A stretch of 64,000 nt of DNA, from NCBI GenBank assembly GCA_017538965.1, contig JAFYHU010000053.1, positions 4,210 to 68,209 of the forward strand, given 5' to 3'. The stretch is from Oscillospiraceae bacterium. GTDB taxonomy: Bacteria > Bacillota > Clostridia > Oscillospirales > Oscillospiraceae. The first letter of the stretch is position 1; each line of letters begins with the position of its first letter. The translations under genes were made by a program, and so were the position numbers. The notes beneath the pieces are model-generated. The model was not told where the DNA came from. It saw nothing but the letters and a program-made list of their open reading frames with translations, and made no database searches. Below, one piece after another: positions 1-64,000 of this stretch.

Positions 1-913
1 TCACGGATGCCTGTCCCTCTCCCTGCGCATCTCCGTTTCCGTCGGTCGGAATGTTTGCTTCGGCGGTCAGAACATCCAGCACGGACTGCCGAAACTGAAA
101 GCGCTCCGGCCGGTCGCAGACAGGAACAACCGCCACGGCAAGCAGATCCGTGGGTTCCGGAAGGTTCACCGTGACAAGCACGGATTCAATTTCCGGATAC
201 GGAAACTGACCGACCATCGTCCAGCCGCTTCCGTCGTTTACATAGACTTTTCGATCTCCGGGCACTTCCTGTGTTTTTGCGCCGCCGCGGCCCGTGACCT
301 GATAGTTCAGCCGGAACTGCGTACAGGCCCGAATCGGTTCGGAGAGAAGGGTGTATTTCATCCTGGTATTGACGAAATAATCCCTCGCCCAGGAGAGAAC
401 CGGATCCTCCGCGGTGTAGACCGTACCGGTCCAGGGGCTTCCGATTGTGCTGACCGCTCCGGGAAACCAGGCGCTCAGATACTTGCTGTGCACCCAGCCC
501 GCATGCGGCTGATAATTCTCGTCCCGATAGACAATGCAGGAGAGATCGACCTCTCCGTTGTTCTCTCTGGCAACGGCAGTTACCCGCATGCCTTCATAGG
601 CAAAGGGCATGAGCTTTTCCTTATCGCATTTCAGATCCCGGTAGACATAGACGCTGTGCCCTCCCGGGGCGTCGATATACAGGGATTCCGGCTGTATGTA
701 GGAACAGAGATTCGGCATGGCGATGCGGCTTTGGTCGCCGGTCGACAGAATCATCTGCAGGCCGCTCTCCTGTTTTTCCGGCGAAGTCACAATGACATTG
801 CTGCCTTCCCCGTCTTTCAGCTGGTTGTTGATACGGACTTCCGCAAAGCTCTGTCCGAAGCCGCAGCTGAAGAGCAGGGCAAAGACGGCCAGCAGAGAAA
901 TGGTTTTTTTCAT
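1..913 (-). CDS. secreted hypothetical protein; the 3' end runs off the window start
   Basis: Absent from the ORF track because there is no stop inside the window. Hand translation from ATG (911-913 complement) gives MKKTISLLAVFALLFSCGFGQSFAEVRINNQLKDGEG..., a signal-peptide-like N-terminus. A GGAGG RBS (complement of 920-924) lies 6 nt upstream. The frame stayed open in every stretch I translated, down to position 2. Confidence 0.6.
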   Translation of the reverse strand, partial: MKKTISLLAVFALLFSCGFGQSFAEVRINNQLKDGEGSNVIVTSPEKQESGLQMILSTGDQSRIAMPNLCSYIQPESLYIDAPGGHSVYVYRDLKCDKEKLMPFAYEGMRVTAVARENNGEVDLSCIVYRDENYQPHAGWVHSKYLSAWFPGAVSTIGSPWTGTVYTAEDPVLSWARDYFVNTRMKYTLLSEPIRACTQFRLNYQVTGRGGAKTQEVPGDRKVYVNDGSGWTMVGQFPYPEIESVLVTVNLPEPTDLLAVAVVPVCDRPERFQFRQSVLDVLTAEANIPTDGNGDAQGEGQASV

Positions 914-1101
914 GTTTTTCCTCCGAAATACAGATTCCGGTTCTCCGAGCATAGAATACCACAGGAAGAATGCCTTGTAAAACGCTTTCTGAATCTCCGG
1001 GATATCCCGGGGCCGGGCGCTGTGGACATCAGGGAGAAAAACTGATATAATAAACTTTAACGTTTCTGAAACGACAGTTTTTCATAAGGCAGGCGGTTTT
1101 C

Positions 1102-2283
1102 TTGAAAGAAACCATTCCGAATAAAGCAGAAAGAAACTCGAGCATCGAGATGCTGAAGCTCTTCGGCATCGCGCTGATCGTCGTCAGTCATGTGATCCAG
1201 ACTCTCGGGTCCAAAGGAAACGGATATATTTCCTTTTACGGATTCGGCGTCGACCTGACGGAAGCCACGACGAACGTTCAGTACCTCATTCTGTCCATGC
1301 TGCGCTACTGCGGGGAATTCGGAAACACCATCTTCTTCGTCTGCTCCGCCTGGTTTTTCCTGGATAATGACCGGGTGGACAAAAAGAAGATCTTCATGAT
1401 GCTGATGGATATCTGGACCATCTCCGTGCTGATTCTGGTGCCGGTGCTGATCGCAGAGCACGGACAGACCTACAGGAGCCTGGTCCTGATGGCCCTGCTG
1501 CCCACCACCTTCGAGAACAACTGGTACCCCAGCTGCTATCTGATTCTCTATGCCCTGCATCCGCTGCTGAATCAGATCATACAGAAGAACAGCCGGAAAA
1601 CCCTGCTCCGACTGAACGCAGCGGCCGTGGTCATGTATTTTGTCATCGCCTTTGCAACCTGTCTCACCCGGTACATGTTCCTGGAGGGCACCACCTTTTT
1701 CGCCTCCCGGCTGGTGATCTGGGTCGTCCTTTATTTCCTGATCGGATATATGAAAAAATACGCGGATTCGTTCATGCTGGATAAAAGACGTTACGGGACG
1801 CTCATCCTCGTCGGCTTCCTCGGCTATTTCGGCCTGATCTGGCTGATGAACCGCATCGGTCTGCGCTCGGAAGTATTCCGCAACTCGCTGCAGATCTGGA
1901 GAGAATGCTATAATCCCTTCCTGATCCTGCTTGTGCTCGGCCTGTTCCATTTCGCAAGAAGCAGAGAATACACAATCGGCTGGGTCAATTACCTCTCGAA
2001 ACTGTCGCTGTTTATCTATATCATCCATGAAAACCGTCTGCTGCGCAGCCTTTACCGTCCCGCGATCTGGAACGCCATCTATCTGAAGTTCGGCTATGAC
2101 CACATCCTCGGATGGACCTTCCTTCTGTCTGCCGGTGTTTTCGCTTTCGGCCTTGTTTTCAGCATTCTCTATTATGAAGTCATCCGAAAAGCGACGACGG
2201 GTTTCTATACAGGCATCTATAACCGCCTGTCCGGAACATGGGCGCGTATTGAAAACAGACTGCTCCGGATCGGCAGCGACTGA
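1102..2283 (+). CDS. acyltransferase family 3 (integral membrane O-acyltransferase)
   Basis: 393 aa with a TTG start. The N-terminus ERNSSIEMLKLFGIALIVVSHV is typical of the Acyl_transf_3 family, and the rest is polytopic and hydrophobic. Confidence 0.75.
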   Translation: MKETIPNKAERNSSIEMLKLFGIALIVVSHVIQTLGSKGNGYISFYGFGVDLTEATTNVQYLILSMLRYCGEFGNTIFFVCSAWFFLDNDRVDKKKIFMMLMDIWTISVLILVPVLIAEHGQTYRSLVLMALLPTTFENNWYPSCYLILYALHPLLNQIIQKNSRKTLLRLNAAAVVMYFVIAFATCLTRYMFLEGTTFFASRLVIWVVLYFLIGYMKKYADSFMLDKRRYGTLILVGFLGYFGLIWLMNRIGLRSEVFRNSLQIWRECYNPFLILLVLGLFHFARSREYTIGWVNYLSKLSLFIYIIHENRLLRSLYRPAIWNAIYLKFGYDHILGWTFLLSAGVFAFGLVFSILYYEVIRKATTGFYTGIYNRLSGTWARIENRLLRIGSD

Positions 2284-2322
2284 GGCTTCGTTCCGGACAT
2301 TAAAAAACAGGGAGGCTGAATT

Positions 2323-3627
2323 ATGGCACCGAAAACCGACATCGAACTGCAGAAGCAGGTCATCTATTCCGTCTATGTCCGCGCGCACACCGAGGAAGGG
2401 AGCTTCCTCTCGATCATTCCCGACCTGGACCGCATCCGGGCGCTGGGGACGGACATCATCTGGTTCATGCCCATCCATCCCATCGGGGAAAAGGGAAAGA
2501 AGGGGAGCCTGGGCTGCCCCTATGCCAACCGCGACTACCGCACGGTGAACCCGCAGTACGGGACCGAGGCGGACTTCCGCAGGCTGGTGGACGAGATTCA
2601 CAAACGCGGCATGAAGTGCATGATCGACGTGGTGTACAACCACACCTCGCCGGACGCGGTGCTGCTGCGGGAGCATCCGGAGTTCTACTGGCGGGATGAA
2701 AACGGGAACACCGGCAACAAGATCGGCGACTGGGCCGACGTCATCGACCTGGACTACAGCGTCCTCGGGCTCTGGGATTACCAGCTGGAGACTCTCTGCG
2801 GCTGGGCGCGGGTCGTGGACGGCTTCCGCTGCGACGTGGCCTCCTTCGTGCCGATCACCTTCTGGAACATGGCGAGGGGTCTCGTGAACCGCGAGCACCC
2901 GGAGCACATCTGGCTGGGGGAGACCGTGCACCGCAGCTACGGGAACTTCGCCCGGCGCGAGGGCTTTTACTCCTGCCGGGACAGCGAGGCCTACGAGGTC
3001 TTTGACATCGAGTATGACTACGACATCTGGGAGGACTTCGAGCGCTGGCAGGAGGGCAGAATCCCGCTGAGCGGCTGGCTGGAGATGATGAACTTCCAGG
3101 AGGCGATCTACCCCGCCAACTACAACAAGCTGCGCTGCCTGGAAAACCACGACCAGCCGCGCATCGCCGAACGCGTGCCGGAGGAGAGCGACCGCGACAA
3201 CCTGACCGCGATGCTGTTCTTCCTGAAGGGGACGACGATGCTCTACGGCGGGCAGGAATTCTCCTGCACGCACCGGCCGAGCCTGTTCGAGAAAGAGCCC
3301 TTCCCGCGCAGCGGCAGGGACATCAGCAGTTATCTGCGGAAGCTCAGCAACATCAAGCACGAGGCGCTGGACGCGGACGACGACTTCTTTGCCCGGGCGG
3401 ACGATCAGAACGAGATCGCCGTGCTGCTGCGGCAGAACGAGACGGGAAAGAAGATCGGCGTGTTCAGCCTGAAATCGCGCAGTGCGGATGTGAAGGTGGA
3501 GGCCCCGGACGGAACCTATGAGAACCTGATTGACAATACACCCGTTACGGTCAAGGACGGAACACTGAAGTGCGACGGCAGACCGATCATCTTCACCTTC
3601 GCCGCCCCGACCCCAAAAAAGTTCTGA
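2323..3627 (+). CDS. GH13 alpha-amylase family glycoside hydrolase
   Basis: Motifs IIWFMPIHPIGE, KCMIDVVYNHTS, GFRCDVA and LENHD match GH13 conserved regions I-IV. Confidence 0.85.
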   Translation: MAPKTDIELQKQVIYSVYVRAHTEEGSFLSIIPDLDRIRALGTDIIWFMPIHPIGEKGKKGSLGCPYANRDYRTVNPQYGTEADFRRLVDEIHKRGMKCMIDVVYNHTSPDAVLLREHPEFYWRDENGNTGNKIGDWADVIDLDYSVLGLWDYQLETLCGWARVVDGFRCDVASFVPITFWNMARGLVNREHPEHIWLGETVHRSYGNFARREGFYSCRDSEAYEVFDIEYDYDIWEDFERWQEGRIPLSGWLEMMNFQEAIYPANYNKLRCLENHDQPRIAERVPEESDRDNLTAMLFFLKGTTMLYGGQEFSCTHRPSLFEKEPFPRSGRDISSYLRKLSNIKHEALDADDDFFARADDQNEIAVLLRQNETGKKIGVFSLKSRSADVKVEAPDGTYENLIDNTPVTVKDGTLKCDGRPIIFTFAAPTPKKF

Positions 3628-3667
3628 TCCCTCATGACAGGGCCGAAAAAAGTTCAGACGGATAAAG

Positions 3668-3699
3668 AAACAGAGCCGGGCACTCTCCCGGCTCTGTTT
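3668..3699. terminator. bidirectional rho-independent terminator between convergent genes
   Basis: Perfect 13-bp stem aaacagagccggg / cccggctctgttt with a 6-nt loop and A/T tracts on both sides. Confidence 0.6.
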
Positions 3700-3701
3700 C
3701 G

Positions 3702-4223
3702 TTACAAGGCGAAGCTTCCGAAGTCTTCGACCATTTTATCCACGAGGGTGATCAGATTCGCCGTCGCCCTCGGCGCGAGATCGAAGACCGAATCCTGCGT
3801 CAGAAGCAGATGAGTTTCCGCGATGAGCGAGTTGTCGCTGACATCCAGAAAGAGCTTTACGCCGGTGGTGTTCGCGTGAAAGTCGTTGACAGCCGCCAGC
3901 AGTTCCGCGAGGTTCTCCGGATCATACTCCAGAAGATTGATCTGCAGAAGCGCCTCGGTGCCGTCTTCGCAGACAAAGGTCAGGAAACTGAACTCGTGAT
4001 CGGAGAGCTTGCCCGCATAAGAGATATTCACGGCTTCAAATTCTTTTCCGCCGATGCTGAGCGTCTCGAGCGCTTCGCAGCTTGCGCCTTCCAGTCTCCG
4101 TAGGGCATCCATATAGTCCTTTGTCGCTTCGAAACTGGCATCGCCGGCAAAGGCCGACACGCCGAGGCTGAACATCAGCACGAGGATCAGGGGAAACGCG
4201 AGAAGGCTTTTTTGAATTTTCAT
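3702..4223 (-). CDS. small secreted protein of unknown function, co-operonic with the upstream TIR gene
   Basis: The likely true start is MKIQKSLLAFPLILVLMFSLGVSAFA-GD (signal peptide). This is an internal Met of the 314-aa track ORF, whose N-terminal extension overlaps the TIR gene. The gap to the TIR gene stop is 28 nt. Confidence 0.6.
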   Translation of the reverse strand: MKIQKSLLAFPLILVLMFSLGVSAFAGDASFEATKDYMDALRRLEGASCEALETLSIGGKEFEAVNISYAGKLSDHEFSFLTFVCEDGTEALLQINLLEYDPENLAELLAAVNDFHANTTGVKLFLDVSDNSLIAETHLLLTQDSVFDLAPRATANLITLVDKMVEDFGSFAL

Positions 4224-4251
4224 GGCAGACCTGTCCTTTCCCAAATCAATT

Positions 4252-7200
4252 TTATGTTCTGCTGAGGATGTTTCCGTCTTTGTCGTATTCCACCGCGGCG
4301 AGCAGCCGGCCTTTGCGGTCATAATACCGCACGACGGTCCGGTTTCCGTATGGATCGTAGTCGGTTTCGCAGGACGCATAGCCGCCGTCGTTCGTAATCG
4401 GTTTCCCGTCCCTGCCGAAGTAGCTGGTCCGGATCTCGTTGCCGCGCTCGTCGTATTCCGATTCCAGACCGGCAAAGCCGCCGATGTGGAGACAGGGTTC
4501 TCCGTCGAGGCCGACGAAGCTGACCTTGATCTGGTTGCCGCGCTCATCGTACACCGCATCCCATCCGGCATAGCCGTCCCGGAACAGAACCGGCTGTCCG
4601 TCCGTGCCGAAGTAACGGCAGCGGATCTTCCGATCCCGCCCGTCATATTCAGATTCGCAGGAAGAAAAGCCGTCCGCGTTCAGAACCGCTTCTCCGTCCA
4701 GCCCAAAATAGCTGACTTTGCGTTCGTTGTCCCGCTCGTCGAAAACGGACTCGAAACAGCAGCCGCCGTAATCGTTCAGAACGGGCTTTCCGTCGGTGCC
4801 GAAGATGGTCGTTTTGATGATATTACGGTGCGCGTCATACTCCGACTCAAACCCGGCGTAGCCGTCTGCAGCCAGAACCGGTTTCCCGTCCGTGCCGAGA
4901 TAGGTGAAACGGATCTGGTTGCCGCGCCCGTCATACACCGCGTCCCATCCGGCATAGCCGTCCCGGCTCAGAATCGGCTGCCCGTCGGTCCCGAAATACC
5001 GGAGCCGGGTCTGATTGCCGCGCCCGTCATATTCGGCCTCCTGCCCGGCATAGCCCTCGGCATTCAGGATCGGCCGTCCGTCCGTATCGAAGAAGCGGGC
5101 TTTGATCTGGTTGCCGCGCCCGTCGTATTCAAAAGCCTCCGCGGCATAGCCCCCGGCGCTCAGAGCAGGCTGCCCGTCCGTGCCGAAGTAAGCGCGCCGG
5201 AGCTCATTGCCGTGGGCATCGAAGGCAGAGTCCCACCCGGCCACGCTGTCCCCGTACAGAACCGCTTCGCCGCTCAGGCCGAAGAAGCTGCGCCGGAGCT
5301 CGCTGCCGCGCTCGTCATAGGTCGATTTCCATCCGGCGATGCCGCTTTTATGCAGAACGGCTTCCCCGCCGGTTCCGAAGCAGCGGCATTCCGTCTCGTT
5401 GCCGCGCTCGTCATAGGCATATTCCCATCCGGCGACGCCGTCCGTGTTCAGGACCGGCTGGCCGTCTTTGCCAAAGAAGCCGAGACGGATCTGATTGCCG
5501 CGCTCGTCATACGCCGCGTCCCATCCGGCATAGCCGTACTGACACAGAGCAGGCTGCCCGTCCGTGCCGAAAAAGGCGACCCGGACCTCGTTGCCGCGCT
5601 CGTCGTACACCGCATCCCATCCGGCGATGTCGTCCCGGCTCAGAATCGCTTCTCCGTCCGCGCCGAAATAAGAGCAGCGGATCACGTTGCCGCGTTCGTC
5701 ATAGGCGTAGGTCCATCCGGCGTAGGCATCCTTCATCAGAACAGGCTGCCCGTCCGTGCCGAAGTAGCCGACTCTGACCGGATGACCCCTGTCGTCGAAA
5801 AGCGTTTCCCATCCGGCAATGCCGTCTTCGCTCAGAACCGGCTCGCCGTCCGTGCCGAAGTAAGAGCAGCGGATTTCGTTCCCGCTTTCGTCAAAGACGG
5901 ACTCGTACCCGGCGACGCAGATATCGTGCAGAACCGGATTTCCGTCGGGATCGAAGAAACTGCGCCGGATTTCCCTGCCGTTTTCATCAACCTGAGACTC
6001 CCATCCGGAAATGCCGTCCCGGTGAAAGACCGGCTCTCCGTCCGTCCCGAGGAAGCCGACACGGACCTGATTCCCCCGTGCGTCATAGCGGTTTTCCTGC
6101 GCGGCAAAGCCGAGCTCGGTCAGGAAGGGGCTGCCCTGCGTGTCATAATAGCTTGTTCGGACTTCGTTGTGGTTTTCATATTCAGAAGCCGTGACAGCGC
6201 CGGAGGAGGCGAGGGTGATCAGCTCTCCCTGCGCGTCCAGCATGCGCTGCCCGACGCAGTCGCCGGCGTCGTCATAGAGAAATTCGATGCCGGCCAGGCC
6301 GCTGCGCTTTCCGACCACCCGATAGTTTTCCGCCCTGGTGGCATCCGTGCTGCCGGACGCGACATAGGTGAGATAGAGCAGGCGGATGATGCGGCCCTGT
6401 CCGTCCCGTTCAAAGCGAATCCCGCTGATGCCGTCCGCGTCGTGGGCGGAATGGTTGTAGGCATCGGATGCATAGTGCACTTCAAGCGGAAATCCCGAAG
6501 CGTCATAGGTTACCAGATAGCGGATCACGCTGCTCTTGCGATCCTTTTCCCCGCTGTCGTCTTCCAGCGGATCGACGGTGATGTGCGAAGGCAGAGGCGC
6601 CGCCATCGAGAAGCCCCCGCTTTCCGTCTCCGGATGCCTGGAAAGATCGACGGTGTTCCGGCTGATATAGTGCAGTTCCGTTGCCAGCTGTCCGTTTTCG
6701 TTGTACTGATTGACGCTGGACAGACCGCCGTCGTCCGCATAAACGTACTCCGCCCTGGAAAAGCGGTCGATCCGTGTCGGGTGCGTATCCGGCATGAGCT
6801 TGCCCGCGCTGTTCTCATAACGCAGTTCGCGGACCCTGCCGCGGCTGGACAGCAGGGTGTAGTGCGCGTTCATGGACGGAAGCTCGTTTTCCTTCAGTTC
6901 TCCGATACCCTTCGGAACCCCGTAGACCTCGGTGTAATCCGCATAATACTTCGTTTTCGGCGTATAGTAATCCCAGGCTTTCCACGCGCCCGCCATCACG
7001 ACCAGGGCGAGAAGCGCGGCGGCAAGGCGGTTCTTTCTCCGGCGCCGCAGGTCGTCGCTCTCCAGTTCCTCCCGCCTGATGCCCAGCATGGCGGCGATGA
7101 GGCGCAGCAGAGCGGTGCGCGGCCCGTCGTCGTAGATGCTGACGCCGGCGATGTCCTTCTCTCTGCTCAGCTGCGCCAGATAAGCAGGAAAGCACTCCTC

Positions 7201-7596
7201 CACCGGGTGATCGCTCTTGTCCACGATGAAGGGAATGACGCGGCCGAGATCACCGCTGCCCTCCAGAAAGTACCGCAGTTCGTCGTCCAGGTACCGGGAG
7301 TTCTCCGCGGCTTTCCGGGAGCAGATGACGATCAGGTATCTGGCCGACTGCACTTCGCTGGAAAGGCCGCTGTCCAGCAGCCCCGGGGTCAGATTGGTTT
7401 TGTCCAGAAAGATCGGGCTGCAGCGTTTCTGAACCTGCGGATTCTTTCTGTGGGTTCTCGCGGGCAGGCGGTAATTATGGAGATGCCGCTTGAGCCAGCG
7501 GGCCCATTTTTCGTCCGCACTCTTGTAGCTGATAAAGGCAAAATAGGTATAGTTGTCTGAAGAAGCAGCTGCAGGGGAAACGGGTTCCGAATTCAT
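4252..7596 (-). CDS. TIR domain - single TM helix - about 20 tandem YD/RHS-like repeats (receptor-like membrane protein)
   Basis: The N-terminus YFAFISYKSADEKWARWLKRHL...IFLDKTNLTPG...YLIVICSRKAAENSRYLDDELRYF fits the TIR_2 pattern. RRRRKNR is followed by LAAALLALVVMAGAWKAW (TM helix). Then come ~32-aa repeats with consensus GYAGWDAVYDERGNQIR..YFGTDGQPVL, encoded at about 4255-6190. A GGAGG RBS lies upstream of the ATG at 7596. Confidence 0.8.
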   Translation of the reverse strand: MNSEPVSPAAASSDNYTYFAFISYKSADEKWARWLKRHLHNYRLPARTHRKNPQVQKRCSPIFLDKTNLTPGLLDSGLSSEVQSARYLIVICSRKAAENSRYLDDELRYFLEGSGDLGRVIPFIVDKSDHPVEECFPAYLAQLSREKDIAGVSIYDDGPRTALLRLIAAMLGIRREELESDDLRRRRKNRLAAALLALVVMAGAWKAWDYYTPKTKYYADYTEVYGVPKGIGELKENELPSMNAHYTLLSSRGRVRELRYENSAGKLMPDTHPTRIDRFSRAEYVYADDGGLSSVNQYNENGQLATELHYISRNTVDLSRHPETESGGFSMAAPLPSHITVDPLEDDSGEKDRKSSVIRYLVTYDASGFPLEVHYASDAYNHSAHDADGISGIRFERDGQGRIIRLLYLTYVASGSTDATRAENYRVVGKRSGLAGIEFLYDDAGDCVGQRMLDAQGELITLASSGAVTASEYENHNEVRTSYYDTQGSPFLTELGFAAQENRYDARGNQVRVGFLGTDGEPVFHRDGISGWESQVDENGREIRRSFFDPDGNPVLHDICVAGYESVFDESGNEIRCSYFGTDGEPVLSEDGIAGWETLFDDRGHPVRVGYFGTDGQPVLMKDAYAGWTYAYDERGNVIRCSYFGADGEAILSRDDIAGWDAVYDERGNEVRVAFFGTDGQPALCQYGYAGWDAAYDERGNQIRLGFFGKDGQPVLNTDGVAGWEYAYDERGNETECRCFGTGGEAVLHKSGIAGWKSTYDERGSELRRSFFGLSGEAVLYGDSVAGWDSAFDAHGNELRRAYFGTDGQPALSAGGYAAEAFEYDGRGNQIKARFFDTDGRPILNAEGYAGQEAEYDGRGNQTRLRYFGTDGQPILSRDGYAGWDAVYDGRGNQIRFTYLGTDGKPVLAADGYAGFESEYDAHRNIIKTTIFGTDGKPVLNDYGGCCFESVFDERDNERKVSYFGLDGEAVLNADGFSSCESEYDGRDRKIRCRYFGTDGQPVLFRDGYAGWDAVYDERGNQIKVSFVGLDGEPCLHIGGFAGLESEYDERGNEIRTSYFGRDGKPITNDGGYASCETDYDPYGNRTVVRYYDRKGRLLAAVEYDKDGNILSRT

Positions 7597-7801
7597 GACT
7601 GTGCCTCCGCTTGCATTGGGATGGCTTCAATATACCACAAAATCCGCCCGGATGGTAGAGCCAAAGCGTCAAAAGCTGTCATTCCTGAGCCAAAAACCGC
7701 GAAAAGACTTGACGGAAGGGCAGAGAAAGGGGTAAAATAACAAGAAGTAGTAGTGTTGTAAATCCATCTGTGCAACATATAGAAATAAGAGGAAAAGAGA
7801 A

Positions 7802-10800
7802 ATGAAAAAAATCCGGAAACTTCTGGCGCTGACCCTGGTTTTTTGCATGATGACAGCCCTGGGCGTATGGAATACCAGCGCGCAGGCGGACTGGTACACC
7901 GTGACCTTCAATCAGGTGGATAACCGAAAATTTGAAGGCGTGCCGACAGGGGTCACCCCGACGGCTGCGGCGGCGTCCCAGAAGACGGTAATCGGCTCGT
8001 CCTCGAACCTCACGAACGTGGGTCAGATCGAGTATTATTACAATGCCGGAGCGGAAACCCTGATCATCAGCGGCTGGGGTGAAATGCCCGGCTTCGACAA
8101 GGAGCATCCGGCGCCCTGGTTCAGGGAAGCCCGGTGGGCGAAGCGCGTCATCATCGATGAAAGAGTGCTGACCATCTCGAACGAGGCCTTCAAGGACTTT
8201 GAATATCTCCGGAGCGTGGTCTTCCCCTCCACGCTGAAGAAGATCGCAGCGAACTCCTTTGAAAACTGCGAGAAGCTCAAGCGCATCGAAGTCGTCATCA
8301 ACGTGGACGACGCGAAGACCCTGGTCAGGGAGAGCGAAAGCAAGGAGCTGGAGAAGGCCGAGATCGTGCGCGTCACGAGGGACGCCGTCCTGAAGGAGAT
8401 TGAATGGCTGACGACCTACTGGGTGGGAGACTGGGAAGAGATCACCTATGACAAGGCCGGGCGGCCCATCCGCATCATCGAGCATCTGGCGGACGGCAGA
8501 ACCATAGACACGAGAATCAAATATCTGAACCCGGCAACGGCGGCCAACCAGGCGAAGAACGCGAACACCGCCGAGCGGTACTATTCCGTGAAAACCACCA
8601 AGTCAGGCGACAAGACCGCAGCGGAATTGGAGAAGACCGAGTACGGGCAAAACCTGGTCAAAGGCGGATACGAGCTGAACAAGGACGGCCGCCAGGTAAA
8701 GGGCGTTGAAATCACGCAGAACGGGACCGACTCCAACAAGAGAGTCCTGTACAAAGCCAAATACAATGCTGACGGCAGCGGCACCAAGGAATGGGTAGAG
8801 ACGGAACTGGAGAAAGGCACGTTGAACGCAATCACCGAATATACGACGGAAACGGTGGACAAAAACGATAAAGTGAAATCTGCCGAAACCTTGTATCTTG
8901 ACGCGAACGGCGTTCTGCGCGGCTATGCCAAGACGGAAAACGATTATAATAAAGACGGCAATAAGACAAAGACAGACTATTATCAAGTCGATGAAGCCGG
9001 CGCCAAAACAGCCGAAGGGTCAACTTCTTACGATTATGACCCTGCAACGAAACGGCTGACCGGAAAGACCGACACATACACGGAATACCCGGCACAGAAT
9101 AAAAGCAAGAAAACGGAGACTACCAGTGAGTATGGGTATGACAGTAAAGGAAACGTTTCCACGGTGAAAGAGACCGTCACCAATACGGAGAAAAACGGAA
9201 GTACGACGACTACAAAGACAACAGAGACCACAACGAGCTACCAGTATACCGACAAGGGATTAAAGAAAGCATCGACGGAAAAAGTAACATATGTAGAGAG
9301 CGGCAATACGAAAGAAACCACAACCACGTATGATAAAAACGAGCGCCCGGTAAAAGAAGAATCTACAACGAAAAACAGTGCCGGAGACATCCTCCAAACC
9401 GTAACCAATGAGATCAGCTATAATTCCGACCACGTCATATCCAAGAGCGTAAAGACCATAGAAGATGCAAGCGGCACGCATACAGTAACCACGAATTACG
9501 ATAAGGACGGCTGGCCTGTCAAAGAGACGACAGAGGAAAAAGATGAAGACGGGAATCCAACAGGAAGCATTACGAACAGCTATACCTATAACGAAGACGG
9601 AATGCTTACGTCGTCCACACAGGTAGTAAAAGACGATCAGGGGAATACCAAAAAAACCATTAAGGAAGAGACAAAATATGATTCGCTGGGTAGAGTCCTG
9701 AAGTACACGCAGACTACAACCGAAGGCGATAAAACCAAGAGCACAAGCACCACCAAGAGCTATGATTCAGACGGAAGAATTATCACAGAAGATTATGAGA
9801 CCCTTGAGAACGAAACGAAAACCGGAAGCAAAGCGACATATACGTATAACAAAGACGGCAGCTATACCAAAAAAATAACAGATCTCGAAGAAACTGCAAC
9901 CCAGACCAGCGAATACGATGACACAGGAAGAATTACAAAAGAAACTCTTGTAGAGAAAGATGCTGACGGAAATAAAACCGGGACTGAAACGACGTATACC
10001 TATGATGAAGACGGCACCCCTCACACAGAAACAAGAAATCTCACTGAGGAAGAGCTGTCCAACCTGAAAAGTGCTCCAAAAATGATGTTGATGAGCTTCC
10101 GGGCGGCTTCTGACGAAGCCTGTGAGGGAATTTGTGAAGAAACCTGTGAAGAGACCTGTGAAGAGACCTGCGAGAAGCCTGACTATGAGCTGACAGGCAC
10201 AGAAGAAGCGACCTGCGAAGAGCCGGCCTATGAGATCTACAGATGCAAGGGATGCGGCTATGAGTTTAAAAAAGAAGTCGGTGAGCCTCTCGGCCATGAC
10301 TATGAGCTGAAGGAGACCATAGCGGCAACCGAAACGGATCCTGCTTATGAGATTTATATCTGCAAACGCTGCAAGGACGAGATCAGCAAACCCGTAACGG
10401 AAGAGGACAACGAGGACGCTGCCGAGCAGAAAGACCAGGTTTCAGCAGACAGCGGGAAGAAGGAAGATACACCGGCAGATACCGGGAAGAAGGCCGGCGA
10501 GACTCCGACCGGCACTGAGACGAAGGACGCACAGGCCACAGACATCGACAAGACGGATCTGCCGGCAGCGGACACCGGCAAGACAGATGTACCGGCTGCA
10601 GACATCGGCAAGACGGATCTGCCGGCTGCAGACATCGGCAATAAGGCTGCACCGGTGGCAGACCCCGCCAAGACGGATATACCGGCGGCAGACCCCGCCA
10701 AGACGGATGTACCGGCTGCGGACACCGGCAACAAGGCTGCACCGGCGGCAGATACCGGCAATAAGGCCGCACCGGCTGATCCGAAGCCGGCGAACCAGAT

Positions 10801-10903
10801 CCCGGTCGTACCGACTCCTCAAAATACAACTCCAGTGCCGTCCGTTGCTCCGGTGCAAACTGCTTCCGAAAACTCGGTTCCGGAAAACACTGAAGAAGGC
10901 TGA
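7802..10903 (+). CDS. large secreted surface protein: BspA-type LRR, YD-like repeats, Thr/Lys-rich repeats, Cys-rich modules, decapeptide tandem repeats
   Basis: Signal peptide MKKIRKLLALTLVFCMMTALGVWNTSAQA. LRR_5-like segment VIIDERVLTISNEAFKDFEYLRSVVFPSTLKKIAANSFENCEKLKRIEV. YD-like units such as TYDKAGRPIRIIEHLADGRTI and YDKDGWPVKE. Cys-rich modules ATCEEPAYEIYRCKGCGYEFKKEVGEPLGHDYEL. C-terminal KTDLPAADTG repeats. Confidence 0.8.
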   Translation: MKKIRKLLALTLVFCMMTALGVWNTSAQADWYTVTFNQVDNRKFEGVPTGVTPTAAAASQKTVIGSSSNLTNVGQIEYYYNAGAETLIISGWGEMPGFDKEHPAPWFREARWAKRVIIDERVLTISNEAFKDFEYLRSVVFPSTLKKIAANSFENCEKLKRIEVVINVDDAKTLVRESESKELEKAEIVRVTRDAVLKEIEWLTTYWVGDWEEITYDKAGRPIRIIEHLADGRTIDTRIKYLNPATAANQAKNANTAERYYSVKTTKSGDKTAAELEKTEYGQNLVKGGYELNKDGRQVKGVEITQNGTDSNKRVLYKAKYNADGSGTKEWVETELEKGTLNAITEYTTETVDKNDKVKSAETLYLDANGVLRGYAKTENDYNKDGNKTKTDYYQVDEAGAKTAEGSTSYDYDPATKRLTGKTDTYTEYPAQNKSKKTETTSEYGYDSKGNVSTVKETVTNTEKNGSTTTTKTTETTTSYQYTDKGLKKASTEKVTYVESGNTKETTTTYDKNERPVKEESTTKNSAGDILQTVTNEISYNSDHVISKSVKTIEDASGTHTVTTNYDKDGWPVKETTEEKDEDGNPTGSITNSYTYNEDGMLTSSTQVVKDDQGNTKKTIKEETKYDSLGRVLKYTQTTTEGDKTKSTSTTKSYDSDGRIITEDYETLENETKTGSKATYTYNKDGSYTKKITDLEETATQTSEYDDTGRITKETLVEKDADGNKTGTETTYTYDEDGTPHTETRNLTEEELSNLKSAPKMMLMSFRAASDEACEGICEETCEETCEETCEKPDYELTGTEEATCEEPAYEIYRCKGCGYEFKKEVGEPLGHDYELKETIAATETDPAYEIYICKRCKDEISKPVTEEDNEDAAEQKDQVSADSGKKEDTPADTGKKAGETPTGTETKDAQATDIDKTDLPAADTGKTDVPAADIGKTDLPAADIGNKAAPVADPAKTDIPAADPAKTDVPAADTGNKAAPAADTGNKAAPADPKPANQIPVVPTPQNTTPVPSVAPVQTASENSVPENTEEG
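10541..10777 (+). repeat. about eight tandem 30-nt coding repeats (D-x-G-K-T-D-x-P-A-A decapeptide)
   Basis: Units such as gacatcggcaagacggatctgccggctgca recur head to tail with a 30-nt period inside the 7802-10903 CDS. Confidence 0.85.
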
Positions 10904-10926
10904 ACAAAGAAATAACTCAAACACAC

Positions 10927-10956
10927 GGGGCTGCCGGGAACGGCAGCTCCGTTTTT
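10927..10956 (+). terminator. rho-independent terminator
   Basis: Stem ggggctgccg / cggcagctcc with loop ggaa, followed by ttttt. Confidence 0.65.
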
Positions 10957-11046
10957 CAACATTTCTCCGATTAAAAATCTCACATTCTTCTGATTTAATT
11001 CTTCACAATACTCCGATTTATGCCAATAGAGCTGCAGATCAGCATC

Positions 11047-11074
11047 TTGACAAAACGAAAAAAGTTCGTATAAT
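11047..11074 (+). promoter_or_regulatory. sigma-70-like promoter upstream of higB2/higA2
   Basis: TTGACA (11047-11052), a 16-nt spacer, then TATAAT (11069-11074). Confidence 0.55.
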
Positions 11075-11117
11075 AAGTTATGGGAACCCCTTAAATTTAG
11101 GGTAACAAGGTGATGAA

Positions 11118-11477
11118 ATGACACGGGAATTTGTATGGACAACAGCTTTTCTTGCGGGATGGAATCGCTGTGGCTTTGACACACAAGATGATCTGGTACG
11201 TCTGGAAGACGCTTTGCTTGAAGACCCAAAGGCCGGAAAAGTAATTCAAGGAACCGGCGGTGCCAGAAAATATCGTTTTGCATTCGAAGATCAGGGAAAA
11301 AGCGGTTCTGCCCGTATCATCTATGTTGATTTTGAGATTGGAGAAAAGATCTGCGGTCTGGCCGCATATGCAAAATCGGATAAAGGAAATCTCACGGAAG
11401 CGGAAAAAAAGACCATCAAAAAGTTGATTGATACCATCGAACCGTATTACAACAAGCCGCATGGAAAGGAGGAATGA
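11118..11477 (+). CDS. higB: type II toxin, HigB-2 / RelE-like family
   Basis: EDPKAGKVIQGTGGARKYRFAFEDQGKSGSARIIYVDF closely matches my recollection of V. cholerae HigB-2 (LNPKLGDVIQGTGGLRKIRVA..GKGKRGGSRIIYYF). The gene order is toxin first. Confidence 0.85.
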   Translation: MTREFVWTTAFLAGWNRCGFDTQDDLVRLEDALLEDPKAGKVIQGTGGARKYRFAFEDQGKSGSARIIYVDFEIGEKICGLAAYAKSDKGNLTEAEKKTIKKLIDTIEPYYNKPHGKEE

Positions 11478-11480
11478 GCC

Positions 11481-11795
11481 ATGGATTCTGTTTACAATGA
11501 TATTATGGATTCCCTGAATGAGCTGCTTGATGCTGCACAGGGAAAAGAAACCGGGATTGTTGTTCATCCCCGTACTGTGAAAGAAGTGGATTCTTTTTCT
11601 CCGCAACAGATTAAGAAAGTCCGCGTAGACGCGCATATGACACAAAAGACCTTTGCCGCCTGCATCGGTGTATCTGCAAAGTCTGTCGAAGCATGGGAGG
11701 GCGGCCGTTCCCGCCCGGACGGTGCAGCCCGCAGGATACTCGGCCTGATGAGAGATCATCCGAATTTTGCAGAGAATATGGGAATTTATACCTGA
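11481..11795 (+). CDS. higA: HigA-2-like HTH (XRE) antitoxin
   Basis: KKVRVDAHMTQKTFAACIGVSAKSVEAWEGGRSRPDGAARRILGLMRDHPNF shows the HigA-2 pattern (..NWEQGRR.P.G.A..LL..I...P). It starts 4 nt after the toxin stop. Confidence 0.85.
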   Translation: MDSVYNDIMDSLNELLDAAQGKETGIVVHPRTVKEVDSFSPQQIKKVRVDAHMTQKTFAACIGVSAKSVEAWEGGRSRPDGAARRILGLMRDHPNFAENMGIYT

Positions 11796-12024
11796 AGATT
11801 TCTGCGCTCAACTGCATTTCAGACGCAGAGTCCTGCTTTTCCCGCCGGAAACAGCAGTTCCGCGGATTTGGCAAGCAAATACTAAGAATCTGTTAAGTTA
11901 AGAAAAATTTATTATTAAAGATTGCAAGCCGCGCTTGTCATTAAGCGCGGCTTGGTATATAATGGGCACGGAATTATGCCCTAAAGTTACGCATTTTTAC
12001 CGATTTCAGGCAAAAAGGAAACAA

Positions 12025-12954
12025 ATGATGAAGGAAAAGTTGCAGGAGACAAGCGAATCGGGCAATTCCGAGATGAAACGGCAGCGCAGGCGCGCCCGCA
12101 TGCGGGATTTCGGACAGAGTCTGTGTTTCCTTTCCCCGAGCCTTCTGGGCGTCGGCGTCTTCTTCATCGTTCCCTTCTTTGTCGTGGTGTACTATTCCCT
12201 GATCGACGGGGTCGGCTCGCGCAACTTCGTCTACCTGGACAACTATGTCAGGCTGTTCCACAACAGCGCGTTTCAGACCGCCGCGAAGAATACCCTGCAG
12301 TTCTCGGTGATCGCGGTGCCGCTGGCCGTGGTGCTGCCGATCCTGCTGGCGCTGATGCTGGAAGCGCGCATCCCGATGAAAAGCCAGTTCCGGACATTCT
12401 TCCTGAGTCCGATGATGGTGCCGGTGGCGTCGGTGGTGCTGATCTGGCAGGTGCTGTTCAACTACAACGGCACGATCAACGAGTTCCTGATGGTTTTCGG
12501 CGCGGACCGGATCGACTGGCTGCAGAGCGACTACTGCCAGATCGTGGTCATGATCCTCTTCCTCTGGAAGACGCTGGGCTACAACATGATTCTGTTCATG
12601 GCAGGCCTGGCCAACATCCCGAAGGAGCTGCTCGAGGTTGCCGACGTGGAAGGCGCGGGGGAAGTCTACAAGTTCTTCGCCATCAAGCTGCGCTATCTCT
12701 CGCCGACCGTTCTGTTCGTGACCATCCTCTCGCTCATCAACTCCTTCAAGGTCTTCCGCGAGGTGTACCTGCTGACGGGCGACTATCCCTATGAGAAGCT
12801 GTATATGCTGCAGCACTTCATGAACAACACCTTCCGCTCGCTGGATTACCAGAAGCTGTCGTCCGCGGCGGTCGTCATGGCGATTGTCATGGTGGTGCTG
12901 ATCGCCCTCCTGTTCAAGGCCGAGGACTGGTTCGGAAAGGACGTGGAGGGATGA
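12025..12954 (+). CDS. carbohydrate ABC transporter permease (MalF/UgpA-like)
   Basis: Start trimmed to ATG 12025 (RBS aaaggaa). Six-TM permease pattern, with an EAA-loop region ELLEVADVEGAGEVYKFFAIKLRYLSP. Confidence 0.85.
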   Translation: MMKEKLQETSESGNSEMKRQRRRARMRDFGQSLCFLSPSLLGVGVFFIVPFFVVVYYSLIDGVGSRNFVYLDNYVRLFHNSAFQTAAKNTLQFSVIAVPLAVVLPILLALMLEARIPMKSQFRTFFLSPMMVPVASVVLIWQVLFNYNGTINEFLMVFGADRIDWLQSDYCQIVVMILFLWKTLGYNMILFMAGLANIPKELLEVADVEGAGEVYKFFAIKLRYLSPTVLFVTILSLINSFKVFREVYLLTGDYPYEKLYMLQHFMNNTFRSLDYQKLSSAAVVMAIVMVVLIALLFKAEDWFGKDVEG

Positions 12955-13835
12955 AGAGGAAGAAAAAAAAGAAGTATTTCTCGCGCGGCGTGATGTTCTT
13001 CCTCTGCCTGGTGTTCTCGGTGATGTTTCTGCTGCCGACGGTCCTGACGATCACGAACTCGTTCATGTCCGAGACGGAGATCAAGGCCAACTACGGCATG
13101 ATCTTCGCGACCACGCAGGGCGGCTACGTCTCGAAGACGGTCAACCTCAAGTTCATCCCCGACAAGGTCACCCTGTCGCAGTACATCACGGGGCTCATCA
13201 AGTCGCCGGACTATCTGCTGAAACTGTGGAACAGCATCCTGCTGGTCGTGCCGATCGTGATTCTGCAGGTGTCGGTCGCCTCGGTCGCGGCCTACAGCTT
13301 CACGCGCTGGCGCGGAAAAATCCGCAGCGGACTCTTCTTTTTCTACGTCATCCTGATGCTGATGCCCTATCAGGTGACGCTGGTGCCGAACTATCTGATC
13401 AGCAGCTGGCTGGGCATCCTGAACACCCGCTGGAGCATCATCCTGCCGGGCATGTTCGCCCCCTTTTCGGTCTTCCTGCTGACGAAGTTCATGCGCCGCA
13501 TCCCCTATTCGCTGATCGAGGCGGCCAAGGTGGACGGCGCGGGTGAGTGGGAGATCTTTACGAAAATCTGCCTGCCGGAATGCCGGTCGGCGCTCTATTC
13601 GATTGCCATTCTGGTTTTCATCGACTACTGGAACATGGTCGAGCAGCCCCTCATCCTGCTGCAGGATGCGGACGCGCAGCCGCTGTCGGTGTTTCTTTCG
13701 CAGATCAACGCCGGCGAAATCGGCCTTGCCTTCGCCATGGCCACGGTCTATATGATCCCGTCGCTGCTGCTGTTCCTGCACGGCGAGGAGTATCTGGTCG
13801 AGGGTATCGCGAATTCCGGAAGCGTCAAGGGCTGA
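12951..13835 (+). CDS. carbohydrate ABC transporter permease (MalG/UgpE-like)
   Basis: ATGA overlap with the preceding permease. EAA loop SLIEAAKVDGAGEWEIFTKICLP. Confidence 0.85.
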   Translation: MKRKKKKKYFSRGVMFFLCLVFSVMFLLPTVLTITNSFMSETEIKANYGMIFATTQGGYVSKTVNLKFIPDKVTLSQYITGLIKSPDYLLKLWNSILLVVPIVILQVSVASVAAYSFTRWRGKIRSGLFFFYVILMLMPYQVTLVPNYLISSWLGILNTRWSIILPGMFAPFSVFLLTKFMRRIPYSLIEAAKVDGAGEWEIFTKICLPECRSALYSIAILVFIDYWNMVEQPLILLQDADAQPLSVFLSQINAGEIGLAFAMATVYMIPSLLLFLHGEEYLVEGIANSGSVKG

Positions 13836-13872
13836 TAACAGGGAACCGGAACGGTTCCCGAGGAGATATCAT

Positions 13873-15816
13873 ATGAACGAACAGCCGAAAAACAGAGAAT
13901 GGGTAAAGAACGCCGCGATTGTATTTCTCTCGGTGATTCTTGTGCTGACCTTTTTCTCGAATACCATCATGAACCGCAGCCTCCCCGAGGCGGCGACGCA
14001 GGAAGTCGTGGACGGCAGCATCGTGTCCAAGGTACGCGGCACCGGCACCGTCACGGCAACCGGCAACCACCAGGTGAAGATGGAAAAGACCCGCGTCATC
14101 CGCAGCGTGCTGGTGAAAGCCGGCCAGGAAGTCGCGGCCGGCGACGTGCTGTTCACCCTCGGCGAAGGCAGCAGCGATGAAATTGCTGAAGCCGAATTAA
14201 AGGTTCATAGCCTGCAGAGCTCATACAACCGCCAAGCGGCTACCAGCGGAGTATATTCCTATTCAGCCGCGGAAAACAACCTGAGTATTCTTGGTGATAG
14301 GCTGGATGAAGCAACAGAAGCAATGCTCATTGCAAAAGAGGAAGCAGAAAAAGAAGTTCAAGATCAGGAACAACTTGAAGTTATAAAAGAAAAGTTGGAA
14401 AAAGCGATTAAAGCACGTGACGAAGCAAAAGATCATTATGATCAAGTGGTTATTGAACAAGCGGGATATGAAGAACTGCAATCTCTAAAAGAAGCATTGG
14501 CAGATATCTATACAGACCTTGTAACTCAAGGATTGATTGACGGAGATCTTGTGGAATCTACTTATCTTTCAGAAAGAGAAATCATTCTTGAACAGATAAC
14601 AAGAGATGAAAAGGAACTGATGGATCTGGGAAGCCTAGAAGATCCTGCATCAACAACAGATATAGAAGAATTAAGGGCACAGGCAGCACAAGCTCGGTTA
14701 GATGCGGAAGCCCTAAGAGATGAAGGCAGGGATGAAGAAGCTGTCCTTAAAGAACAAGAAGCTGAAGATTTAGAAGCATCAATTGCCGAATATGAGGAAA
14801 AGCAGATAGAATATGAGGAAAAGACAGAAATAGAAGAAGAGCTTAAAGGCAAAATAGAGATATTGAAAGACGCACTGGCAGAGCATGATAGGATACAAAG
14901 AGAGGTATATGACACAGAACAGAAAAATGAAAAAGTAAATGCAGCAAAAAACGAGTATGAATCATCACTGGAAGATGTGGACAGATGGAGTGAGGCACTT
15001 AATTCTATTTTGAGTTATGCTACCGATGGGTACTACAACGAAGTCTATAAAAATAAGCTGGAAGCCTATAGACAGGCAAATATCAACTATCAGGATGCAC
15101 GCGATGCTTTAGATCGAAGAAAAGCGGAAGATGCCCAATCGCAGGCTGCGAAAGGCGTTGACCTCAACCAGATAAAGTACGAAATAGAGGCAGCCAAGAA
15201 GAAATTGGATGAGTTAACGGGCGAAGATGGTGCAATTATTACTGCCAAGGTGGCGGGCACGGTGACTTCGGTCGAGTGTACCGCGGGCGACAAGAAGATG
15301 AAGGACGATGTCCTCTGCACGATTGAAGTCCCCGATATGGGCTATACCATGTCCTTCTCGGTGACCAACGAGCAGGCCAGCCGCCTGCGCATCGGCGATC
15401 AGGCGACTGTATCGAACTTCTACTGGGGCAACGAGGTCACGGCCACCCTCAGCAGCATCAAGACCGACCCCAAGAAGGCTCAGAGCAACAAGCTGCTGAC
15501 CTTCGACCTCGAGGGCAACGTGACGACCGGCTCGGAGCTGACCATCTCGGTCGGACAGAAGAGCGCCAACTATGACCTGATCGTCCCGAGCAGCGCGATC
15601 CGCTCGGACGCCAACGGCAGCTTCGTTCTGAAGGTCGAGGCGAAGAACTCGCCGCTGGGCAACCGCTATATCGCCAAGCGCGTGCCGGTCGAAGTGCTGG
15701 CGAGCGACGACAACAACTCGGCCGTGACCGCCGAGCTGCAATACGGCGACTATGTCATCACGACCAGCAGCGCGCCCATCAAGAGCGGCTCGATGGTGCG
15801 CCTTGCCAGCTCGTAA
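13873..15816 (+). CDS. HlyD/MFP-family periplasmic adaptor with a very long coiled-coil insert
   Basis: N-terminal TM segment, then a lipoyl-like hairpin VRGTGTVTATGNHQVKMEKTRVIRSVLVKAGQEVAAGDVLFTL. A Glu/Lys-rich coiled coil of roughly 350 aa follows. The second lipoyl half is ITAKVAGTVTSVECTAGDKKMKDDVLCTI, followed by a beta-barrel C-terminus. Confidence 0.7.
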   Translation: MNEQPKNREWVKNAAIVFLSVILVLTFFSNTIMNRSLPEAATQEVVDGSIVSKVRGTGTVTATGNHQVKMEKTRVIRSVLVKAGQEVAAGDVLFTLGEGSSDEIAEAELKVHSLQSSYNRQAATSGVYSYSAAENNLSILGDRLDEATEAMLIAKEEAEKEVQDQEQLEVIKEKLEKAIKARDEAKDHYDQVVIEQAGYEELQSLKEALADIYTDLVTQGLIDGDLVESTYLSEREIILEQITRDEKELMDLGSLEDPASTTDIEELRAQAAQARLDAEALRDEGRDEEAVLKEQEAEDLEASIAEYEEKQIEYEEKTEIEEELKGKIEILKDALAEHDRIQREVYDTEQKNEKVNAAKNEYESSLEDVDRWSEALNSILSYATDGYYNEVYKNKLEAYRQANINYQDARDALDRRKAEDAQSQAAKGVDLNQIKYEIEAAKKKLDELTGEDGAIITAKVAGTVTSVECTAGDKKMKDDVLCTIEVPDMGYTMSFSVTNEQASRLRIGDQATVSNFYWGNEVTATLSSIKTDPKKAQSNKLLTFDLEGNVTTGSELTISVGQKSANYDLIVPSSAIRSDANGSFVLKVEAKNSPLGNRYIAKRVPVEVLASDDNNSAVTAELQYGDYVITTSSAPIKSGSMVRLASS

Positions 15817-15819
15817 GAC

Positions 15820-16908
15820 ATGGGCAGAGAGAAGAAGAAAAAGAAACTGAGCAAGCAGCAGATGACCCTGCTGCTTCTCTGCGTTGTGCTGGCGGCGCTG
15901 GCCGGCGCCTGCTGGCTGGCGTGGTGGCGCCTGTCGAAGATGCTGCCGGCGCAGCAGGAGGCCGAGCGCTGGCAGGGGGACAGCGACATGCCCTACAAGC
16001 AGATCTCGTGCTTTCTGCCGATGGACGAACAGATCACGCTCGAGCAGATCGGCACCTTCCGGAAGGACGCCATGAGCAAGCTGAAGGCGAGCTCGCTGGA
16101 TATCACCGGCGAGGAAACCCTGATGCTGGACTGCTGGAGCACGACCGGGAAGGTCAATGTCGCCGGGAACCACGGAAAGGGCGAGGCGTCGGTCACCGCG
16201 GTCGGCGGCAACTACTTCGACTTTCACCCGATCCGCCTCATCAACGGGGACTATCTGCACCCGGACGACCTGATGGAGGACCGGGTGCTTCTGGATGAAG
16301 AGCTCTCGTGGCTGCTCTTCGGCGGGACCAGCCTGCAGGGCCTGACGATCAAGATCAACGGCCTTCCCTATGTGGTGGCCGGCGTGATCGAGCGCGAGCA
16401 GGACTTCGCCAGCAAAAAGGCCTATACCGAGGAACTGGGCATGTTCATGTCCTACGAGGGACTGCGGGACCTGAACGAGGAGCTCAAAATCAACTGCTAC
16501 GAATACGTCCTTGCCAACCCCGTCAAGGACTTCGCGGTCAACATCGCGAAAGAGAAATTCCCGATCGGGCGGGGCGTGATCGTGAACAACACGGACCGCT
16601 ATACCGTCAAAAACCTGACCGACATTCTGCGGCAGTACGGCAGCCGCAGCACCCAGAGCACCGGCGTGCTGTTCCCCTACTGGGAGAATGCCGCCCGCAT
16701 CACCGAGGACTGGGCGGCGCTGTGCTGCCTGCTGGGCATTCTGCTTCCCATTGTCCCCGTGATCACCGCAGCGACGGTCACCGTGAGGGCCCTGAAACGC
16801 GGAAAGAAGAAAATGGAGGAGAAAATCCTGCCCGAGGCGAAGGAAAAAGCCGAAGAGGCCGTCCGGGTGCAGCAGCGGAAACGCTGGGAAAAGAAACACG
16901 GGGAATAA
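15820..16908 (+). CDS. MacB-periplasmic-core-domain-like membrane protein (no FtsX/ATPase part seen)
   Basis: A Lys-rich N-terminus and TM helix, an extracytoplasmic domain of ~270 aa (VGGNYFDFHPIRLINGDYL, LPYVVAGVIE) resembling MacB_PCD, a second TM helix and a charged tail. Confidence 0.5.
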   Translation: MGREKKKKKLSKQQMTLLLLCVVLAALAGACWLAWWRLSKMLPAQQEAERWQGDSDMPYKQISCFLPMDEQITLEQIGTFRKDAMSKLKASSLDITGEETLMLDCWSTTGKVNVAGNHGKGEASVTAVGGNYFDFHPIRLINGDYLHPDDLMEDRVLLDEELSWLLFGGTSLQGLTIKINGLPYVVAGVIEREQDFASKKAYTEELGMFMSYEGLRDLNEELKINCYEYVLANPVKDFAVNIAKEKFPIGRGVIVNNTDRYTVKNLTDILRQYGSRSTQSTGVLFPYWENAARITEDWAALCCLLGILLPIVPVITAATVTVRALKRGKKKMEEKILPEAKEKAEEAVRVQQRKRWEKKHGE

Positions 16909-16923
16909 AAAGCAAAAAAACCG

Positions 16924-16960
16924 GCGGGAATCCAGATATTGGATTCCCGCCCGCATTTTT
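16924..16960 (+). terminator. rho-independent terminator
   Basis: Stem gcgggaatcca / tggattcccgc with a 5-nt loop, and a T-tract shortly after. Confidence 0.55.
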
Positions 16961-17076
16961 GACAGTTGTGTTTGTTTTTTGATTGTGTTTTTGACATTTT
17001 CTTCGTTTTTCTCATTGATTATTTGACAGGAATGGCATATACTAAGGGCAAACCGGGAAAATGGAGGCTGCTTTCC

Positions 17077-18426
17077 ATGGAATTGACCCGCAAATGCGAG
17101 GAACAGATCCGCGACTGGCTTCGGCAGGATCATCAAAAAGCGCTGCTTGTGGATGGGGCTCGTCAGGTCGGAAAGACACATACCATCCGCCGCGTCCTGT
17201 CATCCGAAAACCAGGATTATGTTGAATTCAATCTTTTGCAATTGCCTGAACTGGTCCCACTCCTTCAGCAGGCCAGGACAGTTGATGAGCTGGTGCTTGG
17301 TTTTTCGGTTTTTACTTCCCATGCTTTTATAAAAAAACAGACGATTATCTTCATTGACGAAGTTCAGTGTGATAAAGAAATGGTTTCGAGGATTAAATTC
17401 CTGGTTGACGATGGCAGCTATCGGTTTATCTTAAGCGGTTCCTTGCTTGGCATCGAAATCACAAACCTTCTCTCCGCTCCTGTCGGATACCTGCGTATCC
17501 TCAAAATGTATCCTCTGGACTTTGAGGAATTCCTGCAGACTGCGTCTGTCTCTGCGGATCTGATCGAGTATCTTCACAACTGCTTTCTCCGGCGCGAGAC
17601 GGTTATGGCATCTGTCCATGACAAGCTGATGAACCTGTATCGGCAATATCTTGCCATCGGGGGGATGCCGGAAGCGGTTTCATACTATGCAGATCATTAT
17701 AATCTGAACGGCATTCTTCAGATTCACCGGGATATCACGGCGCTGTACAAGCTGGACTTCACCCAGTATGAAGCAGAGAATAAACGCCTTATTCTAAGCA
17801 ACATTTATGACAGCATTCCTTCACAGCTGTTGAAGCAGAACCGCCGCTTTATGCTCAGCGATCTGAAAAAGGGTCTGCATTATGAACGGGTGGAAAGCTC
17901 TTTCCTCTGGCTGAAAGCCGCTGGGGTTACGTTGACTGCTTACAATGCAACGGAACCCCGTCTCCCTCTGAAATTAAATGAAAAGAGCAGTCTTTTCAAG
18001 CTGTATCTTGCAGATGTAGGGATGCTTACTTCTTCCTATGGGATGAGCACAAAACGGCAGCTTCTTACAAAAGACAGCCGCTTCAACGCCGGAGGTATTT
18101 ATGAAAATGCCGTTGCGCAGGAGCTGTCTGCCAAAGGGTTTCGCCTGTACTATTATAATTCCACGCGAATCGGAGAGCTTGATTTTGTCGTGGAATATGG
18201 AGGAAACGTCCTTCCCATCGAGGTCAAAAGCGGAAAGGACTATACGATCCATTCGGCACTGTCTTCTGTGATGCGGAATGAACAGTATCAAATAGAGGAA
18301 GCTTTTGTTTTCGCAGACTGTAATATCAGCTCCTCCGGCAGGATCATTTACTATCCGGTCTATATGACCATGTTCCTGGAAGCAGAAGAAAATGATCCCG
18401 GTCTTCTTCAAAAAATCGTCCTGTGA
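17077..18426 (+). CDS. AAA+ ATPase of the AAA_14/DUF4143 type
   Basis: Start trimmed to ATG 17077 (GGAGG 9 nt upstream). Walker A is DGARQVGKTH and Walker B is IIFIDEVQ. The C-terminal ELDFVVEYGGNVLPIEVKSG is a restriction-endonuclease-like DUF4143 signature. Composition is visibly lower in GC than the flanks. Confidence 0.8.
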   Translation: MELTRKCEEQIRDWLRQDHQKALLVDGARQVGKTHTIRRVLSSENQDYVEFNLLQLPELVPLLQQARTVDELVLGFSVFTSHAFIKKQTIIFIDEVQCDKEMVSRIKFLVDDGSYRFILSGSLLGIEITNLLSAPVGYLRILKMYPLDFEEFLQTASVSADLIEYLHNCFLRRETVMASVHDKLMNLYRQYLAIGGMPEAVSYYADHYNLNGILQIHRDITALYKLDFTQYEAENKRLILSNIYDSIPSQLLKQNRRFMLSDLKKGLHYERVESSFLWLKAAGVTLTAYNATEPRLPLKLNEKSSLFKLYLADVGMLTSSYGMSTKRQLLTKDSRFNAGGIYENAVAQELSAKGFRLYYYNSTRIGELDFVVEYGGNVLPIEVKSGKDYTIHSALSSVMRNEQYQIEEAFVFADCNISSSGRIIYYPVYMTMFLEAEENDPGLLQKIVL

Positions 18427-18446
18427 CATGAAGAGGTTTGTTTCCC

Positions 18447-20351
18447 ATGAAGATAAAAATATTTCTCGCATCATCCATAACGGAGTTTTCCAGGGAGAGA
18501 GAATCCCTGATGGCTTTTACGCAGGGATTGAACAACATCTTTCATGACAGAGACCTGTTTTTGGAGATGATAATCTGCGAAACCCTTTCTTCGCAGCTCC
18601 AGAACCGCAGAAGTCAGGAAGCATATAACGAGATTATCGAAGACAGTGAATACTTCTATGCCATTTTGGGAAATCGGGTCGGAGAATACACCGTTGAAGA
18701 ATTCGACACAGCTCTGGAATCCTATCGGGAAAAGGGAGCCCCGCGGATTTATGTGTATTTTCAGAAATCCGACGAACCGGAGAAACTTGATGACACGGTG
18801 CATCGGTTTGCAGAACGCCTGGAAAAGGATCTTCAGCACTATTATAATGTTTTTACCCATATCGATTCCGTCAAGCTGAATCTGCTGATCGAGCTGTGCA
18901 GGGATCCTCGGCTGGCAGCAAGTCTGGCGCTGGAAGATGGGGAAGCAAAGCTGAACGGAATTGCTTTGCTTTCGATGGCGAATATTCCTCTCTACGGCAA
19001 CAACGAGGTTATAAACAAACTGCGCAAAGAAAAAGAAGAACTGGAGATTGAGTTTTCCGATCTCATCGATCTGGGACAGAGTGAAAAGGTTCAGAGACTT
19101 ATCCGCAGCAATACGCTTCGACGGAACGAAATTGCCGATAAACTCCATGTTATAGAAAAAAGCATGCTTGATCTGTGTCAGGGGGTTGAAGAAAACAGGC
19201 GTCTCGGGAGACGACTGAATTGGCGCGAAAAGAAAGCAATGGAGTTTGTGGATGCCGGCGACTATGAGTCGGCAAAAGCGGTGTTGCGCGATGAACAATG
19301 GCATGATGAGGTTCTTCGGGCGGAAGACATCATAAAAAGCGCGAAAAATGTCATGGAGGAATATATCTGCGGAAAAAAGACCCTGATTCATACGATTATG
19401 GCTTCCGGACTGCGCTCAGAATCAGAGGAAGAGGTTATCGGTATTTACGAAGAAATCTGCCTGCTGGCGGCAGAAAACCAGATCTGTCTTGAGACGCTGT
19501 ATGAATACGCAGATTTTCTGCTTGAGCAAAACCGATTTTCGAGAGGAAGACAGATTGCGGAAAAATTGACTGCGCTTTATACCGCAGAAGACGCGGCGGC
19601 AGATAAGCTCGCGGATGCGTATTGGATGCTCGGAAGGCTTTATCACTGGGAAAACGATAGAAAGAAAGCAGAACATTCTTTCAGACAATCGCTGTCTTTG
19701 TATCGAGAGCTGGCGCAGCAGCATCCAAACACTTACGAAGACGGTCTTGCGAAAGCATGCAATAATCTGGCCAATCTGCTTGCAGATACAGAGCAGAAGG
19801 AAGAAGCGGAAACGCTATACAGAGAAGCTATGGACAACAGAAAAAATGCCGTTCAACACTACGGCGCTTCCCGCGAACCGGCTATGGCAAGAAGCTGCTA
19901 CAATTTGGCGGTCTATTTGGCGGAGCAAGGCGCGTATGAAGAATCGGAACAGCTGCATCTGGAGGCGATGAAGATACGCAGCAGAATTGCCGAAAGCGAC
20001 TCCATGACCGACAAAGCGGAACTGGCAAGGTCATACTACGGCCTGGGAGAATTATATATCAAAATGGAGAAGCTCGAAATCGCAGAAGAATACCATATGA
20101 AAGCCTATGAGATTCGCAGCCTGATTCTTGAAAGCAATCCTTCTGCCATAGAGCCTGATTTTGCGAGGTCCTGCTATTCTATCGGGAATATTTTCCTCCA
20201 GGAAGGAAGATATGATGCGGCAGAGCAATATTTGCAGAAGGCAGCGGACATCCGGAAGCAGCTGGCAGATGAGAATCCAAAAGCATTCAGCACAGAATTG
20301 GAGGCCTCTGTCCGTGCTTTAAAGAAGTGCGAGGAACAGAAACGAGCTTGA
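18447..20351 (+). CDS. DUF4062/TIR-like N-terminal domain - coiled coil - TPR (TPR_10/12-type) protein
   Basis: Start trimmed to ATG 18447 (aagagg RBS). The N-terminus KIFLASSITEFSRERESL...EDSEYFYAILGNRVGEYTVEEFDTALESYREKGAPRIYVYF fits my memory of the DUF4062 consensus (FISSTF.DL..ER......CD.fi.iiG.RYG..TE.Ey..A...gk..l.F). The C-terminal ~280 aa are KLC-like TPRs (LARSYYGLGELYIKMEKLEIAEEYHMKAYEIR). It starts 20 nt after the ATPase gene. Confidence 0.75.
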   Translation: MKIKIFLASSITEFSRERESLMAFTQGLNNIFHDRDLFLEMIICETLSSQLQNRRSQEAYNEIIEDSEYFYAILGNRVGEYTVEEFDTALESYREKGAPRIYVYFQKSDEPEKLDDTVHRFAERLEKDLQHYYNVFTHIDSVKLNLLIELCRDPRLAASLALEDGEAKLNGIALLSMANIPLYGNNEVINKLRKEKEELEIEFSDLIDLGQSEKVQRLIRSNTLRRNEIADKLHVIEKSMLDLCQGVEENRRLGRRLNWREKKAMEFVDAGDYESAKAVLRDEQWHDEVLRAEDIIKSAKNVMEEYICGKKTLIHTIMASGLRSESEEEVIGIYEEICLLAAENQICLETLYEYADFLLEQNRFSRGRQIAEKLTALYTAEDAAADKLADAYWMLGRLYHWENDRKKAEHSFRQSLSLYRELAQQHPNTYEDGLAKACNNLANLLADTEQKEEAETLYREAMDNRKNAVQHYGASREPAMARSCYNLAVYLAEQGAYEESEQLHLEAMKIRSRIAESDSMTDKAELARSYYGLGELYIKMEKLEIAEEYHMKAYEIRSLILESNPSAIEPDFARSCYSIGNIFLQEGRYDAAEQYLQKAADIRKQLADENPKAFSTELEASVRALKKCEEQKRA

Positions 20352-20434
20352 TATCTCCGGATATAAGTTCTTACGCTGGATGATCTGTTTGAAAACTAAT
20401 CTTCATAACAGCCTCTGAAAGGAGGAAAACGTCA

Positions 20435-21802
20435 ATGAATATCCTGATTCTGAACGGGTCCCCTGCCGGGGACAGCAGCATCACCCTGCAGACCATGCTT
20501 TATATCGAGAAGTTCTTCCCGGAGCACCGGTATGAGCTTCTGAACGTCGGGCAGAAGATCAAGGCCCTCGAGAAGGATTTTTCACCGGCAGGGAGGATGC
20601 TGGAAGAAGCGGAGCTGATCGTCTTCTGCTATCCGGTCTATACCTTTCTCGTCCCCTCCCAGCTTCACCGCTTTCTCGAGCTGATGAAGGAACGCGGGCC
20701 GGACCTGACGGGGAAATTCGCGACGCAGATTTCGACGTCCAAGCATTTTTACGACACCACGGCGCACGAGTTCATCCGTGAAAACTGCGCCGATCTGCAT
20801 CTGGCCTGCCTGAGAGGCCTCTCGGCGGATATGGAAGATCTGCTGAAGAAGAAGGGGCGGAAGGAAGCCCTCGATTTCTTCCGGCATGTGCTCTGGGCGG
20901 CGGAACACGGGCTCTCGGAGGACATCCCCGCCACGGCGCACAGGACCGGGCCGCTGTCGAAAGCGACGGTTCCGGAAAGCGGGCGGGAGCCTTCCCCGCA
21001 GGGGACGATCGCGCTCGTGGCGGATCTGGAAGAGGGAAATGAGGCCCTGGACGCCATGGTCCGGCGCTTTATGAAAGTGTCGCCCTATGCCGTCAGGCTC
21101 ATCAACCTCCGGGACTTTCCCTTTTCCGGGGGCTGTCTGGGCTGCTTCCACTGCGCCGCGGACGGAACCTGCATTTACAAAGACGGCTTCGACTGCTTCC
21201 TGCGCGAGAACATCCAGGAGACGAGCGCCACGGTCTATGCCTTCAGCATCCGGGACCATTCCATGGGATCGCGCTTCAAGATGTTTGACGACAGGCAGTT
21301 CTGCAACGGGCACAGGACGGTCACCATGGGCAAGCCTGTCGGGTATCTGATCGACGGAGATCTCAGCGCAGAGGCGAATCTGCGCCAGCTGATCGAGGCG
21401 AGAGCCCAGGTCGGCGGCAACTACCTGACCCGGATTGCCGGGAACGAAGCCGATGCCGACCGAGAAATCGACGCACTGGCCGCCGAACTGGAATATGCCG
21501 TTTCAAACGGCTATCAGCAGCCGGCCAACTTCTACGGCGTCGGCGGCATGAAGATCTTCCGGGATCTCATCTACACCATGCAGGGCATGATGAAGGAGGA
21601 TCACCGCTTTTACAAGGAGCACGGATTCTACGATTTCCCGCAGAAGCGGAAAGGCACGATCCTCGGCATGTATCTGGTCGGCGCCATGATGAACAGCGAA
21701 AAGCTCAGCAGAAAGCTCGGCGCCAACATGACAAAGGGCATGCTGATGCCCTACCGGAAGGTCATCGAAAAGGCAAAACCGGAAAAAATGAACGCATCAT
21801 AA
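20435..21802 (+). CDS. flavodoxin-like-fold NAD(P)H-dependent oxidoreductase, two-domain
   Basis: MNILILNGSPAGDSSITLQT is typical of the FMN-reductase/flavodoxin-like fold. A second half carries a CLGCFHCAADGTC motif. Confidence 0.6.
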   Translation: MNILILNGSPAGDSSITLQTMLYIEKFFPEHRYELLNVGQKIKALEKDFSPAGRMLEEAELIVFCYPVYTFLVPSQLHRFLELMKERGPDLTGKFATQISTSKHFYDTTAHEFIRENCADLHLACLRGLSADMEDLLKKKGRKEALDFFRHVLWAAEHGLSEDIPATAHRTGPLSKATVPESGREPSPQGTIALVADLEEGNEALDAMVRRFMKVSPYAVRLINLRDFPFSGGCLGCFHCAADGTCIYKDGFDCFLRENIQETSATVYAFSIRDHSMGSRFKMFDDRQFCNGHRTVTMGKPVGYLIDGDLSAEANLRQLIEARAQVGGNYLTRIAGNEADADREIDALAAELEYAVSNGYQQPANFYGVGGMKIFRDLIYTMQGMMKEDHRFYKEHGFYDFPQKRKGTILGMYLVGAMMNSEKLSRKLGANMTKGMLMPYRKVIEKAKPEKMNAS

Positions 21803-21822
21803 ATCAGGAGGCGGAGAACGCT

Positions 21823-22056
21823 GTGGAAAACTCAAAAATCAGCCGTATCAACGAACTGGCCAGACTCGCGAAGGAGCGGGAACTGACGGCCGAAGAACTG
21901 GCGGAGCGGGACGCGCTCCGGAAAGAATATATCGCCGAGTGGCGCCGCGGCGCCGAGCAGGTGCTGGATAACACCTATGTGATCGGGCCGGACGGCGTCA
22001 AGCGGAAACTGGAAAAGAAGAGAAAAGAAGAAGGAGCGGACGGCAAGGCGGAATGA
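21823..22056 (+). CDS. DUF896 (YnzC/UPF0291) family small protein
   Basis: ISRINELARLAKERELTAEELAERDALRKEYIAEWRRG is the characteristic DUF896 pattern. GTG start. Confidence 0.75.
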   Translation: MENSKISRINELARLAKERELTAEELAERDALRKEYIAEWRRGAEQVLDNTYVIGPDGVKRKLEKKRKEEGADGKAE

Positions 22057-23420
22057 AACCGCAAAACGGGGATAACACAAGCACGCGCGACATGACCCAA
22101 GGGCCGATCCTGCGGCAGCTGATTGCCTTTTCTCTGCCGCTGATGCTGGGGAATGTCTTTCAGCTGCTGTACAACACCGTGGACTCGATCATCGTCGGGA
22201 ACTTCGTCAGCAAGCAGGCGCTGGCAGCGATCGGCTCGACGACGGTGATTGTAAACATGCTGGTCTTTTTCTTTGCGGGATTTGCCATCGGCGCCGGGGT
22301 GGTCATCGGCAACAGCTTCGGAGCGAAAAACATGGAGCGCCTGCACGACGCCATCCACACGACCGTCGCCGCCACCTTTATCCTGAGCCTTCTGCTCACG
22401 GGGCTGGGCGTTGCGACGGTGAAGCCCATGCTGGTCCTCATGCATACGCCGGACGACGTCTTTCAGGATGCCGCGCTGTATCTGCGCATTTACATCGGCG
22501 GCATCTCCGGCCTGCTGATTTACAATATGGGCAGCGGCATCCTGCGCGCGGTGGGAGATTCGGTCCGCCCGCTGGGCTTTCTGATCCTGACCAGCATCCT
22601 GAACATCCTGCTGGACCTCTTTTTCGTGCTGGTGCTGAAGACGGGCATCGCCGGTGCCGCGATCGCGACGATCCTCTCGCAGTTTGTCTCCGCGACGCTG
22701 ACCCTGTTGCTCCTGACACGGACAAAGGACATCTATCGCCTGAACTGGAAAGAGCTGCGCATCGATTTTTCGATCCTGAAAAGGATCTTTGCCATCGGCA
22801 TGCCCGCGGCGCTGCAGACGGTGATCACGTCCTTTTCCAATATTTTTGTGCAGGGATACATCAACGTCTTCGGCTCTGACGTGATGGCGGGCTGGAGCAG
22901 CTATAACAAGCTGGATTACTTTATTTTTCTGCCGATGCAGAGCATGTCCATGGCCTCCACGACCTTTGTCAGCCAGAACACCGGCGCGGGCAACGAGCAG
23001 CGAAGCCGGCAGGGGACGGTGACTGCGATCGGGATGACCGCCGTGGTCACGGGCGCGGTCGCGGCGGTGCTGACAGCCTTTGCGCCCGAAGCGGTGCGCC
23101 TGTTTTCCCCGGATGAGGCGGTGATCCGCTACGGCGTTATGTTCATCCGCACCAACGCCTTCTTCCTGCTGTTCAACGGCGTCGCCCAGGTGCTGGCGGG
23201 GGCTCTGCGCGGTCGCGGCGATTCGCGCGGGCCGATGATCATCATGCTTCTGAACTTTGTGCTGCTTCGGCAGATCTACCTGTTCTGGGTGACGCACTGC
23301 GTGGCGAACACGCCGCAGCTCGTCGGTCTCGGCTATCCGGTGGGCTGGGTGTGCTGCTGTGTGACGGAAGTGATTTACGCCCTGGTCCGGCAGCGCCGGC
23401 GGACGGAACTCCGGCAATGA
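22053..23420 (+). CDS. MATE family efflux transporter
   Basis: ILRQLIAFSLPLMLGNVFQLLYNTVDSIIVGNFVSKQALAAIG is the canonical MATE N-terminus, and the protein has 12 TM helices. The start could instead be the internal Met at 22092. Confidence 0.85.
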   Translation: MKPQNGDNTSTRDMTQGPILRQLIAFSLPLMLGNVFQLLYNTVDSIIVGNFVSKQALAAIGSTTVIVNMLVFFFAGFAIGAGVVIGNSFGAKNMERLHDAIHTTVAATFILSLLLTGLGVATVKPMLVLMHTPDDVFQDAALYLRIYIGGISGLLIYNMGSGILRAVGDSVRPLGFLILTSILNILLDLFFVLVLKTGIAGAAIATILSQFVSATLTLLLLTRTKDIYRLNWKELRIDFSILKRIFAIGMPAALQTVITSFSNIFVQGYINVFGSDVMAGWSSYNKLDYFIFLPMQSMSMASTTFVSQNTGAGNEQRSRQGTVTAIGMTAVVTGAVAAVLTAFAPEAVRLFSPDEAVIRYGVMFIRTNAFFLLFNGVAQVLAGALRGRGDSRGPMIIMLLNFVLLRQIYLFWVTHCVANTPQLVGLGYPVGWVCCCVTEVIYALVRQRRRTELRQ

Positions 23421-23450
23421 AAAAGGGGCTGTATCACAATGTCGAATTTA

Positions 23451-23703
23451 GCTCCCAATCAGGTTGTACCGTTTCGCGGCCAGGGAAAATACAGCCCCTG
23501 ACTGACCAACTTCTGCCGCGAATAAAAAAACCGATGGAAAGCCCAACAAAGTGGGTTTCCATCGGCAGCGACGAGCAGCGAAATAAGCGAGCTTTCCCGA
23601 CACTTCGGGGAAGCGAGACGATATGTAGCTTGTGAGGAGCCAGCGCGGCGGAGAAACCTGAGTGCGAGATACCGGTTTCTCTTCCGCGCAATTGCAGAAA
23701 GCT
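23451..23703 (+). repeat. unclassified structured intergenic element, copy 1 (candidate ncRNA or MITE-like element)
   Basis: Aligns by hand along its whole length with the reverse complement of 44153-44424. Shared blocks are gctcccaatcagg, gcccctgac, ccgatggaaagccc, cgacgagcagcg, agcttg.gaggagccagcgcggcg and cgcgcaattgcag. Two hairpins are conserved through compensatory or wobble changes. Indels break every reading frame between the copies. Confidence 0.7.
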
Positions 23704-23758
23704 GTGAACGGGGTTGTCCAAAATATTGAGACAGCCCCTTTTTATTACAGGCAGGGGC

Positions 23759-26700
23759 TTATCTTCTGTATTCCGAATCGTAGCGGTTTCCGTAGGTGAT
23801 CCGGATGAGGTTCCAGACATAGTTGTATGAGGCCGTCCCGGGCTGGAAGGCATTGCGGTTCTGGTAAGCGACATAGCCAATGCTGCGCTGCACCGCGCCG
23901 CCGTAGATAATAATCTGATCTCCGCTGCCGCTGAGGATCATGTAGGAGCGCATGACCAGGTCGCGCGGCACCTGTTCGTCGGTGAAGCCGACCAGAACGT
24001 TGGTGTATTGGGACATGCCGTTTACCGTCTTGAACACGGGGTCGGCCGTATTCCGCTTGTAGGCGTAGTTCGAGAATCGCTTGTTCTCCCAGGTCAGATC
24101 GCGGCCGTTCAGTTCGTCGGCCCAGCCGACAATCGTGCCGTATTCCTCCAGCGTGTAGCCGGCAAGACCGCTTGAGGTCAGGGCGTTCTTCAGCTCGGTC
24201 GGCACCGAGGTGATCATGCGGATGCCTTTCTTGCCGGTGATGCGGATCGAGAAGCCGGAATAGCGCATGATGTTGTCCAGAGCCGGAATCCGCTCGGCGG
24301 TCTTCGTACCGCCGGATTCCCTGACGACCCAGACCTTCAGGTCGGTGGGATACTGCGTATGCACGTCGTCGCTGCTGCCGGTGTACTGAAACGATTCGAT
24401 CACCTTGACGGAGGTTCCGGCCGGGATAACGACGGTGCCGTCATCGTTCACCTCGCAGGTGACGCCGTCCGCGGAAACGGTGCGGGTCGGGACTTCGGAG
24501 GTCGCAATCGTGATCACGGGCTGCCAGACGGCATAGAGCGTGATTGTGCTGCCGTTGTTGCTTCCGTTCTCGTTGAATCTGCTGCCGGCGGGATAGATGG
24601 TTCCGGTCCCGTCGGCGTTGGTCGACCAACCCCGGAAGACATAAGCGTCCCGGACCGGTTCGACGGTGGAGAGCCAGATGGGAATATACCGAGTCTTGTT
24701 CTCCGTTCCCTGCGGCCCGCCGGTTCCGCCGTTGGCGTTATAGGAAACTGTATAGGTGCTGAAGCTGACGATAATATTCAGGGAATCGGATTTGCCTCCG
24801 TCCTGCGTCTTTACGGTGAGTATTGTCTCGCCGTTGCCTTGAATCCGCCCGAGGCCGCTGGCGCTGTTGACCGTCATCACGTCAGGCTTGCTGCTCTCCC
24901 AGAAGACGGTTTTGTTGGACGGTTTTTCCGGCAAAATCGTATAACTGAAGCTGATTTTCGTTTCCGAGGTCACGTCAAAGCCAGAGGAAGCGCCTTCGAA
25001 GGAAGCATCATCAAAGGTAAAGAAATCCGTGTTGTGCGTTGTTTTGTAGTTTATCCCGATGCTCTCCACCGAAGTGCCGCCGACCGTCACCGTACAGGTC
25101 ACGGATAGTTCTCCTGCCCTGGCGGTGATCGTCGCGGTACCCGGAGAGACGCCCGTGACCACGCCGTTCTCGACCGACGCGATATCCCTGTTGTCGCTGG
25201 TCCAGCTGACCATCCTGTTGCTTGCGTCAGCAGGCGTTACGGTCGCCGTCAGCTTTTCGGAGGCGCCGCATTCGACAGAAAGGGAATAGTCGGTTGCGCT
25301 GCCCGCTTCATTTTCCCTAAGCGCGCTGCTGCCGGACAGGGTCAAGCCGGAAACGGCAGTCGGGGTGCCGGCGGAGGAACCCTCGACTGTGTAGAGCTTG
25401 ATTCTGGCGTCGCGCTCGGTTCTTGTTTCTCCGATGGTATAACCGCCGCCGTCACAGCTTGCGGTATATTTGATTTTGTTGGCGAAGGTGGAATCGATAT
25501 TCGGTTTGCCTTCCACGGCAACCGTGGCCGGCGAACCGAACGAGAGCGTAACCGTGGCGGTATCGCCTTTTGCGGCGGCAAGCGGGCTGTTCAGAGGAAC
25601 ATAGTAGAAGCCGGCAAAGCTGGTATAACAGTTTCCGGAAGAACTCCTGTCCCCGACGGTCACGGTCACCGTTGCGGCGAGATCGGTGCTGTAGGTTTCA
25701 AAGCCGACGGCTTTGATGGTCTCGTGATCGACGATGGTAAAGCTCTGGCTGATGCCCTGATTGGCGTCCAGATCAACCCGCCCGGCGGGATAGGGGATGC
25801 TGTCGTGGGCATAGCAGTAATCAAAGTCTCTGGATTCCGCGTCATAAGCCGTAATCACATCGCTGAGAAGGCTTTCGTCATAGTATGAAATCCAGAAGTA
25901 GCCATTATAGCCGTAATTGTTCAGGCCCCAGCTGTTGCGTACCAGCCAGGCGCCGTCTCCCGGCGGAGTTCCCTCAGAGAAATGCTCCGCGGGGAAGTCG
26001 TCTTTCCAGCCTACCAGCATCACCTCGTGGTTGGTGCCGGCCACATCACAGTAATAAGAGTTATAGGTGGAGCTGTAGTAGTAGCCGGAGGCAAAGAAGG
26101 CGGCGTCTACACCGCCGTGATTCCGGATGGCGGATTTGATGGCGGCATTGTCGTTGGGGTTGATCAGATAAGCGCCGGTCACCTGATACTTCGGCGTGCC
26201 GCCGGGGCTGCCGTAGGGGTAAGGGGCGTCGCTCTCGTTCACGGGGCCGATGCCGTTTGCCAGCGTGCGGTAGGCGATCTCGTTGTTGCCGCCGTTGGAG
26301 AGATAGTTGTTTCCGGAATAAGTGATGTTATCTTCGGTCTGATTCCGCAGGCCGGTATATTTGTGCGCGGAGTAATAGGTCAGATACAGCTCGGACAGAT
26401 CGATGGAGGGGTTGCCGGTCTCCTTGATCAGATCCGCCTCGACCGAACCGATGTTGCCGAAGGCCCAGCAGGCGCCTTCGGCGCCTTGGTCGCGGACCGG
26501 CGGAAGCTGACTGTCCGTAATTTTGCCGCCCTCAAAGGTAAACGGAATGTATTCTCCGGAGCCGCGCATCTTCATGGCGCTGCCGACCAGGGGGACCTCG
26601 CCGATCTCGGAGGGAATATGGCCGCCGGTCTCGCCTTCGAGGAGTTCGCCGACCTGCACCTGCAGCGTCGGCAGAGTCAGACCGGGGGCCAGATTCCAAT

Positions 26701-27916
26701 CGTCCAGCTCGGGGACGAAATCAAAGAAGGCCAGGTCTTTATCGTAATCCTCCGTGCATTTCCAGGTGACGGGATAGCTTTTTTCGGCGGCGTCGGAAAC
26801 CGCGCTGATCACGTCTCTGCCGTCCTCGTCCTTTTCATAGAGGACCGTTCCGCCGAGGCAGAAGGTGATTTCCTTTGGGAAGAAGCTTTCCAGCACGATG
26901 AGCGCGGGCTTGTCCTTCTGTGTGATTGTTTCCGGCTCGGGACCGGCGAATCCGGTGACGACGTCCTCCTTGAATTCGCGCAGATCCGCCTTCAGGGAGA
27001 CTTCGTCGGTCAGGACGGAAGTCTCTCCCGCGGTGATGCGGCAGCGATAAACACAGTTGGCAGCCTCCTGCGCGGCGGCAGGATCGGTCAGGCCGGTCAG
27101 GCGGAGCTTGCTGTCGGCTTCGTCGGCAATATCCGTCCAGGCTGCTTCCCGATCCTTGTATTCCTGCGAAGCATCCAGACGCTGCCACTGCAGGGAGAGC
27201 GCCGTTCCTTCGGGCGAGACGGAAGCAGAGACGGAGAACTCGGCCTCGCCGTTTCTGATCTCCGCGTCGGCGGGCTGCGCGGAAACGGTAATCTCGGGTT
27301 TCTCCTCTGCGACTGCGTCTTTGGTGATTTCCGCGCTGCCGGGAGGATAGATGATTTCACAGCCGGACAGAACTTCTTCGCAGACAGCGCAGACCGTACC
27401 GGCTTTGTGCCCGGGTTTGGTCTTCGTGGCGGGGACTTCGTCAACTTCCTTTGGCGTGTGGCCGAGCGGATCGGTCAGGTCGTCTTCTTTCTCTTCCTCG
27501 CAGCGGGAACAGGTATAAAGAGTGTAGCCGCCTTTCGTGCAGGTGGCAGGAACCGCCTCCCCGGCGACCCAGTCATGTCCGAGCGGATCGGTCAGGTCGT
27601 CTTCTTTCTCGTCATTGCAGAGGGAACAGGTATAGAGAGTATAGCCGCCTTCCGTGCAGGTGGCAGAAACCGTATCTCCGGCAACCCAGTCATGGCCGAG
27701 CGGATCGGTCAGGTCGTCTTCTTTCTCGTCATTGCAGAGGGAGCAGGTATAGAGAGTATAGCCGCCTTCCGTACAGGTGGCGGGAACCGTCTCCCCGGCG
27801 ACCCAGTCATGATCACAGGCGGATTCTTCGCCCTCGGCCAGGGCCCTGGACGGGAGCAGGGAAAAGAGCATGGTCAGCGCCATGAGAACAGAAAGAATGC
27901 GATTTTTCGTTGTCAC
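23759..27916 (-). CDS. giant cell-surface papain-like (C1) cysteine peptidase with Cys-rich repeats, Big_2 and Listeria-Bacteroides repeat domains
   Basis: Start trimmed to GTG 27916 (GGAGG upstream), giving a signal peptide VTTKNRILSVLMALTMLFSLLPSRALA. Three CDHDWVAG..ATCTEGGYTLYTCSLCNDEKEDDLTDPLGH modules. C1 active-site region QGAEGACWAFGNIGSVEADL. Big_2-like segment VSWTSDNRDIASVENGVVTGVSPGTATITARAG. Flg_new-like segment YTVSYNANGGTGGPQG...FRGWSTNADGTGTIYPAGS...LYAVW. Confidence 0.8.
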   Translation of the reverse strand: MTTKNRILSVLMALTMLFSLLPSRALAEGEESACDHDWVAGETVPATCTEGGYTLYTCSLCNDEKEDDLTDPLGHDWVAGDTVSATCTEGGYTLYTCSLCNDEKEDDLTDPLGHDWVAGEAVPATCTKGGYTLYTCSRCEEEKEDDLTDPLGHTPKEVDEVPATKTKPGHKAGTVCAVCEEVLSGCEIIYPPGSAEITKDAVAEEKPEITVSAQPADAEIRNGEAEFSVSASVSPEGTALSLQWQRLDASQEYKDREAAWTDIADEADSKLRLTGLTDPAAAQEAANCVYRCRITAGETSVLTDEVSLKADLREFKEDVVTGFAGPEPETITQKDKPALIVLESFFPKEITFCLGGTVLYEKDEDGRDVISAVSDAAEKSYPVTWKCTEDYDKDLAFFDFVPELDDWNLAPGLTLPTLQVQVGELLEGETGGHIPSEIGEVPLVGSAMKMRGSGEYIPFTFEGGKITDSQLPPVRDQGAEGACWAFGNIGSVEADLIKETGNPSIDLSELYLTYYSAHKYTGLRNQTEDNITYSGNNYLSNGGNNEIAYRTLANGIGPVNESDAPYPYGSPGGTPKYQVTGAYLINPNDNAAIKSAIRNHGGVDAAFFASGYYYSSTYNSYYCDVAGTNHEVMLVGWKDDFPAEHFSEGTPPGDGAWLVRNSWGLNNYGYNGYFWISYYDESLLSDVITAYDAESRDFDYCYAHDSIPYPAGRVDLDANQGISQSFTIVDHETIKAVGFETYSTDLAATVTVTVGDRSSSGNCYTSFAGFYYVPLNSPLAAAKGDTATVTLSFGSPATVAVEGKPNIDSTFANKIKYTASCDGGGYTIGETRTERDARIKLYTVEGSSAGTPTAVSGLTLSGSSALRENEAGSATDYSLSVECGASEKLTATVTPADASNRMVSWTSDNRDIASVENGVVTGVSPGTATITARAGELSVTCTVTVGGTSVESIGINYKTTHNTDFFTFDDASFEGASSGFDVTSETKISFSYTILPEKPSNKTVFWESSKPDVMTVNSASGLGRIQGNGETILTVKTQDGGKSDSLNIIVSFSTYTVSYNANGGTGGPQGTENKTRYIPIWLSTVEPVRDAYVFRGWSTNADGTGTIYPAGSRFNENGSNNGSTITLYAVWQPVITIATSEVPTRTVSADGVTCEVNDDGTVVIPAGTSVKVIESFQYTGSSDDVHTQYPTDLKVWVVRESGGTKTAERIPALDNIMRYSGFSIRITGKKGIRMITSVPTELKNALTSSGLAGYTLEEYGTIVGWADELNGRDLTWENKRFSNYAYKRNTADPVFKTVNGMSQYTNVLVGFTDEQVPRDLVMRSYMILSGSGDQIIIYGGAVQRSIGYVAYQNRNAFQPGTASYNYVWNLIRITYGNRYDSEYRR
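27462..27812 (-). repeat. three tandem 117-nt coding repeats (39-aa Cys-rich module)
   Basis: ccgagcggatcggtcaggtcgtcttctttctc recurs at 27462, 27579 and 27696, an exact 117-nt period. Confidence 0.9.
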
Positions 27917-28054
27917 GGCGAAGACCCTCCTTCCGTCAAGAATACGGACATTTTTGCACACACTTATCCATTTTATAGACTGTTGCTATTTTACCACCGG
28001 AAGAGGGCACCGTCAACCGCAGAGCAGGCGTTTCCAGACAAGAAACACAAAAAA

Positions 28055-28088
28055 AGCACGAAAATCGCTGTGATTCTCGTGCTTTTTC
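28055..28088. terminator. symmetric (bidirectional) rho-independent terminator hairpin
   Basis: A 12-bp stem agcacgaaaatc / gattctcgtgct with one mismatch, loop gctgt, an A-tract before and a T-tract after. Confidence 0.6.
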
Positions 28089-28095
28089 GTCGGCA

Positions 28096-28326
28096 GTGCG
28101 CCCGGCGAGCGCATGTTCTATAGGGTGAACGTCCCGAATGCGCCCGGCAGCGGGAAGCGTTAGCCAAAGGCAAGGGTGTCCACCGTGAGATGGAATCTGA
28201 AGGAAGCCGGATTTGAGGAGTTGAAAGGTCTCCTCATGGGCAAAGGGAGCCTGGTGTGGGGATGGAGGATTTTCTGGGACAGGGAAGTGGGGCACCGCGG
28301 TCGAATTCTCCTTGCAGAGCGGCATT
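28096..28326 (+). mobile_element. 5' remnant (domain I portion) of a group IIC intron; no RT ORF and no domains V/VI
   Basis: It begins GTGCGCCCGGC. It contains TCTATAGGGTGAACGTCCCGAA, GTTAGCCAAAGGCAAGGGTGTCCACCGTGAGATGGAATCTGAAGGAAGCCGGA. From memory these match conserved domain I blocks of group IIC introns such as the Oceanobacillus iheyensis intron. It starts 13 nt after a terminator stem, the typical IIC target. Confidence 0.6.
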
Positions 28327-28731
28327 CTACACGGGAATGATGCATTTTTCATCGAAAAGAGGAATCATTCTGTCATGCGTGATCAGGCGGAAGCTTTCTG
28401 CTTTTGCCTGGGCAAGAAGGAGACGGTCATAAGGATCTTTGTGCACTTCGCCGCTGCCGCCCCATTTGAGAGCGTTTTCGGCTAAAAAATGCCTGGAATG
28501 CAGAGGAAGCTGAATGTACCCGGCGGCTTCGCAGCTTTCAATAAATTCCGCAGTAGTGAATTCCAGATTGTTGTTCCTGCTCTTTCGTTTGTTGTTAACC
28601 TCCAGGGTGGAGACGGCGCTGACGTAAATGTTGTTGTCGGCATCCAGGATGATTTCTCTCGCCTTTTCAGAAAGTCGAGGATCGTCCGTAATCGCCCAGA
28701 CGGCTATGTGTGTATCAAGCAGAATGTTCAT
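28327..28731 (-). CDS. vapC: PIN-domain type II toxin VapC
   Basis: MNILLDTHIAVWAITDDPRLS...YVSAVSTLE...HKDPYDRLLLAQAKAESFRLITHD carries the PIN acidic residues and matches the VapC pattern. Confidence 0.85.
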   Translation of the reverse strand: MNILLDTHIAVWAITDDPRLSEKAREIILDADNNIYVSAVSTLEVNNKRKSRNNNLEFTTAEFIESCEAAGYIQLPLHSRHFLAENALKWGGSGEVHKDPYDRLLLAQAKAESFRLITHDRMIPLFDEKCIIPV

Positions 28732-28970
28732 AACGTACCCTCTGACAGCAGTGCCGCAGCTTCTTCGCCGGCGGCATCGAAATCATCGGGCGCTCTGAAT
28801 TTCCCCCTGGCAATTCCGATTCTTTTCGAAACAACAGGCTGATCAATCAATACGATTTTCACAACCGGTTTTCCATTTCTGGCCACCGTGATGGAATCTT
28901 CCATCCCGGATTCAAGGATACGGATCAGTTTGGAAAAACCGGTTTTCGCTTCCAGGACATTGACTTGCAT
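28728..28970 (-). CDS. Phd/YefM-type antitoxin
   Basis: MQVNVLEAKTGFSKLIRILESGMEDSITVARNGKPVVKIV is a Phd/YefM-like N-terminus. There is a 4-nt overlap with vapC. Confidence 0.8.
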   Translation of the reverse strand: MQVNVLEAKTGFSKLIRILESGMEDSITVARNGKPVVKIVLIDQPVVSKRIGIARGKFRAPDDFDAAGEEAAALLSEGTL

Positions 28971-29098
28971 ATTGGATTCGCTCCTTTCTGGTCATAAGAC
29001 TAATCTGGCCATCTGACCAGATTATATACCAATTCAGAGAAAGATGCAAGAGGTTCTATATCGTGACCGGAGAACGGGCAGGTTTTCTTGATTCAAGA

Positions 29099-29127
29099 TT
29101 GACAATGAAGCTTTGCAGGCGTATAAT
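29099..29127 (+). promoter_or_regulatory. consensus sigma-70 promoter for the ABC importer operon
   Basis: TTGACA (29099-29104), a 17-nt spacer, then TATAAT (29122-29127). Confidence 0.6.
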
Positions 29128-29207
29128 TCGCTTTGTTCAACATGAACAATAATGATCGTAGATTCACGGCATCTGCCGCGGATAATAACAAGAGGAGGAA
29201 ACACAGA

Positions 29208-30374
29208 ATGAAAAAGACCCTTGCATTGCTTCTGGCGCTGGTCATGGTTCTGGCGCTCGCCGCCTGCGGCCAGCAGGCCGCGGCCCCTGCCGCACAGACC
29301 GAAACCGCCCCTGCCGCTGAGGCGGAAGCCGCTCCGGCAGAAGAGGCCGCTCCGGCGGAAGCCGACCCGATGGCCGAGCTGATTGCTGCTGCTCAGGCGG
29401 AGGGAGAGCTGGTTGTTTACGGCTCCTGCGAGGAGGATTATCTCGCCGCCGCCTGCACCCACTTTGAGGAACTCTACGGCATCAAGACGACCTATCAGCG
29501 TCTGTCCACCGGCGAAGTGCCCGCCAAGATCGAGGAAGAGAACGGAAAGCCTTCGGCCGATGTCTGGTTCGGCGGCACCAACAACCCCTACGACTCGGCA
29601 GCAGCCAAAGGCCTGCTGGACAACAGCTATGTTCCCATAAACGCTTCTCACCTGACGAAGGACATCTATAAGGATCCGAACGGCTACTGGTACGGCATCT
29701 ACACCGGCCTGCTCGGCTTCATGGTCAACACCGACGAGCTGACCCGTCTCGGCCTCGAGGCTCCCAAGTCTTGGGACGACCTGCTCAAGCCCGAGTATCA
29801 GGGCCTGATTTGGCTGTCCAACTACAACACCGCCGGCACCCCGAAGCTGGTCGCCAACCTCATGATCCAGCTCAAGGGCCATGACGAAGGCATCCAGTAT
29901 CTGAAAGACCTGGACAAGAACGTGCAGATCTACACCAAGTCCGGCTCCGGTCCGTCCAAGAACGTCGGCACCGGTGAGTGCGTCATCGGCATCGGCTTCC
30001 TGCATGACGGCATCACCCAGATTGTGGACAACGGCTATGAGAACGTCGCCCTGATCGTTCCCGCCGACGGCACCGCCTGCGAGATCGGCCCCGTGGCCGT
30101 CTTCAAGGGCTGCGCCCATCCGAATGCCGCGCACCTCTTCGTGGAGTATGCGCTGTCTCCGGAATGCGTGGAGCTGGCCGCCAAGAACGGCTCGTATCAG
30201 TTCCTGGTCATCGACAACGCTCAGCAGCCCGAAGAGGCCATCAAGTTCGGTCTGGATCCGAGCCTGGTCTGGGACGGCTATGACTTTGCCAAGGCCGCTG
30301 CCGATACCGAGCAGAATGTCAAGGATGTCATGGAGGCCCTCAACGGCGGCGACGACCGCTTCAAGACCGAGTAA
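29208..30374 (+). CDS. ABC transporter substrate-binding lipoprotein (Fe3+/polyamine-type PBP2)
   Basis: Start trimmed to ATG 29208 (AGGAGG RBS). Lipobox LALAAC. Ala/Glu/Pro linker. The SBP body includes ADVWFGGTNNPY. Confidence 0.8.
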   Translation: MKKTLALLLALVMVLALAACGQQAAAPAAQTETAPAAEAEAAPAEEAAPAEADPMAELIAAAQAEGELVVYGSCEEDYLAAACTHFEELYGIKTTYQRLSTGEVPAKIEEENGKPSADVWFGGTNNPYDSAAAKGLLDNSYVPINASHLTKDIYKDPNGYWYGIYTGLLGFMVNTDELTRLGLEAPKSWDDLLKPEYQGLIWLSNYNTAGTPKLVANLMIQLKGHDEGIQYLKDLDKNVQIYTKSGSGPSKNVGTGECVIGIGFLHDGITQIVDNGYENVALIVPADGTACEIGPVAVFKGCAHPNAAHLFVEYALSPECVELAAKNGSYQFLVIDNAQQPEEAIKFGLDPSLVWDGYDFAKAAADTEQNVKDVMEALNGGDDRFKTE

Positions 30375-30451
30375 TTCGATCCGGCTTTTCCGCAGGGATG
30401 GCGGGTTTCCCGCCATCCCTGTTTTTCAAAGTATAGAAAGGGGGAAGATGT

Positions 30452-32161
30452 ATGGCGAGAAGTCAGGGCGCGGCACTGGACCGGAAAAAACTGATGGCGG
30501 ATCCCATCATGGTCACCACCATCGTCGTGCTGATAGCCTTTCTGACTCTGTTTATCCTCTATCCGCTGGCCATCCTGCTGGTGGACAGCTTTGTGGGAGA
30601 CGGCAGCTTCGGCTTTTCGATCTTCCGGCGCATTTTTGCGATGCCCTCGTTTACGCGGGCAATTACCAACACCCTCAAGGTGGGCTTCGTGGTGGGCATT
30701 CTGTCCGCCCTGATCGGCCTGCTTTACGCCTATGTGGAAGTCTATGTGCGGCTGAACAAATTTGCCGGCGGCCTGTTCAAGGTGGTCTCGATGCTGCCGG
30801 TGGTATCGCCGCCCTTTGTGCTGAGCCTTTCGATGATCATGCTCTTCGGCAAGGCCGGCATTATCACGCGCTTCCTGCTGCATATCTATGACAACAACGT
30901 CTACGGCTACTGGGGCATCGTCATCGTCCAGACGCTGACCTTCTTCCCGGTCTGCTATATGATGCTGAAGGGCCTGCTGAAGAACATCGACCCCTCGCTC
31001 GAGGAAGCGGCCCGCGATATGGGTGCGAGCCGGATGAAGGTGTTCACCTCGGTCACGCTCCCCCTGATGCTGCCGGGCCTCGGCAACGCCTTCCTCGTGA
31101 CCTTCATCGAGTCGATCGCCGACTTCGCCAACCCCATGATCATCGGCGGATCCTACGACACGCTGGCCACGACGATCTACCTGCAGATCACCGGCGCCTA
31201 TGACAAGGCCGGTGCGGCCGCGATGGCCGTGGTGCTGCTGTGCATCACGCTGGCGATGTTCGCGGTGCAGAAGTATTATCTCGAAGCCAAGACCGCGGCG
31301 ACCCTGACCGGCAAGGCTTCGCGCGTGCGGATGCTGATCGAGGACAGAAGCGTGAAGATCCCGCTGACGATCCTCTGCTCGCTCGGCGCGCTGTTTGTCA
31401 TCATGATGTATATCTGCGTGCCCATCGGGGCCTGCTTCCCCACCTGGGGCTACAAGTTCTTCCCGCTGACGGGCAAGTGGTTTGCGCAGGTCTTTACCAA
31501 GTACCGCGGGCTGAAGGCCTTTAAGGATTCCTTCGTGCTCTCGCTGATCGCCTCGCCCATCACGGCGCTTCTGAGCATGATCATCTCGTACCTGGTCGTG
31601 AAGCGGAAGTTCAAGGCCAAGGGCTTCATCGAAGCGGTTTCGATGCTGGCCATGGCCGTGCCCGGCACGGTTCTCGGCGTCGGATACATCCGCGGCTTCT
31701 CGGGCGGCCTCTTCCACACCGGCATCCTGCAGGGCATCTACGGCACGGGCCTGATCCTGGTCATCGTGTTCGTGGTCCGCTCCCTGCCGACCGGCACCCG
31801 GAGCGGCATCTCCGCCCTGCGGCAGATCGACAAGTCCATCGAGGAGTCGGCCTACGACATGGGCGCCGACAGCTTCAAGGTCTTCATGACGGTCACGCTG
31901 CCGCTGATCAAGGATTCCTTCCTCTCGGGTCTGGTGACGGCTTTCGTCCGCAGCATCACGGCCATTTCGGCCGTCATCCTGCTGGTGACGCCGAGCTATC
32001 TGCTGATCACCGTCCAGATCAACGAGTTTGCGGAGAAGGGCGCATTCAGCCTGGCCTGCGCGTTTGCCACGATTCTGATCGTCATCACCTACAGCGCCGT
32101 GCTGCTGATGAACCTGTTCATCAAGCGCTTCGGCACGAGCAAGAATCTCAAGGAGGACTAA
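30452..32161 (+). CDS. two-module ABC transporter permease (FbpB/ThiP-like)
   Basis: 569 aa and about 12 TM helices. Two EAA loops are present, LEEAARDMGASRMKVFTSVTLP and IEESAYDMGADSFKVFMTVTLP. Confidence 0.85.
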   Translation: MARSQGAALDRKKLMADPIMVTTIVVLIAFLTLFILYPLAILLVDSFVGDGSFGFSIFRRIFAMPSFTRAITNTLKVGFVVGILSALIGLLYAYVEVYVRLNKFAGGLFKVVSMLPVVSPPFVLSLSMIMLFGKAGIITRFLLHIYDNNVYGYWGIVIVQTLTFFPVCYMMLKGLLKNIDPSLEEAARDMGASRMKVFTSVTLPLMLPGLGNAFLVTFIESIADFANPMIIGGSYDTLATTIYLQITGAYDKAGAAAMAVVLLCITLAMFAVQKYYLEAKTAATLTGKASRVRMLIEDRSVKIPLTILCSLGALFVIMMYICVPIGACFPTWGYKFFPLTGKWFAQVFTKYRGLKAFKDSFVLSLIASPITALLSMIISYLVVKRKFKAKGFIEAVSMLAMAVPGTVLGVGYIRGFSGGLFHTGILQGIYGTGLILVIVFVVRSLPTGTRSGISALRQIDKSIEESAYDMGADSFKVFMTVTLPLIKDSFLSGLVTAFVRSITAISAVILLVTPSYLLITVQINEFAEKGAFSLACAFATILIVITYSAVLLMNLFIKRFGTSKNLKED

Positions 32162-32164
32162 GCC

Positions 32165-33241
32165 ATGGAAAAAGTGAAAAAAGGCGTGCGGCTTGACCAT
32201 ATTTCCAAGATTTATCAGGATCCCAAGACCGGCAAAGAATTCTACGCCGTCAAGGACACCAGCCTGACCATCGAACCCGGCAGCTTCGTGACCCTGCTCG
32301 GCCCCTCGGGCTGCGGCAAGACCACGACGCTGCGCATGATCGCCGGATTTGAGAGTCCGGACGAGGGAGAAATCTATCTGGGCGACGAGCCCATCAACGA
32401 GCTGACCCCCAACAAGCGCGACACCGCGATGGTGTTCCAGAGCTATGCCCTGCTGCCGCACTACAACGTGTTCGACAACGTGGCCTACGGTCTGAAGCTG
32501 CGGAAGGTCGGCAAGGACGAGATCCGCGAGCGCGTGCTGAAGATTCTGGACCTGGTGGAACTGAGCGGCATGGAAGCGCGCATGACCAACCAGCTCTCCG
32601 GCGGCCAGCAGCAGCGCGTCGCGCTGGCGCGCGCCCTGGTCATTGAGCCCTCGGTGCTGCTCTTCGACGAGCCGCTCTCCAACCTGGACGCCAAGCTGCG
32701 CGTGTCGATGCGCACCGAGATCCGGCGCATTCAGCAGGAGGTTGGCATCACGGCCATTTACGTCACGCATGACCAGTCCGAGGCGATGGCGCTTTCGGAC
32801 AACATCATCATCATGAACAAGGGCGTCGTCGCCCAGATGGGAACCCCGCAGGAGATTTACTATCACCCGGTCGACGAGTTTGTCGCCGACTTCATCGGCG
32901 AGGCGAACTTCCTGAGAGGCAAGATGACCGGCAGAGACGGAAAACAGGTTACGCTGGACATCGAAGGCTCGCCGCTGCAGGTCGAGGGGAAGGACGATAT
33001 GGAGATCGGGCAGGAATACACTCTGGTCCTGCGGCCCGAAGCCGCCACCCTGGCGGACGAGGGAGGCCTGCCCTGCGAGGTCGTGCTGTCCTGCTTCATG
33101 GGTTCGTATCAGAACTATCACGTGAAGGTGGGCGACACGCTGGTGAAGCTGGAAGAGCACAACCCGAAGAACAAGAAAATCTATGCCGTGGGCGATCGCT
33201 GCTCGCTGGTGTTTGACCCGCGCTCGGTGCACATTCTGTAA
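32165..33241 (+). CDS. ABC transporter ATP-binding protein (PotA/FbpC-like)
   Basis: Walker [10 protein letters not shown], signature [15 protein letters not shown] and Walker [12 protein letters not shown]. Confidence 0.9.
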
Positions 33242-33254
33242 GGACGGAGAACCA

Positions 33255-34250
33255 ATGAAGAAAAAGCTTTTGATAATCCTGATGATCGCGGGGATGGTCC
33301 TCTGCCTCAGTGCCTGTGCCAATTCCTGCAGCAAGGCCGAGCCGGAGGCGAGCCCCGCACCGGAGGCAAGCGCCGTTCCGGAAGAGAGCGCTGCGCCGGA
33401 AGAGAGCGCCGCGCCGGAAAGCCCGGCCCCGACTCCCGAACCGACGCCCGAACCCACGCCGGAGCCGACCCCGGAACCCACGCCCGAGCCCACACCGGAA
33501 CCAACACCGGAACCCACACCGGAGCCGACCCCCGAGCCGGAGCCCGAAGCCGAGCCTGAGCCGGAACCGGAACCGGAACCGGAGCCGGAACCCGAACCGG
33601 TTTCCGCGCTGTCTCCGGAGGAACAGGCCTATCAGGAAGCCGAACGGCTGCTCTATGTCGATGCGGACTACGACGGCGCCTTCCGGCTGCTTCAGGGCTG
33701 GACCGACACGGACTACACGCCGCTGCAGGCCCTGATCGGGGAATGCTATCGCCACGGATACGGGACCGGAGTCGACGACAAGCTCGCCTATGATTACTAT
33801 AAGCGGGCGGCAAAGCAGAATGACGCGATCGGCCTGTTCGGCGTCGCGACAAGCATCCGCAGCGGCTACGGCGTTCCGAGAAACCAGGAATACGGAACCG
33901 CGCTTCTCTGGGATGCCATGGCGGCTTCTCTGAAAGCGGCGGAACAGTCGGAGGACCCGATCGAGCAGGGAAGGCTGTATTTCCAGGTCGGCTATCCGAA
34001 GCTTTTCTACATGTGCAGCCTGAAATCGGAACACGAGGAAGCGTATAAGCTCCTGCAGAAGAGCGCGGACTGCGGCTATCCGCTGGCGGAATACCATGTG
34101 GGCCGGATGCTGAAGGGAGAAGAAACCTTCAACTGGTTCTGGCAGCCGCTTCAGTACCTGCCCGAGAAGGACGAGGCGCTGGGCGATCAGTATCTCGAGC
34201 TTGCCCGGCAGCACGGCATTGACATCACGGCAAAACTCACAGACAGGTAA
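33255..34250 (+). CDS. lipoprotein with a Pro/Glu/Thr linker and Sel1-like repeats
   Basis: Start trimmed to ATG 33255. Lipobox CLSAC. (TPEP)n/(EPEP)n linker. SLR motifs include [35 protein letters not shown] and [14 protein letters not shown]. Confidence 0.75.
33427..33600 (+). repeat. low-complexity coding tandem repeat (12-nt TPEP units, then 6-nt EP units)
   Basis: ccgac(g/c)cc(c/g)ga(a/g)cc units are iterated. This also generates the spurious GSGV/RFRF antisense ORFs. Confidence 0.85.
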
Positions 34251-34260
34251 GAACGAATAA

Positions 34261-34299
34261 AAAAGGTGTCAACGCGGACGATTCCCGTTGACACCTTTT
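34261..34299 (+). terminator. rho-independent terminator after the Sel1 lipoprotein gene
   Basis: Stem ggtgtcaacg / cgttgacacc flanked by aaaa and tttt. It overlaps the GTG start proposed in the ORF track, which is why I prefer ATG 34320 for the next gene. Confidence 0.6.
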
Positions 34300-34319
34300 C
34301 CGAAAGAGGGGAAAGGCTC

Positions 34320-35969
34320 ATGATTTCCGAATGGATCGAAAAAGCGTCTGCCGGAGAGGCGGTCTGGATGTCGGATCTTCGCGCTGCCTTTTCCGAGGAT
34401 CCCGGGGCTGTCCTGCTTCCCGTCCGCCTGCATCCGGTCCGGGGCGGCCTGCTCGATCTTCCCTGTTATCTCCCGCGCTGGCAGAATCCCGAAGAACGGC
34501 GCTTTGTCGAGGAGTATTTTTTCGCCTTTGTCTATAACCTGCTGTCCGTCTGCAGCGGGCAGTCCCTGAGCTTCTTCGCCGACCCCGGTGACCGGCAGAC
34601 GGCCGAACTGCTGGAGACCTTTTCCCGGGCTTTCGGGATCGGTGCCGAAAACCGGCAGAGGCGGGGTTACGGCAAGGTCATCAACATTGCCGAGCGTCTC
34701 TGCGCCGCGGAAGGCCTCCCGCCTTTTTCGGTGTCGGTGCTCCCCGTCGAGACCTATGTCCCTGCCGGCAGGCCTGCCCGCGACCCCTCCGCCGACCTGC
34801 CGGAGCGTCTGCAGCGCTGCTGCCGTGACGCCGGGGACAGGATCCTCTGCGGCGTGGACATCGGCGGGACCGATATCAAGCTTGCGCTCTCGGTAAAGGG
34901 CCGGCTGGTCTGCCTCGGGGAGTACGACTGGAACCCCGCGGCCTGCACCTCCGCCGAGGAGATTCTGAACCCCGTTTATGAGCAGATTGACCTGCTCCGC
35001 CGTTCCGCGGAAAAACTCTGCTCCCCGGGGGAGCCGCTTCTGTTCAATGCCATCGGCATCAGTTTCCCGGACATCGTGATCGAAGACCGCATTCTGGGAG
35101 GCGAGACACCGAAAACGGACGGTCTCCGCCGACGCTTCGGGGCCGACTATGACCGCGAATTTGCCAAAATCGGCCGTCTGGATGAGCGGCTGAGGCCGCT
35201 CTGCCGGCCCGGGGCTGAAATCCGCATCCTGAACGACGGCAACATGGCGGCCTTCACCGCCGCGATGGAGCTGGCTGCCGATGCCGAGCCCCCTTCCCTC
35301 CGGAACGGCCTCATCGCGCACAGTCTGGGCACGGATCTCGGAACCGGCTGGCTACTGCCGGACGGCAGCGTTCCGCCTCTTCCGCTGGAATGCTATGATC
35401 TGATTCTCGACCTCGGCAGCCGCCCCGCCATGGCGCTTCCCCCGGAGGATCTCCGCGCTGTCCGGAACCGGAATTCCGGTCTGCCGGGCGCGCGGCGCTA
35501 TCTCGGGCAGGCCGCCGCGTTCCGCCTGGCACAGGAGCTGGATCCGGAGATGCTTGCCGGTTTTACGGCGGAGGAGGACGGCTGCCTGACCGTCCGTACC
35601 GAGCCCGAGGACCTGCGCAAGCCCTGCCTGGAACACCTGATGCAGCTTGCCGACCGCGGCAGACCCGAGGCCCGCGAAATTTTCCGCCGCATCGGTTTTC
35701 ATCTGGGCATGCTCAGCCGCGAGATGGACTTTCTGCTCAGACCGGAGACGGACGAGCGCTATCTTTACGGGCGCTTCGTGAAATCGGAGACCTGCTTCCG
35801 GCTGATCCGGGACGGCTGCCGCGAGGGCATGCGGGAGCTGAAGCTGGTTGCGGCGGATGAAAATCTTGCGCACAGCCCGCTGATGAAGGCGCTCTCCGCG
35901 CGGCGCGACGGCACGGTTGCGCAGTTCGGACAGGCCGTCGGCGCGCTCTACTGGGCGGTGTTCCGCTGA
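34320..35969 (+). CDS. ASKHA-fold (ROK/sugar-kinase-like) protein with an N-terminal extension
   Basis: ILCGVDIGGTDIKLAL is a phosphate-1 motif of ROK/actin-like ATPases, and LGTDLGTGW is a likely phosphate-2/adenosine region. Specificity is unknown. Confidence 0.5.
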   Translation: MISEWIEKASAGEAVWMSDLRAAFSEDPGAVLLPVRLHPVRGGLLDLPCYLPRWQNPEERRFVEEYFFAFVYNLLSVCSGQSLSFFADPGDRQTAELLETFSRAFGIGAENRQRRGYGKVINIAERLCAAEGLPPFSVSVLPVETYVPAGRPARDPSADLPERLQRCCRDAGDRILCGVDIGGTDIKLALSVKGRLVCLGEYDWNPAACTSAEEILNPVYEQIDLLRRSAEKLCSPGEPLLFNAIGISFPDIVIEDRILGGETPKTDGLRRRFGADYDREFAKIGRLDERLRPLCRPGAEIRILNDGNMAAFTAAMELAADAEPPSLRNGLIAHSLGTDLGTGWLLPDGSVPPLPLECYDLILDLGSRPAMALPPEDLRAVRNRNSGLPGARRYLGQAAAFRLAQELDPEMLAGFTAEEDGCLTVRTEPEDLRKPCLEHLMQLADRGRPEAREIFRRIGFHLGMLSREMDFLLRPETDERYLYGRFVKSETCFRLIRDGCREGMRELKLVAADENLAHSPLMKALSARRDGTVAQFGQAVGALYWAVFR

Positions 35970-35984
35970 GACGTCAGGAGGAAA

Positions 35985-36027
35985 CCCCCTGGGTATAGAA
36001 ATTTTCTATATCCAGGGGCGTTTTTTT
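35985..36027 (+). terminator. rho-independent terminator
   Basis: Long stem cccctgggtatagaaa / tttctatatccagggg followed by ttttttt. Confidence 0.65.
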
Positions 36028-36113
36028 ATTTCCTTTTCCGCAGGGATATCCTTTACAATAAAAGCAGGTTCAGCTCCGCTGAATACAAAAATACTTTTTA
36101 AGGAGGAATTCAA

Positions 36114-37724
36114 ATGGCAATGGAAATCAGCAGACGTTCCTTTCTGAAAGGCGCGGCGGCCACCGGTGTCGTTGCGGCGCTCAGCTCGATCGGCATTTCG
36201 GCCGCGGCTGAAGAAGAAGCGAAGGAAGCCGGAAGAAGCTTCCTGCCGCAGGAGAAGTACGACATCGCCGAAGAGAAGGACTTTGACGTCGTCGTAGTCG
36301 GCGGCGGCGGCGGCGGTATGACCGCGGCGATCCGCTCCGCAGAGCTCGGCATGAACACCGTCCTGCTCGAGAAGTGCGCCGTTACGGGCGGCACGACCCT
36401 CTTCACCGAAGGCCTCTTCGCCATCAACAGCCACTTCCAGAAGGAGAACGGCAAGAACCCGCCGGATCTGGGCTACGACATTTTCACCATGGCGATGGAC
36501 TATCACCACTGGTATGCCGACGGCACCCTGTTCCGCAAGTACATCGACAAGTCCGGCGAGAACATCGACTGGCTCGAGAGCGTCGGCGTCGAGTTCCGCG
36601 GCACCGGCACCATGTGCGCCAACGAGTACAACACCTGGCACCAGTACAAGTATGAAGAAGGCCAGATCTCCGGCAGAACCTATGTCGACAATCTGACCAA
36701 GGCTGTCACGGAGAAGGGGGGCACCCTCGTCCTCAACAGCGAAGCCGTCAACATCGTCCAGGCGGACGACGGCACCGTCACCGGCATCATCGCCAAAGAA
36801 GGCGACAAGTACATCCAGTACAACGCCGCGAAGGGTGTCATCCTCGCCACCGGCGGCTATGCCGACTGCCCGGACCTGATCCGCGAGTTCGGCAAGAACC
36901 CCGACCGTATCGATCCCATGGGTGCCGGCAACCGCAACGGCTTCGGCATCTATGCCGCCCGTCAGGCCGGCGGCACCATGGCTCCGTCTCCCGGCTGCCT
37001 GATGTTCTACGGCGGCTGCATCCCCGGCATCATGTACGGCACGCACCTCTACTGCGCCTCTGCCTTCCAGCCCTACTTCTGGATCAATCAGGACTGCAAC
37101 CGCTTCGTCAACGAGTATTATGCCGAGCGCAACTTCTGCTTCTCGGGCAATGCCCAGAGCATGCAGGACCGCGTCATCTCGATCGTGACTCAAGCCCAGA
37201 TGGACAGAATGTACACGGAGGGCGGCACCTTCGGCTGCGGCGAGTACATCCATGCGGGCGAGCCTCTGACTGAGCTGTGGGATCAGTTCAACGCGCAGAA
37301 GGAAGCCGGCAACAAGAGCGTCCACGGTCCGATGGAGACGCTCGACGATGTCGCGGAAGAGCTCGGCCTCGATGCCGATGCCCTGAAGGCCTCCATTGAG
37401 AAGTACAACGGCTTCTGCGAGAAGGGCGTTGACGAAGAGTTCTCCAAGGCGAATGAGTACCTCTTCGCGCTGGAGGAAGGTCCCTACTATGCCTTCGAGC
37501 TGATGACCGGCATTTTTGCCTCGGTCGGCGGCATGAAGATCAACACCGATGCCCAGGTTCTCGATGAGAACAAGCAGCCGATTCCGCACCTGTATGCTGT
37601 CGGCAACGACGCCGGCGGTCTGTACGGCGACGCCTACGACGTCAGCATCTGCGAAGGCTCCTGCCAGGGCTTCGCGGTGTTCAGCGGCAAGACGGCAGCC
37701 GAGCATATCGCGGCGAACAACTGA
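36114..37724 (+). CDS. Tat-exported FAD-dependent reductase (fumarate/urocanate-reductase flavoprotein-like)
   Basis: Twin-arginine signal SRRSFLKGAAATGVVAAL. FAD dinucleotide motif DVVVVGGGGGGMTAAIRSAELG. FAD_binding_2-type body ending in LYAVGNDAGG. Confidence 0.8.
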   Translation: MAMEISRRSFLKGAAATGVVAALSSIGISAAAEEEAKEAGRSFLPQEKYDIAEEKDFDVVVVGGGGGGMTAAIRSAELGMNTVLLEKCAVTGGTTLFTEGLFAINSHFQKENGKNPPDLGYDIFTMAMDYHHWYADGTLFRKYIDKSGENIDWLESVGVEFRGTGTMCANEYNTWHQYKYEEGQISGRTYVDNLTKAVTEKGGTLVLNSEAVNIVQADDGTVTGIIAKEGDKYIQYNAAKGVILATGGYADCPDLIREFGKNPDRIDPMGAGNRNGFGIYAARQAGGTMAPSPGCLMFYGGCIPGIMYGTHLYCASAFQPYFWINQDCNRFVNEYYAERNFCFSGNAQSMQDRVISIVTQAQMDRMYTEGGTFGCGEYIHAGEPLTELWDQFNAQKEAGNKSVHGPMETLDDVAEELGLDADALKASIEKYNGFCEKGVDEEFSKANEYLFALEEGPYYAFELMTGIFASVGGMKINTDAQVLDENKQPIPHLYAVGNDAGGLYGDAYDVSICEGSCQGFAVFSGKTAAEHIAANN

Positions 37725-37872
37725 TCCGGTCCGTCACCGGTTCCGTACAATTCACATAAGCAACCGGCCTGATCCGGGGAGCATTCCCCGGATCGGCCCG
37801 GGATTCTGTTGTATTCCGGCGGCCCTTCGTTTATAATGGGATCAGGTGTCTGACAGGGGGGCGAAAAATCAA

Positions 37873-38760
37873 ATGGATTTTTTCAGGATTGAGTGCTTTC
37901 TGGCGGCAGCCGAGACCGGAAGCATGACGAAAGCGGCGGAGAAGATGTGCATTACACAGCCTTCCATGTCCTTTCAGATTCGCGAACTGGAACGGGAACT
38001 CCAGATTCCCCTGTTTGACAGGGACTACAAGGGGATCCGCTTGACGGAAGCCGGAAGAATCATGCAGACCGGGTTTATCCATATCCTGGAGAGCTACCGG
38101 AAGCTTCTGGACAACGCGCTTGCCTGCGCGTACGGAAAGCTCCGGCTGACGATCGGCTATCACGGTTTCATCAACTGGGCGGGCATCCACAGCTTTATCG
38201 CGGGTTTTTCCGACCGCCATCCGGAGATGGAGGTGGTTGTGATCCAGCAGCAGTGGAAGGAACTTGCCGACTACCTGGAAATCGGCGCCCTGGATATCGC
38301 CTTTCTCGAGACCTCGGAGCTCCGCGGCCGGGACAGGCTGGCGGCCTTCGAGCTCTTCCGGGAACAGACCTGCTTTGCGCTCCGGCGCTCCCACCCGCTG
38401 GCAAAGTACGAGCGCGTAACGGTCGATCAGATTGCCGATGAGACCATCCTGATGAACAATCATCCGTCCTCGTCGATGCAGGAGATGGTCCGGAATCTGT
38501 ATGAGTCGGGACTGAAAAAAGAACAGTTCCGCTTTTCCGATCAGCTTGAAGTAACCCTGTCCATGGCCGCGACAGGCCAGGGGATCACCTCTCTGCCCAT
38601 GTCTTTCATTCAGAGAGACGTCGATCTCGCCTATGTCGAATACGATACGCCCGCCTGCCACATGTCCTACTCGCTCGCCTGGAACTCCGCCACGGTCAAC
38701 CCGGCCGTGAAGCTGTTCTGCGGAGAGGTAAGCCGTGCCGCATGGCCGTATCACGCCTGA
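37873..38760 (+). CDS. LysR family transcriptional regulator
   Basis: MDFFRIECFLAAAETGSMTKAAEKMCITQPSMSFQIRELERELQIPLFDR is a canonical LysR HTH. Start trimmed to ATG 37873. Confidence 0.85.
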   Translation: MDFFRIECFLAAAETGSMTKAAEKMCITQPSMSFQIRELERELQIPLFDRDYKGIRLTEAGRIMQTGFIHILESYRKLLDNALACAYGKLRLTIGYHGFINWAGIHSFIAGFSDRHPEMEVVVIQQQWKELADYLEIGALDIAFLETSELRGRDRLAAFELFREQTCFALRRSHPLAKYERVTVDQIADETILMNNHPSSSMQEMVRNLYESGLKKEQFRFSDQLEVTLSMAATGQGITSLPMSFIQRDVDLAYVEYDTPACHMSYSLAWNSATVNPAVKLFCGEVSRAAWPYHA

Positions 38761-38830
38761 TCGCCGCCGTCCCAAATTGATCAATAACAGCCGCAGAAAG
38801 GCAAAAATAGAAAAGAGGGAGATTATCACC

Positions 38831-39505
38831 ATGAAAAAACTCACCGCATTGTTTCTGATCCTTGCGCTTGCGCTGACCCTTTCCTGCACGGCGTTTGCCG
38901 ATGACGCGCTTCCCGCGTCGGAGCCCGATGAGAACGATATGTTCGGTGTCGACAAGAACATCAACATGGCGACGCTGGACAATTATCTCGGCCGCGACGA
39001 TGTCGTCTACCGCGATGTCCGCATGCTCTTTGACCCGGCGGATTATGCCGCCATCGGCGGCAACGCGGATCTGGCCTCGACGGTCGAAGGCTTCCGCATT
39101 GTCCCCTATCCCTACCTCGCGACCCTTTCCGCGCTTCCCGTTGACGGCGCCTATGATGCCGAAACGCTCTTCACCCTGACCTGGAACGAGGACGGCAGCA
39201 TCGCGACCGCCGAGCCGAATTATGAAGAGTCCATGCTGGTGCTGGAGGACTGCTTCCCGAAGGACAAGCCCATCTTCCTGATGTGCGGCGGCGGCGGTTA
39301 TGCGGGCATGACCAAGTCCCTGCTGATCTTCCTGGGCTGGGATCCCGAACTGCTGTACAATGTCGGCGGCAACTGGGCCTACCAGGGCGACCACGGCGTT
39401 GAGCTGATCGAATACTCCGAAGATGCCGACGGCAATGACTTCTTCTGCACCTGGCGCGCGGACTATGCCCTGATCGACTTTACGCGTCTGCATCCTGTGG
39501 CATGA
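38831..39505 (+). CDS. secreted protein, possibly rhodanese-like
   Basis: Signal peptide MKKLTALFLILALALTLSCTAFA. FLMCGGGGYAGMTKSLLIFLGW resembles a rhodanese active-site loop. Start trimmed to ATG 38831. Confidence 0.45.
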   Translation: MKKLTALFLILALALTLSCTAFADDALPASEPDENDMFGVDKNINMATLDNYLGRDDVVYRDVRMLFDPADYAAIGGNADLASTVEGFRIVPYPYLATLSALPVDGAYDAETLFTLTWNEDGSIATAEPNYEESMLVLEDCFPKDKPIFLMCGGGGYAGMTKSLLIFLGWDPELLYNVGGNWAYQGDHGVELIEYSEDADGNDFFCTWRADYALIDFTRLHPVA

Positions 39506-40080
39506 AAACTCTCCGGCTGATTGCCTGTCTGGTCGGCATCGCCTGCATGCTTGCCTGCGCCGCGGGGATATCTGCGTTCGCGGAAGTGAAAACCTTCAAG
39601 TACACGCAGTATGCAAGCGGCGGAACGCCGACCGAACTGGACGCGGTGATCTTGTTTGAAAACAAGAACAAGACCTTCACCAAGTACCAGGTGGCCTATA
39701 CCTCCTGCACCTGCCGCGGTCCGGAGACGAATTACAGCTCCGTGATGTATATCGAGCTGCTCAATACCAAGGACACGCCGGAAGAGGCGTCGATCCGCCG
39801 GATCAGCTTCGGCCAGGTCGACAATCTCACACCCGGCCTGTGGGGAGACAGCAGCCCGATCATGGGGCATCCCGAGTACACGGCGGAATACATGGACGAG
39901 CACCTTGTCCAGCCGATGGTCGGCGCGACCAAGGCCCAGTTTGACAGCTGGGAAGGCTACGGCAGCGTCATCGACGCGATTGACGCCGACGCGGTCAGCG
40001 GCGCGACCGTCTCCACAAGCAACATGACTTCCGTGATCAGAGAGCTTTTTCAGTATCACGCCGATAAATATTACAAGTAA
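39502..40080 (+). CDS. secreted FMN-binding-domain protein (ApbE flavinylation motif)
   Basis: Has a signal peptide. The C-terminal DADAVSGATVSTSNMTSVI matches the FMN_bind [S/T]GA[T/S] flavinylation motif of RnfG/NqrC-type domains. Confidence 0.65.
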   Translation: MKTLRLIACLVGIACMLACAAGISAFAEVKTFKYTQYASGGTPTELDAVILFENKNKTFTKYQVAYTSCTCRGPETNYSSVMYIELLNTKDTPEEASIRRISFGQVDNLTPGLWGDSSPIMGHPEYTAEYMDEHLVQPMVGATKAQFDSWEGYGSVIDAIDADAVSGATVSTSNMTSVIRELFQYHADKYYK

Positions 40081-40221
40081 AGATCGATCAGCGAGGATGC
40101 CGGCGGGAAGCCTTCCGCCGGCGTCTTTTTTGATTGCGAAAAAGCTGGAATAATCCGCGGGAATATGGTAAAATAAAAAATCCCCTGCAACGATTCTTCA
40201 GAACCGCGAGAGGAAAATGGT

Positions 40222-43158
40222 ATGAAACGCTGGAAAAAAGTTCTTGTCCTTGCCCTCTGCGTCCTGCTGATGCTGAGCGTCGCCCTGCCGGCTGCCGCTT
40301 CTGCCCAGGAGAAGGAAGAGAAGGTTGTGCGTGTCGGCTGGTACGAATCGGCCTTCCACCGCACCGACAGCTTCGGGAGGAAGTCCGGCTACGGCTATGA
40401 GTATCAGCAGCGCGTGGCGATCTACACCGGCTGGACCTATGAGTATGTCGAAGGCAGCTGGTCCGAGCTGTTTGAAAAGCTGGTAGCGGGTGAGATTGAC
40501 CTGCTGAGCGACGTGTCCTTCAAGGAAGAGCGGGCCGAAAAGATCCTCTATTCTGCCGAAGCGATGGGCTCGGAGGATTATCATGTCTTCATCGCGCCGG
40601 ACAACACCGAAATCCGGCCGGACGATTTCTCGACCATGAACGGCAAGCGTGTCGGCGTCAACAAGAACAGCATTCAGGAACAGCTCTTTATCGAGTGGGC
40701 GGAGAAGCACGGCGTTACGCCGGAAGTCATTGAGCTGTCCGTCAAGACGCCGGAAATGATCGAGATGCTGCTCAAGGGCGAGATCGACATGCTGGTCACG
40801 CTGGACACCTACGGCAACTCGGGCGTGATCGTGCCGGTGTGCAAGGTCGGCTTCGCGGAATCCTTCTTTGGTATCAACAAGAGACGCCCGGATCTCAAGC
40901 AGGATCTGGACGTCGCGATGAACCGCATCCTCGAGGACAACCGCGACTTTAACCAGCAGATGACCGAGAAGTTCAACAAATCCAGCGCCGTCAACAGCTT
41001 CCTCACGACCGAAGAGGTGAACTGGGTCACGGAGCACGGCACCATCCGCGTGGGCTATCGGGATAACTTCCTGCCCTTCTGCGTCCTGGATGCCGAAACC
41101 AACGAGCTCACCGGCGCGCTGGCGGACTATCTGAAGTTCGCCGAGACCTGTGAGAAGAATGCGGAGCTGAAGTTTGAGACACGGGCTTTCGGGTCTACGG
41201 AAGAAGCGCTGCAGGCGCTGAACGCCGGCGAAATCGACTGTGTGTTCCCGCTGGGTGTCAGCGCCTATGACGGCGAACAGAGAGGAATCATCATCACCGA
41301 CCCCTTTGTCAGCACCGAGATGTACGCGACCGTCCGGACGAGCGACCACCGGGGCGTCTCGCCGGAAATCGGCATGACCGCGGCGCTCGTCAAGGGAAAT
41401 CCCAGCTATGAGAGCTTTCTGATGGATTATTTCCCCGCGTGGCAGGTGGCGTCTTACGACGATGCCGACTCCGCCTTCCGCGCGGTCGCATCCGGAGAAG
41501 CGGACTGCGGCCTGGTGAGCAACTACCGCATCAGCTATCTGGGAGATGTGCTGGTAAAATACAAGCTGACGCCTCTCACCACCGGCGAAACCATGGACAT
41601 GGCCTTTGCCCTGCGGCGGGGGGACGACTGCCTGTATTCGATCCTGAACAAGATCAACCATCTGATCCCGGATACGGCGGTCAACACCTCTCTGACCAAC
41701 AATGCCTTTGAGGAAAAACAGGTCACCTTCCTGGAATATCTGAGAGCGAACCTCGCCAGCGTCATTGCGGTCGCCGCCGTCATCGTTGCGCTGATTCTGT
41801 TCCTGCTGCTCAAGAGCGCGCAGGCGGAGTCAAAGGCCAGCGAAGGCAGACAGATCATCTCGGAAACCGAGCACGACAATCTGACCCAGCTCTATAACCG
41901 GAACTTCTTCATCGTCTATGCCAACCGGCTTTACCGGGAGCATCCGGAAAAGCATATGGATGCGATCGTCCTGAATATCGAGCGCTTCCACAGTCTGAAC
42001 TCCCTGAACGGCCGCGACTACGGCAACGAGGTGCTGCGCACCCTGGGCGAAGAAGTGGAGAATTTCCTTGCCGAGACGGGCGGCATCGGCGCCCGCATGG
42101 AGGGCGATACCTTCGAGCTCTACTGTCCCTCTCAGGAGAATCCTCAGGCGCTGCTGGACCGCTTCCAGGCGCGCATGGACGAAAAGTACCCGAATGCCGA
42201 TATCCGGCTGCGCATGGGCGTCATGCCCTGGCGCGAAGGCCTCCGGCCCGAGCAGATGTTTGACAGGGCGCGCTCGGCCTGCGGCATGGCGCGCGGCAAT
42301 TTCAAGAATCACCTTGTGGTCTATGACGAGGAAGTCCGCCTGCACGACGAGCTCAGCCAGCATCTGCGCAACGACCTGAGCCGCGCGCTGGAGGAGCACG
42401 AACTGGAGGTATACTACCAGCCCAAGTACGCGATTCAGGAGGAACCGCCGCGGTTGGCGAGCGCCGAGGCGCTGGTGCGCTGGAAGCATCCGACCCTGGG
42501 CACGATTTCGCCGGATCAGTTTATCCCGCTCTTTGAGCAAAGCGGCCAGATCAGCGTGGTGGACAACTATGTCTGGGCGGAAGCGGCCCGGCAGATTGCC
42601 GCGTGGCGTGAACGCTACGGCATCGAGCTCCCGGTTTCGGTGAACCTCTCGCGGGTGGACGTGTTCGAACCCGGACTGATGGATACGCTGGATGCCATCA
42701 TCGAGCAGAACGGGCTGAACCGGAAGGACCTGCTGCTCGAGGTGACCGAATCGGCCTATACCGAGAACGCCGAACAGCTGATCCGCGTCATCAACGAGCT
42801 GCGCGAGAAGGGCTACGAGATCGAGATGGACGACTTCGGCTCGGGCTATTCGTCGCTGAACATGCTCTCGTCGCTGCCGATCGACGTGCTGAAGATGGAC
42901 ATCGGCTTCATCCAGAACATCGAACACAGCGAGCGGGACTTCCATCTGGTCGAACTGATTCTGGACATCGCCAAGTACCTCAAGGTGCCGGTCGTGGCCG
43001 AGGGCGTCGAAACCGGAAACCAGCTGAAGCTGCTGAAGGACGCGGGCTGCGACCTGGTGCAGGGATATTACTTCTCGCGCCCGCTGCCGGCGGAGGAGTT
43101 TGAGCGGAGAATCCTCGGCGCGAAGACGGAAAGCGTCGGCGAAAACCGTCCCCTCTGA
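40222..43158 (+). CDS. sensor protein: two periplasmic SBP_bac_3-like domains - TM - degenerate GGDEF - EAL phosphodiesterase
   Basis: Signal/TM segment, then two SBP type 3 modules. The GGDEF domain begins DNLTQLYNRNFF, but its signature is EGDTF. The EAL domain has EALVRW, DDFGSGYSSL, AEGVET and QGYYFSRP intact. Confidence 0.85.
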   Translation: MKRWKKVLVLALCVLLMLSVALPAAASAQEKEEKVVRVGWYESAFHRTDSFGRKSGYGYEYQQRVAIYTGWTYEYVEGSWSELFEKLVAGEIDLLSDVSFKEERAEKILYSAEAMGSEDYHVFIAPDNTEIRPDDFSTMNGKRVGVNKNSIQEQLFIEWAEKHGVTPEVIELSVKTPEMIEMLLKGEIDMLVTLDTYGNSGVIVPVCKVGFAESFFGINKRRPDLKQDLDVAMNRILEDNRDFNQQMTEKFNKSSAVNSFLTTEEVNWVTEHGTIRVGYRDNFLPFCVLDAETNELTGALADYLKFAETCEKNAELKFETRAFGSTEEALQALNAGEIDCVFPLGVSAYDGEQRGIIITDPFVSTEMYATVRTSDHRGVSPEIGMTAALVKGNPSYESFLMDYFPAWQVASYDDADSAFRAVASGEADCGLVSNYRISYLGDVLVKYKLTPLTTGETMDMAFALRRGDDCLYSILNKINHLIPDTAVNTSLTNNAFEEKQVTFLEYLRANLASVIAVAAVIVALILFLLLKSAQAESKASEGRQIISETEHDNLTQLYNRNFFIVYANRLYREHPEKHMDAIVLNIERFHSLNSLNGRDYGNEVLRTLGEEVENFLAETGGIGARMEGDTFELYCPSQENPQALLDRFQARMDEKYPNADIRLRMGVMPWREGLRPEQMFDRARSACGMARGNFKNHLVVYDEEVRLHDELSQHLRNDLSRALEEHELEVYYQPKYAIQEEPPRLASAEALVRWKHPTLGTISPDQFIPLFEQSGQISVVDNYVWAEAARQIAAWRERYGIELPVSVNLSRVDVFEPGLMDTLDAIIEQNGLNRKDLLLEVTESAYTENAEQLIRVINELREKGYEIEMDDFGSGYSSLNMLSSLPIDVLKMDIGFIQNIEHSERDFHLVELILDIAKYLKVPVVAEGVETGNQLKLLKDAGCDLVQGYYFSRPLPAEEFERRILGAKTESVGENRPL

Positions 43159-43184
43159 GACGGGAACAGTACAGGAGGCCGAAT

Positions 43185-44138
43185 ATGCCGATCGTAGTAG
43201 TCGGAAACGTATTTGTTGACTTCAAGGGCTTCCCGGAGGGGGCCTATCTGCCGGCCGGGCGGAATGCCGGGCGGGTCGAGATTGTCCACGGCGGCGTCGG
43301 AAGGAACGTAGCCGAGGATATCGCCAACGTCGGGATGCCGACGCGCTTTGTGAGCATGGTGGACAACACGGCGCAGGGCGCCGAGGTGCTGCGGAATCTG
43401 CAGAACCGCCGGGTTGACACCAAGTATGTCTCGGTGGTTCCGGACGGCATGGGCATTTGGCTGGCCGTCATGGATCATACCGGCGATGTGGTGGGCTCCA
43501 TCTCAAAGCGGCCGAAGATGGACGCGATGCTGAAGCTGCTGGAGGAACAGGGCGACGACATCTTCTCCGACGCGGCCAGCGTGGTGATCGAGATCGACAT
43601 CGACGACGAGGTGGCGCGGGCTGCCTGCCGCTGTGCCGAGCGGCACGGGGTGCCGGTGATCGCGCTGGTTGCCAACATGAGCATCGCCCTGCAGAGAAGG
43701 GAGCTGATCCAGAAGACACGCTGCTTCATCTGCAACCAGCAGGAAGCCGGCATCTTCTTCGCGGACGACTTTTCGCAGCTGGGTGCCGAAGAGATGGCCG
43801 CGGAGCTCTCCCGCCGCGTACAGGCGGCGCAGCTGCAGTCGATGGTGGTGACCATGGGCTCGGAGGGCGCGGTCTGGGCCGAACTCACCGGCAAAAACGG
43901 CGTATGTCCCCCGGTGCAGGTGCAGGTCTGCGACACCTCGGGCGCGGGCGATGCCTTCTGCGCCGGAGTCAGCGTGGGGCTGAGCTGCGGCAAGAGCCTG
44001 CAGGAGGCCTGCGAGATCGGAACGCGCCTCGCCTCGGCGACCATCACGGTGCCGGAGAGCGTGTGCCCCTGCTTCCGCCCGCAGGAACTGGGCCTCGAAG
44101 CCCTGGAATCCCAGCAGCTGAGCATGTTCGAAAAATGA
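43185..44138 (+). CDS. PfkB-family carbohydrate/nucleoside kinase
   Basis: IVVVGNVFVDF, GGVGRNVAEDIANVG and the C-terminal DTSGAGDAFCAG motif. Confidence 0.8.
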   Translation: MPIVVVGNVFVDFKGFPEGAYLPAGRNAGRVEIVHGGVGRNVAEDIANVGMPTRFVSMVDNTAQGAEVLRNLQNRRVDTKYVSVVPDGMGIWLAVMDHTGDVVGSISKRPKMDAMLKLLEEQGDDIFSDAASVVIEIDIDDEVARAACRCAERHGVPVIALVANMSIALQRRELIQKTRCFICNQQEAGIFFADDFSQLGAEEMAAELSRRVQAAQLQSMVVTMGSEGAVWAELTGKNGVCPPVQVQVCDTSGAGDAFCAGVSVGLSCGKSLQEACEIGTRLASATITVPESVCPCFRPQELGLEALESQQLSMFEK

Positions 44139-44152
44139 GTTGCCCGATCGAA

Positions 44153-44424
44153 AGCTCCTGCAATTGCGCGGGAAACAACGGAATTCCTCGCACCAAACTC
44201 CTGCGCCGCGCTGGCTCCTCGCAAGCTTCAGATCATTCGCTTCCCTCAGGCGTGAGGAAAGCTTATTCCCTCCGCTGCTCGTCGCTTTCCGATGAAAACC
44301 CGCTTCGCTGGGCTTTCCATCGGAGAAACGAAACAGTTTATCTAATATCTTCTTAGCGGCAGCAACCGGTTGGTCAGGGGCATCCCCTTTCTATGGCCGC
44401 GCACGGCAGGACCTGATTGGGAGC
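44153..44424 (-). repeat. unclassified structured intergenic element, copy 2 (inverted relative to copy 1)
   Basis: Its reverse complement aligns with 23451-23703. It has an extra ~15-nt insertion and several small indels. Wobble pairs in both conserved hairpins favour the minus strand as the RNA strand here. Confidence 0.7.
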
Positions 44425-44463
44425 ATGGAAATAAACATCAAGTCAAGTATTGGAGAGTAAACC

Positions 44464-45963
44464 ATGTTGGAACGTTCAAGCGGTGTATTGATGGCAATGT
44501 CATCTTTGCCGTCCCCCTACGGGATCGGCACCATGGGTAAAGAAGCCCGGAACTTTATTGATTTTCTCGCTGCGGCCGGCCAGAAGTTCTGGCAGCTGCT
44601 GCCCCTGGGGCCGACCAGCTACGGCGACAGCCCCTATTCCTCGTTCTCGAGCTTTTCGGGCAACCCCTATCTGATCGACCTGAGCCTGCTGGTGGAGGAA
44701 GGGCTCCTGAAGGAGGGCGAGCCGGAAGCCTTTGACTGGGGAGATAACCCCGTCGAGGCGGATTACGGAAAACTGTTTGAAGGCCGCTTTACCCTGCTGA
44801 GAAAGGCCTTTATACGCGGCCGCGAGAAGCTGGCCGGGGAGGCGCAGGCTTTCTACCGGGAGAACGAGCGCTGGCTTTCAAACTACGCCCTCTATATGGC
44901 CGTGAAGGTGCACTTCGGCATGATGAGCTGGACCGAATGGCCGGACGAGGACATCCGGATGCATCGGGACTCTGCCGTGCGGGCTTATACCGAAAAGCTG
45001 AAGGACGAGATTGAGTTCTACAGCTTTGTCCAGTTCCTGTTCTTCCGCCAGTGGAAGGCGATGAGGGCCTATGCCGAGGAGAAGGGCATCCGCCTGATCG
45101 GCGACATCCCGATCTATGTCGCGATGGACTCGGCGGATGTGTGGTGCGAGCCGCAGTTTTTCCAGCTGGATGAGAAACACGTCCCGAAAGAGGTGGCCGG
45201 CGTTCCGCCCGATGCCTTTACCGCGGATGGCCAGCTCTGGGGCAATCCGCTGTATGACTGGGATCGGATGAAGGCGGACGGCTACGGCTGGTGGATCCGG
45301 CGCATCGAGGGAGCGACCCGTCTCTATGACGTGCTGCGCATCGACCACTTCCGCGGTCTGGACAGCTACTGGGCCGTGCCCTACGGCGACGCCACCGCGA
45401 AAAACGGAAAATGGCGCCCGGGACCCGGCATGTCGCTGGTGGGCGTACTGACGAGCTGGTTCCATGACACCGAGTTCATCGCCGAAGACCTCGGCTATCT
45501 GACCCCGTCGGTCAGAAAGCTGCTCAAGGATTCGGGGCTTCCCGGCATGAAGGTCATGGAATTCGCCTTTGACGCGCACGGCGAATCGGATTACCTGCCG
45601 CACCGCTGCAATGAGAACAGCGTCTGCTATCTGGGCACCCACGACAACGACACGGTGCTCGGCTGGCTGGAGACGACCGGGAAGGAAGACAGGGACTTCG
45701 CCAGACGCTACATGCACATCACCGCCGGCGAAGGCTGGTGCTGGGGCATGATCCGCACAGGCATGGCGACGCCGTCGGTGCTGTTCGTAGTGCAGATGCA
45801 GGATCTGCTGGAGCTGGACGGAAAAGCCCGGATGAACAAGCCCGGGACCGACAGCGGAAACTGGAAGTGGCGCATGCTTCCGGGCGCAGCGGATGAAAAG
45901 CTGGCGCAGAAGCTGCGGCTCTACACCGAGACCTTCCGCCGCACCTGGCCCGAAGAAGAATAA
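44464..45963 (+). CDS. malQ: 4-alpha-glucanotransferase (amylomaltase, GH77)
   Basis: RSSGVLMAMSSLPSPYGIGTMGKEARNFIDFL..GQKFWQLLPLGPTSYGDSPYSSFS, and later LRIDHFRGL and LGTHDNDT. Confidence 0.9.
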   Translation: MLERSSGVLMAMSSLPSPYGIGTMGKEARNFIDFLAAAGQKFWQLLPLGPTSYGDSPYSSFSSFSGNPYLIDLSLLVEEGLLKEGEPEAFDWGDNPVEADYGKLFEGRFTLLRKAFIRGREKLAGEAQAFYRENERWLSNYALYMAVKVHFGMMSWTEWPDEDIRMHRDSAVRAYTEKLKDEIEFYSFVQFLFFRQWKAMRAYAEEKGIRLIGDIPIYVAMDSADVWCEPQFFQLDEKHVPKEVAGVPPDAFTADGQLWGNPLYDWDRMKADGYGWWIRRIEGATRLYDVLRIDHFRGLDSYWAVPYGDATAKNGKWRPGPGMSLVGVLTSWFHDTEFIAEDLGYLTPSVRKLLKDSGLPGMKVMEFAFDAHGESDYLPHRCNENSVCYLGTHDNDTVLGWLETTGKEDRDFARRYMHITAGEGWCWGMIRTGMATPSVLFVVQMQDLLELDGKARMNKPGTDSGNWKWRMLPGAADEKLAQKLRLYTETFRRTWPEEE

Positions 45964-45975
45964 AAAGCAGGATGC

Positions 45976-46007
45976 AAAATCCCCCCGCCTCCGGCGGGGG
46001 GATTTTG
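45976..46007. terminator. bidirectional rho-independent terminator between convergent genes
   Basis: aaaat-ccccccgcc-tccg-gcgggggg-atttt. Confidence 0.7.
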
Positions 46008-46011
46008 TATC

Positions 46012-47793
46012 CTATTTCATATATCCATATTGCCTGTAAACCCAGATGTCGGCCTGGAACATGTTCAGCACGCCGTAACTGCGGTATTCGTATTCCGGAT
46101 CGAACAGCCAGTTCTTGCCGTCGATCTCGATCTCCACCCAGCCGTGGGGCGTATAGCCCTGGGGGGCGACGATGCGGATGCCGTCGTCGTCGTAATAGTC
46201 GTACTGTTCCCCGTAGGCCCAGCCGGCGTAAACGCGGGCATCATAGCCGACAAAGCGCGCCAGCTCGTAAAACAGAGAGGCGAAGCAGTAACAGTTTCCG
46301 GCCCCGTTGCGCAGCATGCGCTTGGCTTCCCGGATCTCCCAGCCCTTCGCGCCGCGTTCGTACATGTTGCTGTAGGAATACTCGAAATTGTCCACGACAT
46401 AGTCGTAGACGGCCTTCAGCATTTCCTCGCGGCTCATGGTCCCGGGATCGATCGTCTCCTCCAGAATGGCGTAGAGCGAACGGTCCAGCTCCTCATCGCC
46501 GCTGGTGATCTCGCCGTTGCGGTTAAAGTCCAGCCCGCCGATGCTGCAGTTGACGGCGGGGACGTAATTGTCGTCGACATAGTGCAGACGCACCCCCGCG
46601 AAGAAGAAACCGGGCTCGTGCATGGGCAGGGGCTCGCTCGAGACCCACCGCTCGACACCGGTTTTTTTGTCTGTCCGGTACCGGTGAGGAATGACGGCCT
46701 CCGCCACATCGTTGTACCACTGGCTGGTGGGCGGGACATCCAGAATGGTGCCGACTTCGTCGAGATCGGGATGCTGGGTGTTCTGGCGGCCGAGAACCCG
46801 GTTCATGACCCGGGCGAGTTCTCCGCGGCAGACCGCGGCCGTCGGGGCGGCCCGTACCAGAATGCCGTCGGAAATCCAGCCGTTGGCGACGGCGGTGCAG
46901 TAGTAGGGATAGAGCGCGTCCTCTTCCGTCAGGTCCTGGAAAACCGCGGTTCCGTCGGAAGCGGGGAAGAAGGAACAGAGCATGCGGATCATCTCGCCGC
47001 GGGTCAGTTCGGTGTCGGGATGCAGCTGAGAACCGGAGAGCACCCCCAGATCCTTGAGCAGAGCGGCGGCGTCATGGCACGCGTCGTCCTCCGGGACATC
47101 CAGGAATTCTCCCCTGCCCTTCAGATCGGTGTCCAGCAGGGTGTGGAGAATGCAGACGAACTCCCTCCGGCTCACCGGGCTTTCGGCATAGACGATGCCG
47201 TCTGCGTCGGCCTGCAGATAGGGAATGTGCTTCCCGGTCTCGAAATGCAGGGCATAGCGGCCGCGGAACTCGCGGTTGCCGTAAACCGGGAAGGACGCGC
47301 GGGTTTCCAGCATCCCGTCCTCTGTCTCCCAGCCGAGGAAGGTGAGCCCTCTGGGCGAGACCGGCGCGTGCAGAGAGACGGTGTCGCCGTAGACGACCTC
47401 TTCCACGATGTCCTCCTGCCCGGGGACCAGATAGCGGACCTCCATCAGGGCGGCGTTTTCCTGCTCCTGCAGACGGGAGCGTTCCGCCTCCAGCGTCTGC
47501 TTCAGCGTCAGACTCCGCATCAGAACCAGCAGCACCGCCAGCAGCAGGGCCAGCAGCCCGAAAATGAGCAGCCGGCGAAGGGCGCGGTTCTGCTTCTTCG
47601 AAGCGGCCGGACCCTCGGGCAGCTCCGCTGCTTCAGGCGCCTCCGGTACGGAAACCGCGGCAGCGGCCGGTTTGCCCTCGGACTTCGGCGGGCGGGCCGG
47701 ATGCTTCGGCGGGTGTGCCGGCGTCAGGCGGTTTCTGAGCGCGCGCGCCTGCCTGTCCCGGTGGGCGGCGGACTCAGTCGGCAGCTTCGACAT
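46012..47793 (-). CDS. membrane-anchored SLH-domain / transglutaminase-like protein
   Basis: Start trimmed to ATG 47793 (MSKLPTES..). Basic Pro-rich N-terminus plus a TM helix. SLH-like segments FLDVPEDDACHDAAALLKDLGVLSG...TRGEMIRML. Transglutaminase core GAGNCYCFASLFYELARFVGY...HGWVEIEIDGKNWLFDPE. Confidence 0.75.
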   Translation of the reverse strand: MSKLPTESAAHRDRQARALRNRLTPAHPPKHPARPPKSEGKPAAAAVSVPEAPEAAELPEGPAASKKQNRALRRLLIFGLLALLLAVLLVLMRSLTLKQTLEAERSRLQEQENAALMEVRYLVPGQEDIVEEVVYGDTVSLHAPVSPRGLTFLGWETEDGMLETRASFPVYGNREFRGRYALHFETGKHIPYLQADADGIVYAESPVSRREFVCILHTLLDTDLKGRGEFLDVPEDDACHDAAALLKDLGVLSGSQLHPDTELTRGEMIRMLCSFFPASDGTAVFQDLTEEDALYPYYCTAVANGWISDGILVRAAPTAAVCRGELARVMNRVLGRQNTQHPDLDEVGTILDVPPTSQWYNDVAEAVIPHRYRTDKKTGVERWVSSEPLPMHEPGFFFAGVRLHYVDDNYVPAVNCSIGGLDFNRNGEITSGDEELDRSLYAILEETIDPGTMSREEMLKAVYDYVVDNFEYSYSNMYERGAKGWEIREAKRMLRNGAGNCYCFASLFYELARFVGYDARVYAGWAYGEQYDYYDDDGIRIVAPQGYTPHGWVEIEIDGKNWLFDPEYEYRSYGVLNMFQADIWVYRQYGYMK

Positions 47794-48199
47794 AGGTGAC
47801 GGTCTCGGCGCTGCCTTCGCGGTAGGTGATGACGGTAAAGCCGTCAAATTTGAGTTCCCCGTCCTGGCCGGAACCCAGACAGCTGGGAACATAGGTGGAC
47901 GAAAGCGGCTCGCCGACGGCGGCGACCAGCTCGGAAAGGTCCTTGCCCTCAAAGCTCTTCATGAGCGCCAGCGCCTCTTCCTCCGGGGTCGGGGCTTCCG
48001 TCACATCCGGCTTCAGCGCCTCGTCCGGCAGGGCGGCCGAAGGAGCCGCGGAAGGCGCCGGTTCGGGAACGGCGGAGACCGCGGGCTCGGGGGAGGGCGC
48101 CGGTTCGGCGGAGGGCGCGGGCGCGGCCGTGCTCCCGCAGCCGATCAGCAGCAGCGCGCAGAGAAGGCAGAGAATGACGGAAATCCATTTTTCTTTCAT
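47774..48199 (-). CDS. small lipoprotein, unknown function
   Basis: MKEKWISVILCLLCALLLIGC has a lipobox and is followed by an Ala/Pro-rich linker. I prefer ATG 48199 (aggaag RBS 9 nt upstream) over GTG 48208. It overlaps the next gene's start by 20 nt. Confidence 0.6.
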   Translation of the reverse strand: MKEKWISVILCLLCALLLIGCGSTAAPAPSAEPAPSPEPAVSAVPEPAPSAAPSAALPDEALKPDVTEAPTPEEEALALMKSFEGKDLSELVAAVGEPLSSTYVPSCLGSGQDGELKFDGFTVITYREGSAETVTYVEAAD

Positions 48200-48326
48200 G
48201 ATAGACACTTCCTAATCCAAAAGAGTGAATCGTTGGTGATTGATAGTTCCGCTGCGGCGGGGACCTCTTCAGTCAGCTTTGCTGACAGCTTCCCCAAAGG
48301 GGAAGCCTAAGAAGAACTGATTATCG

Positions 48327-50075
48327 TTATTCCCAGGTGCGGTAACCGGTCTGCCAGCGGATATCGCCGGAGCGGCGGAACATCATGCGCGCACCGTCCG
48401 AACGGGCGTCGCGCTCGGCGTCGTAGATGAAGGGGATGCCCATGTCGGTGATCTCGACCCAGGCGTGCGGCAGGAAGCCTTTGCGCGCTTCCACGCGGCT
48501 GCCGTCGGGCGATTCGAATTCCGTCTGGGTGCCGTAGATCATGCCGCTGATCAGATCCGGCGAATAGCCGAGGAAGGTGGCCAGCTCATAGAAGGTCGCG
48601 GCATAGGCGTAGGAATTGCCGCAGCCGTTCAGAAGCATCCGCTTTGCCTCCGGAATCTCCCAGCCTTCGGCCCCGAGCGCATAGACCCAGCCTTCCTGCC
48701 AGCTGTAATCCCGCCAGAGCCGGTCGTAAACGGCGCGCAGCATCTCTTCCTGCGTCATGGACCCGGGATCGACGGTCTCCTCGAGATAGGCCCACAGCAG
48801 CCGGTCGAGTTCGTCGTCGCCGCTGGTCATCTCGCCGCTGGCGTTATAACGCTGGCCTTCCACGACGGTGTTAACGGCGGGGACGCCGTTGGGCAGAATC
48901 AGATGCATGCGGACCCCCGCAAAGAACTGCCCCGGCGCATGACGCGGAAGCGGCTCGCTGCGGGTCCAGATCTCGACGCCGTCTTCGCGGACATAGTCGT
49001 GAGGGATCAGCGCCTCGGCGACATCGGCATACCAGGGGTTGGACGGCGGAACGTCCAGAATCATGCCGACGGCGGATGCCTTCGGCAGCTGCTCGAGGCT
49101 GCGGTCGAGGACGCGGTTCAGAATCCGGGCCAGCTCGCCGCGGCAGACCGTGCCGGAAGGATCGGCGTCGATGTCGGGCCCGGCCTCGATCCAGCCGCGG
49201 TCGGCGGCCGTGCGGAAGACCGGGTAGAACTCGTCGTCCGGCTGCAGATCCCGGAAGCTGAGGGAGGCGTCGGATGCGGGGTAGAAGCAGCAGAGCATGC
49301 GCAGCAGCTCATAGCGGGTCAGATTGTCGTCGGGGTAGAGAAAACTGCCCTCCAGAACACCCAGGTCCTTCAGCGTGGCGGCCGCCTTGCGGCAGCTGTC
49401 GTCCTCCGGAACGTCCAGAAACTCGCCGCTTCCCACCAGGTCGATGTCCAGCAGCCGGTAGAGCGTGCTGACCGCCTCGCGCACGGTTACATCGGCATTG
49501 ACGTCCACAACGCCGTCCTCATCCGCAGAGAGATAGGGGAGGTGTTTTTCCGTTTCAAAGGTCAGGGCGTACCGCGCCGTGTAGACCGTATCGTCACAGA
49601 CGGAAAAGCTTTCGCGGTCTTCCGTGCTGCCGTCCGGGCGCGCCCAGCCGAGGAAGGTGTAACCGTCCAGTTCGACGGGGGCGTGCAGCGTGACCGTGCC
49701 TCCGTAGGGAACGGTCTCGACGATGTCTTCCTGCTTCGGCACCAGATAGCGGACCTCACAGGAAACCGGTGCTGTCTTCTCGTCCAGAAGGGCGGAGGTC
49801 TGCCGGACGGAATCCAGATCCCGGGACATTCCGGCCGTATTCCGCAGGATAAGGACAAGCGCGCCCGCCAGCAGAAGGGCGATGATCGCAAGAGCAATCA
49901 GGTCCAGGCGAATCGGCTTTTTCGTTCTTTTCGGCGTCTCCGGCGGAGAAGGAGGCGCCGCTTCCGCTTCGCTGCGGTCGGGACGGAAGCCGGGCTTTGC
50001 CGGCCGGCGCTCCGGACGGGAGCGGGAGTAGCGGGCCTGGGTTTCGAGATGCTGTTTTTTACGGTCTTCCGTCAT
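48327..50075 (-). CDS. membrane-anchored SLH-domain / transglutaminase-like protein (paralog of 46012-47793)
   Basis: Same architecture as its paralog: FLDVPEDDSCRKAAATLKDLGVLEG, GCGNSYAYAATFYELATFLGY and LPHAWVEITDMGIPFIYDAE. ATGA overlap with the upstream gene. Confidence 0.75.
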   Translation of the reverse strand: MTEDRKKQHLETQARYSRSRPERRPAKPGFRPDRSEAEAAPPSPPETPKRTKKPIRLDLIALAIIALLLAGALVLILRNTAGMSRDLDSVRQTSALLDEKTAPVSCEVRYLVPKQEDIVETVPYGGTVTLHAPVELDGYTFLGWARPDGSTEDRESFSVCDDTVYTARYALTFETEKHLPYLSADEDGVVDVNADVTVREAVSTLYRLLDIDLVGSGEFLDVPEDDSCRKAAATLKDLGVLEGSFLYPDDNLTRYELLRMLCCFYPASDASLSFRDLQPDDEFYPVFRTAADRGWIEAGPDIDADPSGTVCRGELARILNRVLDRSLEQLPKASAVGMILDVPPSNPWYADVAEALIPHDYVREDGVEIWTRSEPLPRHAPGQFFAGVRMHLILPNGVPAVNTVVEGQRYNASGEMTSGDDELDRLLWAYLEETVDPGSMTQEEMLRAVYDRLWRDYSWQEGWVYALGAEGWEIPEAKRMLLNGCGNSYAYAATFYELATFLGYSPDLISGMIYGTQTEFESPDGSRVEARKGFLPHAWVEITDMGIPFIYDAERDARSDGARMMFRRSGDIRWQTGYRTWE

Positions 50076-51133
50076 GCCGTCCCTCCGTCCGGAAGCAGTG
50101 AGGAAAGATTTCTTTCCACGATCTCGAGAATGACTACGTCCGCCGAAAGCGCCGAGAAGGCCTCGGGGGAATAGTCCGCCGATCGCGAGAAAACGGCCTC
50201 GGCGAAGGCCTCGGCCAGATAGGGATAGAGCGCGATGCCGAAGGAGTCGCGCAGACAGTAAAGGCTGCCCTGCCCGTCCGCGGAAGAAGTGCGGATCGTG
50301 ATGGCGTTGCCGCCGCGCGGGTCGGATGCCGTCTCATAGTTCAGCCCGGGGGCATAGACAAGCTCGGTCTCGCGGCCTTTTCCGAGAGGGTACAGCATCT
50401 GATACAGATCGCCGACATGCATGCCCTCTTCCCGGAAGGGGCCGTCGCCGTAACGGTTCTCGCGGCCCAGCGCCTGCAGCAGCGTGTCCGCCGCGAGCGC
50501 CGCGCCTTCGGCGGTCCAGTGTGAGTCGGTTTTATAATAAAGCGTGGGATCGTCCGCGAGCACGGCCTGCAGGTCGACGTAGGGGACGCCCTCCGCCTGC
50601 AGCAGCGGCACCAGCTGAGCGAGATTCGAATGATCGTGTCCCGCCGGGAAGCGATCCGGCATGCCGCCGGGGATCAGCGTGTTCTTGTTCGGCGCGACCG
50701 TGAACAGGAAGCGGCCGCCGTTTTCCTCGACGGCATTCTCAATGGCTTTGAGATTCGCGGCGATGGCGGCAAGCTCGCTCTCCGACAGGGAGACGCCGCA
50801 GTAGTCGTCCAGCGTCGAGGTATAATAAAACTGACCGTCCCGCCCGAGCAGAACCTGTTCTTCGGCGGAGCTGTGAAACAGCTTTTCAAACAGAAACGAG
50901 CGCGCCGAAACCAGCGCCGGCCGCAGGGCAAAGCGGGTGCCGACATAGTCGGTGATCTCATTCAGGACGTTTTCGTTCAGACTGCCGTCCGGGGCAGTGA
51001 GCGACGGCGTGCGCGGCGCGATCTCGTTCGCCAGCAGCGGCGAGGGACCGGTCAGCAGCATGCCGACGGAGGGGATCAGGCACAGCAGCAGAAAGATGCC
51101 GGCCATCCAGACGGAAAGATGTTGTTTCTTCAT
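50072..51133 (-). CDS. AlgJ/AlgX-like (DHHW-family-like) O-acylation accessory protein
   Basis: N-terminal TM anchor. The YYKTDSHWT motif is the DSHW/DHHW type. Positioned directly after an MBOAT gene. Confidence 0.7.
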   Translation of the reverse strand: MKKQHLSVWMAGIFLLLCLIPSVGMLLTGPSPLLANEIAPRTPSLTAPDGSLNENVLNEITDYVGTRFALRPALVSARSFLFEKLFHSSAEEQVLLGRDGQFYYTSTLDDYCGVSLSESELAAIAANLKAIENAVEENGGRFLFTVAPNKNTLIPGGMPDRFPAGHDHSNLAQLVPLLQAEGVPYVDLQAVLADDPTLYYKTDSHWTAEGAALAADTLLQALGRENRYGDGPFREEGMHVGDLYQMLYPLGKGRETELVYAPGLNYETASDPRGGNAITIRTSSADGQGSLYCLRDSFGIALYPYLAEAFAEAVFSRSADYSPEAFSALSADVVILEIVERNLSSLLPDGGTA

Positions 51134-51137
51134 GGCA

Positions 51138-52544
51138 TCAGAACTGGAAATAGATAAAAGGATGGAAACCGCTCTGTGCCAGCGACATCACGCTGAGCAC
51201 CAGCAGCAGCAGACAGCAGAGATCCGGCAGAAGCTCCTTTTCGCGCTCCTCCGTCAGGAAGGCGTGAAGACGACTGCCCAGCGGACCCAGCGCCAGCACG
51301 AGCGCCGGACAGAGAACCGCGGCAAGGGCCGGGGCGGAGAGCTTCGCCAGCAGAAGCGTCCCTTCGGGGAGCGCCCGGAAACAGAACATCGCCGCGATCA
51401 TCCGAAAGCCCTGCGCGACCGTGTCGGCCCGGAAGAGCGTGAAGAGCAGCATGACCGAAAGCAGGGTATAGACGCGGCAGAGAAGCCGGCCGGGTGCGCT
51501 CTTCTGCAGACGCTCCACGGGAAGAATGCCGCTGCCCTCGAGACTGGACAGCAGCCCGTGGCCGAGGCCCCAGAGGACAAAGGTCCAGTTGGCGCCGTGC
51601 CAGAGACCGGTGCAGAAGAAGACGATCAGCCGGTTCAGCGCCGCGCGGGCGCGGCTGCAGCGGCTGCCGCCAAGCGGAATGTAGAGATACTCGCGAAACC
51701 AGGTGGACAGCGAGATATGCCACTTCCGCCAGAAGTCGCGGATGGAGACGGCCGTATAGGGGAAGAGAAAGTTTTCCCGGATCGAGAAGCCGAACATTTT
51801 CCCCATGCCGATCGCCATATCGCTGTAGCCGGAGAAATCGAAATAGATCTGCAGACTGTAGCAGATGCCGCCCAGCCAGGCAAGGCGGGCGTCCGGCACG
51901 GCGGCGGAGAAAACCGCGTCCGCCACGACGGCGGCCGTATCGGCCAGCAGGAGCTTCTTGCCGAGACCGACGAGAAAGCGGCGGATGCCGGCCGAGGTCT
52001 TTTCGGGCGTGCAGACGCGTTCGTCGATCTGCCGGGAGATGTCGCCCCAGCGGACGATGGGGCCCGCGATCAGCTGCGGGAAGAACGAAATGTAGAGCAG
52101 CAGCTTCAGAAAGCTCCGGCTGTGCTCCTCGGGCTTCCGGTAGACGTCGATCGTATAGCTGAGCCCCTGAAAGGTATAAAAGGAAATGCCGATCGGCAGG
52201 ATCAGCCCGACGGGCTTGAGCGTAAGGCCGAAGAGGACGTTGACGTTGCCGATCAGAAAATCCGTATACTTGAAGACGCAGAGAATGCCGAGATTCAGCA
52301 GAATGTTCAGCGCAATGAGCGGTTTCGAATGCTGCAGACGGCCGCCGAGCAGCAGCCCCGTGACATAGTTGAGCAGGACGGAGAGCAGAAACAGCGGAAC
52401 ATAGTGCAGGTTCCCGAAAGCATAGAACACGAGGCTGGCGCAGGCCAGCAGCGCGTTCTCCCAGCGCCGCCCGAAGGGCAGGCGGGAAAGCAGAAAAACC
52501 GCAGGGAGAAAGCAGAACAGAAAAATGGCAGAACTGAATACCAA
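51138..52544 (-). CDS. MBOAT family O-acyltransferase (AlgI/DltB-like)
   Basis: MVFSSAIFLFCFLPAVFLLS..., YSLQIYFDFSGYSDMAIG, NFL.PY...SIRDFWRKWHISLSTWFREYLYIPLGG and WHGANW are hallmark MBOAT motifs. Confidence 0.85.
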   Translation of the reverse strand: MVFSSAIFLFCFLPAVFLLSRLPFGRRWENALLACASLVFYAFGNLHYVPLFLLSVLLNYVTGLLLGGRLQHSKPLIALNILLNLGILCVFKYTDFLIGNVNVLFGLTLKPVGLILPIGISFYTFQGLSYTIDVYRKPEEHSRSFLKLLLYISFFPQLIAGPIVRWGDISRQIDERVCTPEKTSAGIRRFLVGLGKKLLLADTAAVVADAVFSAAVPDARLAWLGGICYSLQIYFDFSGYSDMAIGMGKMFGFSIRENFLFPYTAVSIRDFWRKWHISLSTWFREYLYIPLGGSRCSRARAALNRLIVFFCTGLWHGANWTFVLWGLGHGLLSSLEGSGILPVERLQKSAPGRLLCRVYTLLSVMLLFTLFRADTVAQGFRMIAAMFCFRALPEGTLLLAKLSAPALAAVLCPALVLALGPLGSRLHAFLTEEREKELLPDLCCLLLLVLSVMSLAQSGFHPFIYFQF

Positions 52545-52683
52545 ACCGCTTCCTCCTTACCGCGTCAGAATCAAACGACAACAAATTATTATAGCATTTT
52601 CCCCGCCGTTTGACAACTGATTTCCCTGCACCGTGATTCTCCGCGCAAATGCGGTCCGCTTCGAACGGGAGGCCCGTCCGCTC

Positions 52684-53367
52684 TTACTTCATCGTGTTCC
52701 TCAGCGTTCCGATTCCTTCGATTTCGATCTCGACGACATCTCCCGGCTTCAGCCAGTGCAGATCGTCCTTGAATTCGAGTGCGGTGCCGCTGGGCGTCCC
52801 GGTGAAAATCAGGTCGCCTGGCTCCAGCCGGACATATTTCGACACATAGCTGACGATCTCGGCGCAGTCAAAGATCAGATCCGCGCTGCTGCCGTCCTGG
52901 CGGAGCTCGCCGTTGACGTAGCTGCGGACAAAGTGCGGCCGCGAGAGGTCGAAGTCCTCTCTGGGGACAATGACCGGGCCGACCGGGGCAAAGCCGGGCA
53001 TGGTCTTGCCGATCAGCCACTGGCCGCTGCGCATCTGGCTGTCCCGGCAGCTCAGATCGTTGCCGCAGGTGAAGCCGCAGACGCAGTCCATTGCCTCGTC
53101 CGCCGGGACGCCCCAGGCGGTTTTGCCCATGACGATGACGAGCTCTGCCTCATAGTCGTAGCTGTGCTCCCAGGGCGGGAGCTCCACCGCGTCGCCGTCG
53201 AAGGCGAGCGCATTGGAAAACTTGCAGAAAATTGCCGGTGCCTGCGGGATCGGGAAGCCGGCATGCTCGGCATGGCTGCGATAGTTCAGCCCCACGCATA
53301 CGACCTTGGACTTCTCGCTGACCAGCGGAGAGAGGCTTTTCCCCTTCGGATTCTTCTGTTCCATCAT
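52684..53367 (-). CDS. fumarylacetoacetate hydrolase (FAH) family protein
   Basis: KVVCVGLNYRSHAEH, YEAELVIVMGK, GFTCGNDLSCRD and GDLIFTGTPSG are typical FAH-family blocks. Confidence 0.85.
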   Translation of the reverse strand: MMEQKNPKGKSLSPLVSEKSKVVCVGLNYRSHAEHAGFPIPQAPAIFCKFSNALAFDGDAVELPPWEHSYDYEAELVIVMGKTAWGVPADEAMDCVCGFTCGNDLSCRDSQMRSGQWLIGKTMPGFAPVGPVIVPREDFDLSRPHFVRSYVNGELRQDGSSADLIFDCAEIVSYVSKYVRLEPGDLIFTGTPSGTALEFKDDLHWLKPGDVVEIEIEGIGTLRNTMK

Positions 53368-53456
53368 GATTCCCCCTGAACGGATTTTTTACCGGGTTCA
53401 TCCTATCATATCCGCCCGTCGGACACAAGGGGAAACAGAGGAATTGCGGCTTTTGC

Positions 53457-53485
53457 TTGACACTTTCCCCGGAAAATGGTACATT
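53457..53485 (+). promoter_or_regulatory. candidate promoter of tRNA-Leu
   Basis: TTGACA (53457-53462), a 17-nt spacer, then TACATT (53480-53485), about 25 nt before the tRNA 5' end. Confidence 0.45.
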
Positions 53486-53509
53486 GACAGCGTTCCTCTC
53501 CGACCTCAT

Positions 53510-53595
53510 GCCGGCGTGGTGGAATGGTAGACACCAGGGACTTAAAATCCCTTGCAGGCAACTGCGTACCCGTTCGAGTCGGGCCGCCGGCACCA
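53510..53595 (+). tRNA. tRNA-Leu (anticodon UAA), CCA encoded
   Basis: Hand fold. Acceptor gccggcg/cgccggc. A 3-bp D stem with gaatggtaga loop. Anticodon stem aggga/tccct with loop cTTAAaa. Long variable arm tgcag-gcaa-ctgcg. T loop ttcgagt. Discriminator a followed by cca. Confidence 0.85.
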
Positions 53596-53741
53596 TAACA
53601 AACAGATCCGAACCGTATCTTCCGGGCTGAAGACAGGTTCGGATCTGTTTTTCTTCGGGCAATCTCCTTTTCCATCTGGTCGGAAGCCGAAAAAGTTGAA
53701 GAAACAAGAAAGTTTTTCAAAGTAAACTGGAAAAACTGTTG
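53593..53741 (+). repeat. direct repeat copy A (terminator hairpin plus promoter-leader module), immediately 3' of tRNA-Leu
   Basis: It differs from 55015-55164 by 7 substitutions and one 1-nt indel in my hand alignment. It contains a perfect 12-bp terminator stem cagatccgaacc/ggttcggatctg plus a T-tract. Confidence 0.85.
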
Positions 53742-53786
53742 ATTTCGACAAAGTTTTTTGGTAGTATGAGGATGGGAGGTGGGACA

Positions 53787-54983
53787 ATGATTCTTCGACC
53801 GGATTATCTGAAAGCGATCCGACCGTTCATTGACGTGCCATTGGTAAAAATTCTGACCGGCATACGCCGCTGCGGAAAATCCACGATCTTTTTGATGCTG
53901 CATGATGAGTTGCTGGAAAAAGGCATCGCAGGAGATAACATTATTTCCCGGCGCTATACGGATATGGAGCTTGAAGACTTCGATCAGCGTACTATGTATG
54001 AGGACCTGAAAGCCGCAATTGCCCCAAAAGGCCGCTGTTATTTGCTGCTGGACGAGGTGCAGGAGATCAAGGGCTGGGAAAAGGTAGTCAACGGCTTGCT
54101 GGAGAGCGCGGATGTGGACATCTATGTGACCGGCTCCAACTCCAAACTGATGAGCAGCGAGATATCCACTTATCTCACCGGCCGCTATGTGTCGATCTCT
54201 GTCTATACACTTTCCTTCCGGGAGTATCTGGACTTCAGGCAAAACAGTGGCCGCAGCCAGGCAGAACTTCTTGAAAGCTATATCCGTATGGGCGGGTTTC
54301 CGCTGGTAGCGCTGGGTGAATACGATGACCAGACCGCGTATCAGATCGTGGAGGGCATCTATCATACCGTCGTATCCCGCGATATTGTAAAGCGGCACCG
54401 CATCTCCAGGCAGGATCTGTTTGACCGGATCGTTCGTTTTGTGATCGAGAATATGGGCAAGACCTTCTCGGCTAACTCCATCAGCACATTTTTAAAGAGC
54501 GAACACCGAACGGTCTCGGTAGAGACCATCTATAATTACCTGCGCTGGCTGGAACAGGCCTTTGTCATTTATCCTTGCAAGCGCTATGATCTGCAGGGCA
54601 AGGCAATCCTGAAAACACAGGAGAAATACTATCTGGCCGATGTGTCTTTGAAGTATGCGCTCTGCGGCTACAATGGCCGGATGCGTGCGGCTGCGCTGGA
54701 AAACATTATTTATCTGGAAATGCGCCGCCGTGGCTATGAGGTCTATATCGGCAAGCTCGGCAGCAAGGAGATCGATTTCGTGGCTGAAAAGCGCGGTGAG
54801 CGGATCTATGTTCAGGCGTGCGTGACCATCCCGGAGGATTCCACCCGCGAGACAGACAATCTGCTGGAGATCCCGGACAACTATCCGAAATATGTGGTCA
54901 CGCTTGATCGCCTTGCGACAGGAAATGAAAACGGCGTCCGCATAGTGTACCTTGAGGATTTTTTGCTGGCAGACGCGTGGTGA
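53787..54983 (+). CDS. AAA+ ATPase of the AAA_14/DUF4143 type (second copy in the window, different subfamily)
   Basis: Start trimmed to ATG 53787 (gggagg RBS). Walker A is GIRRCGKST and Walker B is LLLDEVQ. The C-terminus is KEIDFVAEKRGERIYVQAC. Confidence 0.8.
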   Translation: MILRPDYLKAIRPFIDVPLVKILTGIRRCGKSTIFLMLHDELLEKGIAGDNIISRRYTDMELEDFDQRTMYEDLKAAIAPKGRCYLLLDEVQEIKGWEKVVNGLLESADVDIYVTGSNSKLMSSEISTYLTGRYVSISVYTLSFREYLDFRQNSGRSQAELLESYIRMGGFPLVALGEYDDQTAYQIVEGIYHTVVSRDIVKRHRISRQDLFDRIVRFVIENMGKTFSANSISTFLKSEHRTVSVETIYNYLRWLEQAFVIYPCKRYDLQGKAILKTQEKYYLADVSLKYALCGYNGRMRAAALENIIYLEMRRRGYEVYIGKLGSKEIDFVAEKRGERIYVQACVTIPEDSTRETDNLLEIPDNYPKYVVTLDRLATGNENGVRIVYLEDFLLADAW

Positions 54984-55014
54984 CTTAGCCGAGCGGCAAA
55001 ATATGGCTGTCTTT

Positions 55015-55164
55015 CCATAACAAACAAATCCGAACCGTATCTTCCGGGCTGAAGACAGGGTCGGATCTGTTTTTTCTTCGGGCAATCTCCTTTTCCATCT
55101 GGTCAGAAGCCGAAAAAGTTAAAGAAACAGGAAAGTTTTTCAAAGTCAACTGGAAAAACTATTG
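55015..55164 (+). repeat. direct repeat copy B (decayed terminator plus promoter-leader module)
   Basis: See copy A. In copy B the terminator stem carries two mismatches (caaatccgaacc / gggtcggatctg). Confidence 0.85.
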
Positions 55165-55165
55165 C

Positions 55166-55195
55166 TTGACTTAGCCGAGCGGCATAGAATATAAT
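55166..55195 (+). promoter_or_regulatory. hipBA promoter
   Basis: TTGACT (55166-55171), an 18-nt spacer, then TATAAT (55190-55195). The spacer is occupied by one copy of the TTAGCCGAGCGGCA motif. Confidence 0.55.
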
Positions 55196-55262
55196 GACAA
55201 TGAAAGAAATTAGCCGAGCGGCATAATAAGGTTGCAGATGAAGATAATTTAGCCGAACGGCA
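55171..55262 (+). promoter_or_regulatory. array of three TTAGCCGARCGGCATA motifs at exactly 39-bp spacing (putative HipB operators); a fourth copy lies at 54985-54998
   Basis: Motif starts are at 55171, 55210 and 55249. The core GCCG-ag-CGGC is a near palindrome. Confidence 0.5.
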
Positions 55263-55279
55263 TAATCGGAGGCGGTTTT

Positions 55280-55489
55280 GTGATAACAGACGCGAAGGAT
55301 TTCGGTGAAGCTCTGCGCCGGAGACGCAAGGATCTGGGATATACACAGGCCTTCCTGTCCGAGTTCTGCGGACTCAGCGTGACCTTTATCTCTGATCTGG
55401 AAAACGGAAAAAGTACTGCGGAATTGGGAAAAGCGATCTATCTGGCCAATCTCCTTGGCCTTGACTGTTCTCTGACTCCGAGGAGCTGA
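55280..55489 (+). CDS. hipB: HipB-like XRE-family HTH antitoxin
   Basis: FGEALRRRRKDLGYTQAFLSEFCGLSVTFISDLENGKSTAELGKAIYLANLLGL. GTG start with GGAGG 7 nt upstream. Lies directly upstream of hipA. Confidence 0.8.
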   Translation: MITDAKDFGEALRRRRKDLGYTQAFLSEFCGLSVTFISDLENGKSTAELGKAIYLANLLGLDCSLTPRS

Positions 55490-55492
55490 CCC

Positions 55493-56770
55493 ATGAAAGA
55501 ACTGCATGTGAGCGTGGAAAAGAACGGAAAACTCATTCCCGTTGGAACGATAGTCGGGGAAACCACATCCGATGCCCGGTTTCGGTATCTCGATGCGTAC
55601 CGGGAAGAGTCCGGAACGCCCATTTCCATAAGCCTGCCCCTGCAGGAAGATGCCTTTACTGCCGGTCAAACTGCCGGTTTTTTTGAGGGACTCCTGCCGG
55701 AAGGCTTTACCCGCCGCACGGTTGCACAGTGGATGAACATCGATGAGGGAGATTATCTGTCCATCCTTCACGAGTTGGGACGAGAGTGCCTGGGTGCAGT
55801 TTGCATCACAGAAGACGGTGAAACGACAGGTGCTTCCTATGAGCGGATTACCGAGACAGAGGTGCGGGAGCTGGCAGCCGAAGGTGTGTTAAAGTCGGCA
55901 GAACTGGTTGCCAAATCACACCTCTCTCTTACCGGGGCATCCGGCAAAGTCGGGTTGTATTATGATACCCGGTCCGGAGCCTGGTATCTGCCTCATGGAA
56001 CAGCTCCAAGCACACACATTGTCAAGCAGAGCCATGTGCGGCTTGAGGCAATCGTAACCAATGAAAAGCTGTCGCTGATGACTGCCGCGCGCTGCGGGCT
56101 TAATATACCGGAGTGTTTTATCATCAACACGGGAACGGGCAAAGAACACGAGGTTCTCTTTGCTACACAGCGATACGACAGACGGTTTGATTCAGGCGTT
56201 TCGTATATCGATGGAATGGCAAGGCCATACCGTCTCCATCAGGAAGATTTTGCCCAGGCAATGGGTATACCGGCAGCTGCTAAATATGAGAGAGTGCCCA
56301 ACGGATATCTGGAAGGCATGTTTGAGATCATCAGAAAGCATTCGGCCGACCCTGTTTCGGATCAATTGAAACTGTGGGATATCGTCGTTTTTGATTATCT
56401 GATCGGAAATACCGATGCTCACATCAAAAACTTTTCTCTGCTGTACGGAAAGGACTTGAAACAGATTCGACTTGCCCCGGCCTACGACATTGTGAGCACA
56501 GTTATTTACGAGCAGAGCACCAGGAATATGGCATTCGGCATTGGCGGCACTTTATCGTTAGATGATTTGTGCAGAGACTGTTTCCGGCTGGCCGCACGGG
56601 AAGTGGGCCTTGGCGAGAGAATGGCCATGAATCGGTTCGATGCTATGGCTGACCGATTCCGGGCTGCTCTTCATGCTTCCACAGAGGAGCTTTTGGCAGC
56701 CGGATATCCGAAAGCGTCTGAGATCGAAGACAGGATCCTCCGGACGGCAGGAATCAAATCTGCACAATGA
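55493..56770 (+). CDS. hipA: HipA-family serine/threonine kinase toxin
   Basis: The N-terminal coupling domain is FRYLDAYREESGTPISISLPL...GLLPEG. The C-terminal kinase core is VVFDYLIGNTDAHIKNFSLLY and LAPAYDIVST. Confidence 0.9.
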   Translation: MKELHVSVEKNGKLIPVGTIVGETTSDARFRYLDAYREESGTPISISLPLQEDAFTAGQTAGFFEGLLPEGFTRRTVAQWMNIDEGDYLSILHELGRECLGAVCITEDGETTGASYERITETEVRELAAEGVLKSAELVAKSHLSLTGASGKVGLYYDTRSGAWYLPHGTAPSTHIVKQSHVRLEAIVTNEKLSLMTAARCGLNIPECFIINTGTGKEHEVLFATQRYDRRFDSGVSYIDGMARPYRLHQEDFAQAMGIPAAAKYERVPNGYLEGMFEIIRKHSADPVSDQLKLWDIVVFDYLIGNTDAHIKNFSLLYGKDLKQIRLAPAYDIVSTVIYEQSTRNMAFGIGGTLSLDDLCRDCFRLAAREVGLGERMAMNRFDAMADRFRAALHASTEELLAAGYPKASEIEDRILRTAGIKSAQ

Positions 56771-56872
56771 GTACCATCTCGGAAAGTCAGTTTGCCATAA
56801 AAGCAGAATACCTTTGAAAAAAGCTCAATGAGCCTGAGCGAGCACTCGGGGAAACAGCAGAGGAGGAAAGAA

Positions 56873-57613
56873 ATGTTCTGTATCTATTGCGGGACAAGAA
56901 TACCGGAAAACGGAGTGTTCTGCCCGGCCTGCGGCGCGAAGGCCGCCGTGATCAGGGTGGAGGAGAAGGAAAAGCCAGCCGGAAATGGGATGCGCGCCGT
57001 GGCATGTGCTTCCTGCGGAAGCGGCAATCTGAAAAGAATCGGAAAGGGTGAATATCTCTGCGAGCACTGCGGAAGCCGATTCTTTACGGAGGAGCCGGAC
57101 GATGTCCTGAGTCCGGAAGAGAAGAACGCAAAGCTTCTGGCTCTGTTTGCGGAAGCGGAGAACTATTCGGCCAAGGACGATTATCAGGCGGAGCTCAGCA
57201 CCCTGACCAAAGGGCTGGAGCTGGCGCCCGAGAACAGCAGACTGCTGCTGAGGCTGGGGCGTGCCTGTGCGAGTCTCGGCCTCCTGCGGGAGGCGATGGA
57301 ATACTACGGGAAGGCGGAAAAGGCCAATCCCGATTATCCGATCGTCTATCTCAATCAGGCGATCCTGTATCTGAAGCAGGACATGGCCGCCGAGGCAAAG
57401 CCGCTGCTTGACAAAGCCCTCGCGCTGATCGGGGAGAATCCCATGTCGGCCTCGACCGGCGATATTGCGATCACCTACGCCAACTATGCCCAATGCGTAG
57501 GGAAACTCGGCGATCGCGCAGCTGCGAGGAAATATCTGAGCATGGCAAAGGAAAAGCGCTGTGACAAATCCTGGCTCGATTATGTGAGCGCTGTTCTGGA
57601 TATGCGCATCTGA
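56873..57613 (+). CDS. zinc-ribbon plus TPR protein
   Basis: Start trimmed to ATG 56873 (GAGGAGG RBS). Zinc-ribbon segments MFCIYCGTRIPENGVFCPACG and CASCGSGNL..YLCEHCGS. TPRs follow (LRLGRACASLGLLREAMEYYGKAEKANPDYP). Confidence 0.7.
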   Translation: MFCIYCGTRIPENGVFCPACGAKAAVIRVEEKEKPAGNGMRAVACASCGSGNLKRIGKGEYLCEHCGSRFFTEEPDDVLSPEEKNAKLLALFAEAENYSAKDDYQAELSTLTKGLELAPENSRLLLRLGRACASLGLLREAMEYYGKAEKANPDYPIVYLNQAILYLKQDMAAEAKPLLDKALALIGENPMSASTGDIAITYANYAQCVGKLGDRAAARKYLSMAKEKRCDKSWLDYVSAVLDMRI

Positions 57614-57888
57614 TCCCCGGCTGGAAACGGAAAACGGAGTTTTTTCGCTGTGTTTCAAGCTTCACCCGCGAAATATCATAAGATACGCCCGATTTCTGTT
57701 GCGGGAGAGAAGAGAATGAGAAAGAATCCAAATCACTTTATGATGAACAGAACCGGACACGAATGACATGATTGAATTCAGCTTGGGCAAGTGGTATCGG
57801 CGCGTTTCTTGTTTGGCTTTTGTCATCAAAAAGGCCGGGAAAGATACTAACGTGGCATCATTCCCGGCCCGATGTGGTATCCGCTTTC

Positions 57889-58188
57889 TTATTGTTCGTG
57901 GACGTCGCGCTTCTGGATCTTCTCTGGAGCCTGATTGGTACGATTCGCTTCTTCCACCTTGAAACGGAGCATGAGCTCTGTACTCGGCTTATATTGCACC
58001 CAGGCTCTGTTTTTCTCAAGCTTCCCCTTGATTTTGGAAAGAGCGTTCATCGCTGCGTTATAGTCGATCCTGTCCTCCGGGCGCAGCACATACTGCGCCT
58101 GCATAACAGTGTAGGCATTCCTGACGGCGATAACCTGTGCGCGCATGTATCTGTTCCAGAAGCACCCGGAACGCGTTTTTATCTTCAT
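57889..58188 (-). CDS. hypothetical 99-aa protein downstream of the DUF6088/AbiEi-like gene
   Basis: The ORF starts 6 nt after the upstream gene's stop. A hairpin (ggccgggaa...ttcccggcc) plus a T-tract on the minus strand follows at 57827-57869. I recognised no family. Confidence 0.45.
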   Translation of the reverse strand: MKIKTRSGCFWNRYMRAQVIAVRNAYTVMQAQYVLRPEDRIDYNAAMNALSKIKGKLEKNRAWVQYKPSTELMLRFKVEEANRTNQAPEKIQKRDVHEQ

Positions 58189-58194
58189 GCAGTT

Positions 58195-58848
58195 TCAAAA
58201 TCGATTCTCCTTTCGGCCTGCCGTATGGGCAAGCTGAATGATCGTCTTCCGATTATAATACTTGTCTGCATAATAAAGCAGGTTCTCATATTGCAGCCCG
58301 TTTTGTCGGATATGATCTGCAAGAATCGCATAGGGATCCTCCGCATCGACTGGTGCTTTGTCAAGAAGATCAAGAGCATCCAGCGTTTGCAGATAGGCTT
58401 TGTTTTCGGCACAGACCGGAGCCTTAGGCGGGCAGATGGATACGCCGAGCTTTTCGTCATGGCGGACACAATCCCGTGCCGCATTGGTGGCGAGCAAATG
58501 CTCTGTCGGTATCTGCGTGGTCAATCCCATGTGATGAAGAAGGCGTAGACCGGTCTCATAGCCTTTATCCGGCAGAAGATACTTGTTGGCGATCAGCTTT
58601 TCCTTGTTAATGCCAAGTTCACCAAATGGAGTATCGGCTGCCCGATAGTAGATGCCCTTCTGATAGCATCGCAATTCCGGCAGCATTCCTCTATCCATGA
58701 TGCGTTTGACCGCGACAGCCACAGCAGCAGCGGCTTGCTTCTTCTCAAGTTCGCTTTCTTTTGCAAGAGCCTCTGCTATTTCCTCCGTATAGATGGGATC
58801 ACCCTGCACTCTCTTTTCCATATATGCTTGAACAAACGCTGTGTACAT
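58195..58848 (-). CDS. DUF6088 / AbiEi-like (type IV TA antitoxin-like) protein
   Basis: YQKGIYYRAADTPFGELGINKEKLIANKYL..GYETGLRLLHHMGLTTQIPTEHLLATN and AYLQTLDALDLLDKAP match my memory of the DUF6088 pattern (KGIFYKP..T.FGEL, LGLTTQVP, LLGFLDALKDL). Confidence 0.6.
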   Translation of the reverse strand: MYTAFVQAYMEKRVQGDPIYTEEIAEALAKESELEKKQAAAAVAVAVKRIMDRGMLPELRCYQKGIYYRAADTPFGELGINKEKLIANKYLLPDKGYETGLRLLHHMGLTTQIPTEHLLATNAARDCVRHDEKLGVSICPPKAPVCAENKAYLQTLDALDLLDKAPVDAEDPYAILADHIRQNGLQYENLLYYADKYYNRKTIIQLAHTAGRKENRF

Positions 58849-59064
58849 ACTGTATCACCATACGATATAATATAAACGAATTTTTAGTTTAAATTTCGAT
58901 TAAATTATATCATTTGAATATGAGAACGTCAAGTATACTTTCATAGCCTGTTGACGAATTCCTTTCTGAGGGCTTGTGAAGTTTCCGGTATCCATGTTAT
59001 CCTTTATAGCATAAGTCAAAGCTTCTCTTTTTACATCATGAGAAAGGCTCGATGGTGAACGAGG

Positions 59065-59841
59065 GTGTCACAGCAGACGATCCTTGAGGAAAACAGAGAA
59101 TACTGGTCCGGGCGCGCCTCCGGGTATTCGGAGGTAAACAGACTGGAGCTCAGGTCCGCGCAGAGGCAGAAGTGGAAAGACTGTCTGCAAGCCGAGCTTG
59201 CGCGGCAGTTTCCCGACCGCGCCTTTGCGGAGCTGCGCGTGCTCGAGGCGGGCACCGGTCCGGGCTTTTTCGCGATTCTGCTGCGGGAGCTGGGCTGCGA
59301 TGTAACCGCGATAGACCTGACGCCCGCCATGCTCGCGGAGGCAAAAGAGAACGCCGGCGCACTGGCCGGCGAGATCCGGTTTCTGGAAATGAATGCCGAG
59401 GAGCTGACGTTCGCGGAGGCGTGTTTTGATGCGGTGATCAGCCGCAATCTGACCTGGAACCTGCCGCACCCCGACCGGGCCTATGCCGAATGGGTGCGCG
59501 TGCTGAAACCGGGCGGCCTGCTGCTGAACTACGATGCCAACTGGTACGCCTATCTGTTTGACCACAAAGCTCAGGCCGCCTATGAACGGGACCGGCGCAA
59601 CAGCGCCGAACAGGGGGTCGGAGACCAGAACATCGGGGAGAATTTCGACGTGATGGAGGACATTGCCCGCCGAGTCCCGCTTTCCGGCGCCCGCCGACCG
59701 GATTGGGATTTGCATCTGCTCTCGGAACTCGGTCTTTCCGCGGAAGCCGACGAGAGCGTATGGCAGCGCGTCTGGTCAGAGGAGGAGAAACTCAATTTCG
59801 CGTCGACCCCGCTGTTCATGATCCGGGCGAGAAAAGCATGA
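59065..59841 (+). CDS. class I SAM-dependent methyltransferase
   Basis: The SAM motif I is RVLEAGTGPGFFAILLRELGCDVTAIDLTPAML, followed by FDAVISRNLTWNL and LKPGGLLL. GTG start. Confidence 0.8.
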   Translation: MSQQTILEENREYWSGRASGYSEVNRLELRSAQRQKWKDCLQAELARQFPDRAFAELRVLEAGTGPGFFAILLRELGCDVTAIDLTPAMLAEAKENAGALAGEIRFLEMNAEELTFAEACFDAVISRNLTWNLPHPDRAYAEWVRVLKPGGLLLNYDANWYAYLFDHKAQAAYERDRRNSAEQGVGDQNIGENFDVMEDIARRVPLSGARRPDWDLHLLSELGLSAEADESVWQRVWSEEEKLNFASTPLFMIRARKA

Positions 59842-60044
59842 ACCCGGAAGCCGGGGGCACACGGCAGCAGAGCGAAAGAAAGCGCCGGGCAGGAGAATAC
59901 CGCAGGAGGGTTTAATACAGTTAAAGCGAAAAACTAAAACCCACGCTTACGATAATCTGTTGACTCGGGCGACGGCAGTCTGTCGCCCGAGATTTCTATA
60001 TAGCGCATTTATACAGTCACATTCAAATGTGACAGCGGAAACCA

Positions 60045-60073
60045 TTGACAATTGAGCCGAGATGTGCTATATA
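60045..60073 (+). promoter_or_regulatory. near-consensus promoter with a ~150-nt leader upstream of the small Cys/His protein gene
   Basis: TTGACA (60045-60050), a 17-nt spacer, then TATATA (60068-60073). Confidence 0.55.
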
Positions 60074-60224
60074 TAGAGACGAACAAGAGAAGCTCCCGAA
60101 AGGCAGCGCCAACTACCTTCCGAGAGCCCCCGCGTGTACATATGCTGTTCACACTTGCAGGATACCAAAAATCCGGCCGTTTGTCAACGCGGGCTTGTAC
60201 CCTTTTTGAAAGGAGGACGCGCCC

Positions 60225-60428
60225 GTGAAATTCTATGTCCACACCATCCCCCAGTCAAACGGCGACCACGAAGTCCACAGAGCCACCTGTAGTTGGCTCC
60301 CCAATGCGAGCAACAGGCTTTACCTGGGCGATTTCGTCAGTTCGACAAGCGCTTTGCGCGAAGCCCGCAAATTTTTCACGCACGTCGATGGCTGCTACTT
60401 CTGCTGTCCTGAGATTCACACGTCCTGA
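60225..60428 (+). CDS. small (67 aa) Cys/His-rich protein, unknown function
   Basis: GTG start with AGGAGG 8 nt upstream. The sequence is MKFYVHTIPQSNGDHEVHRATCSWLPNASNRLYLGDF...VDGCYFCCPEIH, which is zinc-ribbon-like. It has its own terminator. Confidence 0.55.
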   Translation: MKFYVHTIPQSNGDHEVHRATCSWLPNASNRLYLGDFVSSTSALREARKFFTHVDGCYFCCPEIHTS

Positions 60429-60437
60429 GCGCACGTC

Positions 60438-60476
60438 AGCCCGCCCGTTATGCGGGCGGGCTGATTCCCTTTTTTT
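60438..60476 (+). terminator. rho-independent terminator
   Basis: Stem agcccgcccg / cgggcgggct with a short loop. A T7 tract follows after gattccc. Confidence 0.6.
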
Positions 60477-60486
60477 GAGGTGTACC

Positions 60487-61080
60487 ATGAACTACAAATT
60501 ATTTGAGCTTGCAGAGATTCATAGCGGAGTCGTCCTCAGCCGAAAAGAAGCGCCTCCCGACAGCCCCAATTCGATCCCTTATCAGAGACTTACACTACGC
60601 GCTCTTTCGGAGGCCGGAACACTCCAAGCGTCAGAGATGGAGCAATACTGCTCGCGAGAAAAACTGGATCCAGAGCTTTTCACAACAGCAGATGATGTTA
60701 TCGTCCGGCTTTGTACGCCAATCAATCCGGTTTTGATACACAATGAACAGTCTGGCTTTTTGATCCCTTCTCAGCTGGCGGCTATCCGAATAAAAGACCT
60801 CAGCGTCTTGAGTCCAGCCTATCTAAGATGGTATCTCTCGCAGCGAAGCGTGCTGGATTCTCTCCAGGCGGCGGAGCACGGTACAGCGCAAAGAACAATT
60901 AAAGTAAAGTCTCTGCTGGATTTGGAGATTGAATTGCCACCGCTGCAGATTCAGCAGCAGATTGCAGAAATTGATGCCCTGTCTCGTAAGCGTGAAGCGT
61001 TATATCAAGAGCTGGTTCTTCAAGAAAGACTCCATACAGAATATGTTATAGAACGCATCGTGGGAGGAAACAAACAATGA
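60487..61080 (+). CDS. hsdS: Type I restriction-modification specificity subunit, half-size (single TRD)
   Basis: Start trimmed to ATG 60487. MNYKLFELAEIHSGV, LSPAYLRWYLSQRSVLDSLQ and the conserved C-terminal helix IELPPLQIQQQIAEIDALSRKREAL. ATGA overlap with hsdM. Confidence 0.8.
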   Translation: MNYKLFELAEIHSGVVLSRKEAPPDSPNSIPYQRLTLRALSEAGTLQASEMEQYCSREKLDPELFTTADDVIVRLCTPINPVLIHNEQSGFLIPSQLAAIRIKDLSVLSPAYLRWYLSQRSVLDSLQAAEHGTAQRTIKVKSLLDLEIELPPLQIQQQIAEIDALSRKREALYQELVLQERLHTEYVIERIVGGNKQ

Positions 61081-62636
61081 GCGGGAAAACGACAAGAAAA
61101 GATATAGAAAACGCGCTGATGCGCGGAGCAGACACACTTCGGGATACCATCGACGCAGCAAACTATAAAGACTACGTCCTTCCCATCATGTTTGTGAAGT
61201 ACCTCAGCGACTCGTATAACGAGGAAGTTGATAAACTCAAGCAGAAGTATGAGGGCATCCGCTTGGAACGGCAGAAAAGGTATCTTCCTTTTACCGTTGC
61301 AGAAGCGTGCTCCTTCGAATCCTTGTATGAGCGCCGTTTTTCCAATGATATTGGCCAGCTGATCAATGCCGCCATGCGCCAGATCGAGGCGGATAACAAC
61401 CAGCAGCTTGCCGGTGTGTTGAGTGCTGTTGACTACAATAGCGAAAACGCACTGGGAACGCGCGAGCACAAAAACGCCATTCTCCGCGATCTTTTGGAGG
61501 ATTTCAGTACTCTTGATATGCAGCCGTCGCACATCGAGGTCAAGGAAGGGCAGATCCCTGCGGATGTTATCGGCGATGCATATGAGTACATGATCGGTCA
61601 GTTTGCCAGCATGGCAGGGAAAAAGGCCGGCTCCTTCTATACACCGGCAGCTGTTTCGGAAATTATGGCTCGTATAGTCGACGTTAAACCTGGCGAGCGA
61701 GTATACGATCCGACTTGCGGTTCCGGCTCTCTCTTGATTAAGGCGGCAAAGCACGGAAATATCAAAGACATCGCCATCTATGGGCAGGAAGTAAACGGCT
61801 CTTCTGTCGCCATGGCTAAAATGAATATGTATATCCACGAGATCCGCGATGCGAAGATCGCGTGGGGTGACACCTTGGCAAACCCCATTTTCAAAGATGC
61901 GGATGGAAATCTCCTTCAATTTGATGCCATTGTAGCCAACATGCCCTTCTCCAAGGACAAATGGGCATCAGGCTTTAATCCCGGCGGAGAAGCCGCGGGA
62001 AAGGGGAAAAAAGAATTTAAGATGGAGGCATCCCTTGATAAGTTCCACCGCTTCGACTGGGGCGTACCCCCGGCCAGTAAAGGTGACTGGGCGTTCTTGC
62101 TGCATATGATTGCCAGCATGTCTGTAAATGGCCGCGTAGCTGCGGTCGCGCCTCATGGCGTACTCTTCCGCGGCGGGGCAGAGGGAAGGCTCCGGCAACG
62201 CATAGTCGAGGAGAACCTGCTTGACGCAGTGATTGGTCTCCCCGAGAACTTGTTCTATGGGGCAAGTATTCCGGCTTGCATCCTTATTTTCAAAAGAAAC
62301 CGCACGTCGGATGACGTCTTGTTTATAGACGCTTCCGGTGAGGGCAATTATGAGAAGGGCAAAAACCAGAACGTTCTGCGTGAACGCGATATCGAACACA
62401 TTGTCAGCACCTATCGCGCCCGCGAAGCATTCGTCGATAAATACAGCTATCTTGCATCTCGGGAAGAAATTCGGCAAAACGATTATAATCTGAATATCCC
62501 TCGCTATGTAGACACTTTTGAGGAAGAAGAGATAATTGATATTGACGAAGTCAAGCAGAACATAGCCAGTATCGAAGCAGAAATAGCGGAAGTTGAGGCA
62601 AAACTTGCCAAGTATCTGGAGGAGCTGGGCTTATGA
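61077..62636 (+). CDS. hsdM: Type I restriction-modification N6-adenine DNA methyltransferase subunit
   Basis: HsdM N-terminal domain LRDTIDAANYKDYVLPIMFVKYLSD. Motif I is VYDPTCGSGSLL and motif IV is VANMPFS. Confidence 0.9.
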   Translation: MSGKTTRKDIENALMRGADTLRDTIDAANYKDYVLPIMFVKYLSDSYNEEVDKLKQKYEGIRLERQKRYLPFTVAEACSFESLYERRFSNDIGQLINAAMRQIEADNNQQLAGVLSAVDYNSENALGTREHKNAILRDLLEDFSTLDMQPSHIEVKEGQIPADVIGDAYEYMIGQFASMAGKKAGSFYTPAAVSEIMARIVDVKPGERVYDPTCGSGSLLIKAAKHGNIKDIAIYGQEVNGSSVAMAKMNMYIHEIRDAKIAWGDTLANPIFKDADGNLLQFDAIVANMPFSKDKWASGFNPGGEAAGKGKKEFKMEASLDKFHRFDWGVPPASKGDWAFLLHMIASMSVNGRVAAVAPHGVLFRGGAEGRLRQRIVEENLLDAVIGLPENLFYGASIPACILIFKRNRTSDDVLFIDASGEGNYEKGKNQNVLRERDIEHIVSTYRAREAFVDKYSYLASREEIRQNDYNLNIPRYVDTFEEEEIIDIDEVKQNIASIEAEIAEVEAKLAKYLEELGL

Positions 62637-63640
62637 GCAACGAACTTGCAAATACCGGAAAAATCCTCATTTACCAGAACGAGAAGGGCGACACCAAAGT
62701 AGATGTCTATTTTGCAGAAGATACGATTTGGATGACTCAGCGCACCATGGCAGAGCTTTACCAGACCACTCCGCAGAATATTACCACTCACATAAAGAAC
62801 ATATATGAAGATCATGAATTGAGCGAGGATTCAACTTGTAAGGATTACTTACAAGTTCAACTTGAGGGCGGGAGAGAAGTTCATCGCGCTCGGAAATTCT
62901 ACAATCTCGATATGATTCTTGCTGTCGGCTACCGAGTGCGCAGCAATGTTGGTGTTCATTTCCGCAGGTGGGCAAGCGGTGTGCTTACCGAGTTCATGAG
63001 AAAGGGCTTTGTGCTGAACGATGAACGTCTGCGCAATCCGCGAGAATTCGGAGCAGATTACTTTGACGAACTGCTTGAGAGGATCCGCGACATTCGCGCA
63101 AGCGAAAAGCGAGTCTATCAAAAGGTCAAAGACATTTTTGCCCTGTCCGTTGACTACGACAGCCAGAGCTCTGCGGCACAGCTCTTTTTCAAAACCGCTC
63201 AAAACAAGCTTGAGTACGCTGCGACCGGCCACACTGCGCCGGAAATCATTGCCGCTCGTGCAGACGCGACCAAAGACAACATGGGCTTGACCTCTTTTAA
63301 AGGCGCAAAGGTGCGTAAAACAGACGTGACCATAGCGAAAAACTACATGACCCATGACGAAATCAGCACGCTGAATCTGATCGTCAACATGTATCTGGAT
63401 TACGCAGAGCTTCAAGCCAAGCAGCATCATGCTATGCATATGGCGGACTGGGAAGAGAAGCTGAATCAGTTTTTACAGTTCAACGGCCGAGAGGTTCTGA
63501 TGAATCTTGGAACTGTAAAGCGCGAGGTTGCGGAAGCGTTGGCCGTTGCCGAATATGAGAAATACGACCAGAATCGCCGCTTGATTGAAGCCGCAGATGC
63601 GGATGCGTTAGAGGCAGAAGTCAAGCGCATTAAGCAATAA
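62633..63640 (+). CDS. rhuM: RhuM-family protein embedded in the R-M operon
   Basis: ILIYQNEKGDTKVDVYFAEDTIWMTQRTMAELYQTTPQNITTHIKNIY and YNLDMILAVGYRVRSNVGVHFRRWAS form the characteristic RhuM N-terminus. Confidence 0.85.
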   Translation: MSNELANTGKILIYQNEKGDTKVDVYFAEDTIWMTQRTMAELYQTTPQNITTHIKNIYEDHELSEDSTCKDYLQVQLEGGREVHRARKFYNLDMILAVGYRVRSNVGVHFRRWASGVLTEFMRKGFVLNDERLRNPREFGADYFDELLERIRDIRASEKRVYQKVKDIFALSVDYDSQSSAAQLFFKTAQNKLEYAATGHTAPEIIAARADATKDNMGLTSFKGAKVRKTDVTIAKNYMTHDEISTLNLIVNMYLDYAELQAKQHHAMHMADWEEKLNQFLQFNGREVLMNLGTVKREVAEALAVAEYEKYDQNRRLIEAADADALEAEVKRIKQ

Positions 63641-63679
63641 TACCGATTCTCTATTAAGAAATAGAAGGGAGAGAGGACC

Positions 63680-64000
63680 ATGGCAATCATTCCATCCTTT
63701 TTTATGGATGCCGTTGTTACTTTAGGCATATGTCTGCCTAACAGCGAAAAATTTTGGGTTGGAACAGGCTTTCTGGTCGGGCGTAAGGAAGAATCAGATG
63801 CGGGCCAATCAACCGTGTACATTATTACAAATAAGCATGTTGTTAACAACCAGAAGGCCTTATATGTTCGCTTTGGCAATGACGGATCTTCTGGAGTGAA
63901 AGATTTGCCTATGTCATTGATCGATGATAGTGGAATGCGTCTTTTTTCGGCTCATGAACACCCCGAAGTTGATATTGTAGCAATTCAGATTATTCCCCGC
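63680..64000 (+). CDS. trypsin-like (S1, Trypsin_2-type) serine peptidase; 5' part only, runs off the window end
   Basis: Absent from the ORF track because there is no stop in the window. ATG 63680 has a gggagagagg RBS. GTGFLVGR...VYIITNKHVV carries the catalytic His context and EVDIVAIQI the catalytic Asp context. Confidence 0.65.
   Translation, partial: MAIIPSFFMDAVVTLGICLPNSEKFWVGTGFLVGRKEESDAGQSTVYIITNKHVVNNQKALYVRFGNDGSSGVKDLPMSLIDDSGMRLFSAHEHPEVDIVAIQIIPR

Follow-up and report, generated by a model that had tools for sequence, protein, structure and literature searches.

A predicted membrane-anchored TIR receptor with a YD-like repeat ectodomain in an Oscillospiraceae bacterium

A gene on the minus strand of the window, the whole 64,000-nucleotide stretch of Oscillospiraceae bacterium DNA analysed here, encodes a protein in which an N-terminal TIR domain is joined through a single transmembrane (TM) helix to about 900 residues of beta-hairpin repeats. 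We read this protein, with a probability of roughly 0.6, as a membrane receptor that couples an envelope-side ligand, via clustering, to the cleavage or cyclisation of NAD+; its activity, clustering, ligand and role are what we infer. The protein belongs to a very large, uncharacterised bacterial 'TIR-TM-variable repeat' family, defined by an N-terminal TIR module of 185 residues, a single TM segment at about residues 180-220 with a K/R-rich N-terminal flank, and large C-terminal repeats, and all of these defining features are present in it. No account of a receptor family of the TIR-TM-YD or TIR-TM-WD40 kind was found in the literature searched. If the reading is true, an enzyme-type TIR wired through the membrane to variable repeats would extend TIR biology to outside-in sensing at the envelope, and the family would allow convergence with animal Toll-like receptors (TLRs) and with teneurin topology to be tested.

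The gene and its coordinates

The features of the gene and its immediate surroundings are collected in Table 1. The preliminary description of this DNA had reported an 1114-residue minus-strand reading frame with a good GGAGG ribosome-binding site, and both were located. An antisense reading frame of 1112 aa at the same place was dismissed as a shadow of codon bias.

Table 1. Features of the TIR gene and adjoining DNA, in window coordinates
Feature	Coordinates	Strand	Basis or remark
Secreted YbjN-like protein, 173 aa, downstream gene	3702..4223	(-)	29 nt past TIR-gene stop
Whole ORF, 1114 aa: TIR, TM helix, YD-like repeat ectodomain	4252..7596	(-)	ATG start
C-terminal 12-aa YD-like half-units, end of protein	4255..4350	(-)	no Rhs core, no toxin
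18-19 strictly phased 32-aa repeats, residues 495-1082	4351..6114	(-)	two beta-strands per repeat
Codon 741	5374..5376	(-)	GGA (Gly) here; TGA (stop) in another assembly
Predicted membrane-proximal extracytoplasmic region, residues 212-494	6115..6963	(-)	family alignment, AF2
Single predicted TM segment, residues 191-209	6970..7026	(-)	hydropathy, family alignment, AF2
Arg/Lys cluster RRRRKNR, residues 184-190, predicted cytoplasmic side of TM helix	7027..7047	(-)	hydropathy, family alignment
Predicted cytoplasmic TIR domain, residues 18-171, alpha/beta fold	7084..7545	(-)	Pfam TIR_2, family profile, AF2, Foldseek
Glu106 codon, putative catalytic Glu; Y102-x3-E106 = W-x3-E motif	7279..7281	(-)	alignments
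GGAGG ribosome-binding site	7604..7608	(-)	7 nt 5' of ATG
Sigma-70-like promoter candidate, TTTACA-17-TATTTT, TG extended	7734..7762	(-)	divergent intergenic region; consensus match only
Secreted LRR and YD-like surface protein, divergent neighbour	7802..10903		

The fusion of TIR, TM helix and repeats might have arisen through assembly or annotation, a possibility raised by the preliminary description itself, and one public assembly does annotate the gene as two pieces of 740 aa and 330 aa. That split results from a single G-to-T change at codon 741, the rest of the 8.2-kb stretch being identical between the two assemblies. Furthermore, the repeats, whose period at the DNA level is 96 nt, are only 61-79% identical between units, which makes an assembly collapse unlikely, and the fusion is seen again in over 100 independent homologues, as well as at 76 loci spread over many phyla. 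The fusion is thus real and conserved, and the probability of an artefact, which we regard as refuted, is next to nil. Unless it is a sequencing error, this nonsense change means that at least one population can do without the full ectodomain.

TIR domain and membrane topology

An N-terminal domain of the bacterial TIR_2 type had been claimed and a profile search proposed as a check; this search matched Pfam TIR_2 (PF13676) to residues 21-131 with an E-value of 3.5e-9 and a score of 37.6 bits against a curated cut-off of 28. A family profile compared with the PDB matched the TIRs of L6, TLR2, ROQ1 and SARM1; these matches were obtained with the family profile only, and single-sequence phmmer searches of the PDB, run separately with the TIR part and the ectodomain, returned nothing meaningful. 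AF2 modelled residues 18-171 with a pLDDT of about 90 as a flavodoxin-like alpha/beta fold with a parallel sheet. In Foldseek comparisons, normalised to target length, this model reached TM-scores of 0.6-0.74 to the TIRs of TLR1/2 and SARM1, and of 0.70-0.74 to the SARM1 TIR alone. Alignment of the domain to the SARM1 TIR by hhalign (manually entered SARM1 sequence, here and below) gave a probability of 95.6%.

Glu106 is invariant in an alignment of 90 homologues and aligns with the Glu of the L6 'CLMEL' and SARM1 'HKEI' / 'WVHKEI' motifs, in agreement with the earlier claim that a Glu sits where NAD-cleaving TIRs have their catalytic one. The same hhalign comparison pairs Y102 with the SARM1 Trp, and F63, D65 and G72 with 'FIDVEKLEAG'. 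Little or no variation is seen across phyla in Glu106, in the Tyr or Trp four residues ahead of it (position -4), or in the BB-loop F-x-D...G. TLR2, which is non-enzymatic, also has a Glu at the catalytic position, so that a Glu there is necessary but not sufficient. From these alignments we infer that the domain is catalytically equipped, of the SARM1/ThsB type, with a predicted activity. SARM1, Thoeris ThsB and the AbTir/TcpB-type TIRs have the same fold, together with the catalytic Glu, the W/Y-x3-E motif and the F-x-D...G of the BB-loop. Unlike all of these, the present TIR has a TM helix on its C-terminal side as a predicted membrane anchor and is fused to extracytoplasmic repeats, and it also differs from them in having no ThsA in the window, no SAM or ARM regulatory domains and no PADLOC match.

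Residues 191-209 form the sole hydrophobic segment of the protein and lie, in the AF2 model, within one long predicted helix spanning residues 175-211. The segment is short, and its 19-residue Kyte-Doolittle maximum of 1.5 is borderline taken alone, below the classical 1.6. However, a single hydrophobic segment at about residues 180-220 is present in all but a few of 121 aligned sequences, the exceptions having a different N-terminal module or being truncated, and it is flanked by 3-9 Lys or Arg residues on the N-terminal side and 0-4 on the C-terminal side. The preliminary description had noted the absence of a signal peptide, which follows from the hydrophilic N-terminus, as well as the RRRRKNR cluster directly ahead of the hydrophobic helix, and had predicted an N-in/C-out orientation. 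This orientation was borne out by the family-wide recurrence of the single segment with its K/R-rich flank and by relatives in which a kinase replaces the TIR, a module that must be cytoplasmic because it needs ATP. The predicted topology, bitopic and of type II with the N-terminus inside, therefore holds. The claim that the repeats are extracellular stands as far as they are placed outside the cytoplasmic membrane, but in many relatives, those in diderm bacteria, they would be periplasmic.

This arrangement had also been likened to that of a Toll-like receptor. Receptors of the TLR/IL-1R family likewise cross the membrane once, with repeats in the ectodomain and a TIR on the cytoplasmic side, and in this respect, the order of TIR, membrane and repeats, the comparison is apt. 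The orientation, however, is type II, as in teneurins, whereas TLRs are type I: they run from a signal peptide through N-terminal LRRs and a TM helix to a C-terminal TIR, in contrast to the N-terminal TIR and C-terminal YD-like repeats found here. YD-like hairpins stand in place of the LRR or Ig domains of TLRs and the IL-1R, adaptor TIRs are not in evidence, and the enzyme-type residues are kept. The resemblance is one of convergent topology, not of whole-protein homology.

The repeat ectodomain and its relatives

The ectodomain begins, in region 212-494, with a conserved juxtamembrane motif, WDYxxxKTxYYxDYxExxGVPxGI, followed by irregular, degenerate YD-like hairpins. The tandem series of about 20 units of about 32 aa in the preliminary description is here resolved into 18-19 strictly phased units at residues 495-1082, preceded by the degenerate hairpins and followed by the terminal half-units. 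The ectodomain consists entirely of beta-hairpins in the AF2 model (pLDDT 89.7), and Foldseek matched it to Rhs cores with an E-value of 2.6e-30, and also to Tc toxins and teneurins, although global TM-scores against Rhs shells were low (0.14-0.34), and the repeats may form either a closed shell as in Rhs proteins or an open spiral. An NCBIfam scan of the protein gave no match, and Pfam RHS_repeat scored 15.3 bits, below the threshold of 22; the kinase-type relatives, which share the repeat module, score above it. The designation of the repeats as YD-like is accordingly backed by their structural similarity to the shells of Rhs, Tc and teneurin proteins and by the scores of the relatives, but not by the protein's own RHS_repeat score.

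Teneurins, type VI secretion (T6SS) Rhs proteins and the Tc components TcB/TcC have YD-type beta-hairpin repeats that the repeats of this protein resemble in fold, and metazoan teneurins are in addition type II membrane proteins with an intracellular N-terminal domain. In contrast to teneurins and Rhs proteins, the present protein lacks an FN-plug, NHL repeats, an Rhs core, an autoproteolysis motif and a C-terminal toxin, and its repeats are unusually regular, in an exact 32-aa register. These differences bear on the alternative of an Rhs-type polymorphic toxin, or the cargo-less relic of one, whose YD shell would encapsulate or deliver a toxin, possibly the TIR itself. T6SS Rhs cores and TcB/TcC are indeed the top Foldseek matches, and NAD-consuming toxins occur in polymorphic toxin systems. 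However, searches by Pfam, NCBIfam and sequence found no Rhs-associated core, DPxGL autoprotease, C-terminal toxin, PAAR, VgrG or secretion signal, and the repeats lie at the C-terminus. The TIR, being N-terminal and ahead of the TM helix, could not be exported, an immunity gene is not evident, and the global TM-scores to closed shells are low. The anatomy of the protein largely refutes this explanation, which we consider highly improbable.

The N-terminal TIR module occurs in 5,073 representative clusters (50% identity) at E<=1e-30, mostly of a TIR-TM-WD40 architecture. A TM segment at residues 180-206 was found in 53 of 55 sampled proteins that share the module, and Pfam ThsB_TIR also matches all 55. 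The earlier statement that bacterial TIRs are soluble proteins is therefore incomplete, since TM-anchored TIRs are not rare. Species genomes in GTDB contain 365 relatives, distributed over Clostridia, Planctomycetota, Verrucomicrobiota, Bacteroidota, Lentisphaerota, Desulfovibrionaceae, Treponema and Coriobacteriia. Members are plentiful in Clostridia of the gut and rumen and in Akkermansia, Bacteroidota and Planctomycetota, so that the family may shape phage-host or cell-cell interactions in microbiomes.

Relatives of the YD type are found in several phyla, often as tandem arrays of paralogues, and in every paralogue pair the ectodomains differ more than the TIRs do (TIR/ectodomain, for example, 97/77, 93/68, 81/39 and 91/56%). 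Judged from these comparisons, the ectodomain is the fast-evolving, copy-number-variable part of the protein, the pattern of a recognition domain. In three relatives (P0084, P0085 and P0106) the same repeats follow a TM helix that is preceded by an N-terminal Hanks-type Ser/Thr kinase, and the gene for P0084 adjoins one for an FHA protein. Their architecture is that of PknD-type bacterial receptor Ser/Thr kinases with repeat sensors, and is identical to that of the present protein except that a kinase replaces the TIR as output. Both the module swap and the faster divergence of the ectodomain in paralogues fit a logic of sensor and output.

The direction of signalling is not fixed by the sequence, and most characterised bacterial TIR systems, among them Thoeris, TIR-STING, TIR-SAVED, SPARTA and TIR-Avs, sense infection in the cytoplasm. 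The TIR could in that case respond to phage replication or to a change in NAD+, with the ectodomain acting as an effector that remodels or masks the cell surface. We consider such inside-out signalling quite unlikely: the ectodomain contains no enzymatic or pore-forming module and evolves in the manner of a recognition domain, the TIR is accompanied by no extra cytoplasmic sensor domain, and the relatives with a kinase in place of the TIR look like classical outside-in receptor kinases.

Genomic context and possible signalling route

The surroundings of the gene are made up mostly of sugar-transport and amylase genes and are not a defence island. The YbjN-like gene downstream is probably co-transcribed with the TIR gene, and is not conserved beside its homologues. 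PADLOC, in which the TIR-TM-repeat family has no model, returned no match for the protein, and among seven neighbouring proteins out to about 20 kb it found nothing except a PDC-S01 candidate about 9.4 kb away, unrelated to Thoeris. Pfam searches of the window neighbours detected no SIR2, SLOG or Macro domains, in keeping with the earlier observation that no ThsA-like partner is near, and the window holds no RyR, SLOG, SIR2 or Macro partner. The Thoeris arrangement, in which a ThsB-type TIR stands beside a ThsA effector (SIR2-SLOG or Macro-TM), is thus absent. Clustering of the reading frames at 79 related loci found no universally conserved partner gene. Neither Pfam nor a profile search of the PDB bore out a SLOG-like multi-TM neighbour considered in three of the loci (L019, L058 and L063).

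RyR-domain membrane or K+-channel proteins, on the other hand, are encoded at 20 of 80 related loci, and 19 of the 23 RyR-domain genes are no more than 2 kb away from the family gene; even a weaker count, at least 15 of the 23, has a binomial P of 3e-6. The profile of these neighbours matches the bacterial RyR domain 3nrt (E 1.2e-7) and is of the PF02026 type. RyR domains have been reported to bind or cleave the TIR-made messengers 2'cADPR and 3'cADPR (2026 preprint, PMC13232231). The linkage points to nucleotide signalling by the TIR-TM-repeat family, and at roughly one related locus in four the adjacent protein probably reads a cADPR-type product. The phage protein RyDEP described in the same preprint has an RyR domain, as do the proteins adjoining family members at the 20 of 80 loci (none in the window). 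In contrast to RyDEP, the family-linked RyR domains are cellular and fused to TM, RCK or K+-channel modules, and would be candidate effectors or readers, not viral anti-defence enzymes.

These observations bear in turn on whether the protein is a structural or adhesive component of the cell envelope, in which the YD repeats would serve adhesion, carbohydrate or cell-wall binding, or aggregation, and the TIR would be a non-catalytic anchor or oligomerisation scaffold. The YD-repeat ectodomains of teneurins serve adhesion, the divergent neighbour is a surface protein with YD-like repeats, the locus is not a defence island, and the same Glu is present in TLR-type TIRs, which are scaffolds. Conservation of Glu106, the Tyr or Trp at -4 and the BB-loop across phyla is, however, hard to reconcile with a passive anchor, relatives join the same ectodomain to a kinase, and the RyR linkage indicates a nucleotide signal. 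We therefore regard a structural or adhesive role as unlikely.

In the receptor mechanism that we favour, the repeat domain would bind an envelope-side ligand, for instance part of a phage, a polymer from the surface or wall of a foreign cell, or a signal of damage, and binding would cluster or reorient the receptors in the membrane. The conserved juxtamembrane hairpin, together with the uninterrupted helix 175-211, would relay this change to the TIR domains, which would assemble into multimers and thereby create active sites at which NAD+ is cleaved or cyclised. For the protein in the window, which has no partner gene, the output may be NAD+ depletion or growth arrest, or else a signal whose reader is encoded at another place in the genome; at about a quarter of related loci, the neighbouring RyR-domain membrane or K+-channel protein would read a cADPR-type product. 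More tentatively, and with considerable doubt, an axis from envelope ligand through the TIR and a cADPR-type nucleotide to gating of an adjacent RyR K+ channel or RCK protein may operate in many lineages, with the copy in the window acting alone or in trans. Such an axis, if true, would be a prokaryotic counterpart of the TLR layout combined with the cADPR-to-RyR axis. The long-debated idea that RyR-type domains respond to messengers derived from ADP-ribose is made testable in a simple system by the RyR linkage, seen at related loci and not in the window, together with the reported binding of cADPR by RyR domains.

The TIR gene and its ectodomain

The best-supported reading of the TIR-transmembrane-repeat protein (Table) is a bitopic receptor, in which YD repeats outside the cytoplasmic membrane would sense and a TIR domain inside would provide the output. 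A GGAGG lies 7 nt 5' of the ATG, and a candidate sigma-70-like site is present ~140 nt upstream of the gene, within the divergent intergenic region. Pfam assigns TIR_2 to residues 21-131 (E 3.5e-9; 37.6 bits against a cut-off of 28), RHS_repeat scores 15.3 bits against a threshold of 22, and DUF2963 is marginal; searches of NCBIfam and PADLOC gave no match to the protein. Residues 495-1082 comprise 18-19 units of 32 aa in perfect phase, with the motif G-[YF]-A-G-W-x3-YDxxGN-x-[IV]-R-x3-[YF]-G-x-DG-x-P-[VA]-L; less regular hairpins lie N-terminal to this array, and its C-terminal side is closed off by three 12-aa half-units, the last part of the protein. The preliminary description had reported a minus-strand ORF with a GGAGG ribosome-binding site, an N-terminal TIR_2 domain and ~20 tandem C-terminal units of ~32 aa, and every element of it was recovered; its interpretation was borne out in part, as architecture and logic stood, the function proposed is putative and part of the framing had to be corrected. 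A plus-strand antisense ORF, codon-registered with the TIR gene and lacking a Pfam match, was rejected as a shadow ORF, since the TIR gene contains no TTA or CTA codons, one TCA, and has a GC3 of 0.75.

An account in which the gene is an assembly or annotation artefact is less well supported than the receptor. The 96-nt DNA period of the repeats is only 61-79% identical, which makes their mis-assembly unlikely, and most of the 138 relatives recovered by a word-indexed search have the same architecture, ruling out the artefactual TIR-transmembrane fusion that had been considered at the outset. These relatives are annotated only as 'TIR domain-containing protein'. An 8,223-bp stretch of another assembly, ERZ28019117 (locus L080), differs from the window by one base, within the TIR gene, and encodes a truncated 740-aa product, P0001. 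Because the Gly at codon 741 is a conserved position of the repeat 'F-G-x-D-G', the window has the intact ancestral state; the stop codon could reflect either an error in sequencing or a natural allele that has lost function.

An AlphaFold2 model of the full-length protein (90 aligned homologues; mean pLDDT 89.7, pTM 0.70) predicts that a single unbroken helix, 175-211, joins the TIR to the first beta-hairpin, and past residue 212 consists entirely of paired beta-strands, two per 32-aa unit. Foldseek matched this model in the PDB best to T6SS Rhs cores (8qja, E 2.6e-30) and further to Tse15, Tse5, RhsP, teneurins and the Tc toxin TcB-TcC. The TM-scores of the Rhs-type matches are just 0.14-0.34, with an rmsd of ~20 Å, and the predicted YD/Rhs assignment is therefore held to the hairpin unit; the global shape could be a closed shell or an open spiral. 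The likeness to Rhs cores would suit a relic of an Rhs toxin, a less well supported explanation; the protein has no autoprotease or secretion module, and falls outside the Rhs toxins because it also lacks their core and C-terminal toxin. The most conserved part of the ectodomain is the juxtamembrane WDYxxxKTxYYxDYxExxGVPxGI, in which G230 is invariant, a pattern that fits coupling of the ectodomain to the transmembrane helix.

Membrane topology and the TIR active site

The N-terminus is hydrophilic, in keeping with the reported lack of a signal peptide, and the sole hydrophobic stretch, residues 191-209, directly follows the Arg cluster RRRRKNR that had been described before a single helix. 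This segment is short (Kyte-Doolittle maximum 1.5). Alignment of the family provides strong support for the predicted topology: in all but a few of 121 aligned sequences, the exceptions being truncated or carrying another N-terminal module, there is a single hydrophobic peak at about residues 180-220, right behind the TIR, flanked by 3-9 K/R in the 15 residues before and 0-4 in the 15 after. Furthermore, three relatives have a Hanks-type kinase where the TIR would be (P0084, residues 9-263; P0085, 61-309; P0106, 73-336), followed by a transmembrane helix and the same repeats; an FHA-domain gene adjoins that of P0084. Kinases require ATP and TIR domains NAD+, so both must be cytoplasmic, which would place the repeat domain on the extracytoplasmic side. 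The N-in/C-out orientation first proposed from the window protein thus agrees with the kinase-swapped relatives and with the K/R-rich N-flank found in nearly all 121 sequences.

A PDB search with the single TIR sequence gave no meaningful match; a profile of 34 N-terminal modules matched the L6 TIR (E 1.2e-5), and also TLR2, ROQ1, SARM1, TcpB, AbTIR and ThsB. The Glu of the family motif 'D/N-x-E', Glu106 in the window protein, pairs with that of L6 'CLMEL'. A profile comparison with the SARM1 TIR gave a probability of 95.6% and aligned 'SRYLDDEL' with 'KDWVHKEI', which puts Glu106 opposite the catalytic Glu and Tyr102 opposite Trp, and the BB loop 'PIFLDKTNLTPG' with 'SVFIDVEKLEAG'. A Glu at the catalytic position of NAD-cleaving TIRs had been noted at first reading, and Glu106 is invariant across a 90-sequence alignment of full-length relatives. 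The TIR thus carries the residues of enzyme-type TIRs. As evidence of catalysis this is necessary, not sufficient, because the non-enzymatic TLR2 has the same Glu; this likeness would suit a TIR serving as the non-enzymatic anchor of an adhesin, which, set beside the enzyme-type residues, is the less well supported reading.

As a receptor, the protein would recognise an envelope-side ligand through its extracytoplasmic YD-repeat domain, upon which induced proximity would activate the cytoplasmic TIR, as it does TIR enzymes in general (SARM1, plant TNLs, ThsB, TIR-STING, TIR-SAVED and SPARTA). The TIR would then deplete NAD+ or produce a messenger derived from ADPR, possibly in the service of defence. 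This layout resembles that of TLRs and PknD-type receptor kinases, the output domain resembles SARM1 and ThsB, and type II polarity and repeat type are teneurin-like. The Toll-like-receptor topology originally proposed holds for the layout, but the protein lies outside the TLRs because its polarity is opposite and its ectodomain unrelated.

Distribution and evolution of the family

Scanning GTDB, with each species represented by one genome, yielded 365 relatives. The hosts include Clostridia (Lachnospiraceae, Oscillospiraceae, Ruminococcus, Blautia) and Coriobacteriia, as well as Planctomycetota, Akkermansia, Bacteroidota, Lentisphaerota, Desulfovibrionaceae, Treponema and Hydrogenedentota; since many hosts are diderm, the repeat domain would be periplasmic in these. 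Several genomes carry more than one copy, and paralogues commonly sit in tandem, two or three to an array. Conservation is higher in the TIR module than in the ectodomain for each paralogue pair (97/77, 93/68, 81/39 and 91/56% identity, for example), and repeat number differs as well; the window protein shares 81% identity with its closest relatives in the TIR versus 54-56% in the ectodomain. This evolution is sensor-like, and inside-out signalling is less well supported than outside-in reception.

An exhaustive search with a 185-position profile of the N-terminal module recovered 20,042 representative clusters at E<=1e-3, of which 5,073 reach E<=1e-30. Among 55 sampled top matches, 53 have a single transmembrane peak at 180-206, and 40 have a WD40 beta-propeller behind it. 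These counts indicate that the YD type is a single branch within a 'TIR-TM-variable repeat' family of very large size, no description of which was found in the searchable literature.

Gene neighbourhoods

ORF clustering over 79 related loci revealed no universal partner gene; two associations emerged, with RyR-domain proteins and with a five-gene cassette. The RyR-type neighbours, present in 20 of 80 loci, combine multiple transmembrane segments, an RCK/KTN-like domain and a C-terminal RyR domain, and their profile matches a bacterial RyR domain (3nrt, E 1.2e-7) and an RyR1 repeat chimera (E 4e-15). Nineteen of 23 RyR-type genes lie <2 kb from a family gene, frequently overlapping it on the same strand; for even 15 of 23 within 2 kb, P = 3e-6 if the genes were spread uniformly across 10 kb. 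The linkage is seen in Clostridia, Coriobacteriia, Lentisphaerota, Treponema and Bacteroidota, and in three loci (L018, L042 and L050) the gene immediately upstream of the family gene encodes a K+ channel that has both a TVGYGD filter and an RyR domain. According to a 2026 preprint (PMC13232231), the TIR products 2'cADPR and 3'cADPR are bound or hydrolysed by RyR-domain proteins of phages, whose fold is shared by the B. thetaiotaomicron RyR-like protein and animal RyR Repeat12. It is therefore plausible that the adjoining RyR proteins read a signal made by the TIR, and their linkage supports a signal-generating role for the family TIR. No RyR-domain gene is present in the window.

Features of the window and of related loci (L-numbers)
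Feature	Position	Strand	Remarks
TIR-TM-repeat ORF	4252..7596	-	1114 aa
Codon 741 of this ORF	5374..5376	-	GGA (Gly) in window, TGA (stop) in ERZ28019117
Antisense shadow ORF	4222..7560	+	1112 aa
Secreted YbjN-like protein	3702..4223	-	173 aa; 29 nt 3' of TIR gene, no terminator between
Divergent secreted protein	7802..10903	+	1033 aa; signal peptide, BspA-type LRR, YD-like repeats
AAA_14/DUF4143 ATPase	16966..18426	+	PADLOC candidate PDC-S01, E 5e-174
DUF4062 + TPR protein	18438..20351	+	directly behind PDC-S01 candidate
RyR-type gene	L016:17384-20803
RyR-type gene	L018:6567-9993
RyR-type gene	L042:6491-9881
RyR-type gene	L050:6436-9880
RyR-type gene	L067:323-2275
RyR-type gene	L072:7230-9224
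RyR-type gene	L073:211-2223
RyR-type gene	L062:15211-17547
RyR-type gene	L028:7931-9922
RyR-type gene	L059:6793-9864
'GITGHR...SSLAEGAD' protein	L019:5951-7744
'GITGHR...SSLAEGAD' protein	L058:12872-14605
'GITGHR...SSLAEGAD' protein	L063:15146-16609
Soluble TIR_2 protein	L005:14030-15076		348 aa; convergent

No ThsA lies beside the TIR gene, as had been noted, and its absence sets the protein outside Thoeris. The surroundings encode an alpha-amylase, an acyltransferase, sugar ABC permeases and a MacB/HlyD-type exporter, and no homologue of the YbjN-like gene was found beside other family members. The YD-like repeats of the divergent protein weakly resemble family ectodomains (E 4e-8), and this protein also has a Cys-rich CExxC segment and a long Pro/Ala/Thr-rich tail. 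The PDC-S01 candidate, 9.4 kb off, is the sole PADLOC match near the TIR gene; with the gene behind it, it may form a small defence-like pair ~9-11 kb from the TIR gene.

In eight loci (L067, L072, L073, L077, L024, L031, L070 and L021) the family gene occurs with all or most of the following: a zinc-ribbon-bearing M48 metallopeptidase, a protein of 89 aa and a zinc-ribbon protein of 170 aa, to which the first four loci add a LuxR-type response regulator and a histidine kinase. This cassette might serve to regulate the TIR receptor or to process it.

Three further genes adjoining family members encode proteins with a 'GITGHR...SSLAEGAD' N-terminal domain and C-terminal transmembrane helices, whose likeness by eye to SLOG/YpsA was not confirmed by Pfam or PDB profile searches. 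Finally, in one MAG from Hydrogenedentota, a family member is directly followed by the gene for a soluble TIR_2 protein, which might be a second TIR partner.

What the first reader, a model, noticed from the sequence alone, without database searches (positions are those of the whole stretch)
17077..20351. Low-GC two-gene islet: DUF4143 AAA ATPase plus DUF4062/TIR-like-coiled-coil-TPR protein (split STAND-like defence candidate)
Seen in sequence. Between a terminator (16924-16960) and the next GC-rich gene lies a ~3.4-kb patch whose codon usage is clearly more AT-rich than its surroundings. It holds two tightly spaced same-strand genes, 20 nt apart. Gene 1 is an AAA_14/DUF4143 ATPase (Walker A GARQVGKT, Walker B IIFIDEVQ). 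Gene 2 has an N-terminal ~110 aa segment (KIFLASSITEFSRERESL...YFYAILGNRVGEYTVEEFDTAL...PRIYVYF) that matches my recollection of the DUF4062 consensus, a TIR/deoxyribosyltransferase-like fold. A ~200-aa coiled coil and ~280 aa of KLC-type TPRs follow. Gene 2 has no NTPase domain of its own. Established knowledge. Antiviral STAND/Avs proteins have the order effector - NTPase - TPR sensor, and DUF4062 has been described computationally as an N-terminal effector or adaptor in such conflict systems. Inference. Here the effector and sensor lie on one polypeptide and an ATPase is supplied in trans, so this is a split arrangement. I do not recognise it as any named defence system.
Basis: partly seen in the sequence, partly recalled or inferred. 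Interest (0 to 1): 0.7.

Follow-up and report, generated by a model that had tools for sequence, protein, structure and literature searches.

The report
Two independent defence genes, side by side
A small, probably imported patch of DNA holds two neighbouring phage-defence-type genes that look independent: a very common ATPase-nuclease candidate (PDC-S01) and a TPR-repeat protein with a DUF4062 NAD-degrading head, not a new two-part system.

Summary
Window 17077-18426 encodes an AAA_14/DUF4143 ATPase. Twenty nucleotides downstream, 18447-20351 encodes a protein with a DUF4062 head, a helical stalk and TPRs. The patch has 46-47% GC; its flanks have 55-59%.

The split-STAND reading does not hold. 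Gene 1 is a full-length match to PADLOC candidate PDC-S01 (4e-174), an abundant single-gene candidate. A second, solitary copy lies at 53766-54983. Gene 2 belongs to a large family (1,111 representatives at E<=1e-30). In 52 loci encoding relatives, none has a PDC-S01-type gene next to it, and only one has one within 8 kb. No ATPase of any family recurs as a neighbour. Relatives of gene 1 have varied neighbours and never a DUF4062/TPR gene.

Three 2026 preprints show that DUF4062 (NIR) is a TIR-like NADase effector. It works in single-protein systems without an NTPase (Vulcan, Swarozyc, Evangelion). Gene 2 keeps the family motifs, including an invariant Glu pair, E84-E85.

Best reading: two self-sufficient defence genes share one small islet. 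Gene 2 is an unnamed TPR-sensor variant of the DUF4062 NADase systems. Interest is moderate to low.

The parts
16923..16960 (.). Bidirectional terminator-like hairpin that ends the upstream MacB-like gene; left edge of the islet
   Evidence: 13-bp stem with 8 G-C pairs and T runs on both strands; inverted repeat I2
17015..17043 (+). Promoter-like site (TTGATT-17-TATACT) upstream of gene 1
   Evidence: Consensus scan, 9 of 12 matches. This is a pattern match only.
17077..18426 (+). Gene 1: AAA_14 ATPase plus DUF4143 (PD-(D/E)xK-like) protein, 449 aa; a PDC-S01 member
   Evidence: Pfam AAA_14 2e-21, DUF4143 1e-29, weak UPF0102/YraN 2.6e-5. PADLOC PDLC04792 4e-174, full length. More than 8,000 homologs at E<=1e-20.
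17155..17178 (+). Walker A motif, GARQVGKT (aa 27-34 of gene 1)
   Evidence: Read from the translation
17344..17367 (+). Walker B motif, IIFIDEVQ (aa 90-97 of gene 1)
   Evidence: Read from the translation
18172..18237 (+). Putative PD-(D/E)xK nuclease motif, GELDFVV ... PIEVKSGK (aa 366-387 of gene 1)
   Evidence: Read from the translation. It lies in the stretch with weak UPF0102/YraN and NERD hits. DUF4143 is listed in the PD-(D/E)xK superfamily (PMC3424549).
18447..20351 (+). Gene 2: DUF4062 (NIR, TIR-like) head, small beta-sheet and helical stalk, then a TPR array; 634 aa
   Evidence: Pfam; family alignments A1, A2 and A5; AlphaFold models
18447..18896 (+). DUF4062 / NIR effector domain (aa 1-150), five strands alternating with five helices
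   Evidence: PF13271 scores 25.6-29.3 bits against a cut-off of 24.7. 13 of 16 relatives hit PF13271. The model has pLDDT 88.8. It is 31% identical (E 6e-12) to an NCBI-annotated DUF4062 protein.
18696..18701 (+). Invariant Glu pair E84-E85 in YTVEEF; E85 is the putative catalytic Glu of the NADase
   Evidence: Invariant in 22 of 22 sequences, including relatives fused to STAND NTPases. It matches the 'acidic-SYT ... E87-Y88' motif described for Eva01 in motif order. No direct alignment to Eva01 was possible.
18897..19481 (+). Small three-strand sheet (aa 160-176) and long helical stalk (aa 187-343); no Pfam family
   Evidence: AlphaFold secondary structure, pLDDT 82-94. Only coiled-coil noise against PDB sequences.
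19482..20351 (+). TPR array (KLC/NPHP3-like TPR_10/TPR_12); putative sensor; shortest in the family
   Evidence: TPR_10 2e-22 and TPR_12 4e-20, 4-5 stretches. Relatives carry more repeats beyond this end.

Best explanation
The islet is a small, probably horizontally acquired defence patch. It holds two self-sufficient single-gene modules that happen to be adjacent and are probably co-transcribed.

**Gene 1** is a PDC-S01 member: an AAA+ ATPase (AAA_14) fused to a DUF4143 PD-(D/E)xK-type nuclease-like domain. By inference it is an NTP-driven, nucleic-acid-targeting protein that acts alone. PDC-S01 is still an unvalidated candidate.

**Gene 2** is an NTPase-less member of the DUF4062 (NIR, TIR-like) NADase defence proteins. 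The inferred mechanism has four steps:
1. The C-terminal TPR array binds a phage protein.
2. Binding changes the oligomeric state through the beta-sheet and helical stalk.
3. This frees the autoinhibited DUF4062 heads, which hydrolyse NAD+ using E85 (with E84).
4. The infected cell arrests or dies, which is abortive infection.

**Shown here:** domain content, conserved motifs, family size, lack of a conserved partner, and defence-gene-rich neighbourhoods. **Inferred from the 2026 preprints:** NADase activity, the trigger and abortive infection.
For: **Independence of the two genes**
- tblastn of gene 1 against 47 genome loci of gene 2 relatives (up to 8 kb on each side) gave no hit at E<=1e-3.
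- phmmer and hmmsearch with gene 1, the second window copy and a 62-sequence family HMM found only L031 (12878-14221, two genes away, a different subfamily) and a weak fragment in L013. That covered 52 loci.
- All-against-all BLASTP of the three genes on each side found no conserved neighbour family.
- A Pfam scan of 86 immediate neighbours found no recurrent ATPase.
- The three closest relatives of gene 2 (45% identity) have no AAA_14 neighbour.
- Gene 1 relatives have variable neighbours: a second PDC-S01 gene, MazG-like plus SLFN-type helicase, DUF2281, LRR_5. None has a DUF4062-like ORF.
- A second PDC-S01 gene at 53766-54983 stands without such a partner.
- PDC-S01 occurs about 1.6 times per rumen genome (PMC13356809). 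Chance then predicts about 0.4 copies within the flanks searched (genome size of 2.5-3 Mb is my assumption). One was observed.

**Gene 2 as a DUF4062 NADase-type defence protein**
- Pfam PF13271 scores above its cut-off, and 13 of 16 relatives hit it.
- F6, A8, S9, S10, R18, E45, E84, E85 and A89 are invariant. They match the F, Q/W/E and acidic-SYT/E-Y motifs in order.
- The head is 30-35% identical to terminal domains of NB-ARC and NACHT proteins, so it is a modular effector.
- The model shows a beta-alpha alternation, then a small sheet, then a stalk. This matches the published description of KpSwz.
- Vulcan (NIR plus HEAT repeats, no NTPase) and Swarozyc defend alone through a catalytic Glu and NAD+ depletion.
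- Roughly 11-16 of 86 immediate neighbours of relatives hit PADLOC models. The count is estimated from per-family tallies. About 3 of 86 control neighbours did.
- The N-terminal 345 aa are more conserved than the full length (53-57% against 45% for the same proteins). TPR number varies, as expected of a sensor.
Against: - The 20-nt spacing, the shared GC (0.47) and the absence of a terminator between the genes suggest co-transcription and perhaps co-acquisition. Functional coupling in this one lineage is therefore not excluded.
- The DUF4062 Pfam score is only just above the cut-off, and its aligned stretch (aa 4-81) stops short of E84/E85.
- Foldseek was not discriminating. NDT, TIR and BcmB appear at E about 1e-2 with the long model. 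The head alone gives generic flavodoxin-like and Ras hits.
- The functional literature consists of three unreviewed 2026 preprints.
- PDC-S01 itself lacks experimental validation (PMC12988326).
- The neighbour enrichment counts are rough. The tool reports counts per family, not per protein.
Confidence: 0.7

Rival explanations
1. Split STAND-like two-gene system. The AAA_14/DUF4143 ATPase acts in trans as the NTPase switch for the DUF4062-TPR effector-sensor protein.
For: - The genes are 20 nt apart on the same strand with no terminator between them, and have the same low GC.
- Relatives of the DUF4062 head do occur fused to NB-ARC and NACHT NTPases.
- Arrangements that look split exist elsewhere: separate LRR, COR and DUF4062 genes lie in a row on Acaryochloris plasmid pMB06.
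Against: - 0 of 52 loci of relatives show adjacency, and one locus has a PDC-S01-type gene within 8 kb, as chance predicts.
- No gene 1 relative examined has a DUF4062/TPR neighbour.
- Gene 1 is AAA_14 plus a nuclease-like domain, not a STAND NTPase. Its AAA_16 and ATPase_2 hits are far below their cut-offs.
- It is a full-length PDC-S01 member, and that family is called as a single gene.
- NTPase-less DUF4062-repeat proteins work alone.
Confidence: 0.05
2. Operon-level cooperation without a shared mechanism. The two independent defence genes are co-transcribed in this strain and give additive or synergistic protection, as happens in defence islands. They are not parts of one machine.
For: - Tight spacing, a single promoter-like site upstream of gene 1, and no terminator between the genes.
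- PDC-S01 genes sit next to other defence genes: a tandem PDC-S01 copy, and MazG-like plus SLFN-type helicase.
- Gene 2 relatives sit next to PADLOC-type genes more often than control genes do.
Against: - No transcript data are available.
- Promoter-like sites also occur inside the genes.
- Synergy cannot be judged from sequence.
- This overlaps with the best explanation rather than contradicting it.
Confidence: 0.15
3. Gene 2 is not an antiviral NADase. Its TIR/NDT-like head has another activity (nucleoside or CMP glycosidase, or a signalling nucleotide cyclase), or is a non-catalytic oligomerisation module. On this view the protein serves a housekeeping or regulatory scaffold role.
For: - The Pfam score is marginal.
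- Structural neighbours include nucleoside 2'-deoxyribosyltransferase and the CMP N-glycosidase BcmB.
- Most neighbours of relatives are ordinary genes.
- No relative was found in the phage or viral collections.
Against: - The Glu pair and other motifs are invariant across distant relatives and across the STAND-fused forms.
- Neighbours are enriched for defence genes.
- The distribution is patchy across Lachnospiraceae, Oscillospiraceae, Coriobacteriia and Christensenellales, in variable contexts.
- All DUF4062 proteins tested so far were NADases.
Confidence: 0.1

Closest known systems
PDC-S01 (PADLOC phage-defence candidate, single gene; AAA_14 plus DUF4143)
   Same: Gene 1 matches model PDLC04792 over its full length (4e-174). 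It has the defining ATPase plus PD-(D/E)xK architecture. Like other members it is abundant, patchy and often tandem.
   Different: Nothing distinctive was found. The closest distinct relative is 65% identical. Anti-phage activity of PDC-S01 is still unvalidated.
Vulcan (single protein: N-terminal NIR/DUF4062 plus C-terminal HEAT repeats; bioRxiv 10.64898/2026.09.04.749371)
   Same: An N-terminal DUF4062 effector is joined directly to an alpha-helical repeat sensor with no NTPase, in a single gene. A conserved Glu sits at the equivalent position (E98 in Vulcan, E85 here).
   Different: The repeats here are TPRs, not HEAT repeats. About 200 aa of beta-sheet and helical stalk lie between head and repeats. 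The hosts are gut and rumen Firmicutes and Coriobacteriia. Sequence homology to Vulcan outside the head could not be tested.
Swarozyc (KpSwz: DUF4062, then intertwined small sheet, then helical stalk, then AUX domain that binds phage portal; bioRxiv 10.64898/2026.05.01.722283)
   Same: The predicted order of TIR-like head, small antiparallel sheet and long helical stalk matches the cryo-EM description. It is a single gene with no NTPase.
   Different: The C-terminal sensor is a TPR array rather than the Swz AUX domain. The resemblance comes from comparing a text description with a predicted model. No sequence or coordinate comparison was possible.
Evangelion (Eva01 and relatives: DUF4062 core plus short AUX region; bioRxiv 10.64898/2026.06.25.731849)
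   Same: The DUF4062 core motifs are shared: an N-terminal aromatic residue (F11 there, F6 here), Q/W/E (E45 here) and acidic-SYT E-Y (YTVEEF here). It is a single-gene system.
   Different: Eva01 has a short AUX region and is plasmid-borne in staphylococci. Gene 2 has a region of about 480 aa after the head (stalk plus TPRs) and is chromosomal. No plasmid relative beyond two cyanobacterial head-only hits was found.
Avs / STAND NLR-like proteins with a NIR (DUF4062) effector (for example PsAvs2)
   Same: The effector-then-repeat-sensor logic is shared. The head is 30-35% identical to heads of NB-ARC and NACHT proteins.
   Different: There is no STAND NTPase in gene 2 and none conserved nearby. 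A helical stalk occupies the place of the NTPase.

Membership tests
Pfam DUF4062 (PF13271) / NIR TIR-like NADase domain | Score at or above the Pfam gathering cut-off | tested here: met
   25.6 bits for the full protein, 26.7 for aa 1-345 and 29.3 for aa 1-128, against a cut-off of 24.7. 13 of 16 relatives also hit at E<=0.01. The margin is small.
Pfam DUF4062 (PF13271) / NIR TIR-like NADase domain | Conserved motifs: N-terminal aromatic residue, Q/W/E, and acidic-SYT with the catalytic Glu followed by an aromatic residue (E-Y) | tested here: met
   F6, (C/W)44-E45 and Y81-T82-x-E84-E85-F86 are invariant or nearly so in 22 sequences. They were mapped to the motifs described for Eva01 by order and spacing only. 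No direct alignment was possible.
Pfam DUF4062 (PF13271) / NIR TIR-like NADase domain | TIR-like fold: five-stranded parallel sheet with alternating helices | tested here: inconclusive
   The AlphaFold model (pLDDT 88.8) has five strands alternating with five helices. With the 345-aa model, Foldseek against the PDB lists NDT 8pqq, TIR 4c6s and BcmB 4jen at E 7e-3 to 4e-2. The head alone gives unspecific flavodoxin-like and Ras hits.
Pfam DUF4062 (PF13271) / NIR TIR-like NADase domain | NAD+ hydrolysis that depends on the conserved Glu | not testable with these tools
   This needs an enzyme assay or NAD+ measurement with E85Q or E84Q mutants.
STAND / Avs (including a hypothetical split form) | A STAND NTPase (NACHT, NB-ARC or AAA_16 class) between effector and sensor | tested here: not met
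   Gene 2 has no NTPase domain. aa 150-345 are a sheet plus helices with no Pfam hit.
STAND / Avs (including a hypothetical split form) | For a split form: a conserved partnership with a neighbouring NTPase gene | tested here: not met
   0 of 52 loci have one adjacent, and 1 of 52 has one within 8 kb. No recurrent ATPase appears among 86 immediate neighbours. No conserved neighbour family was found.
STAND / Avs (including a hypothetical split form) | The partner ATPase belongs to the STAND class | tested here: not met
   Gene 1 is AAA_14 (76.6 bits). Its AAA_16 (15.6 bits, cut-off 32.6) and ATPase_2 (13.6 bits, cut-off 33.2) hits are far below threshold.
PDC-S01 (PADLOC) | Full-length match to a PDC-S01 profile | tested here: met
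   PDLC04792 at 4e-174, aa 3-440 aligned to profile positions 2-439 of 452.
PDC-S01 (PADLOC) | ATPase domain fused to a PD-(D/E)xK superfamily domain | tested here: met
   AAA_14 plus DUF4143. Walker A and B motifs and D...ExK-like motifs are present. The architecture is described in PMC12988326 and PMC3424549.
PDC-S01 (PADLOC) | Demonstrated anti-phage activity | not testable with these tools
Vulcan | N-terminal NIR fused directly to C-terminal HEAT repeats in one protein | tested here: not met
   The NIR head is present, but the repeats are TPR_10/TPR_12 and a stalk of about 200 aa intervenes. It works like Vulcan but is not filed as Vulcan.
Swarozyc | DUF4062 head, intertwined sheet, helical stalk and the Swz AUX (portal-binding) domain | tested here: inconclusive
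   The head, sheet and stalk order is predicted and matches the text description. The C-terminus is a TPR array, not AUX. No KpSwz sequence or coordinates were available, and the PDB sequence search found no relative.

The most novel reading that the evidence does not exclude
In this lineage the PDC-S01 ATPase-nuclease and the DUF4062-stalk-TPR protein have become a functional pair. For example, the ATPase might gate or amplify the NADase, or the NADase might license the nuclease. That would be a newly evolved two-component system made from two otherwise autonomous modules. The 20-nt operon-like spacing, the identical GC and the in-frame 16-nt repeat (K-C-E-E-Q) at codons 6-10 of gene 1 and the last codons of gene 2 would then be traces of that assembly.
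Probability: 0.05. Interest if true: 0.7.

Novelty: new variant of a known kind. Interest (0 to 1): 0.33.

Why it matters
- **It removes a false lead.** The adjacency of an ATPase and an effector-sensor protein is not a new split-NLR system.
- **It points to a large uncharacterised family.** At least 1,111 representatives (50%-identity clusters) match the head-plus-stalk profile at E<=1e-30. They come mostly from gut and rumen Clostridia and Coriobacteriia, and the public records that carry a name call them 'tetratricopeptide repeat protein'.
- **What the family probably is.** It most likely represents TPR-sensor, NTPase-less members of the DUF4062/NIR NADase defence proteins described in 2026.
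- **If confirmed.** It would extend that mechanism to anaerobic gut commensals. It would also offer a natural comparison of how a helical stalk can replace a STAND NTPase as the switch between sensor and effector.
- **Annotation.** The public start codon hides the effector domain.

Tried and rejected
- **Empty-site comparison.** I scanned metagenomes with the downstream FMN-reductase-like protein and got 53 loci, at most 79% identical. None kept synteny with the HlyD, MacB or MatE flanks and none had gene 1 or gene 2. The test therefore says nothing about co-acquisition.
- **Fold search.** Foldseek with the long model and with the head alone gave weak or unspecific hits. I did not rely on it.
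- **PDB sequence searches.** The gene 2 profile and gene 1 found no solved relatives.
- **Phage and viral collections.** Gene 2 had no match. Gene 1 had three IMG/VR loci at 48-49% identity, none with a DUF4062 neighbour.
- **First genome scan.** A 6-sequence alignment worked.
- **Source contig.** The look-up for P0001 failed.
- **Second sample.** L048 is 100% identical over 3,112 nt, so it is the same strain and not independent evidence.
- **Flanking repeats as att sites.** The 16-nt repeat at 17092 and 20325 lies inside both coding sequences, and the gene 1 copy is native to its family (MELRRRCE, MDLVRKCE). I rejected an attL/attR reading. About 0.19 such pairs are expected by chance in the region, and 2 were seen.
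- **Antisense ORFs.** I treated 17974-18474 (-) and 18471-19391 (-) as spurious shadows of the two genes and did not test them further.

Full report
**1. The observation**

The ORF list shows two same-strand genes at the stated place. Gene 1 is best started at ATG 17077, which gives 449 aa. A GGAGG lies 9 nt upstream, and homologs are 447-449 aa with the same N-terminus. Gene 2 starts at ATG 18447 and gives 634 aa, with GAAGAGG 10 nt upstream. Residues 1-21 carry invariant family positions F6, A8, S9, S10 and R18.

The genes are 20 nt apart and no terminator-like site lies between them. GC is 0.469 and 0.470 for the two genes, 0.552 upstream, 0.594 downstream and 0.565 for the window. A bidirectional terminator-like hairpin at 16923-16951 closes the upstream MacB-like gene.

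The flanks are ordinary genes: ABC permeases, HlyD-like and MacB-like upstream, and FMN reductase-like and MatE downstream.

**2. Domain tests**

Gene 1 has AAA_14 (2e-21), DUF4143 (1e-29) and a weak UPF0102/YraN hit in the C-terminal part. Walker A is GARQVGKT, Walker B is IIFIDEVQ, and a D...ExK-like motif is present. Against PADLOC it is a full-length PDC-S01 member (PDLC04792, 4e-174).

Gene 2 hits DUF4062 just above the Pfam cut-off (25.6-29.3 bits against 24.7) and has strong TPR_10/TPR_12 hits over about aa 350-630. It has no NTPase. PADLOC gives only a generic TPR hit.

**3. Is the pair a unit?**

Gene 2 has a real family. About 47 full-length relatives at 24-46% identity turned up in the word-indexed search. 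With a profile of the non-TPR half (aa 1-345), 4,483 representatives score E<=1e-3 and 1,111 score E<=1e-30 in the 50%-clustered library. The 150 best listed nearly all match the profile over its full length, so the stalk belongs to the family as well as the head.

A genome scan returned 47 loci. They come from Lachnospiraceae, Oscillospiraceae, Acutalibacteraceae, Christensenellales, Coriobacteriaceae, Eggerthellaceae and other gut and rumen MAGs. Five more loci came from the three closest relatives. The tests on these loci gave the following results.

- tblastn with gene 1 gave nothing at E<=1e-3.
- phmmer and hmmsearch used gene 1, the second window copy and a family HMM. They found one PDC-S01-type ORF, in L031, two genes downstream and of the other subfamily. 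They also found one weak fragment in L013.
- All-against-all BLASTP of the three genes on each side found no conserved neighbour family other than paralogs of gene 2 itself.
- Pfam on the 86 immediate neighbours showed no recurrent ATPase of any family.

From the other side, gene 1 has more than 8,000 homologs at E<=1e-20. Its relatives sit next to varied genes: DUF2281 and Bro-N with a helicase, a tandem second AAA_14/DUF4143 gene that is present or absent between samples, or a tandem copy plus MazG-like and a SLFN-type helicase. None of the gene 1 loci scanned with the profiles has a DUF4062-like ORF, and none of the neighbours listed carries a DUF4062 or TPR domain.

The window itself holds a second PDC-S01 gene at 53766-54983 without such a partner.

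PDC-S01 is reported as the most frequent single defence locus in rumen genomes: 10,358 copies in 6,530 genomes. It is also the fourth most common defence system across prokaryotes. With about 1.6 copies per genome and an assumed 2.5-3 Mb genome, about 0.4 copies are expected in the roughly 750 kb of flanks searched. One was seen. The pairing in this window is what chance, helped by defence-island clustering, would give.

**4. What gene 2 is**

Three 2026 preprints establish DUF4062 as a TIR-like NADase effector.

- Swarozyc (KpSwz) is activated by phage portal and depletes NAD+ through E97.
- NIR is the effector of an Avs2 protein, of the single-protein NIR-HEAT system Vulcan (E98) and of the two-gene Vesta system.
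- Evangelion is a single-gene family of DUF4062 plus an AUX region, with conserved F11, Q/W/E and acidic-SYT E87-Y88 motifs.

In gene 2 and 21 relatives, F6, A8, S9, S10, R18, E45, E84, E85 and A89 are invariant. The set includes heads fused to NB-ARC and NACHT proteins at 30-35% identity. The order F ... (C/W)E ... YTxEE(F/Y) fits the published motifs, so E85 (with E84) is the likely catalytic residue.

The AlphaFold models are confident (pLDDT 86 and 88.8). They show five strands alternating with five helices, a low-confidence loop at aa 47-56 where the regulatory BB loop would lie, and a three-strand sheet at aa 160-176. Long helices then run to aa 343. This is the same order as the published KpSwz description of head, intertwined small sheet and helical stalk.

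Foldseek was weak and not discriminating. I count the fold test as inconclusive and rest membership on sequence.

An NCBI-annotated DUF4062 protein on an Acaryochloris plasmid matches the head at 31% identity (E 6e-12).

Immediate neighbours of relatives hit PADLOC models in roughly 11-16 of 86 cases. The families include SoFic, PDC-S04, PDC-S24, SAVED-TIR, ThsB, DdmD and others. About 3 of 86 neighbours of a housekeeping control gene did. The count is rough but agrees with the defence-island enrichment reported for DUF4062.

**5. Mechanism proposed**

Shown here: the architecture, the conserved catalytic-type residues, a solitary gene in variable and defence-enriched contexts, and a head more conserved than the repeat region (53-57% against 45% identity).

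Inferred: the TPR array senses a phage protein. The stalk couples binding to a change in oligomeric state that releases the DUF4062 heads. NAD+ is hydrolysed and infection aborts.

Gene 1 is inferred to act alone as an NTP-dependent nuclease-type module. This is the less certain half, because PDC-S01 has not been validated.

**6. Comparison and novelty**

Gene 1 is an ordinary member of a known candidate family. Gene 2 works like Vulcan and Swarozyc but fails the Vulcan definition (TPRs rather than HEAT repeats, plus a stalk) and lacks the Swz AUX domain. It is not a STAND protein. I file it as a new variant of a known kind: an unnamed DUF4062-stalk-TPR family.

The split-STAND idea gets about 5%. 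The spacing, the shared GC and an in-frame 16-nt repeat at the two ends of the islet keep it from zero. Overall interest is moderate to low, and the main value is the pointer to a large, mis-annotated family in gut anaerobes.

**7. Limits**

- I made no direct alignment to the experimentally studied proteins.
- The functional literature consists of preprints only.
- Neighbour counts are approximate.
- There is no expression or biochemical data.
- The empty-site test was uninformative.

Noticed in passing
window 53766-63640: A defence island at the right end of the window. It holds a second PDC-S01 gene (53766-54983, PDLC04787 1e-152), a protein with weak local PDC-M03A hits that looks HipA-like by eye (55493-56770), AbiEi (58195-58848, minus strand), type I RM specificity and methylase genes (60235-62636) and a PDC-S05 member that looks RhuM-like by eye (62633-63640).
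   Followed up: partly
window 4252-7596 (-): A 1,114-aa protein with an N-terminal TIR_2 domain (3.5e-9; the sequence begins ...YFAFISYKSADEK). It has no PADLOC hit and the rest of the protein is unannotated. It could be another NAD-linked defence or signalling protein about 10 kb from the islet.
   Followed up: partly
window 17092-17107 and 20325-20340: A 16-nt direct repeat, 15 of 16 identical, in the same codon phase in both genes (K-C-E-E-Q). One copy is at codons 6-10 of gene 1 and the other ends 11 nt before the gene 2 stop, so the repeat brackets the islet. The gene 1 copy is native to its family. Gene 2 ends here while its relatives continue with more TPRs. About 0.19 such pairs are expected by chance in the region. 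It remains unexplained and is probably chance or a microhomology scar.
   Followed up: partly
window 18349-18364 and 20627-20642: A second 16-mer pair with one mismatch (TAT CCG GTC TAT, encoding YPVY). One copy is near the end of gene 1 and the other lies in the downstream FMN-reductase-like gene. Together with the first pair, 2 were observed against about 0.19 expected.
   Followed up: no
L035:4640-5095, L036:11173-11628, L042:10748-11215, L045:10847-11314: In four loci of relatives, a small (151-155 aa) stand-alone DUF4062-like protein is encoded immediately downstream of the large DUF4062-TPR gene (hmmsearch 6e-25 to 3e-31). L014, L019 and L038 also have paralogous neighbours. The only recurrent neighbour of the family is therefore another copy of its own head domain.
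   Followed up: partly
P0044, P0046, P0047; P0200, P0242, P0271: Some family members carry two tandem DUF4062 heads before the stalk and TPRs. Both heads keep the Glu pair.
   Followed up: no
window 18447-18509; P0001: The public annotation of the identical protein (613 aa, 'tetratricopeptide repeat protein') starts at Met22. It omits the first strand with the invariant FLASS motif, which hides the DUF4062 domain.
   Followed up: yes
L111 (Acaryochloris plasmid pMB06, NZ_CP071723.1): 3692-6483: Three consecutive same-strand genes are annotated as an LRR protein, a COR-domain protein and a 205-aa DUF4062 protein. This may be a genuinely split NLR/ROCO-like arrangement and deserves its own look.
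   Followed up: no
L115-L122 (Treponema sp. contigs): Between samples, at the same chromosomal site, a second AAA_14/DUF4143 gene directly downstream of the first is either present or absent. This suggests PDC-S01 genes insert next to each other.
   Followed up: no
window 14250-15249: GC falls to 0.40 inside the HlyD-like gene, in its Glu/Lys-rich coiled-coil segment. Low GC in this window can therefore come from protein composition and is not proof of import.
   Followed up: no
window 28327-28970 (-): A small gene pair that looks like a PIN/VapC toxin (MNILLDTHIAVW...) with an upstream antitoxin. The reading is by eye only. PADLOC gave no hit.
   Followed up: no

Follow-up and report, generated by a model that had tools for sequence, protein, structure and literature searches.

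The two window copies and their surroundings

The window, i.e. the whole stretch of 64,000 nucleotides that was analysed, comes from an uncultured rumen-type Oscillospiraceae whose species is not among the GTDB representatives; the nearest representative is RUG282, with a MalQ protein 90% identical. Two of its intergenic spacers each contain a copy of the same structured element. Copy 1, on the plus strand, lies between two convergent genes encoding a MatE efflux protein (22053–23420, plus strand) and a 1400-aa Peptidase_C1/Big_2 surface protein (23759–27961, minus strand). Copy 2, on the minus strand, lies between a PfkB kinase gene (43185–44138, plus strand) and the GH77 gene malQ (44464–45963, plus strand), and is antisense to both. 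Eight metagenome contigs from the same species, four carrying copy 1 and four carrying copy 2, were found; seven are identical to the window and the eighth differs by a single base. An earlier reading of the sequence had noted that no transposase, RT, TnpB or IscB gene lies near either copy, and this is the case.

Several other features were recorded in the window. An AAA_14/DUF4143 ATPase gene (53739–54983) is surrounded by two direct repeats of about 150 nt (53593–53744 and 55015–55167; 94–97% identical, 1422 nt apart), each with a strong hairpin, AACAGATCCGAACC...GGTTCGGATCTGTT, and a T-run after it; the arrangement could represent a small cassette, or a region with terminator and promoter that has been duplicated. 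Coding sequences contain four sets of tandem repeats: a 96-nt period (4343–6147) within the gene at 4252–7596 (minus strand), a 30-nt period (10463–10792) within the gene at 7802–10903 (plus strand), three 117-nt units (27459–27811) in the gene for the 1400-aa peptidase/surface protein, and a 12-nt Pro/Glu/Thr-rich period (33417–33596). Two tandem paralogues on the minus strand (46012–47952 and 48327–50075) are 72–79% identical over long stretches, the first being annotated as Transglut_core in ENA. The gene calls of same-species contigs indicate two toxin–antitoxin-like pairs: a PIN-domain protein with a small upstream ORF (~28327–28970, minus strand) and an HTH protein with HipA (Couple_hipA/HipA_C; ~55280–56770, plus strand).

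The original prediction described a structured intergenic element, present in two inverted copies and matching over its full length between 23451–23703 (plus strand) and the reverse complement of 44153–44424. A MAFFT alignment of 23401–23760 (plus strand) with the reverse complement of 44100–44480 reproduced this match, with all the identical blocks listed earlier and several indels, including one of 21 nt just 5' of the first hairpin (H1); the identity of about three quarters estimated by eye corresponds to a mean column identity of about 77%. The homology reaches slightly further 3' than first stated, to about 23714 in copy 1 and 44142 in copy 2. Copy 1 matched the same-species contigs bearing copy 2 with 70.5% identity over 288 nt (BLASTN, E = 4e-34), and the match between the two copies is not, therefore, due to chance. 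Both copies are intergenic and structured, as proposed.

Each copy consists of a 5' arm, hairpin H1, a long irregular hairpin (H2ext) and a 3' tail. The 5' arm of copy 1 (23451–23530, plus strand), delimited by alignment with copy 2, has an internal hairpin (TCAGG...CCTGA), and its segment CTGCCGCG (23513–23520) has a predicted pairing partner, CGCGGCGG, in the tail; the helices of the arm are supported by only two to three sequences. H1, found in both copies as claimed, was identified from the sequence and the fold; it occupies 23531–23565 in copy 1, with 10 bp, a bulged G and a further 3 bp, and 44323–44289 on the minus strand in copy 2, in which the G-U wobble is present and the distal pair changes from A-U to G-C. 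The second hairpin, H2, was also correctly described, with two adjacent compensatory pairs (C-G to U-A and G-C to C-G) between the copies (23591–23614 vs 44262–44239, minus strand), but it is merely the tip of the 73-nt H2ext (23568–23640 in copy 1). Four helices make up H2ext in copy 1, all on the plus strand: Pa (23568–74 with 23634–40), Pb (23575–79 with 23628–33), Pb2 (23583–85 with 23622–24) and the tip Pc (23591–23614), set apart by tandem G·A/A·G motifs. The minimum-free-energy fold of copy 1 agrees with this structure, and H2ext scores 104.9 bits with the covariance model R1, which was built on 68 distinct copies (alignment A4). The tail of copy 1 (23641–23714, plus strand; CAGCGCGGCGG...GTGCGAG...CCGCGCAATTGCAG...CGGG) can be aligned with that of copy 2 and with two other loci, L256 and L263. 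In copy 2, on the minus strand, the corresponding parts are the 5' arm (44324–44425, including the 21-nt insertion relative to copy 1), H1 (44289–44323), H2ext (44214–44285, tip hairpin 44262–44239; R1 101.1 bits) and the tail (44142–44213). A search with R1 found only these two copies in the window, the next best match scoring 12.8 bits; the claim of two copies thus holds for the window but not across genomes, in which many more exist.

Copy 1 is enclosed by a perfect inverted repeat (13/13) with an A-run and a T-run, the halves of which, AAAAAGGGGCTGT (23421–23433, plus strand, read in the sequence) and ACAGCCCCTTTTT (23731–23745, plus strand, from the sequence and the fold), lie 297 nt apart and pair as the outermost helix in the minimum-free-energy fold of 23415–23750. 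As copy 2 has no such stem, the stem belongs to the insertion site rather than to the element, and its sequence suggests a bidirectional terminator that received the element in its loop and was thereby split. On the minus strand of copy 1, H1 is followed by T7 (23530–23521), giving a hairpin with a U-run (-24.1 kcal/mol, z = -4.5) that, according to this folding prediction, may act as a terminator-like signal for the convergent peptidase gene; individual copies may, in this way, have local side effects. The closed multi-helix fold predicted for the whole window element (z = -7.3) and the presence of ACAGCCCCTTTTT 3' of copy 1 on the plus strand would be consistent with each copy being a separate gene, with a promoter and a terminator of its own, for a small RNA of about 260 nt in a multi-copy family of trans-acting sRNAs. 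This seems very improbable, however, given that no sigma-70-like promoter was found at either window copy, that copy 2 has no terminator in its own orientation, that conservation across the family does not extend to the 5' arm or the tail, and that other family members are located inside other genes and RNAs. The label "novel ncRNA or MITE" was in the right neighbourhood, but neither half of it fits as stated, because there are no target-site duplications, no promoter-like site and no sign of a discrete ncRNA gene.

No excision product or exact-junction empty site was recovered for either window copy. MatE orthologues were searched for an empty copy 1 site, and the nearest species (82% aa identity) has different neighbouring genes. 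None of 80 related species has the conserved part of the element upstream of malQ, and copy 2 is therefore a lineage-specific gain; in RUG282 (locus L131), the same PfkB–malQ spacer contains an inverted copy of the tail alone. BLASTN searches of plasmid and phage collections yielded no match to the element.

A dispersed module with changing partners

A locus from another species (L170) matches the element partially: the middle is conserved, and H2 carries a third set of compensatory changes. Two sequences were rejected as probes for the collection of further copies: the 17-mer GAGGAGCCAGCGCGGCG, which occurs in at least 117 unrelated GC-rich genomes, none matching the element, and a two-block pattern from the tail, which gave five chance matches only. 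A pattern derived from the invariant blocks (GCAGCG-N7-11-GCTTTC-N12-GGAAGC-N8-16-AGCTTG) was used to scan 185,579 species genomes and returned 79 loci, 75 of them in about 42 MAGs of Oscillospiraceae, 'Ruminococcaceae' or other Clostridia and four in unrelated phyla, the latter being chance matches. The hosts are MAGs from the rumen and from rabbit, chicken and human gut, with up to five pattern loci per genome. R1 detected 122 copies, many of them diverged, in the pattern-derived loci, and five copies, i.e. about one per 250 kb, in 1.28 Mb of sequence from 80 related genomes, sampled without bias. The module has about 10 copies per genome in uncultured rumen and gut Oscillospiraceae, all the genomes being MAGs, for which copy numbers and absences are approximate. 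Two viral contigs from IMG/VR also carry it.

The widespread unit is 115–118 nt long and contains two different hairpins. The window copies are mosaics in which this module is joined to a 5' arm and to a rarer tail module of about 70 nt. In about 2.4 Mb of related loci, nhmmer found the 5' arm nowhere but in the two copies of the window; a search for the tail located it only in the window (twice), L256, L263 (twice) and L131, RUG282 and RUG13498 being the only hosts of the tail outside the window species. The single unit of about 260 nt described at first is, therefore, shared by the window pair, but is a composite of arm, module and tail. Other subfamilies have other tails, diverged inverted modules with H1 as a common tip, or terminator-like hairpins, in composite units of about 290–420 nt that recur in unrelated flanks, and near-identical composite copies are found in unrelated flanks within a single MAG. 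It was considered whether one subfamily ('tail a') might be the orthologous leader of one gene, but this was rejected, the neighbours differing at every locus. A small hairpin motif, ATGCCCYGTAAGGGA, is conserved in intergenic positions in two species (L131, ~9950–9975; L170, ~14770–14790) and may, judging from its sequence, be another member of the set of hairpin modules.

Inverted doublets are also present, in which weaker inverted copies abut strong ones with H1 in common, and the composite forms a long hairpin (-131.7 kcal/mol). REP, BIME and REPIN elements are extragenic palindromes that may stand alone, be grouped in mosaic clusters or be arranged as inverted doublets, for which long hairpins in single-stranded DNA or mRNA are predicted; they are non-autonomous and moved in trans (PMC3116915). 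The inverted pairs of modules, with H1 as the hairpin tip and the whole doublet forming one long hairpin, resemble this organization, as do the mosaics with other hairpins. The REP unit is, however, an imperfect palindrome of only about 20–40 nt, whereas the module, at about 115 nt, has two unlike hairpins and the arms of its doublets are distinct sequence variants rather than copies of each other. No RAYT gene was found in the sequences searched: no transposase-like ORF recurs near the copies, and an approximate IS200 TnpA query gave no tblastn match in about 2.4 Mb of related loci.

Enterobacterial RU elements are small, non-coding, structured and multi-copy; they are co-transcribed with their neighbours and are sometimes found inside genes (PMC2759123). 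The module shares its small size, non-coding nature, structure and multiple copies with these elements (RU-1/2/3), and with Correia, ERIC/IRU and pneumococcal BOX/RUP elements. Classical MITEs have terminal inverted repeats and generate target-site duplications, whereas no target-site duplication was found for the module, and its two ends, unrelated to each other, gave no clear terminal inverted repeats. In 64 copies, the longest word shared by the 14-nt flanks averaged 3.0, vs 3.03 +/- 0.10 for mismatched flanks, and the start of H1, at one end of the module, is not an inverted repeat of ...GAsGACG at the other. In one composite subfamily, the ends are alike at about 15 of 18 positions by eye, but the right end forms a hairpin of its own. 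Neither BLASTN of plasmid and phage collections nor the genes near the copies revealed a parent IS, and no transposase-like gene recurs near the roughly 120 copies.

Fold and covariation of the module

The module begins with H1, which is followed by a purine-rich linker (gAgAGGAsGA) and by H2ext. H1 is a hairpin of 12–16 bp in 64–65 of 68 copies and belongs to at least three unrelated sequence classes. The 73-nt H2ext comprises the helices Pa, Pb (with one bulged U), Pb2 and Pc and is capped by a tetraloop. The non-canonical motifs between the helices are nearly invariant. G49·A117 is found in 67 of 68 copies and A50·G116 in 66, G68·A95 in 62 and A69·G94 in 67; G52·A114 with A53·G113 is present in 43–44 of the 68 copies, almost all the others having Watson–Crick pairs. 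G59·A106 and A61·G104 flank a variable pair, and A65·A100 is another of these nearly invariant motifs.

The compensatory changes proposed from the window pair were borne out by larger sets of 68 and 90 copies, in both of which covariation was strong and above that of shuffled alignments. In the MAFFT alignment of 68 copies, 87.9% of the cells at paired positions could pair, vs 74.8% in shuffles, and the covariation value was 0.336, vs 0.112 in shuffles, with none of 500 shuffles reaching as high a value and controls with a slid register giving 0.08 or less. Up to four types of Watson–Crick pair occur at a single position (CG in 31 copies, GC in 29, AU in five and UA in one for pair 51–115; CG in 37 and UA in 28 for pair 67–96). 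Some columns of the 68-copy set are invariant because they were fixed by the search pattern, and the count was, therefore, repeated on 90 copies aligned with the model: 21 of the 24 pairs change on both sides, including pairs fixed by the pattern, and the covariation was about 0.54, vs about 0.18 in shuffles, in an alignment that was fitted to the structure of the model and hence leans towards it.

The fold belongs to one strand, the one first proposed (plus for copy 1 and minus for copy 2), because G·U pairs exceed A·C pairs across the family by 181 to 18 (113 to 18 if one pair fixed by the pattern is left out), and because folding energies are lower for the module strand of the window copies (-49.9 and -49.6 kcal/mol) than for the opposite strand (-39.6 and -35.8 kcal/mol). 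The pairing pattern itself would fit either an RNA or a single-stranded DNA as the form in which the folded strand acts.

The fold matches no Rfam family, in line with the first reading, in which no known RNA family was recognized. A search of the whole window with Rfam 15 (4227 covariance models) gave nothing at the gathering threshold, and only chance-level matches were obtained for copy 1 at E <= 10; in 18 related loci, Rfam models detected tRNA, RNase P, T-box, lysine riboswitch, 6S and L10 leader sequences, but never the module. Self-cleaving ribozymes, riboswitches, T-boxes, retron msr/msd and omega-RNA were considered and rejected, as there was neither an Rfam match nor a consistent gene partner. 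The large structured RNAs ROOL, GOLLD, OLE, raiA and HEARO resemble the module in having a structure supported by covariation, in their clostridial, rumen or phage settings and in their proximity to tRNAs. Most of these RNAs are encoded by genes present once; the module, by contrast, is a dispersed repeat also found inside other genes and without a match in Rfam. A search of the literature, which was not exhaustive, found no description of the module family.

The covariation of the module is strong, and its nearly invariant non-canonical motifs are typical of RNA tertiary or protein-binding motifs. The module might, on this basis, be a functional cis-acting RNA domain that has been grafted onto many transcripts (precursors of tRNAs, RNase P RNA, leaders and trailers of mRNAs) and kept by selection at each site, mobility serving for delivery only. 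Its role could be to bind proteins (as a G·A-rich, kink-turn or loop-E-like platform), to stabilize RNA or to signal processing. This explanation, the main alternative, is given a minor but appreciable weight, and the places in which copies are found bear on it in both directions.

Insertion sites and mode of spread

Most copies are intergenic, including copies in mRNA leaders and trailers; some lie 3' of phage capsid and terminase genes, in prophage-like contexts, and others 5' of greA. The genes adjoining the copies are functionally unrelated, which argues against a functional domain selected at each site. Between co-directional neighbours, 24 copies lie on the same strand as the genes and 16 on the opposite strand, counts that are not independent and were obtained with a gene caller trained on ENA gene calls; there is no clear orientation bias relative to host genes. 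The same 16 of 40 informative copies, among them window copy 2, are antisense to both neighbours, which is again difficult to reconcile with a domain acting within transcripts. One composite subfamily, in contrast, is always located about 60 nt upstream of a start codon on the same strand, as would be expected of such a domain.

The tRNA operon Gly-Arg-His-Gln-Lys is orthologous in four species (L224 1743–2827; L216, L264 and L277). Its Arg–His spacer has a length of 6 nt in one species and of 159 or 263 nt in others, and its Gly–Arg spacer a length of 37, 60 or 141 nt, the longer spacers being those that carry module copies. These copies are found in both orientations, and the 3' CCA of a tRNA is the exact starting point of diverged copies on the opposite strand. 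A canonical copy precedes tRNA-Lys, ending 3–4 nt before it, in all four of these diverged species and with compensatory differences between them. The retention of this pre-tRNA-Lys copy in four species, and the fact that high-scoring copies in tRNA operons are on the sense strand while the antisense ones are diverged, are in favour of a selected RNA domain.

Another copy is contained in a class A RNase P RNA (L288 38–511; 474 nt, 237 bits) of the Lapin-008_bin48 MAG, in which the tip of P12 is replaced by an insert of 135 nt with the module, vs 12 nt in the model. The module is on the sense strand of this RNA, which also fits a cis-acting domain. Short tandemly repeated repetitive sequences were reportedly described by Vioque in 1997 in the same helix, P12, of the RNase P RNA of heterocystous cyanobacteria. 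Both cases involve a genome-wide repeat tolerated at the P12 tip of a class A RNase P RNA; the cyanobacterial inserts, however, are tandem repeats of a heptanucleotide, whereas the insert found here is one folded module of about 115 nt.

A protein-coding gene has also received the module. The gene for a 520-aa large serine recombinase (L275 3752–5314, minus strand) reads through it in frame, on the opposite strand, which adds about 37 residues near the C-terminus (GVLTSC..FDGNPE); an insert-free homologue, WP_025436591.1, has a 27-aa gap exactly at the position of the module. This recombinase gene is multi-copy in the MAG RGIG3778 and is also found at L235, L225, L269, L271 and L278. At a GC content of 56.5%, spurious ORFs abound, and long ORFs reading through the module are uninformative by themselves; the recombinase was accepted after the comparison with its homologue. 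An insert that is antisense and translated counts against an RNA domain acting in cis.

The module also resembles the Rickettsia palindromic elements (RPEs), interspersed repeats of 100–150 bp that occupy intergenic regions but also lie in frame within protein-coding genes and have proliferated in particular lineages (PMC1779305). The module has a comparable length (about 115 nt), is mostly intergenic and is also translated in frame, in the serine recombinase, and in neither case is there an associated transposase. The likeness is one of size and placement: the RPEs are from Alphaproteobacteria and the module is from Bacillota, and, given this difference in phylum, homology to RPE-1 to RPE-8 is unlikely. 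Only one protein family with an insert was seen here, and the tandem G·A architecture, the strand-specific use of G·U, the mosaicism and the sites in RNase P RNA and tRNA spacers are features that set the module family apart.

In at least 11 cases, the 3' end of the module (GACG) abuts the stop codon of a convergent gene; all three codons, TGA, TAA and TAG, are represented, and the stop codon must, therefore, belong to the gene and not to the module. The same end also abuts tRNA 3' CCA ends, or is separated by 2–4 nt from a start codon or from the 5' end of a tRNA. Precise, one-sided abutment of this kind, together with strand-specific hairpins, the absence of target-site duplication and a variable sequence just 3' of the module, recalls the ends of IS200/IS605 elements. 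The module could, on these grounds, be an orphan omega-RNA/reRNA scaffold or the remnant of an IS200/IS605 or IS607 end, moved, in the manner of a PATE, by a distant HUH (Y1) transposase. This origin is highly doubtful, as no TnpA, TnpB or IscB gene lies next to any of the roughly 120 copies, the genes flanking the window copies encode MatE, Peptidase_C1/Big_2, PfkB and GH77 proteins rather than the tnpB or iscB that accompanies an OMEGA scaffold, and there was no match to omega-RNA or HEARO in Rfam. The hairpins at the two ends of IS200/IS605 elements resemble each other, moreover, whereas H1 and H2ext are unlike. A tblastn search for an IS200-type TnpA in about 2.4 Mb of related loci also returned no match, the search being weak and the query sequence approximate.

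The presence of the module varies between species at orthologous sites: it spreads to new sites within and between genomes, including those of phages, and is tolerated almost anywhere that a folded insert does no harm. The window elements probably belong, and this is held with moderate confidence, to an undescribed family of non-autonomous, REP/RPE-like mosaic repeats in which the fold of one strand is under selection. The family core would be the unit of about 115 nt, formed by H1 and a 73-nt H2ext in which four short Watson–Crick helices are split by tandem G·A/A·G motifs. This core would join partners (diverged inverted modules, subfamily tails or terminator-like hairpins) to give the longer units of about 260–420 nt, the window copies being one such subfamily. 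The fold of one specific strand would be what is copied or recognized, with mobilization in trans through a single-stranded intermediate, either single-stranded DNA, as for REP/RAYT and IS200/IS605, or RNA. Recognition of a strand-specific fold would explain why the structure is kept by compensatory changes while the orientation relative to host genes is not. To our knowledge, how RPE-type elements move is still not known. Several observations run counter to an interpretation as mobile repeats. No mobilizing enzyme turned up near the copies or in about 2.4 Mb of related loci, target-site duplications are absent, and neither window copy yielded an excision product or an exact empty site. The retention of the pre-tRNA-Lys copy fits a selected RNA function in place at least as well as selfish spread, and the exact abutment of many copies to stop codons, tRNA ends and start codons is not explained by random insertion.

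A bolder proposal, regarded as rather unlikely, would combine spread with function: a mobile RNA domain whose G·A-rich fold is selected at the RNA level, for instance because RNA-binding proteins (of the L7Ae family or others) dock on it or because it serves as a signal for processing or stability, and which has been added repeatedly to tRNA precursors, to RNase P RNA and to the ends of mRNAs. If this were true, the spread of the module would rewire RNA metabolism in these bacteria. In a more radical version, spread through an RNA intermediate would make the module a bacterial SINE-like element.

Most of what is known of interspersed structured repeats (REP, BIME, RPE and MITEs, for example) comes from Proteobacteria and from a few pathogens. 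The module family, on the interpretation as REP/RPE-like mosaic repeats favoured here, is carried by abundant uncultured rumen and gut Oscillospiraceae, and its presence in dozens of species, with several subfamilies, provides unusually rich comparative data. Its modules can mimic terminators and novel ncRNAs, and can lengthen RNase P RNA and protein genes in MAGs, which calls for caution in annotation. A precise fold, with four G·A motifs, emerges from the covariation, and the insertion places are informative: the P12 tip of RNase P RNA, tRNA spacers, an open reading frame and phage genomes. The family is, thus, a tractable case in which to find out what is selected in such repeats, the fold of the DNA or RNA or a function for the host.
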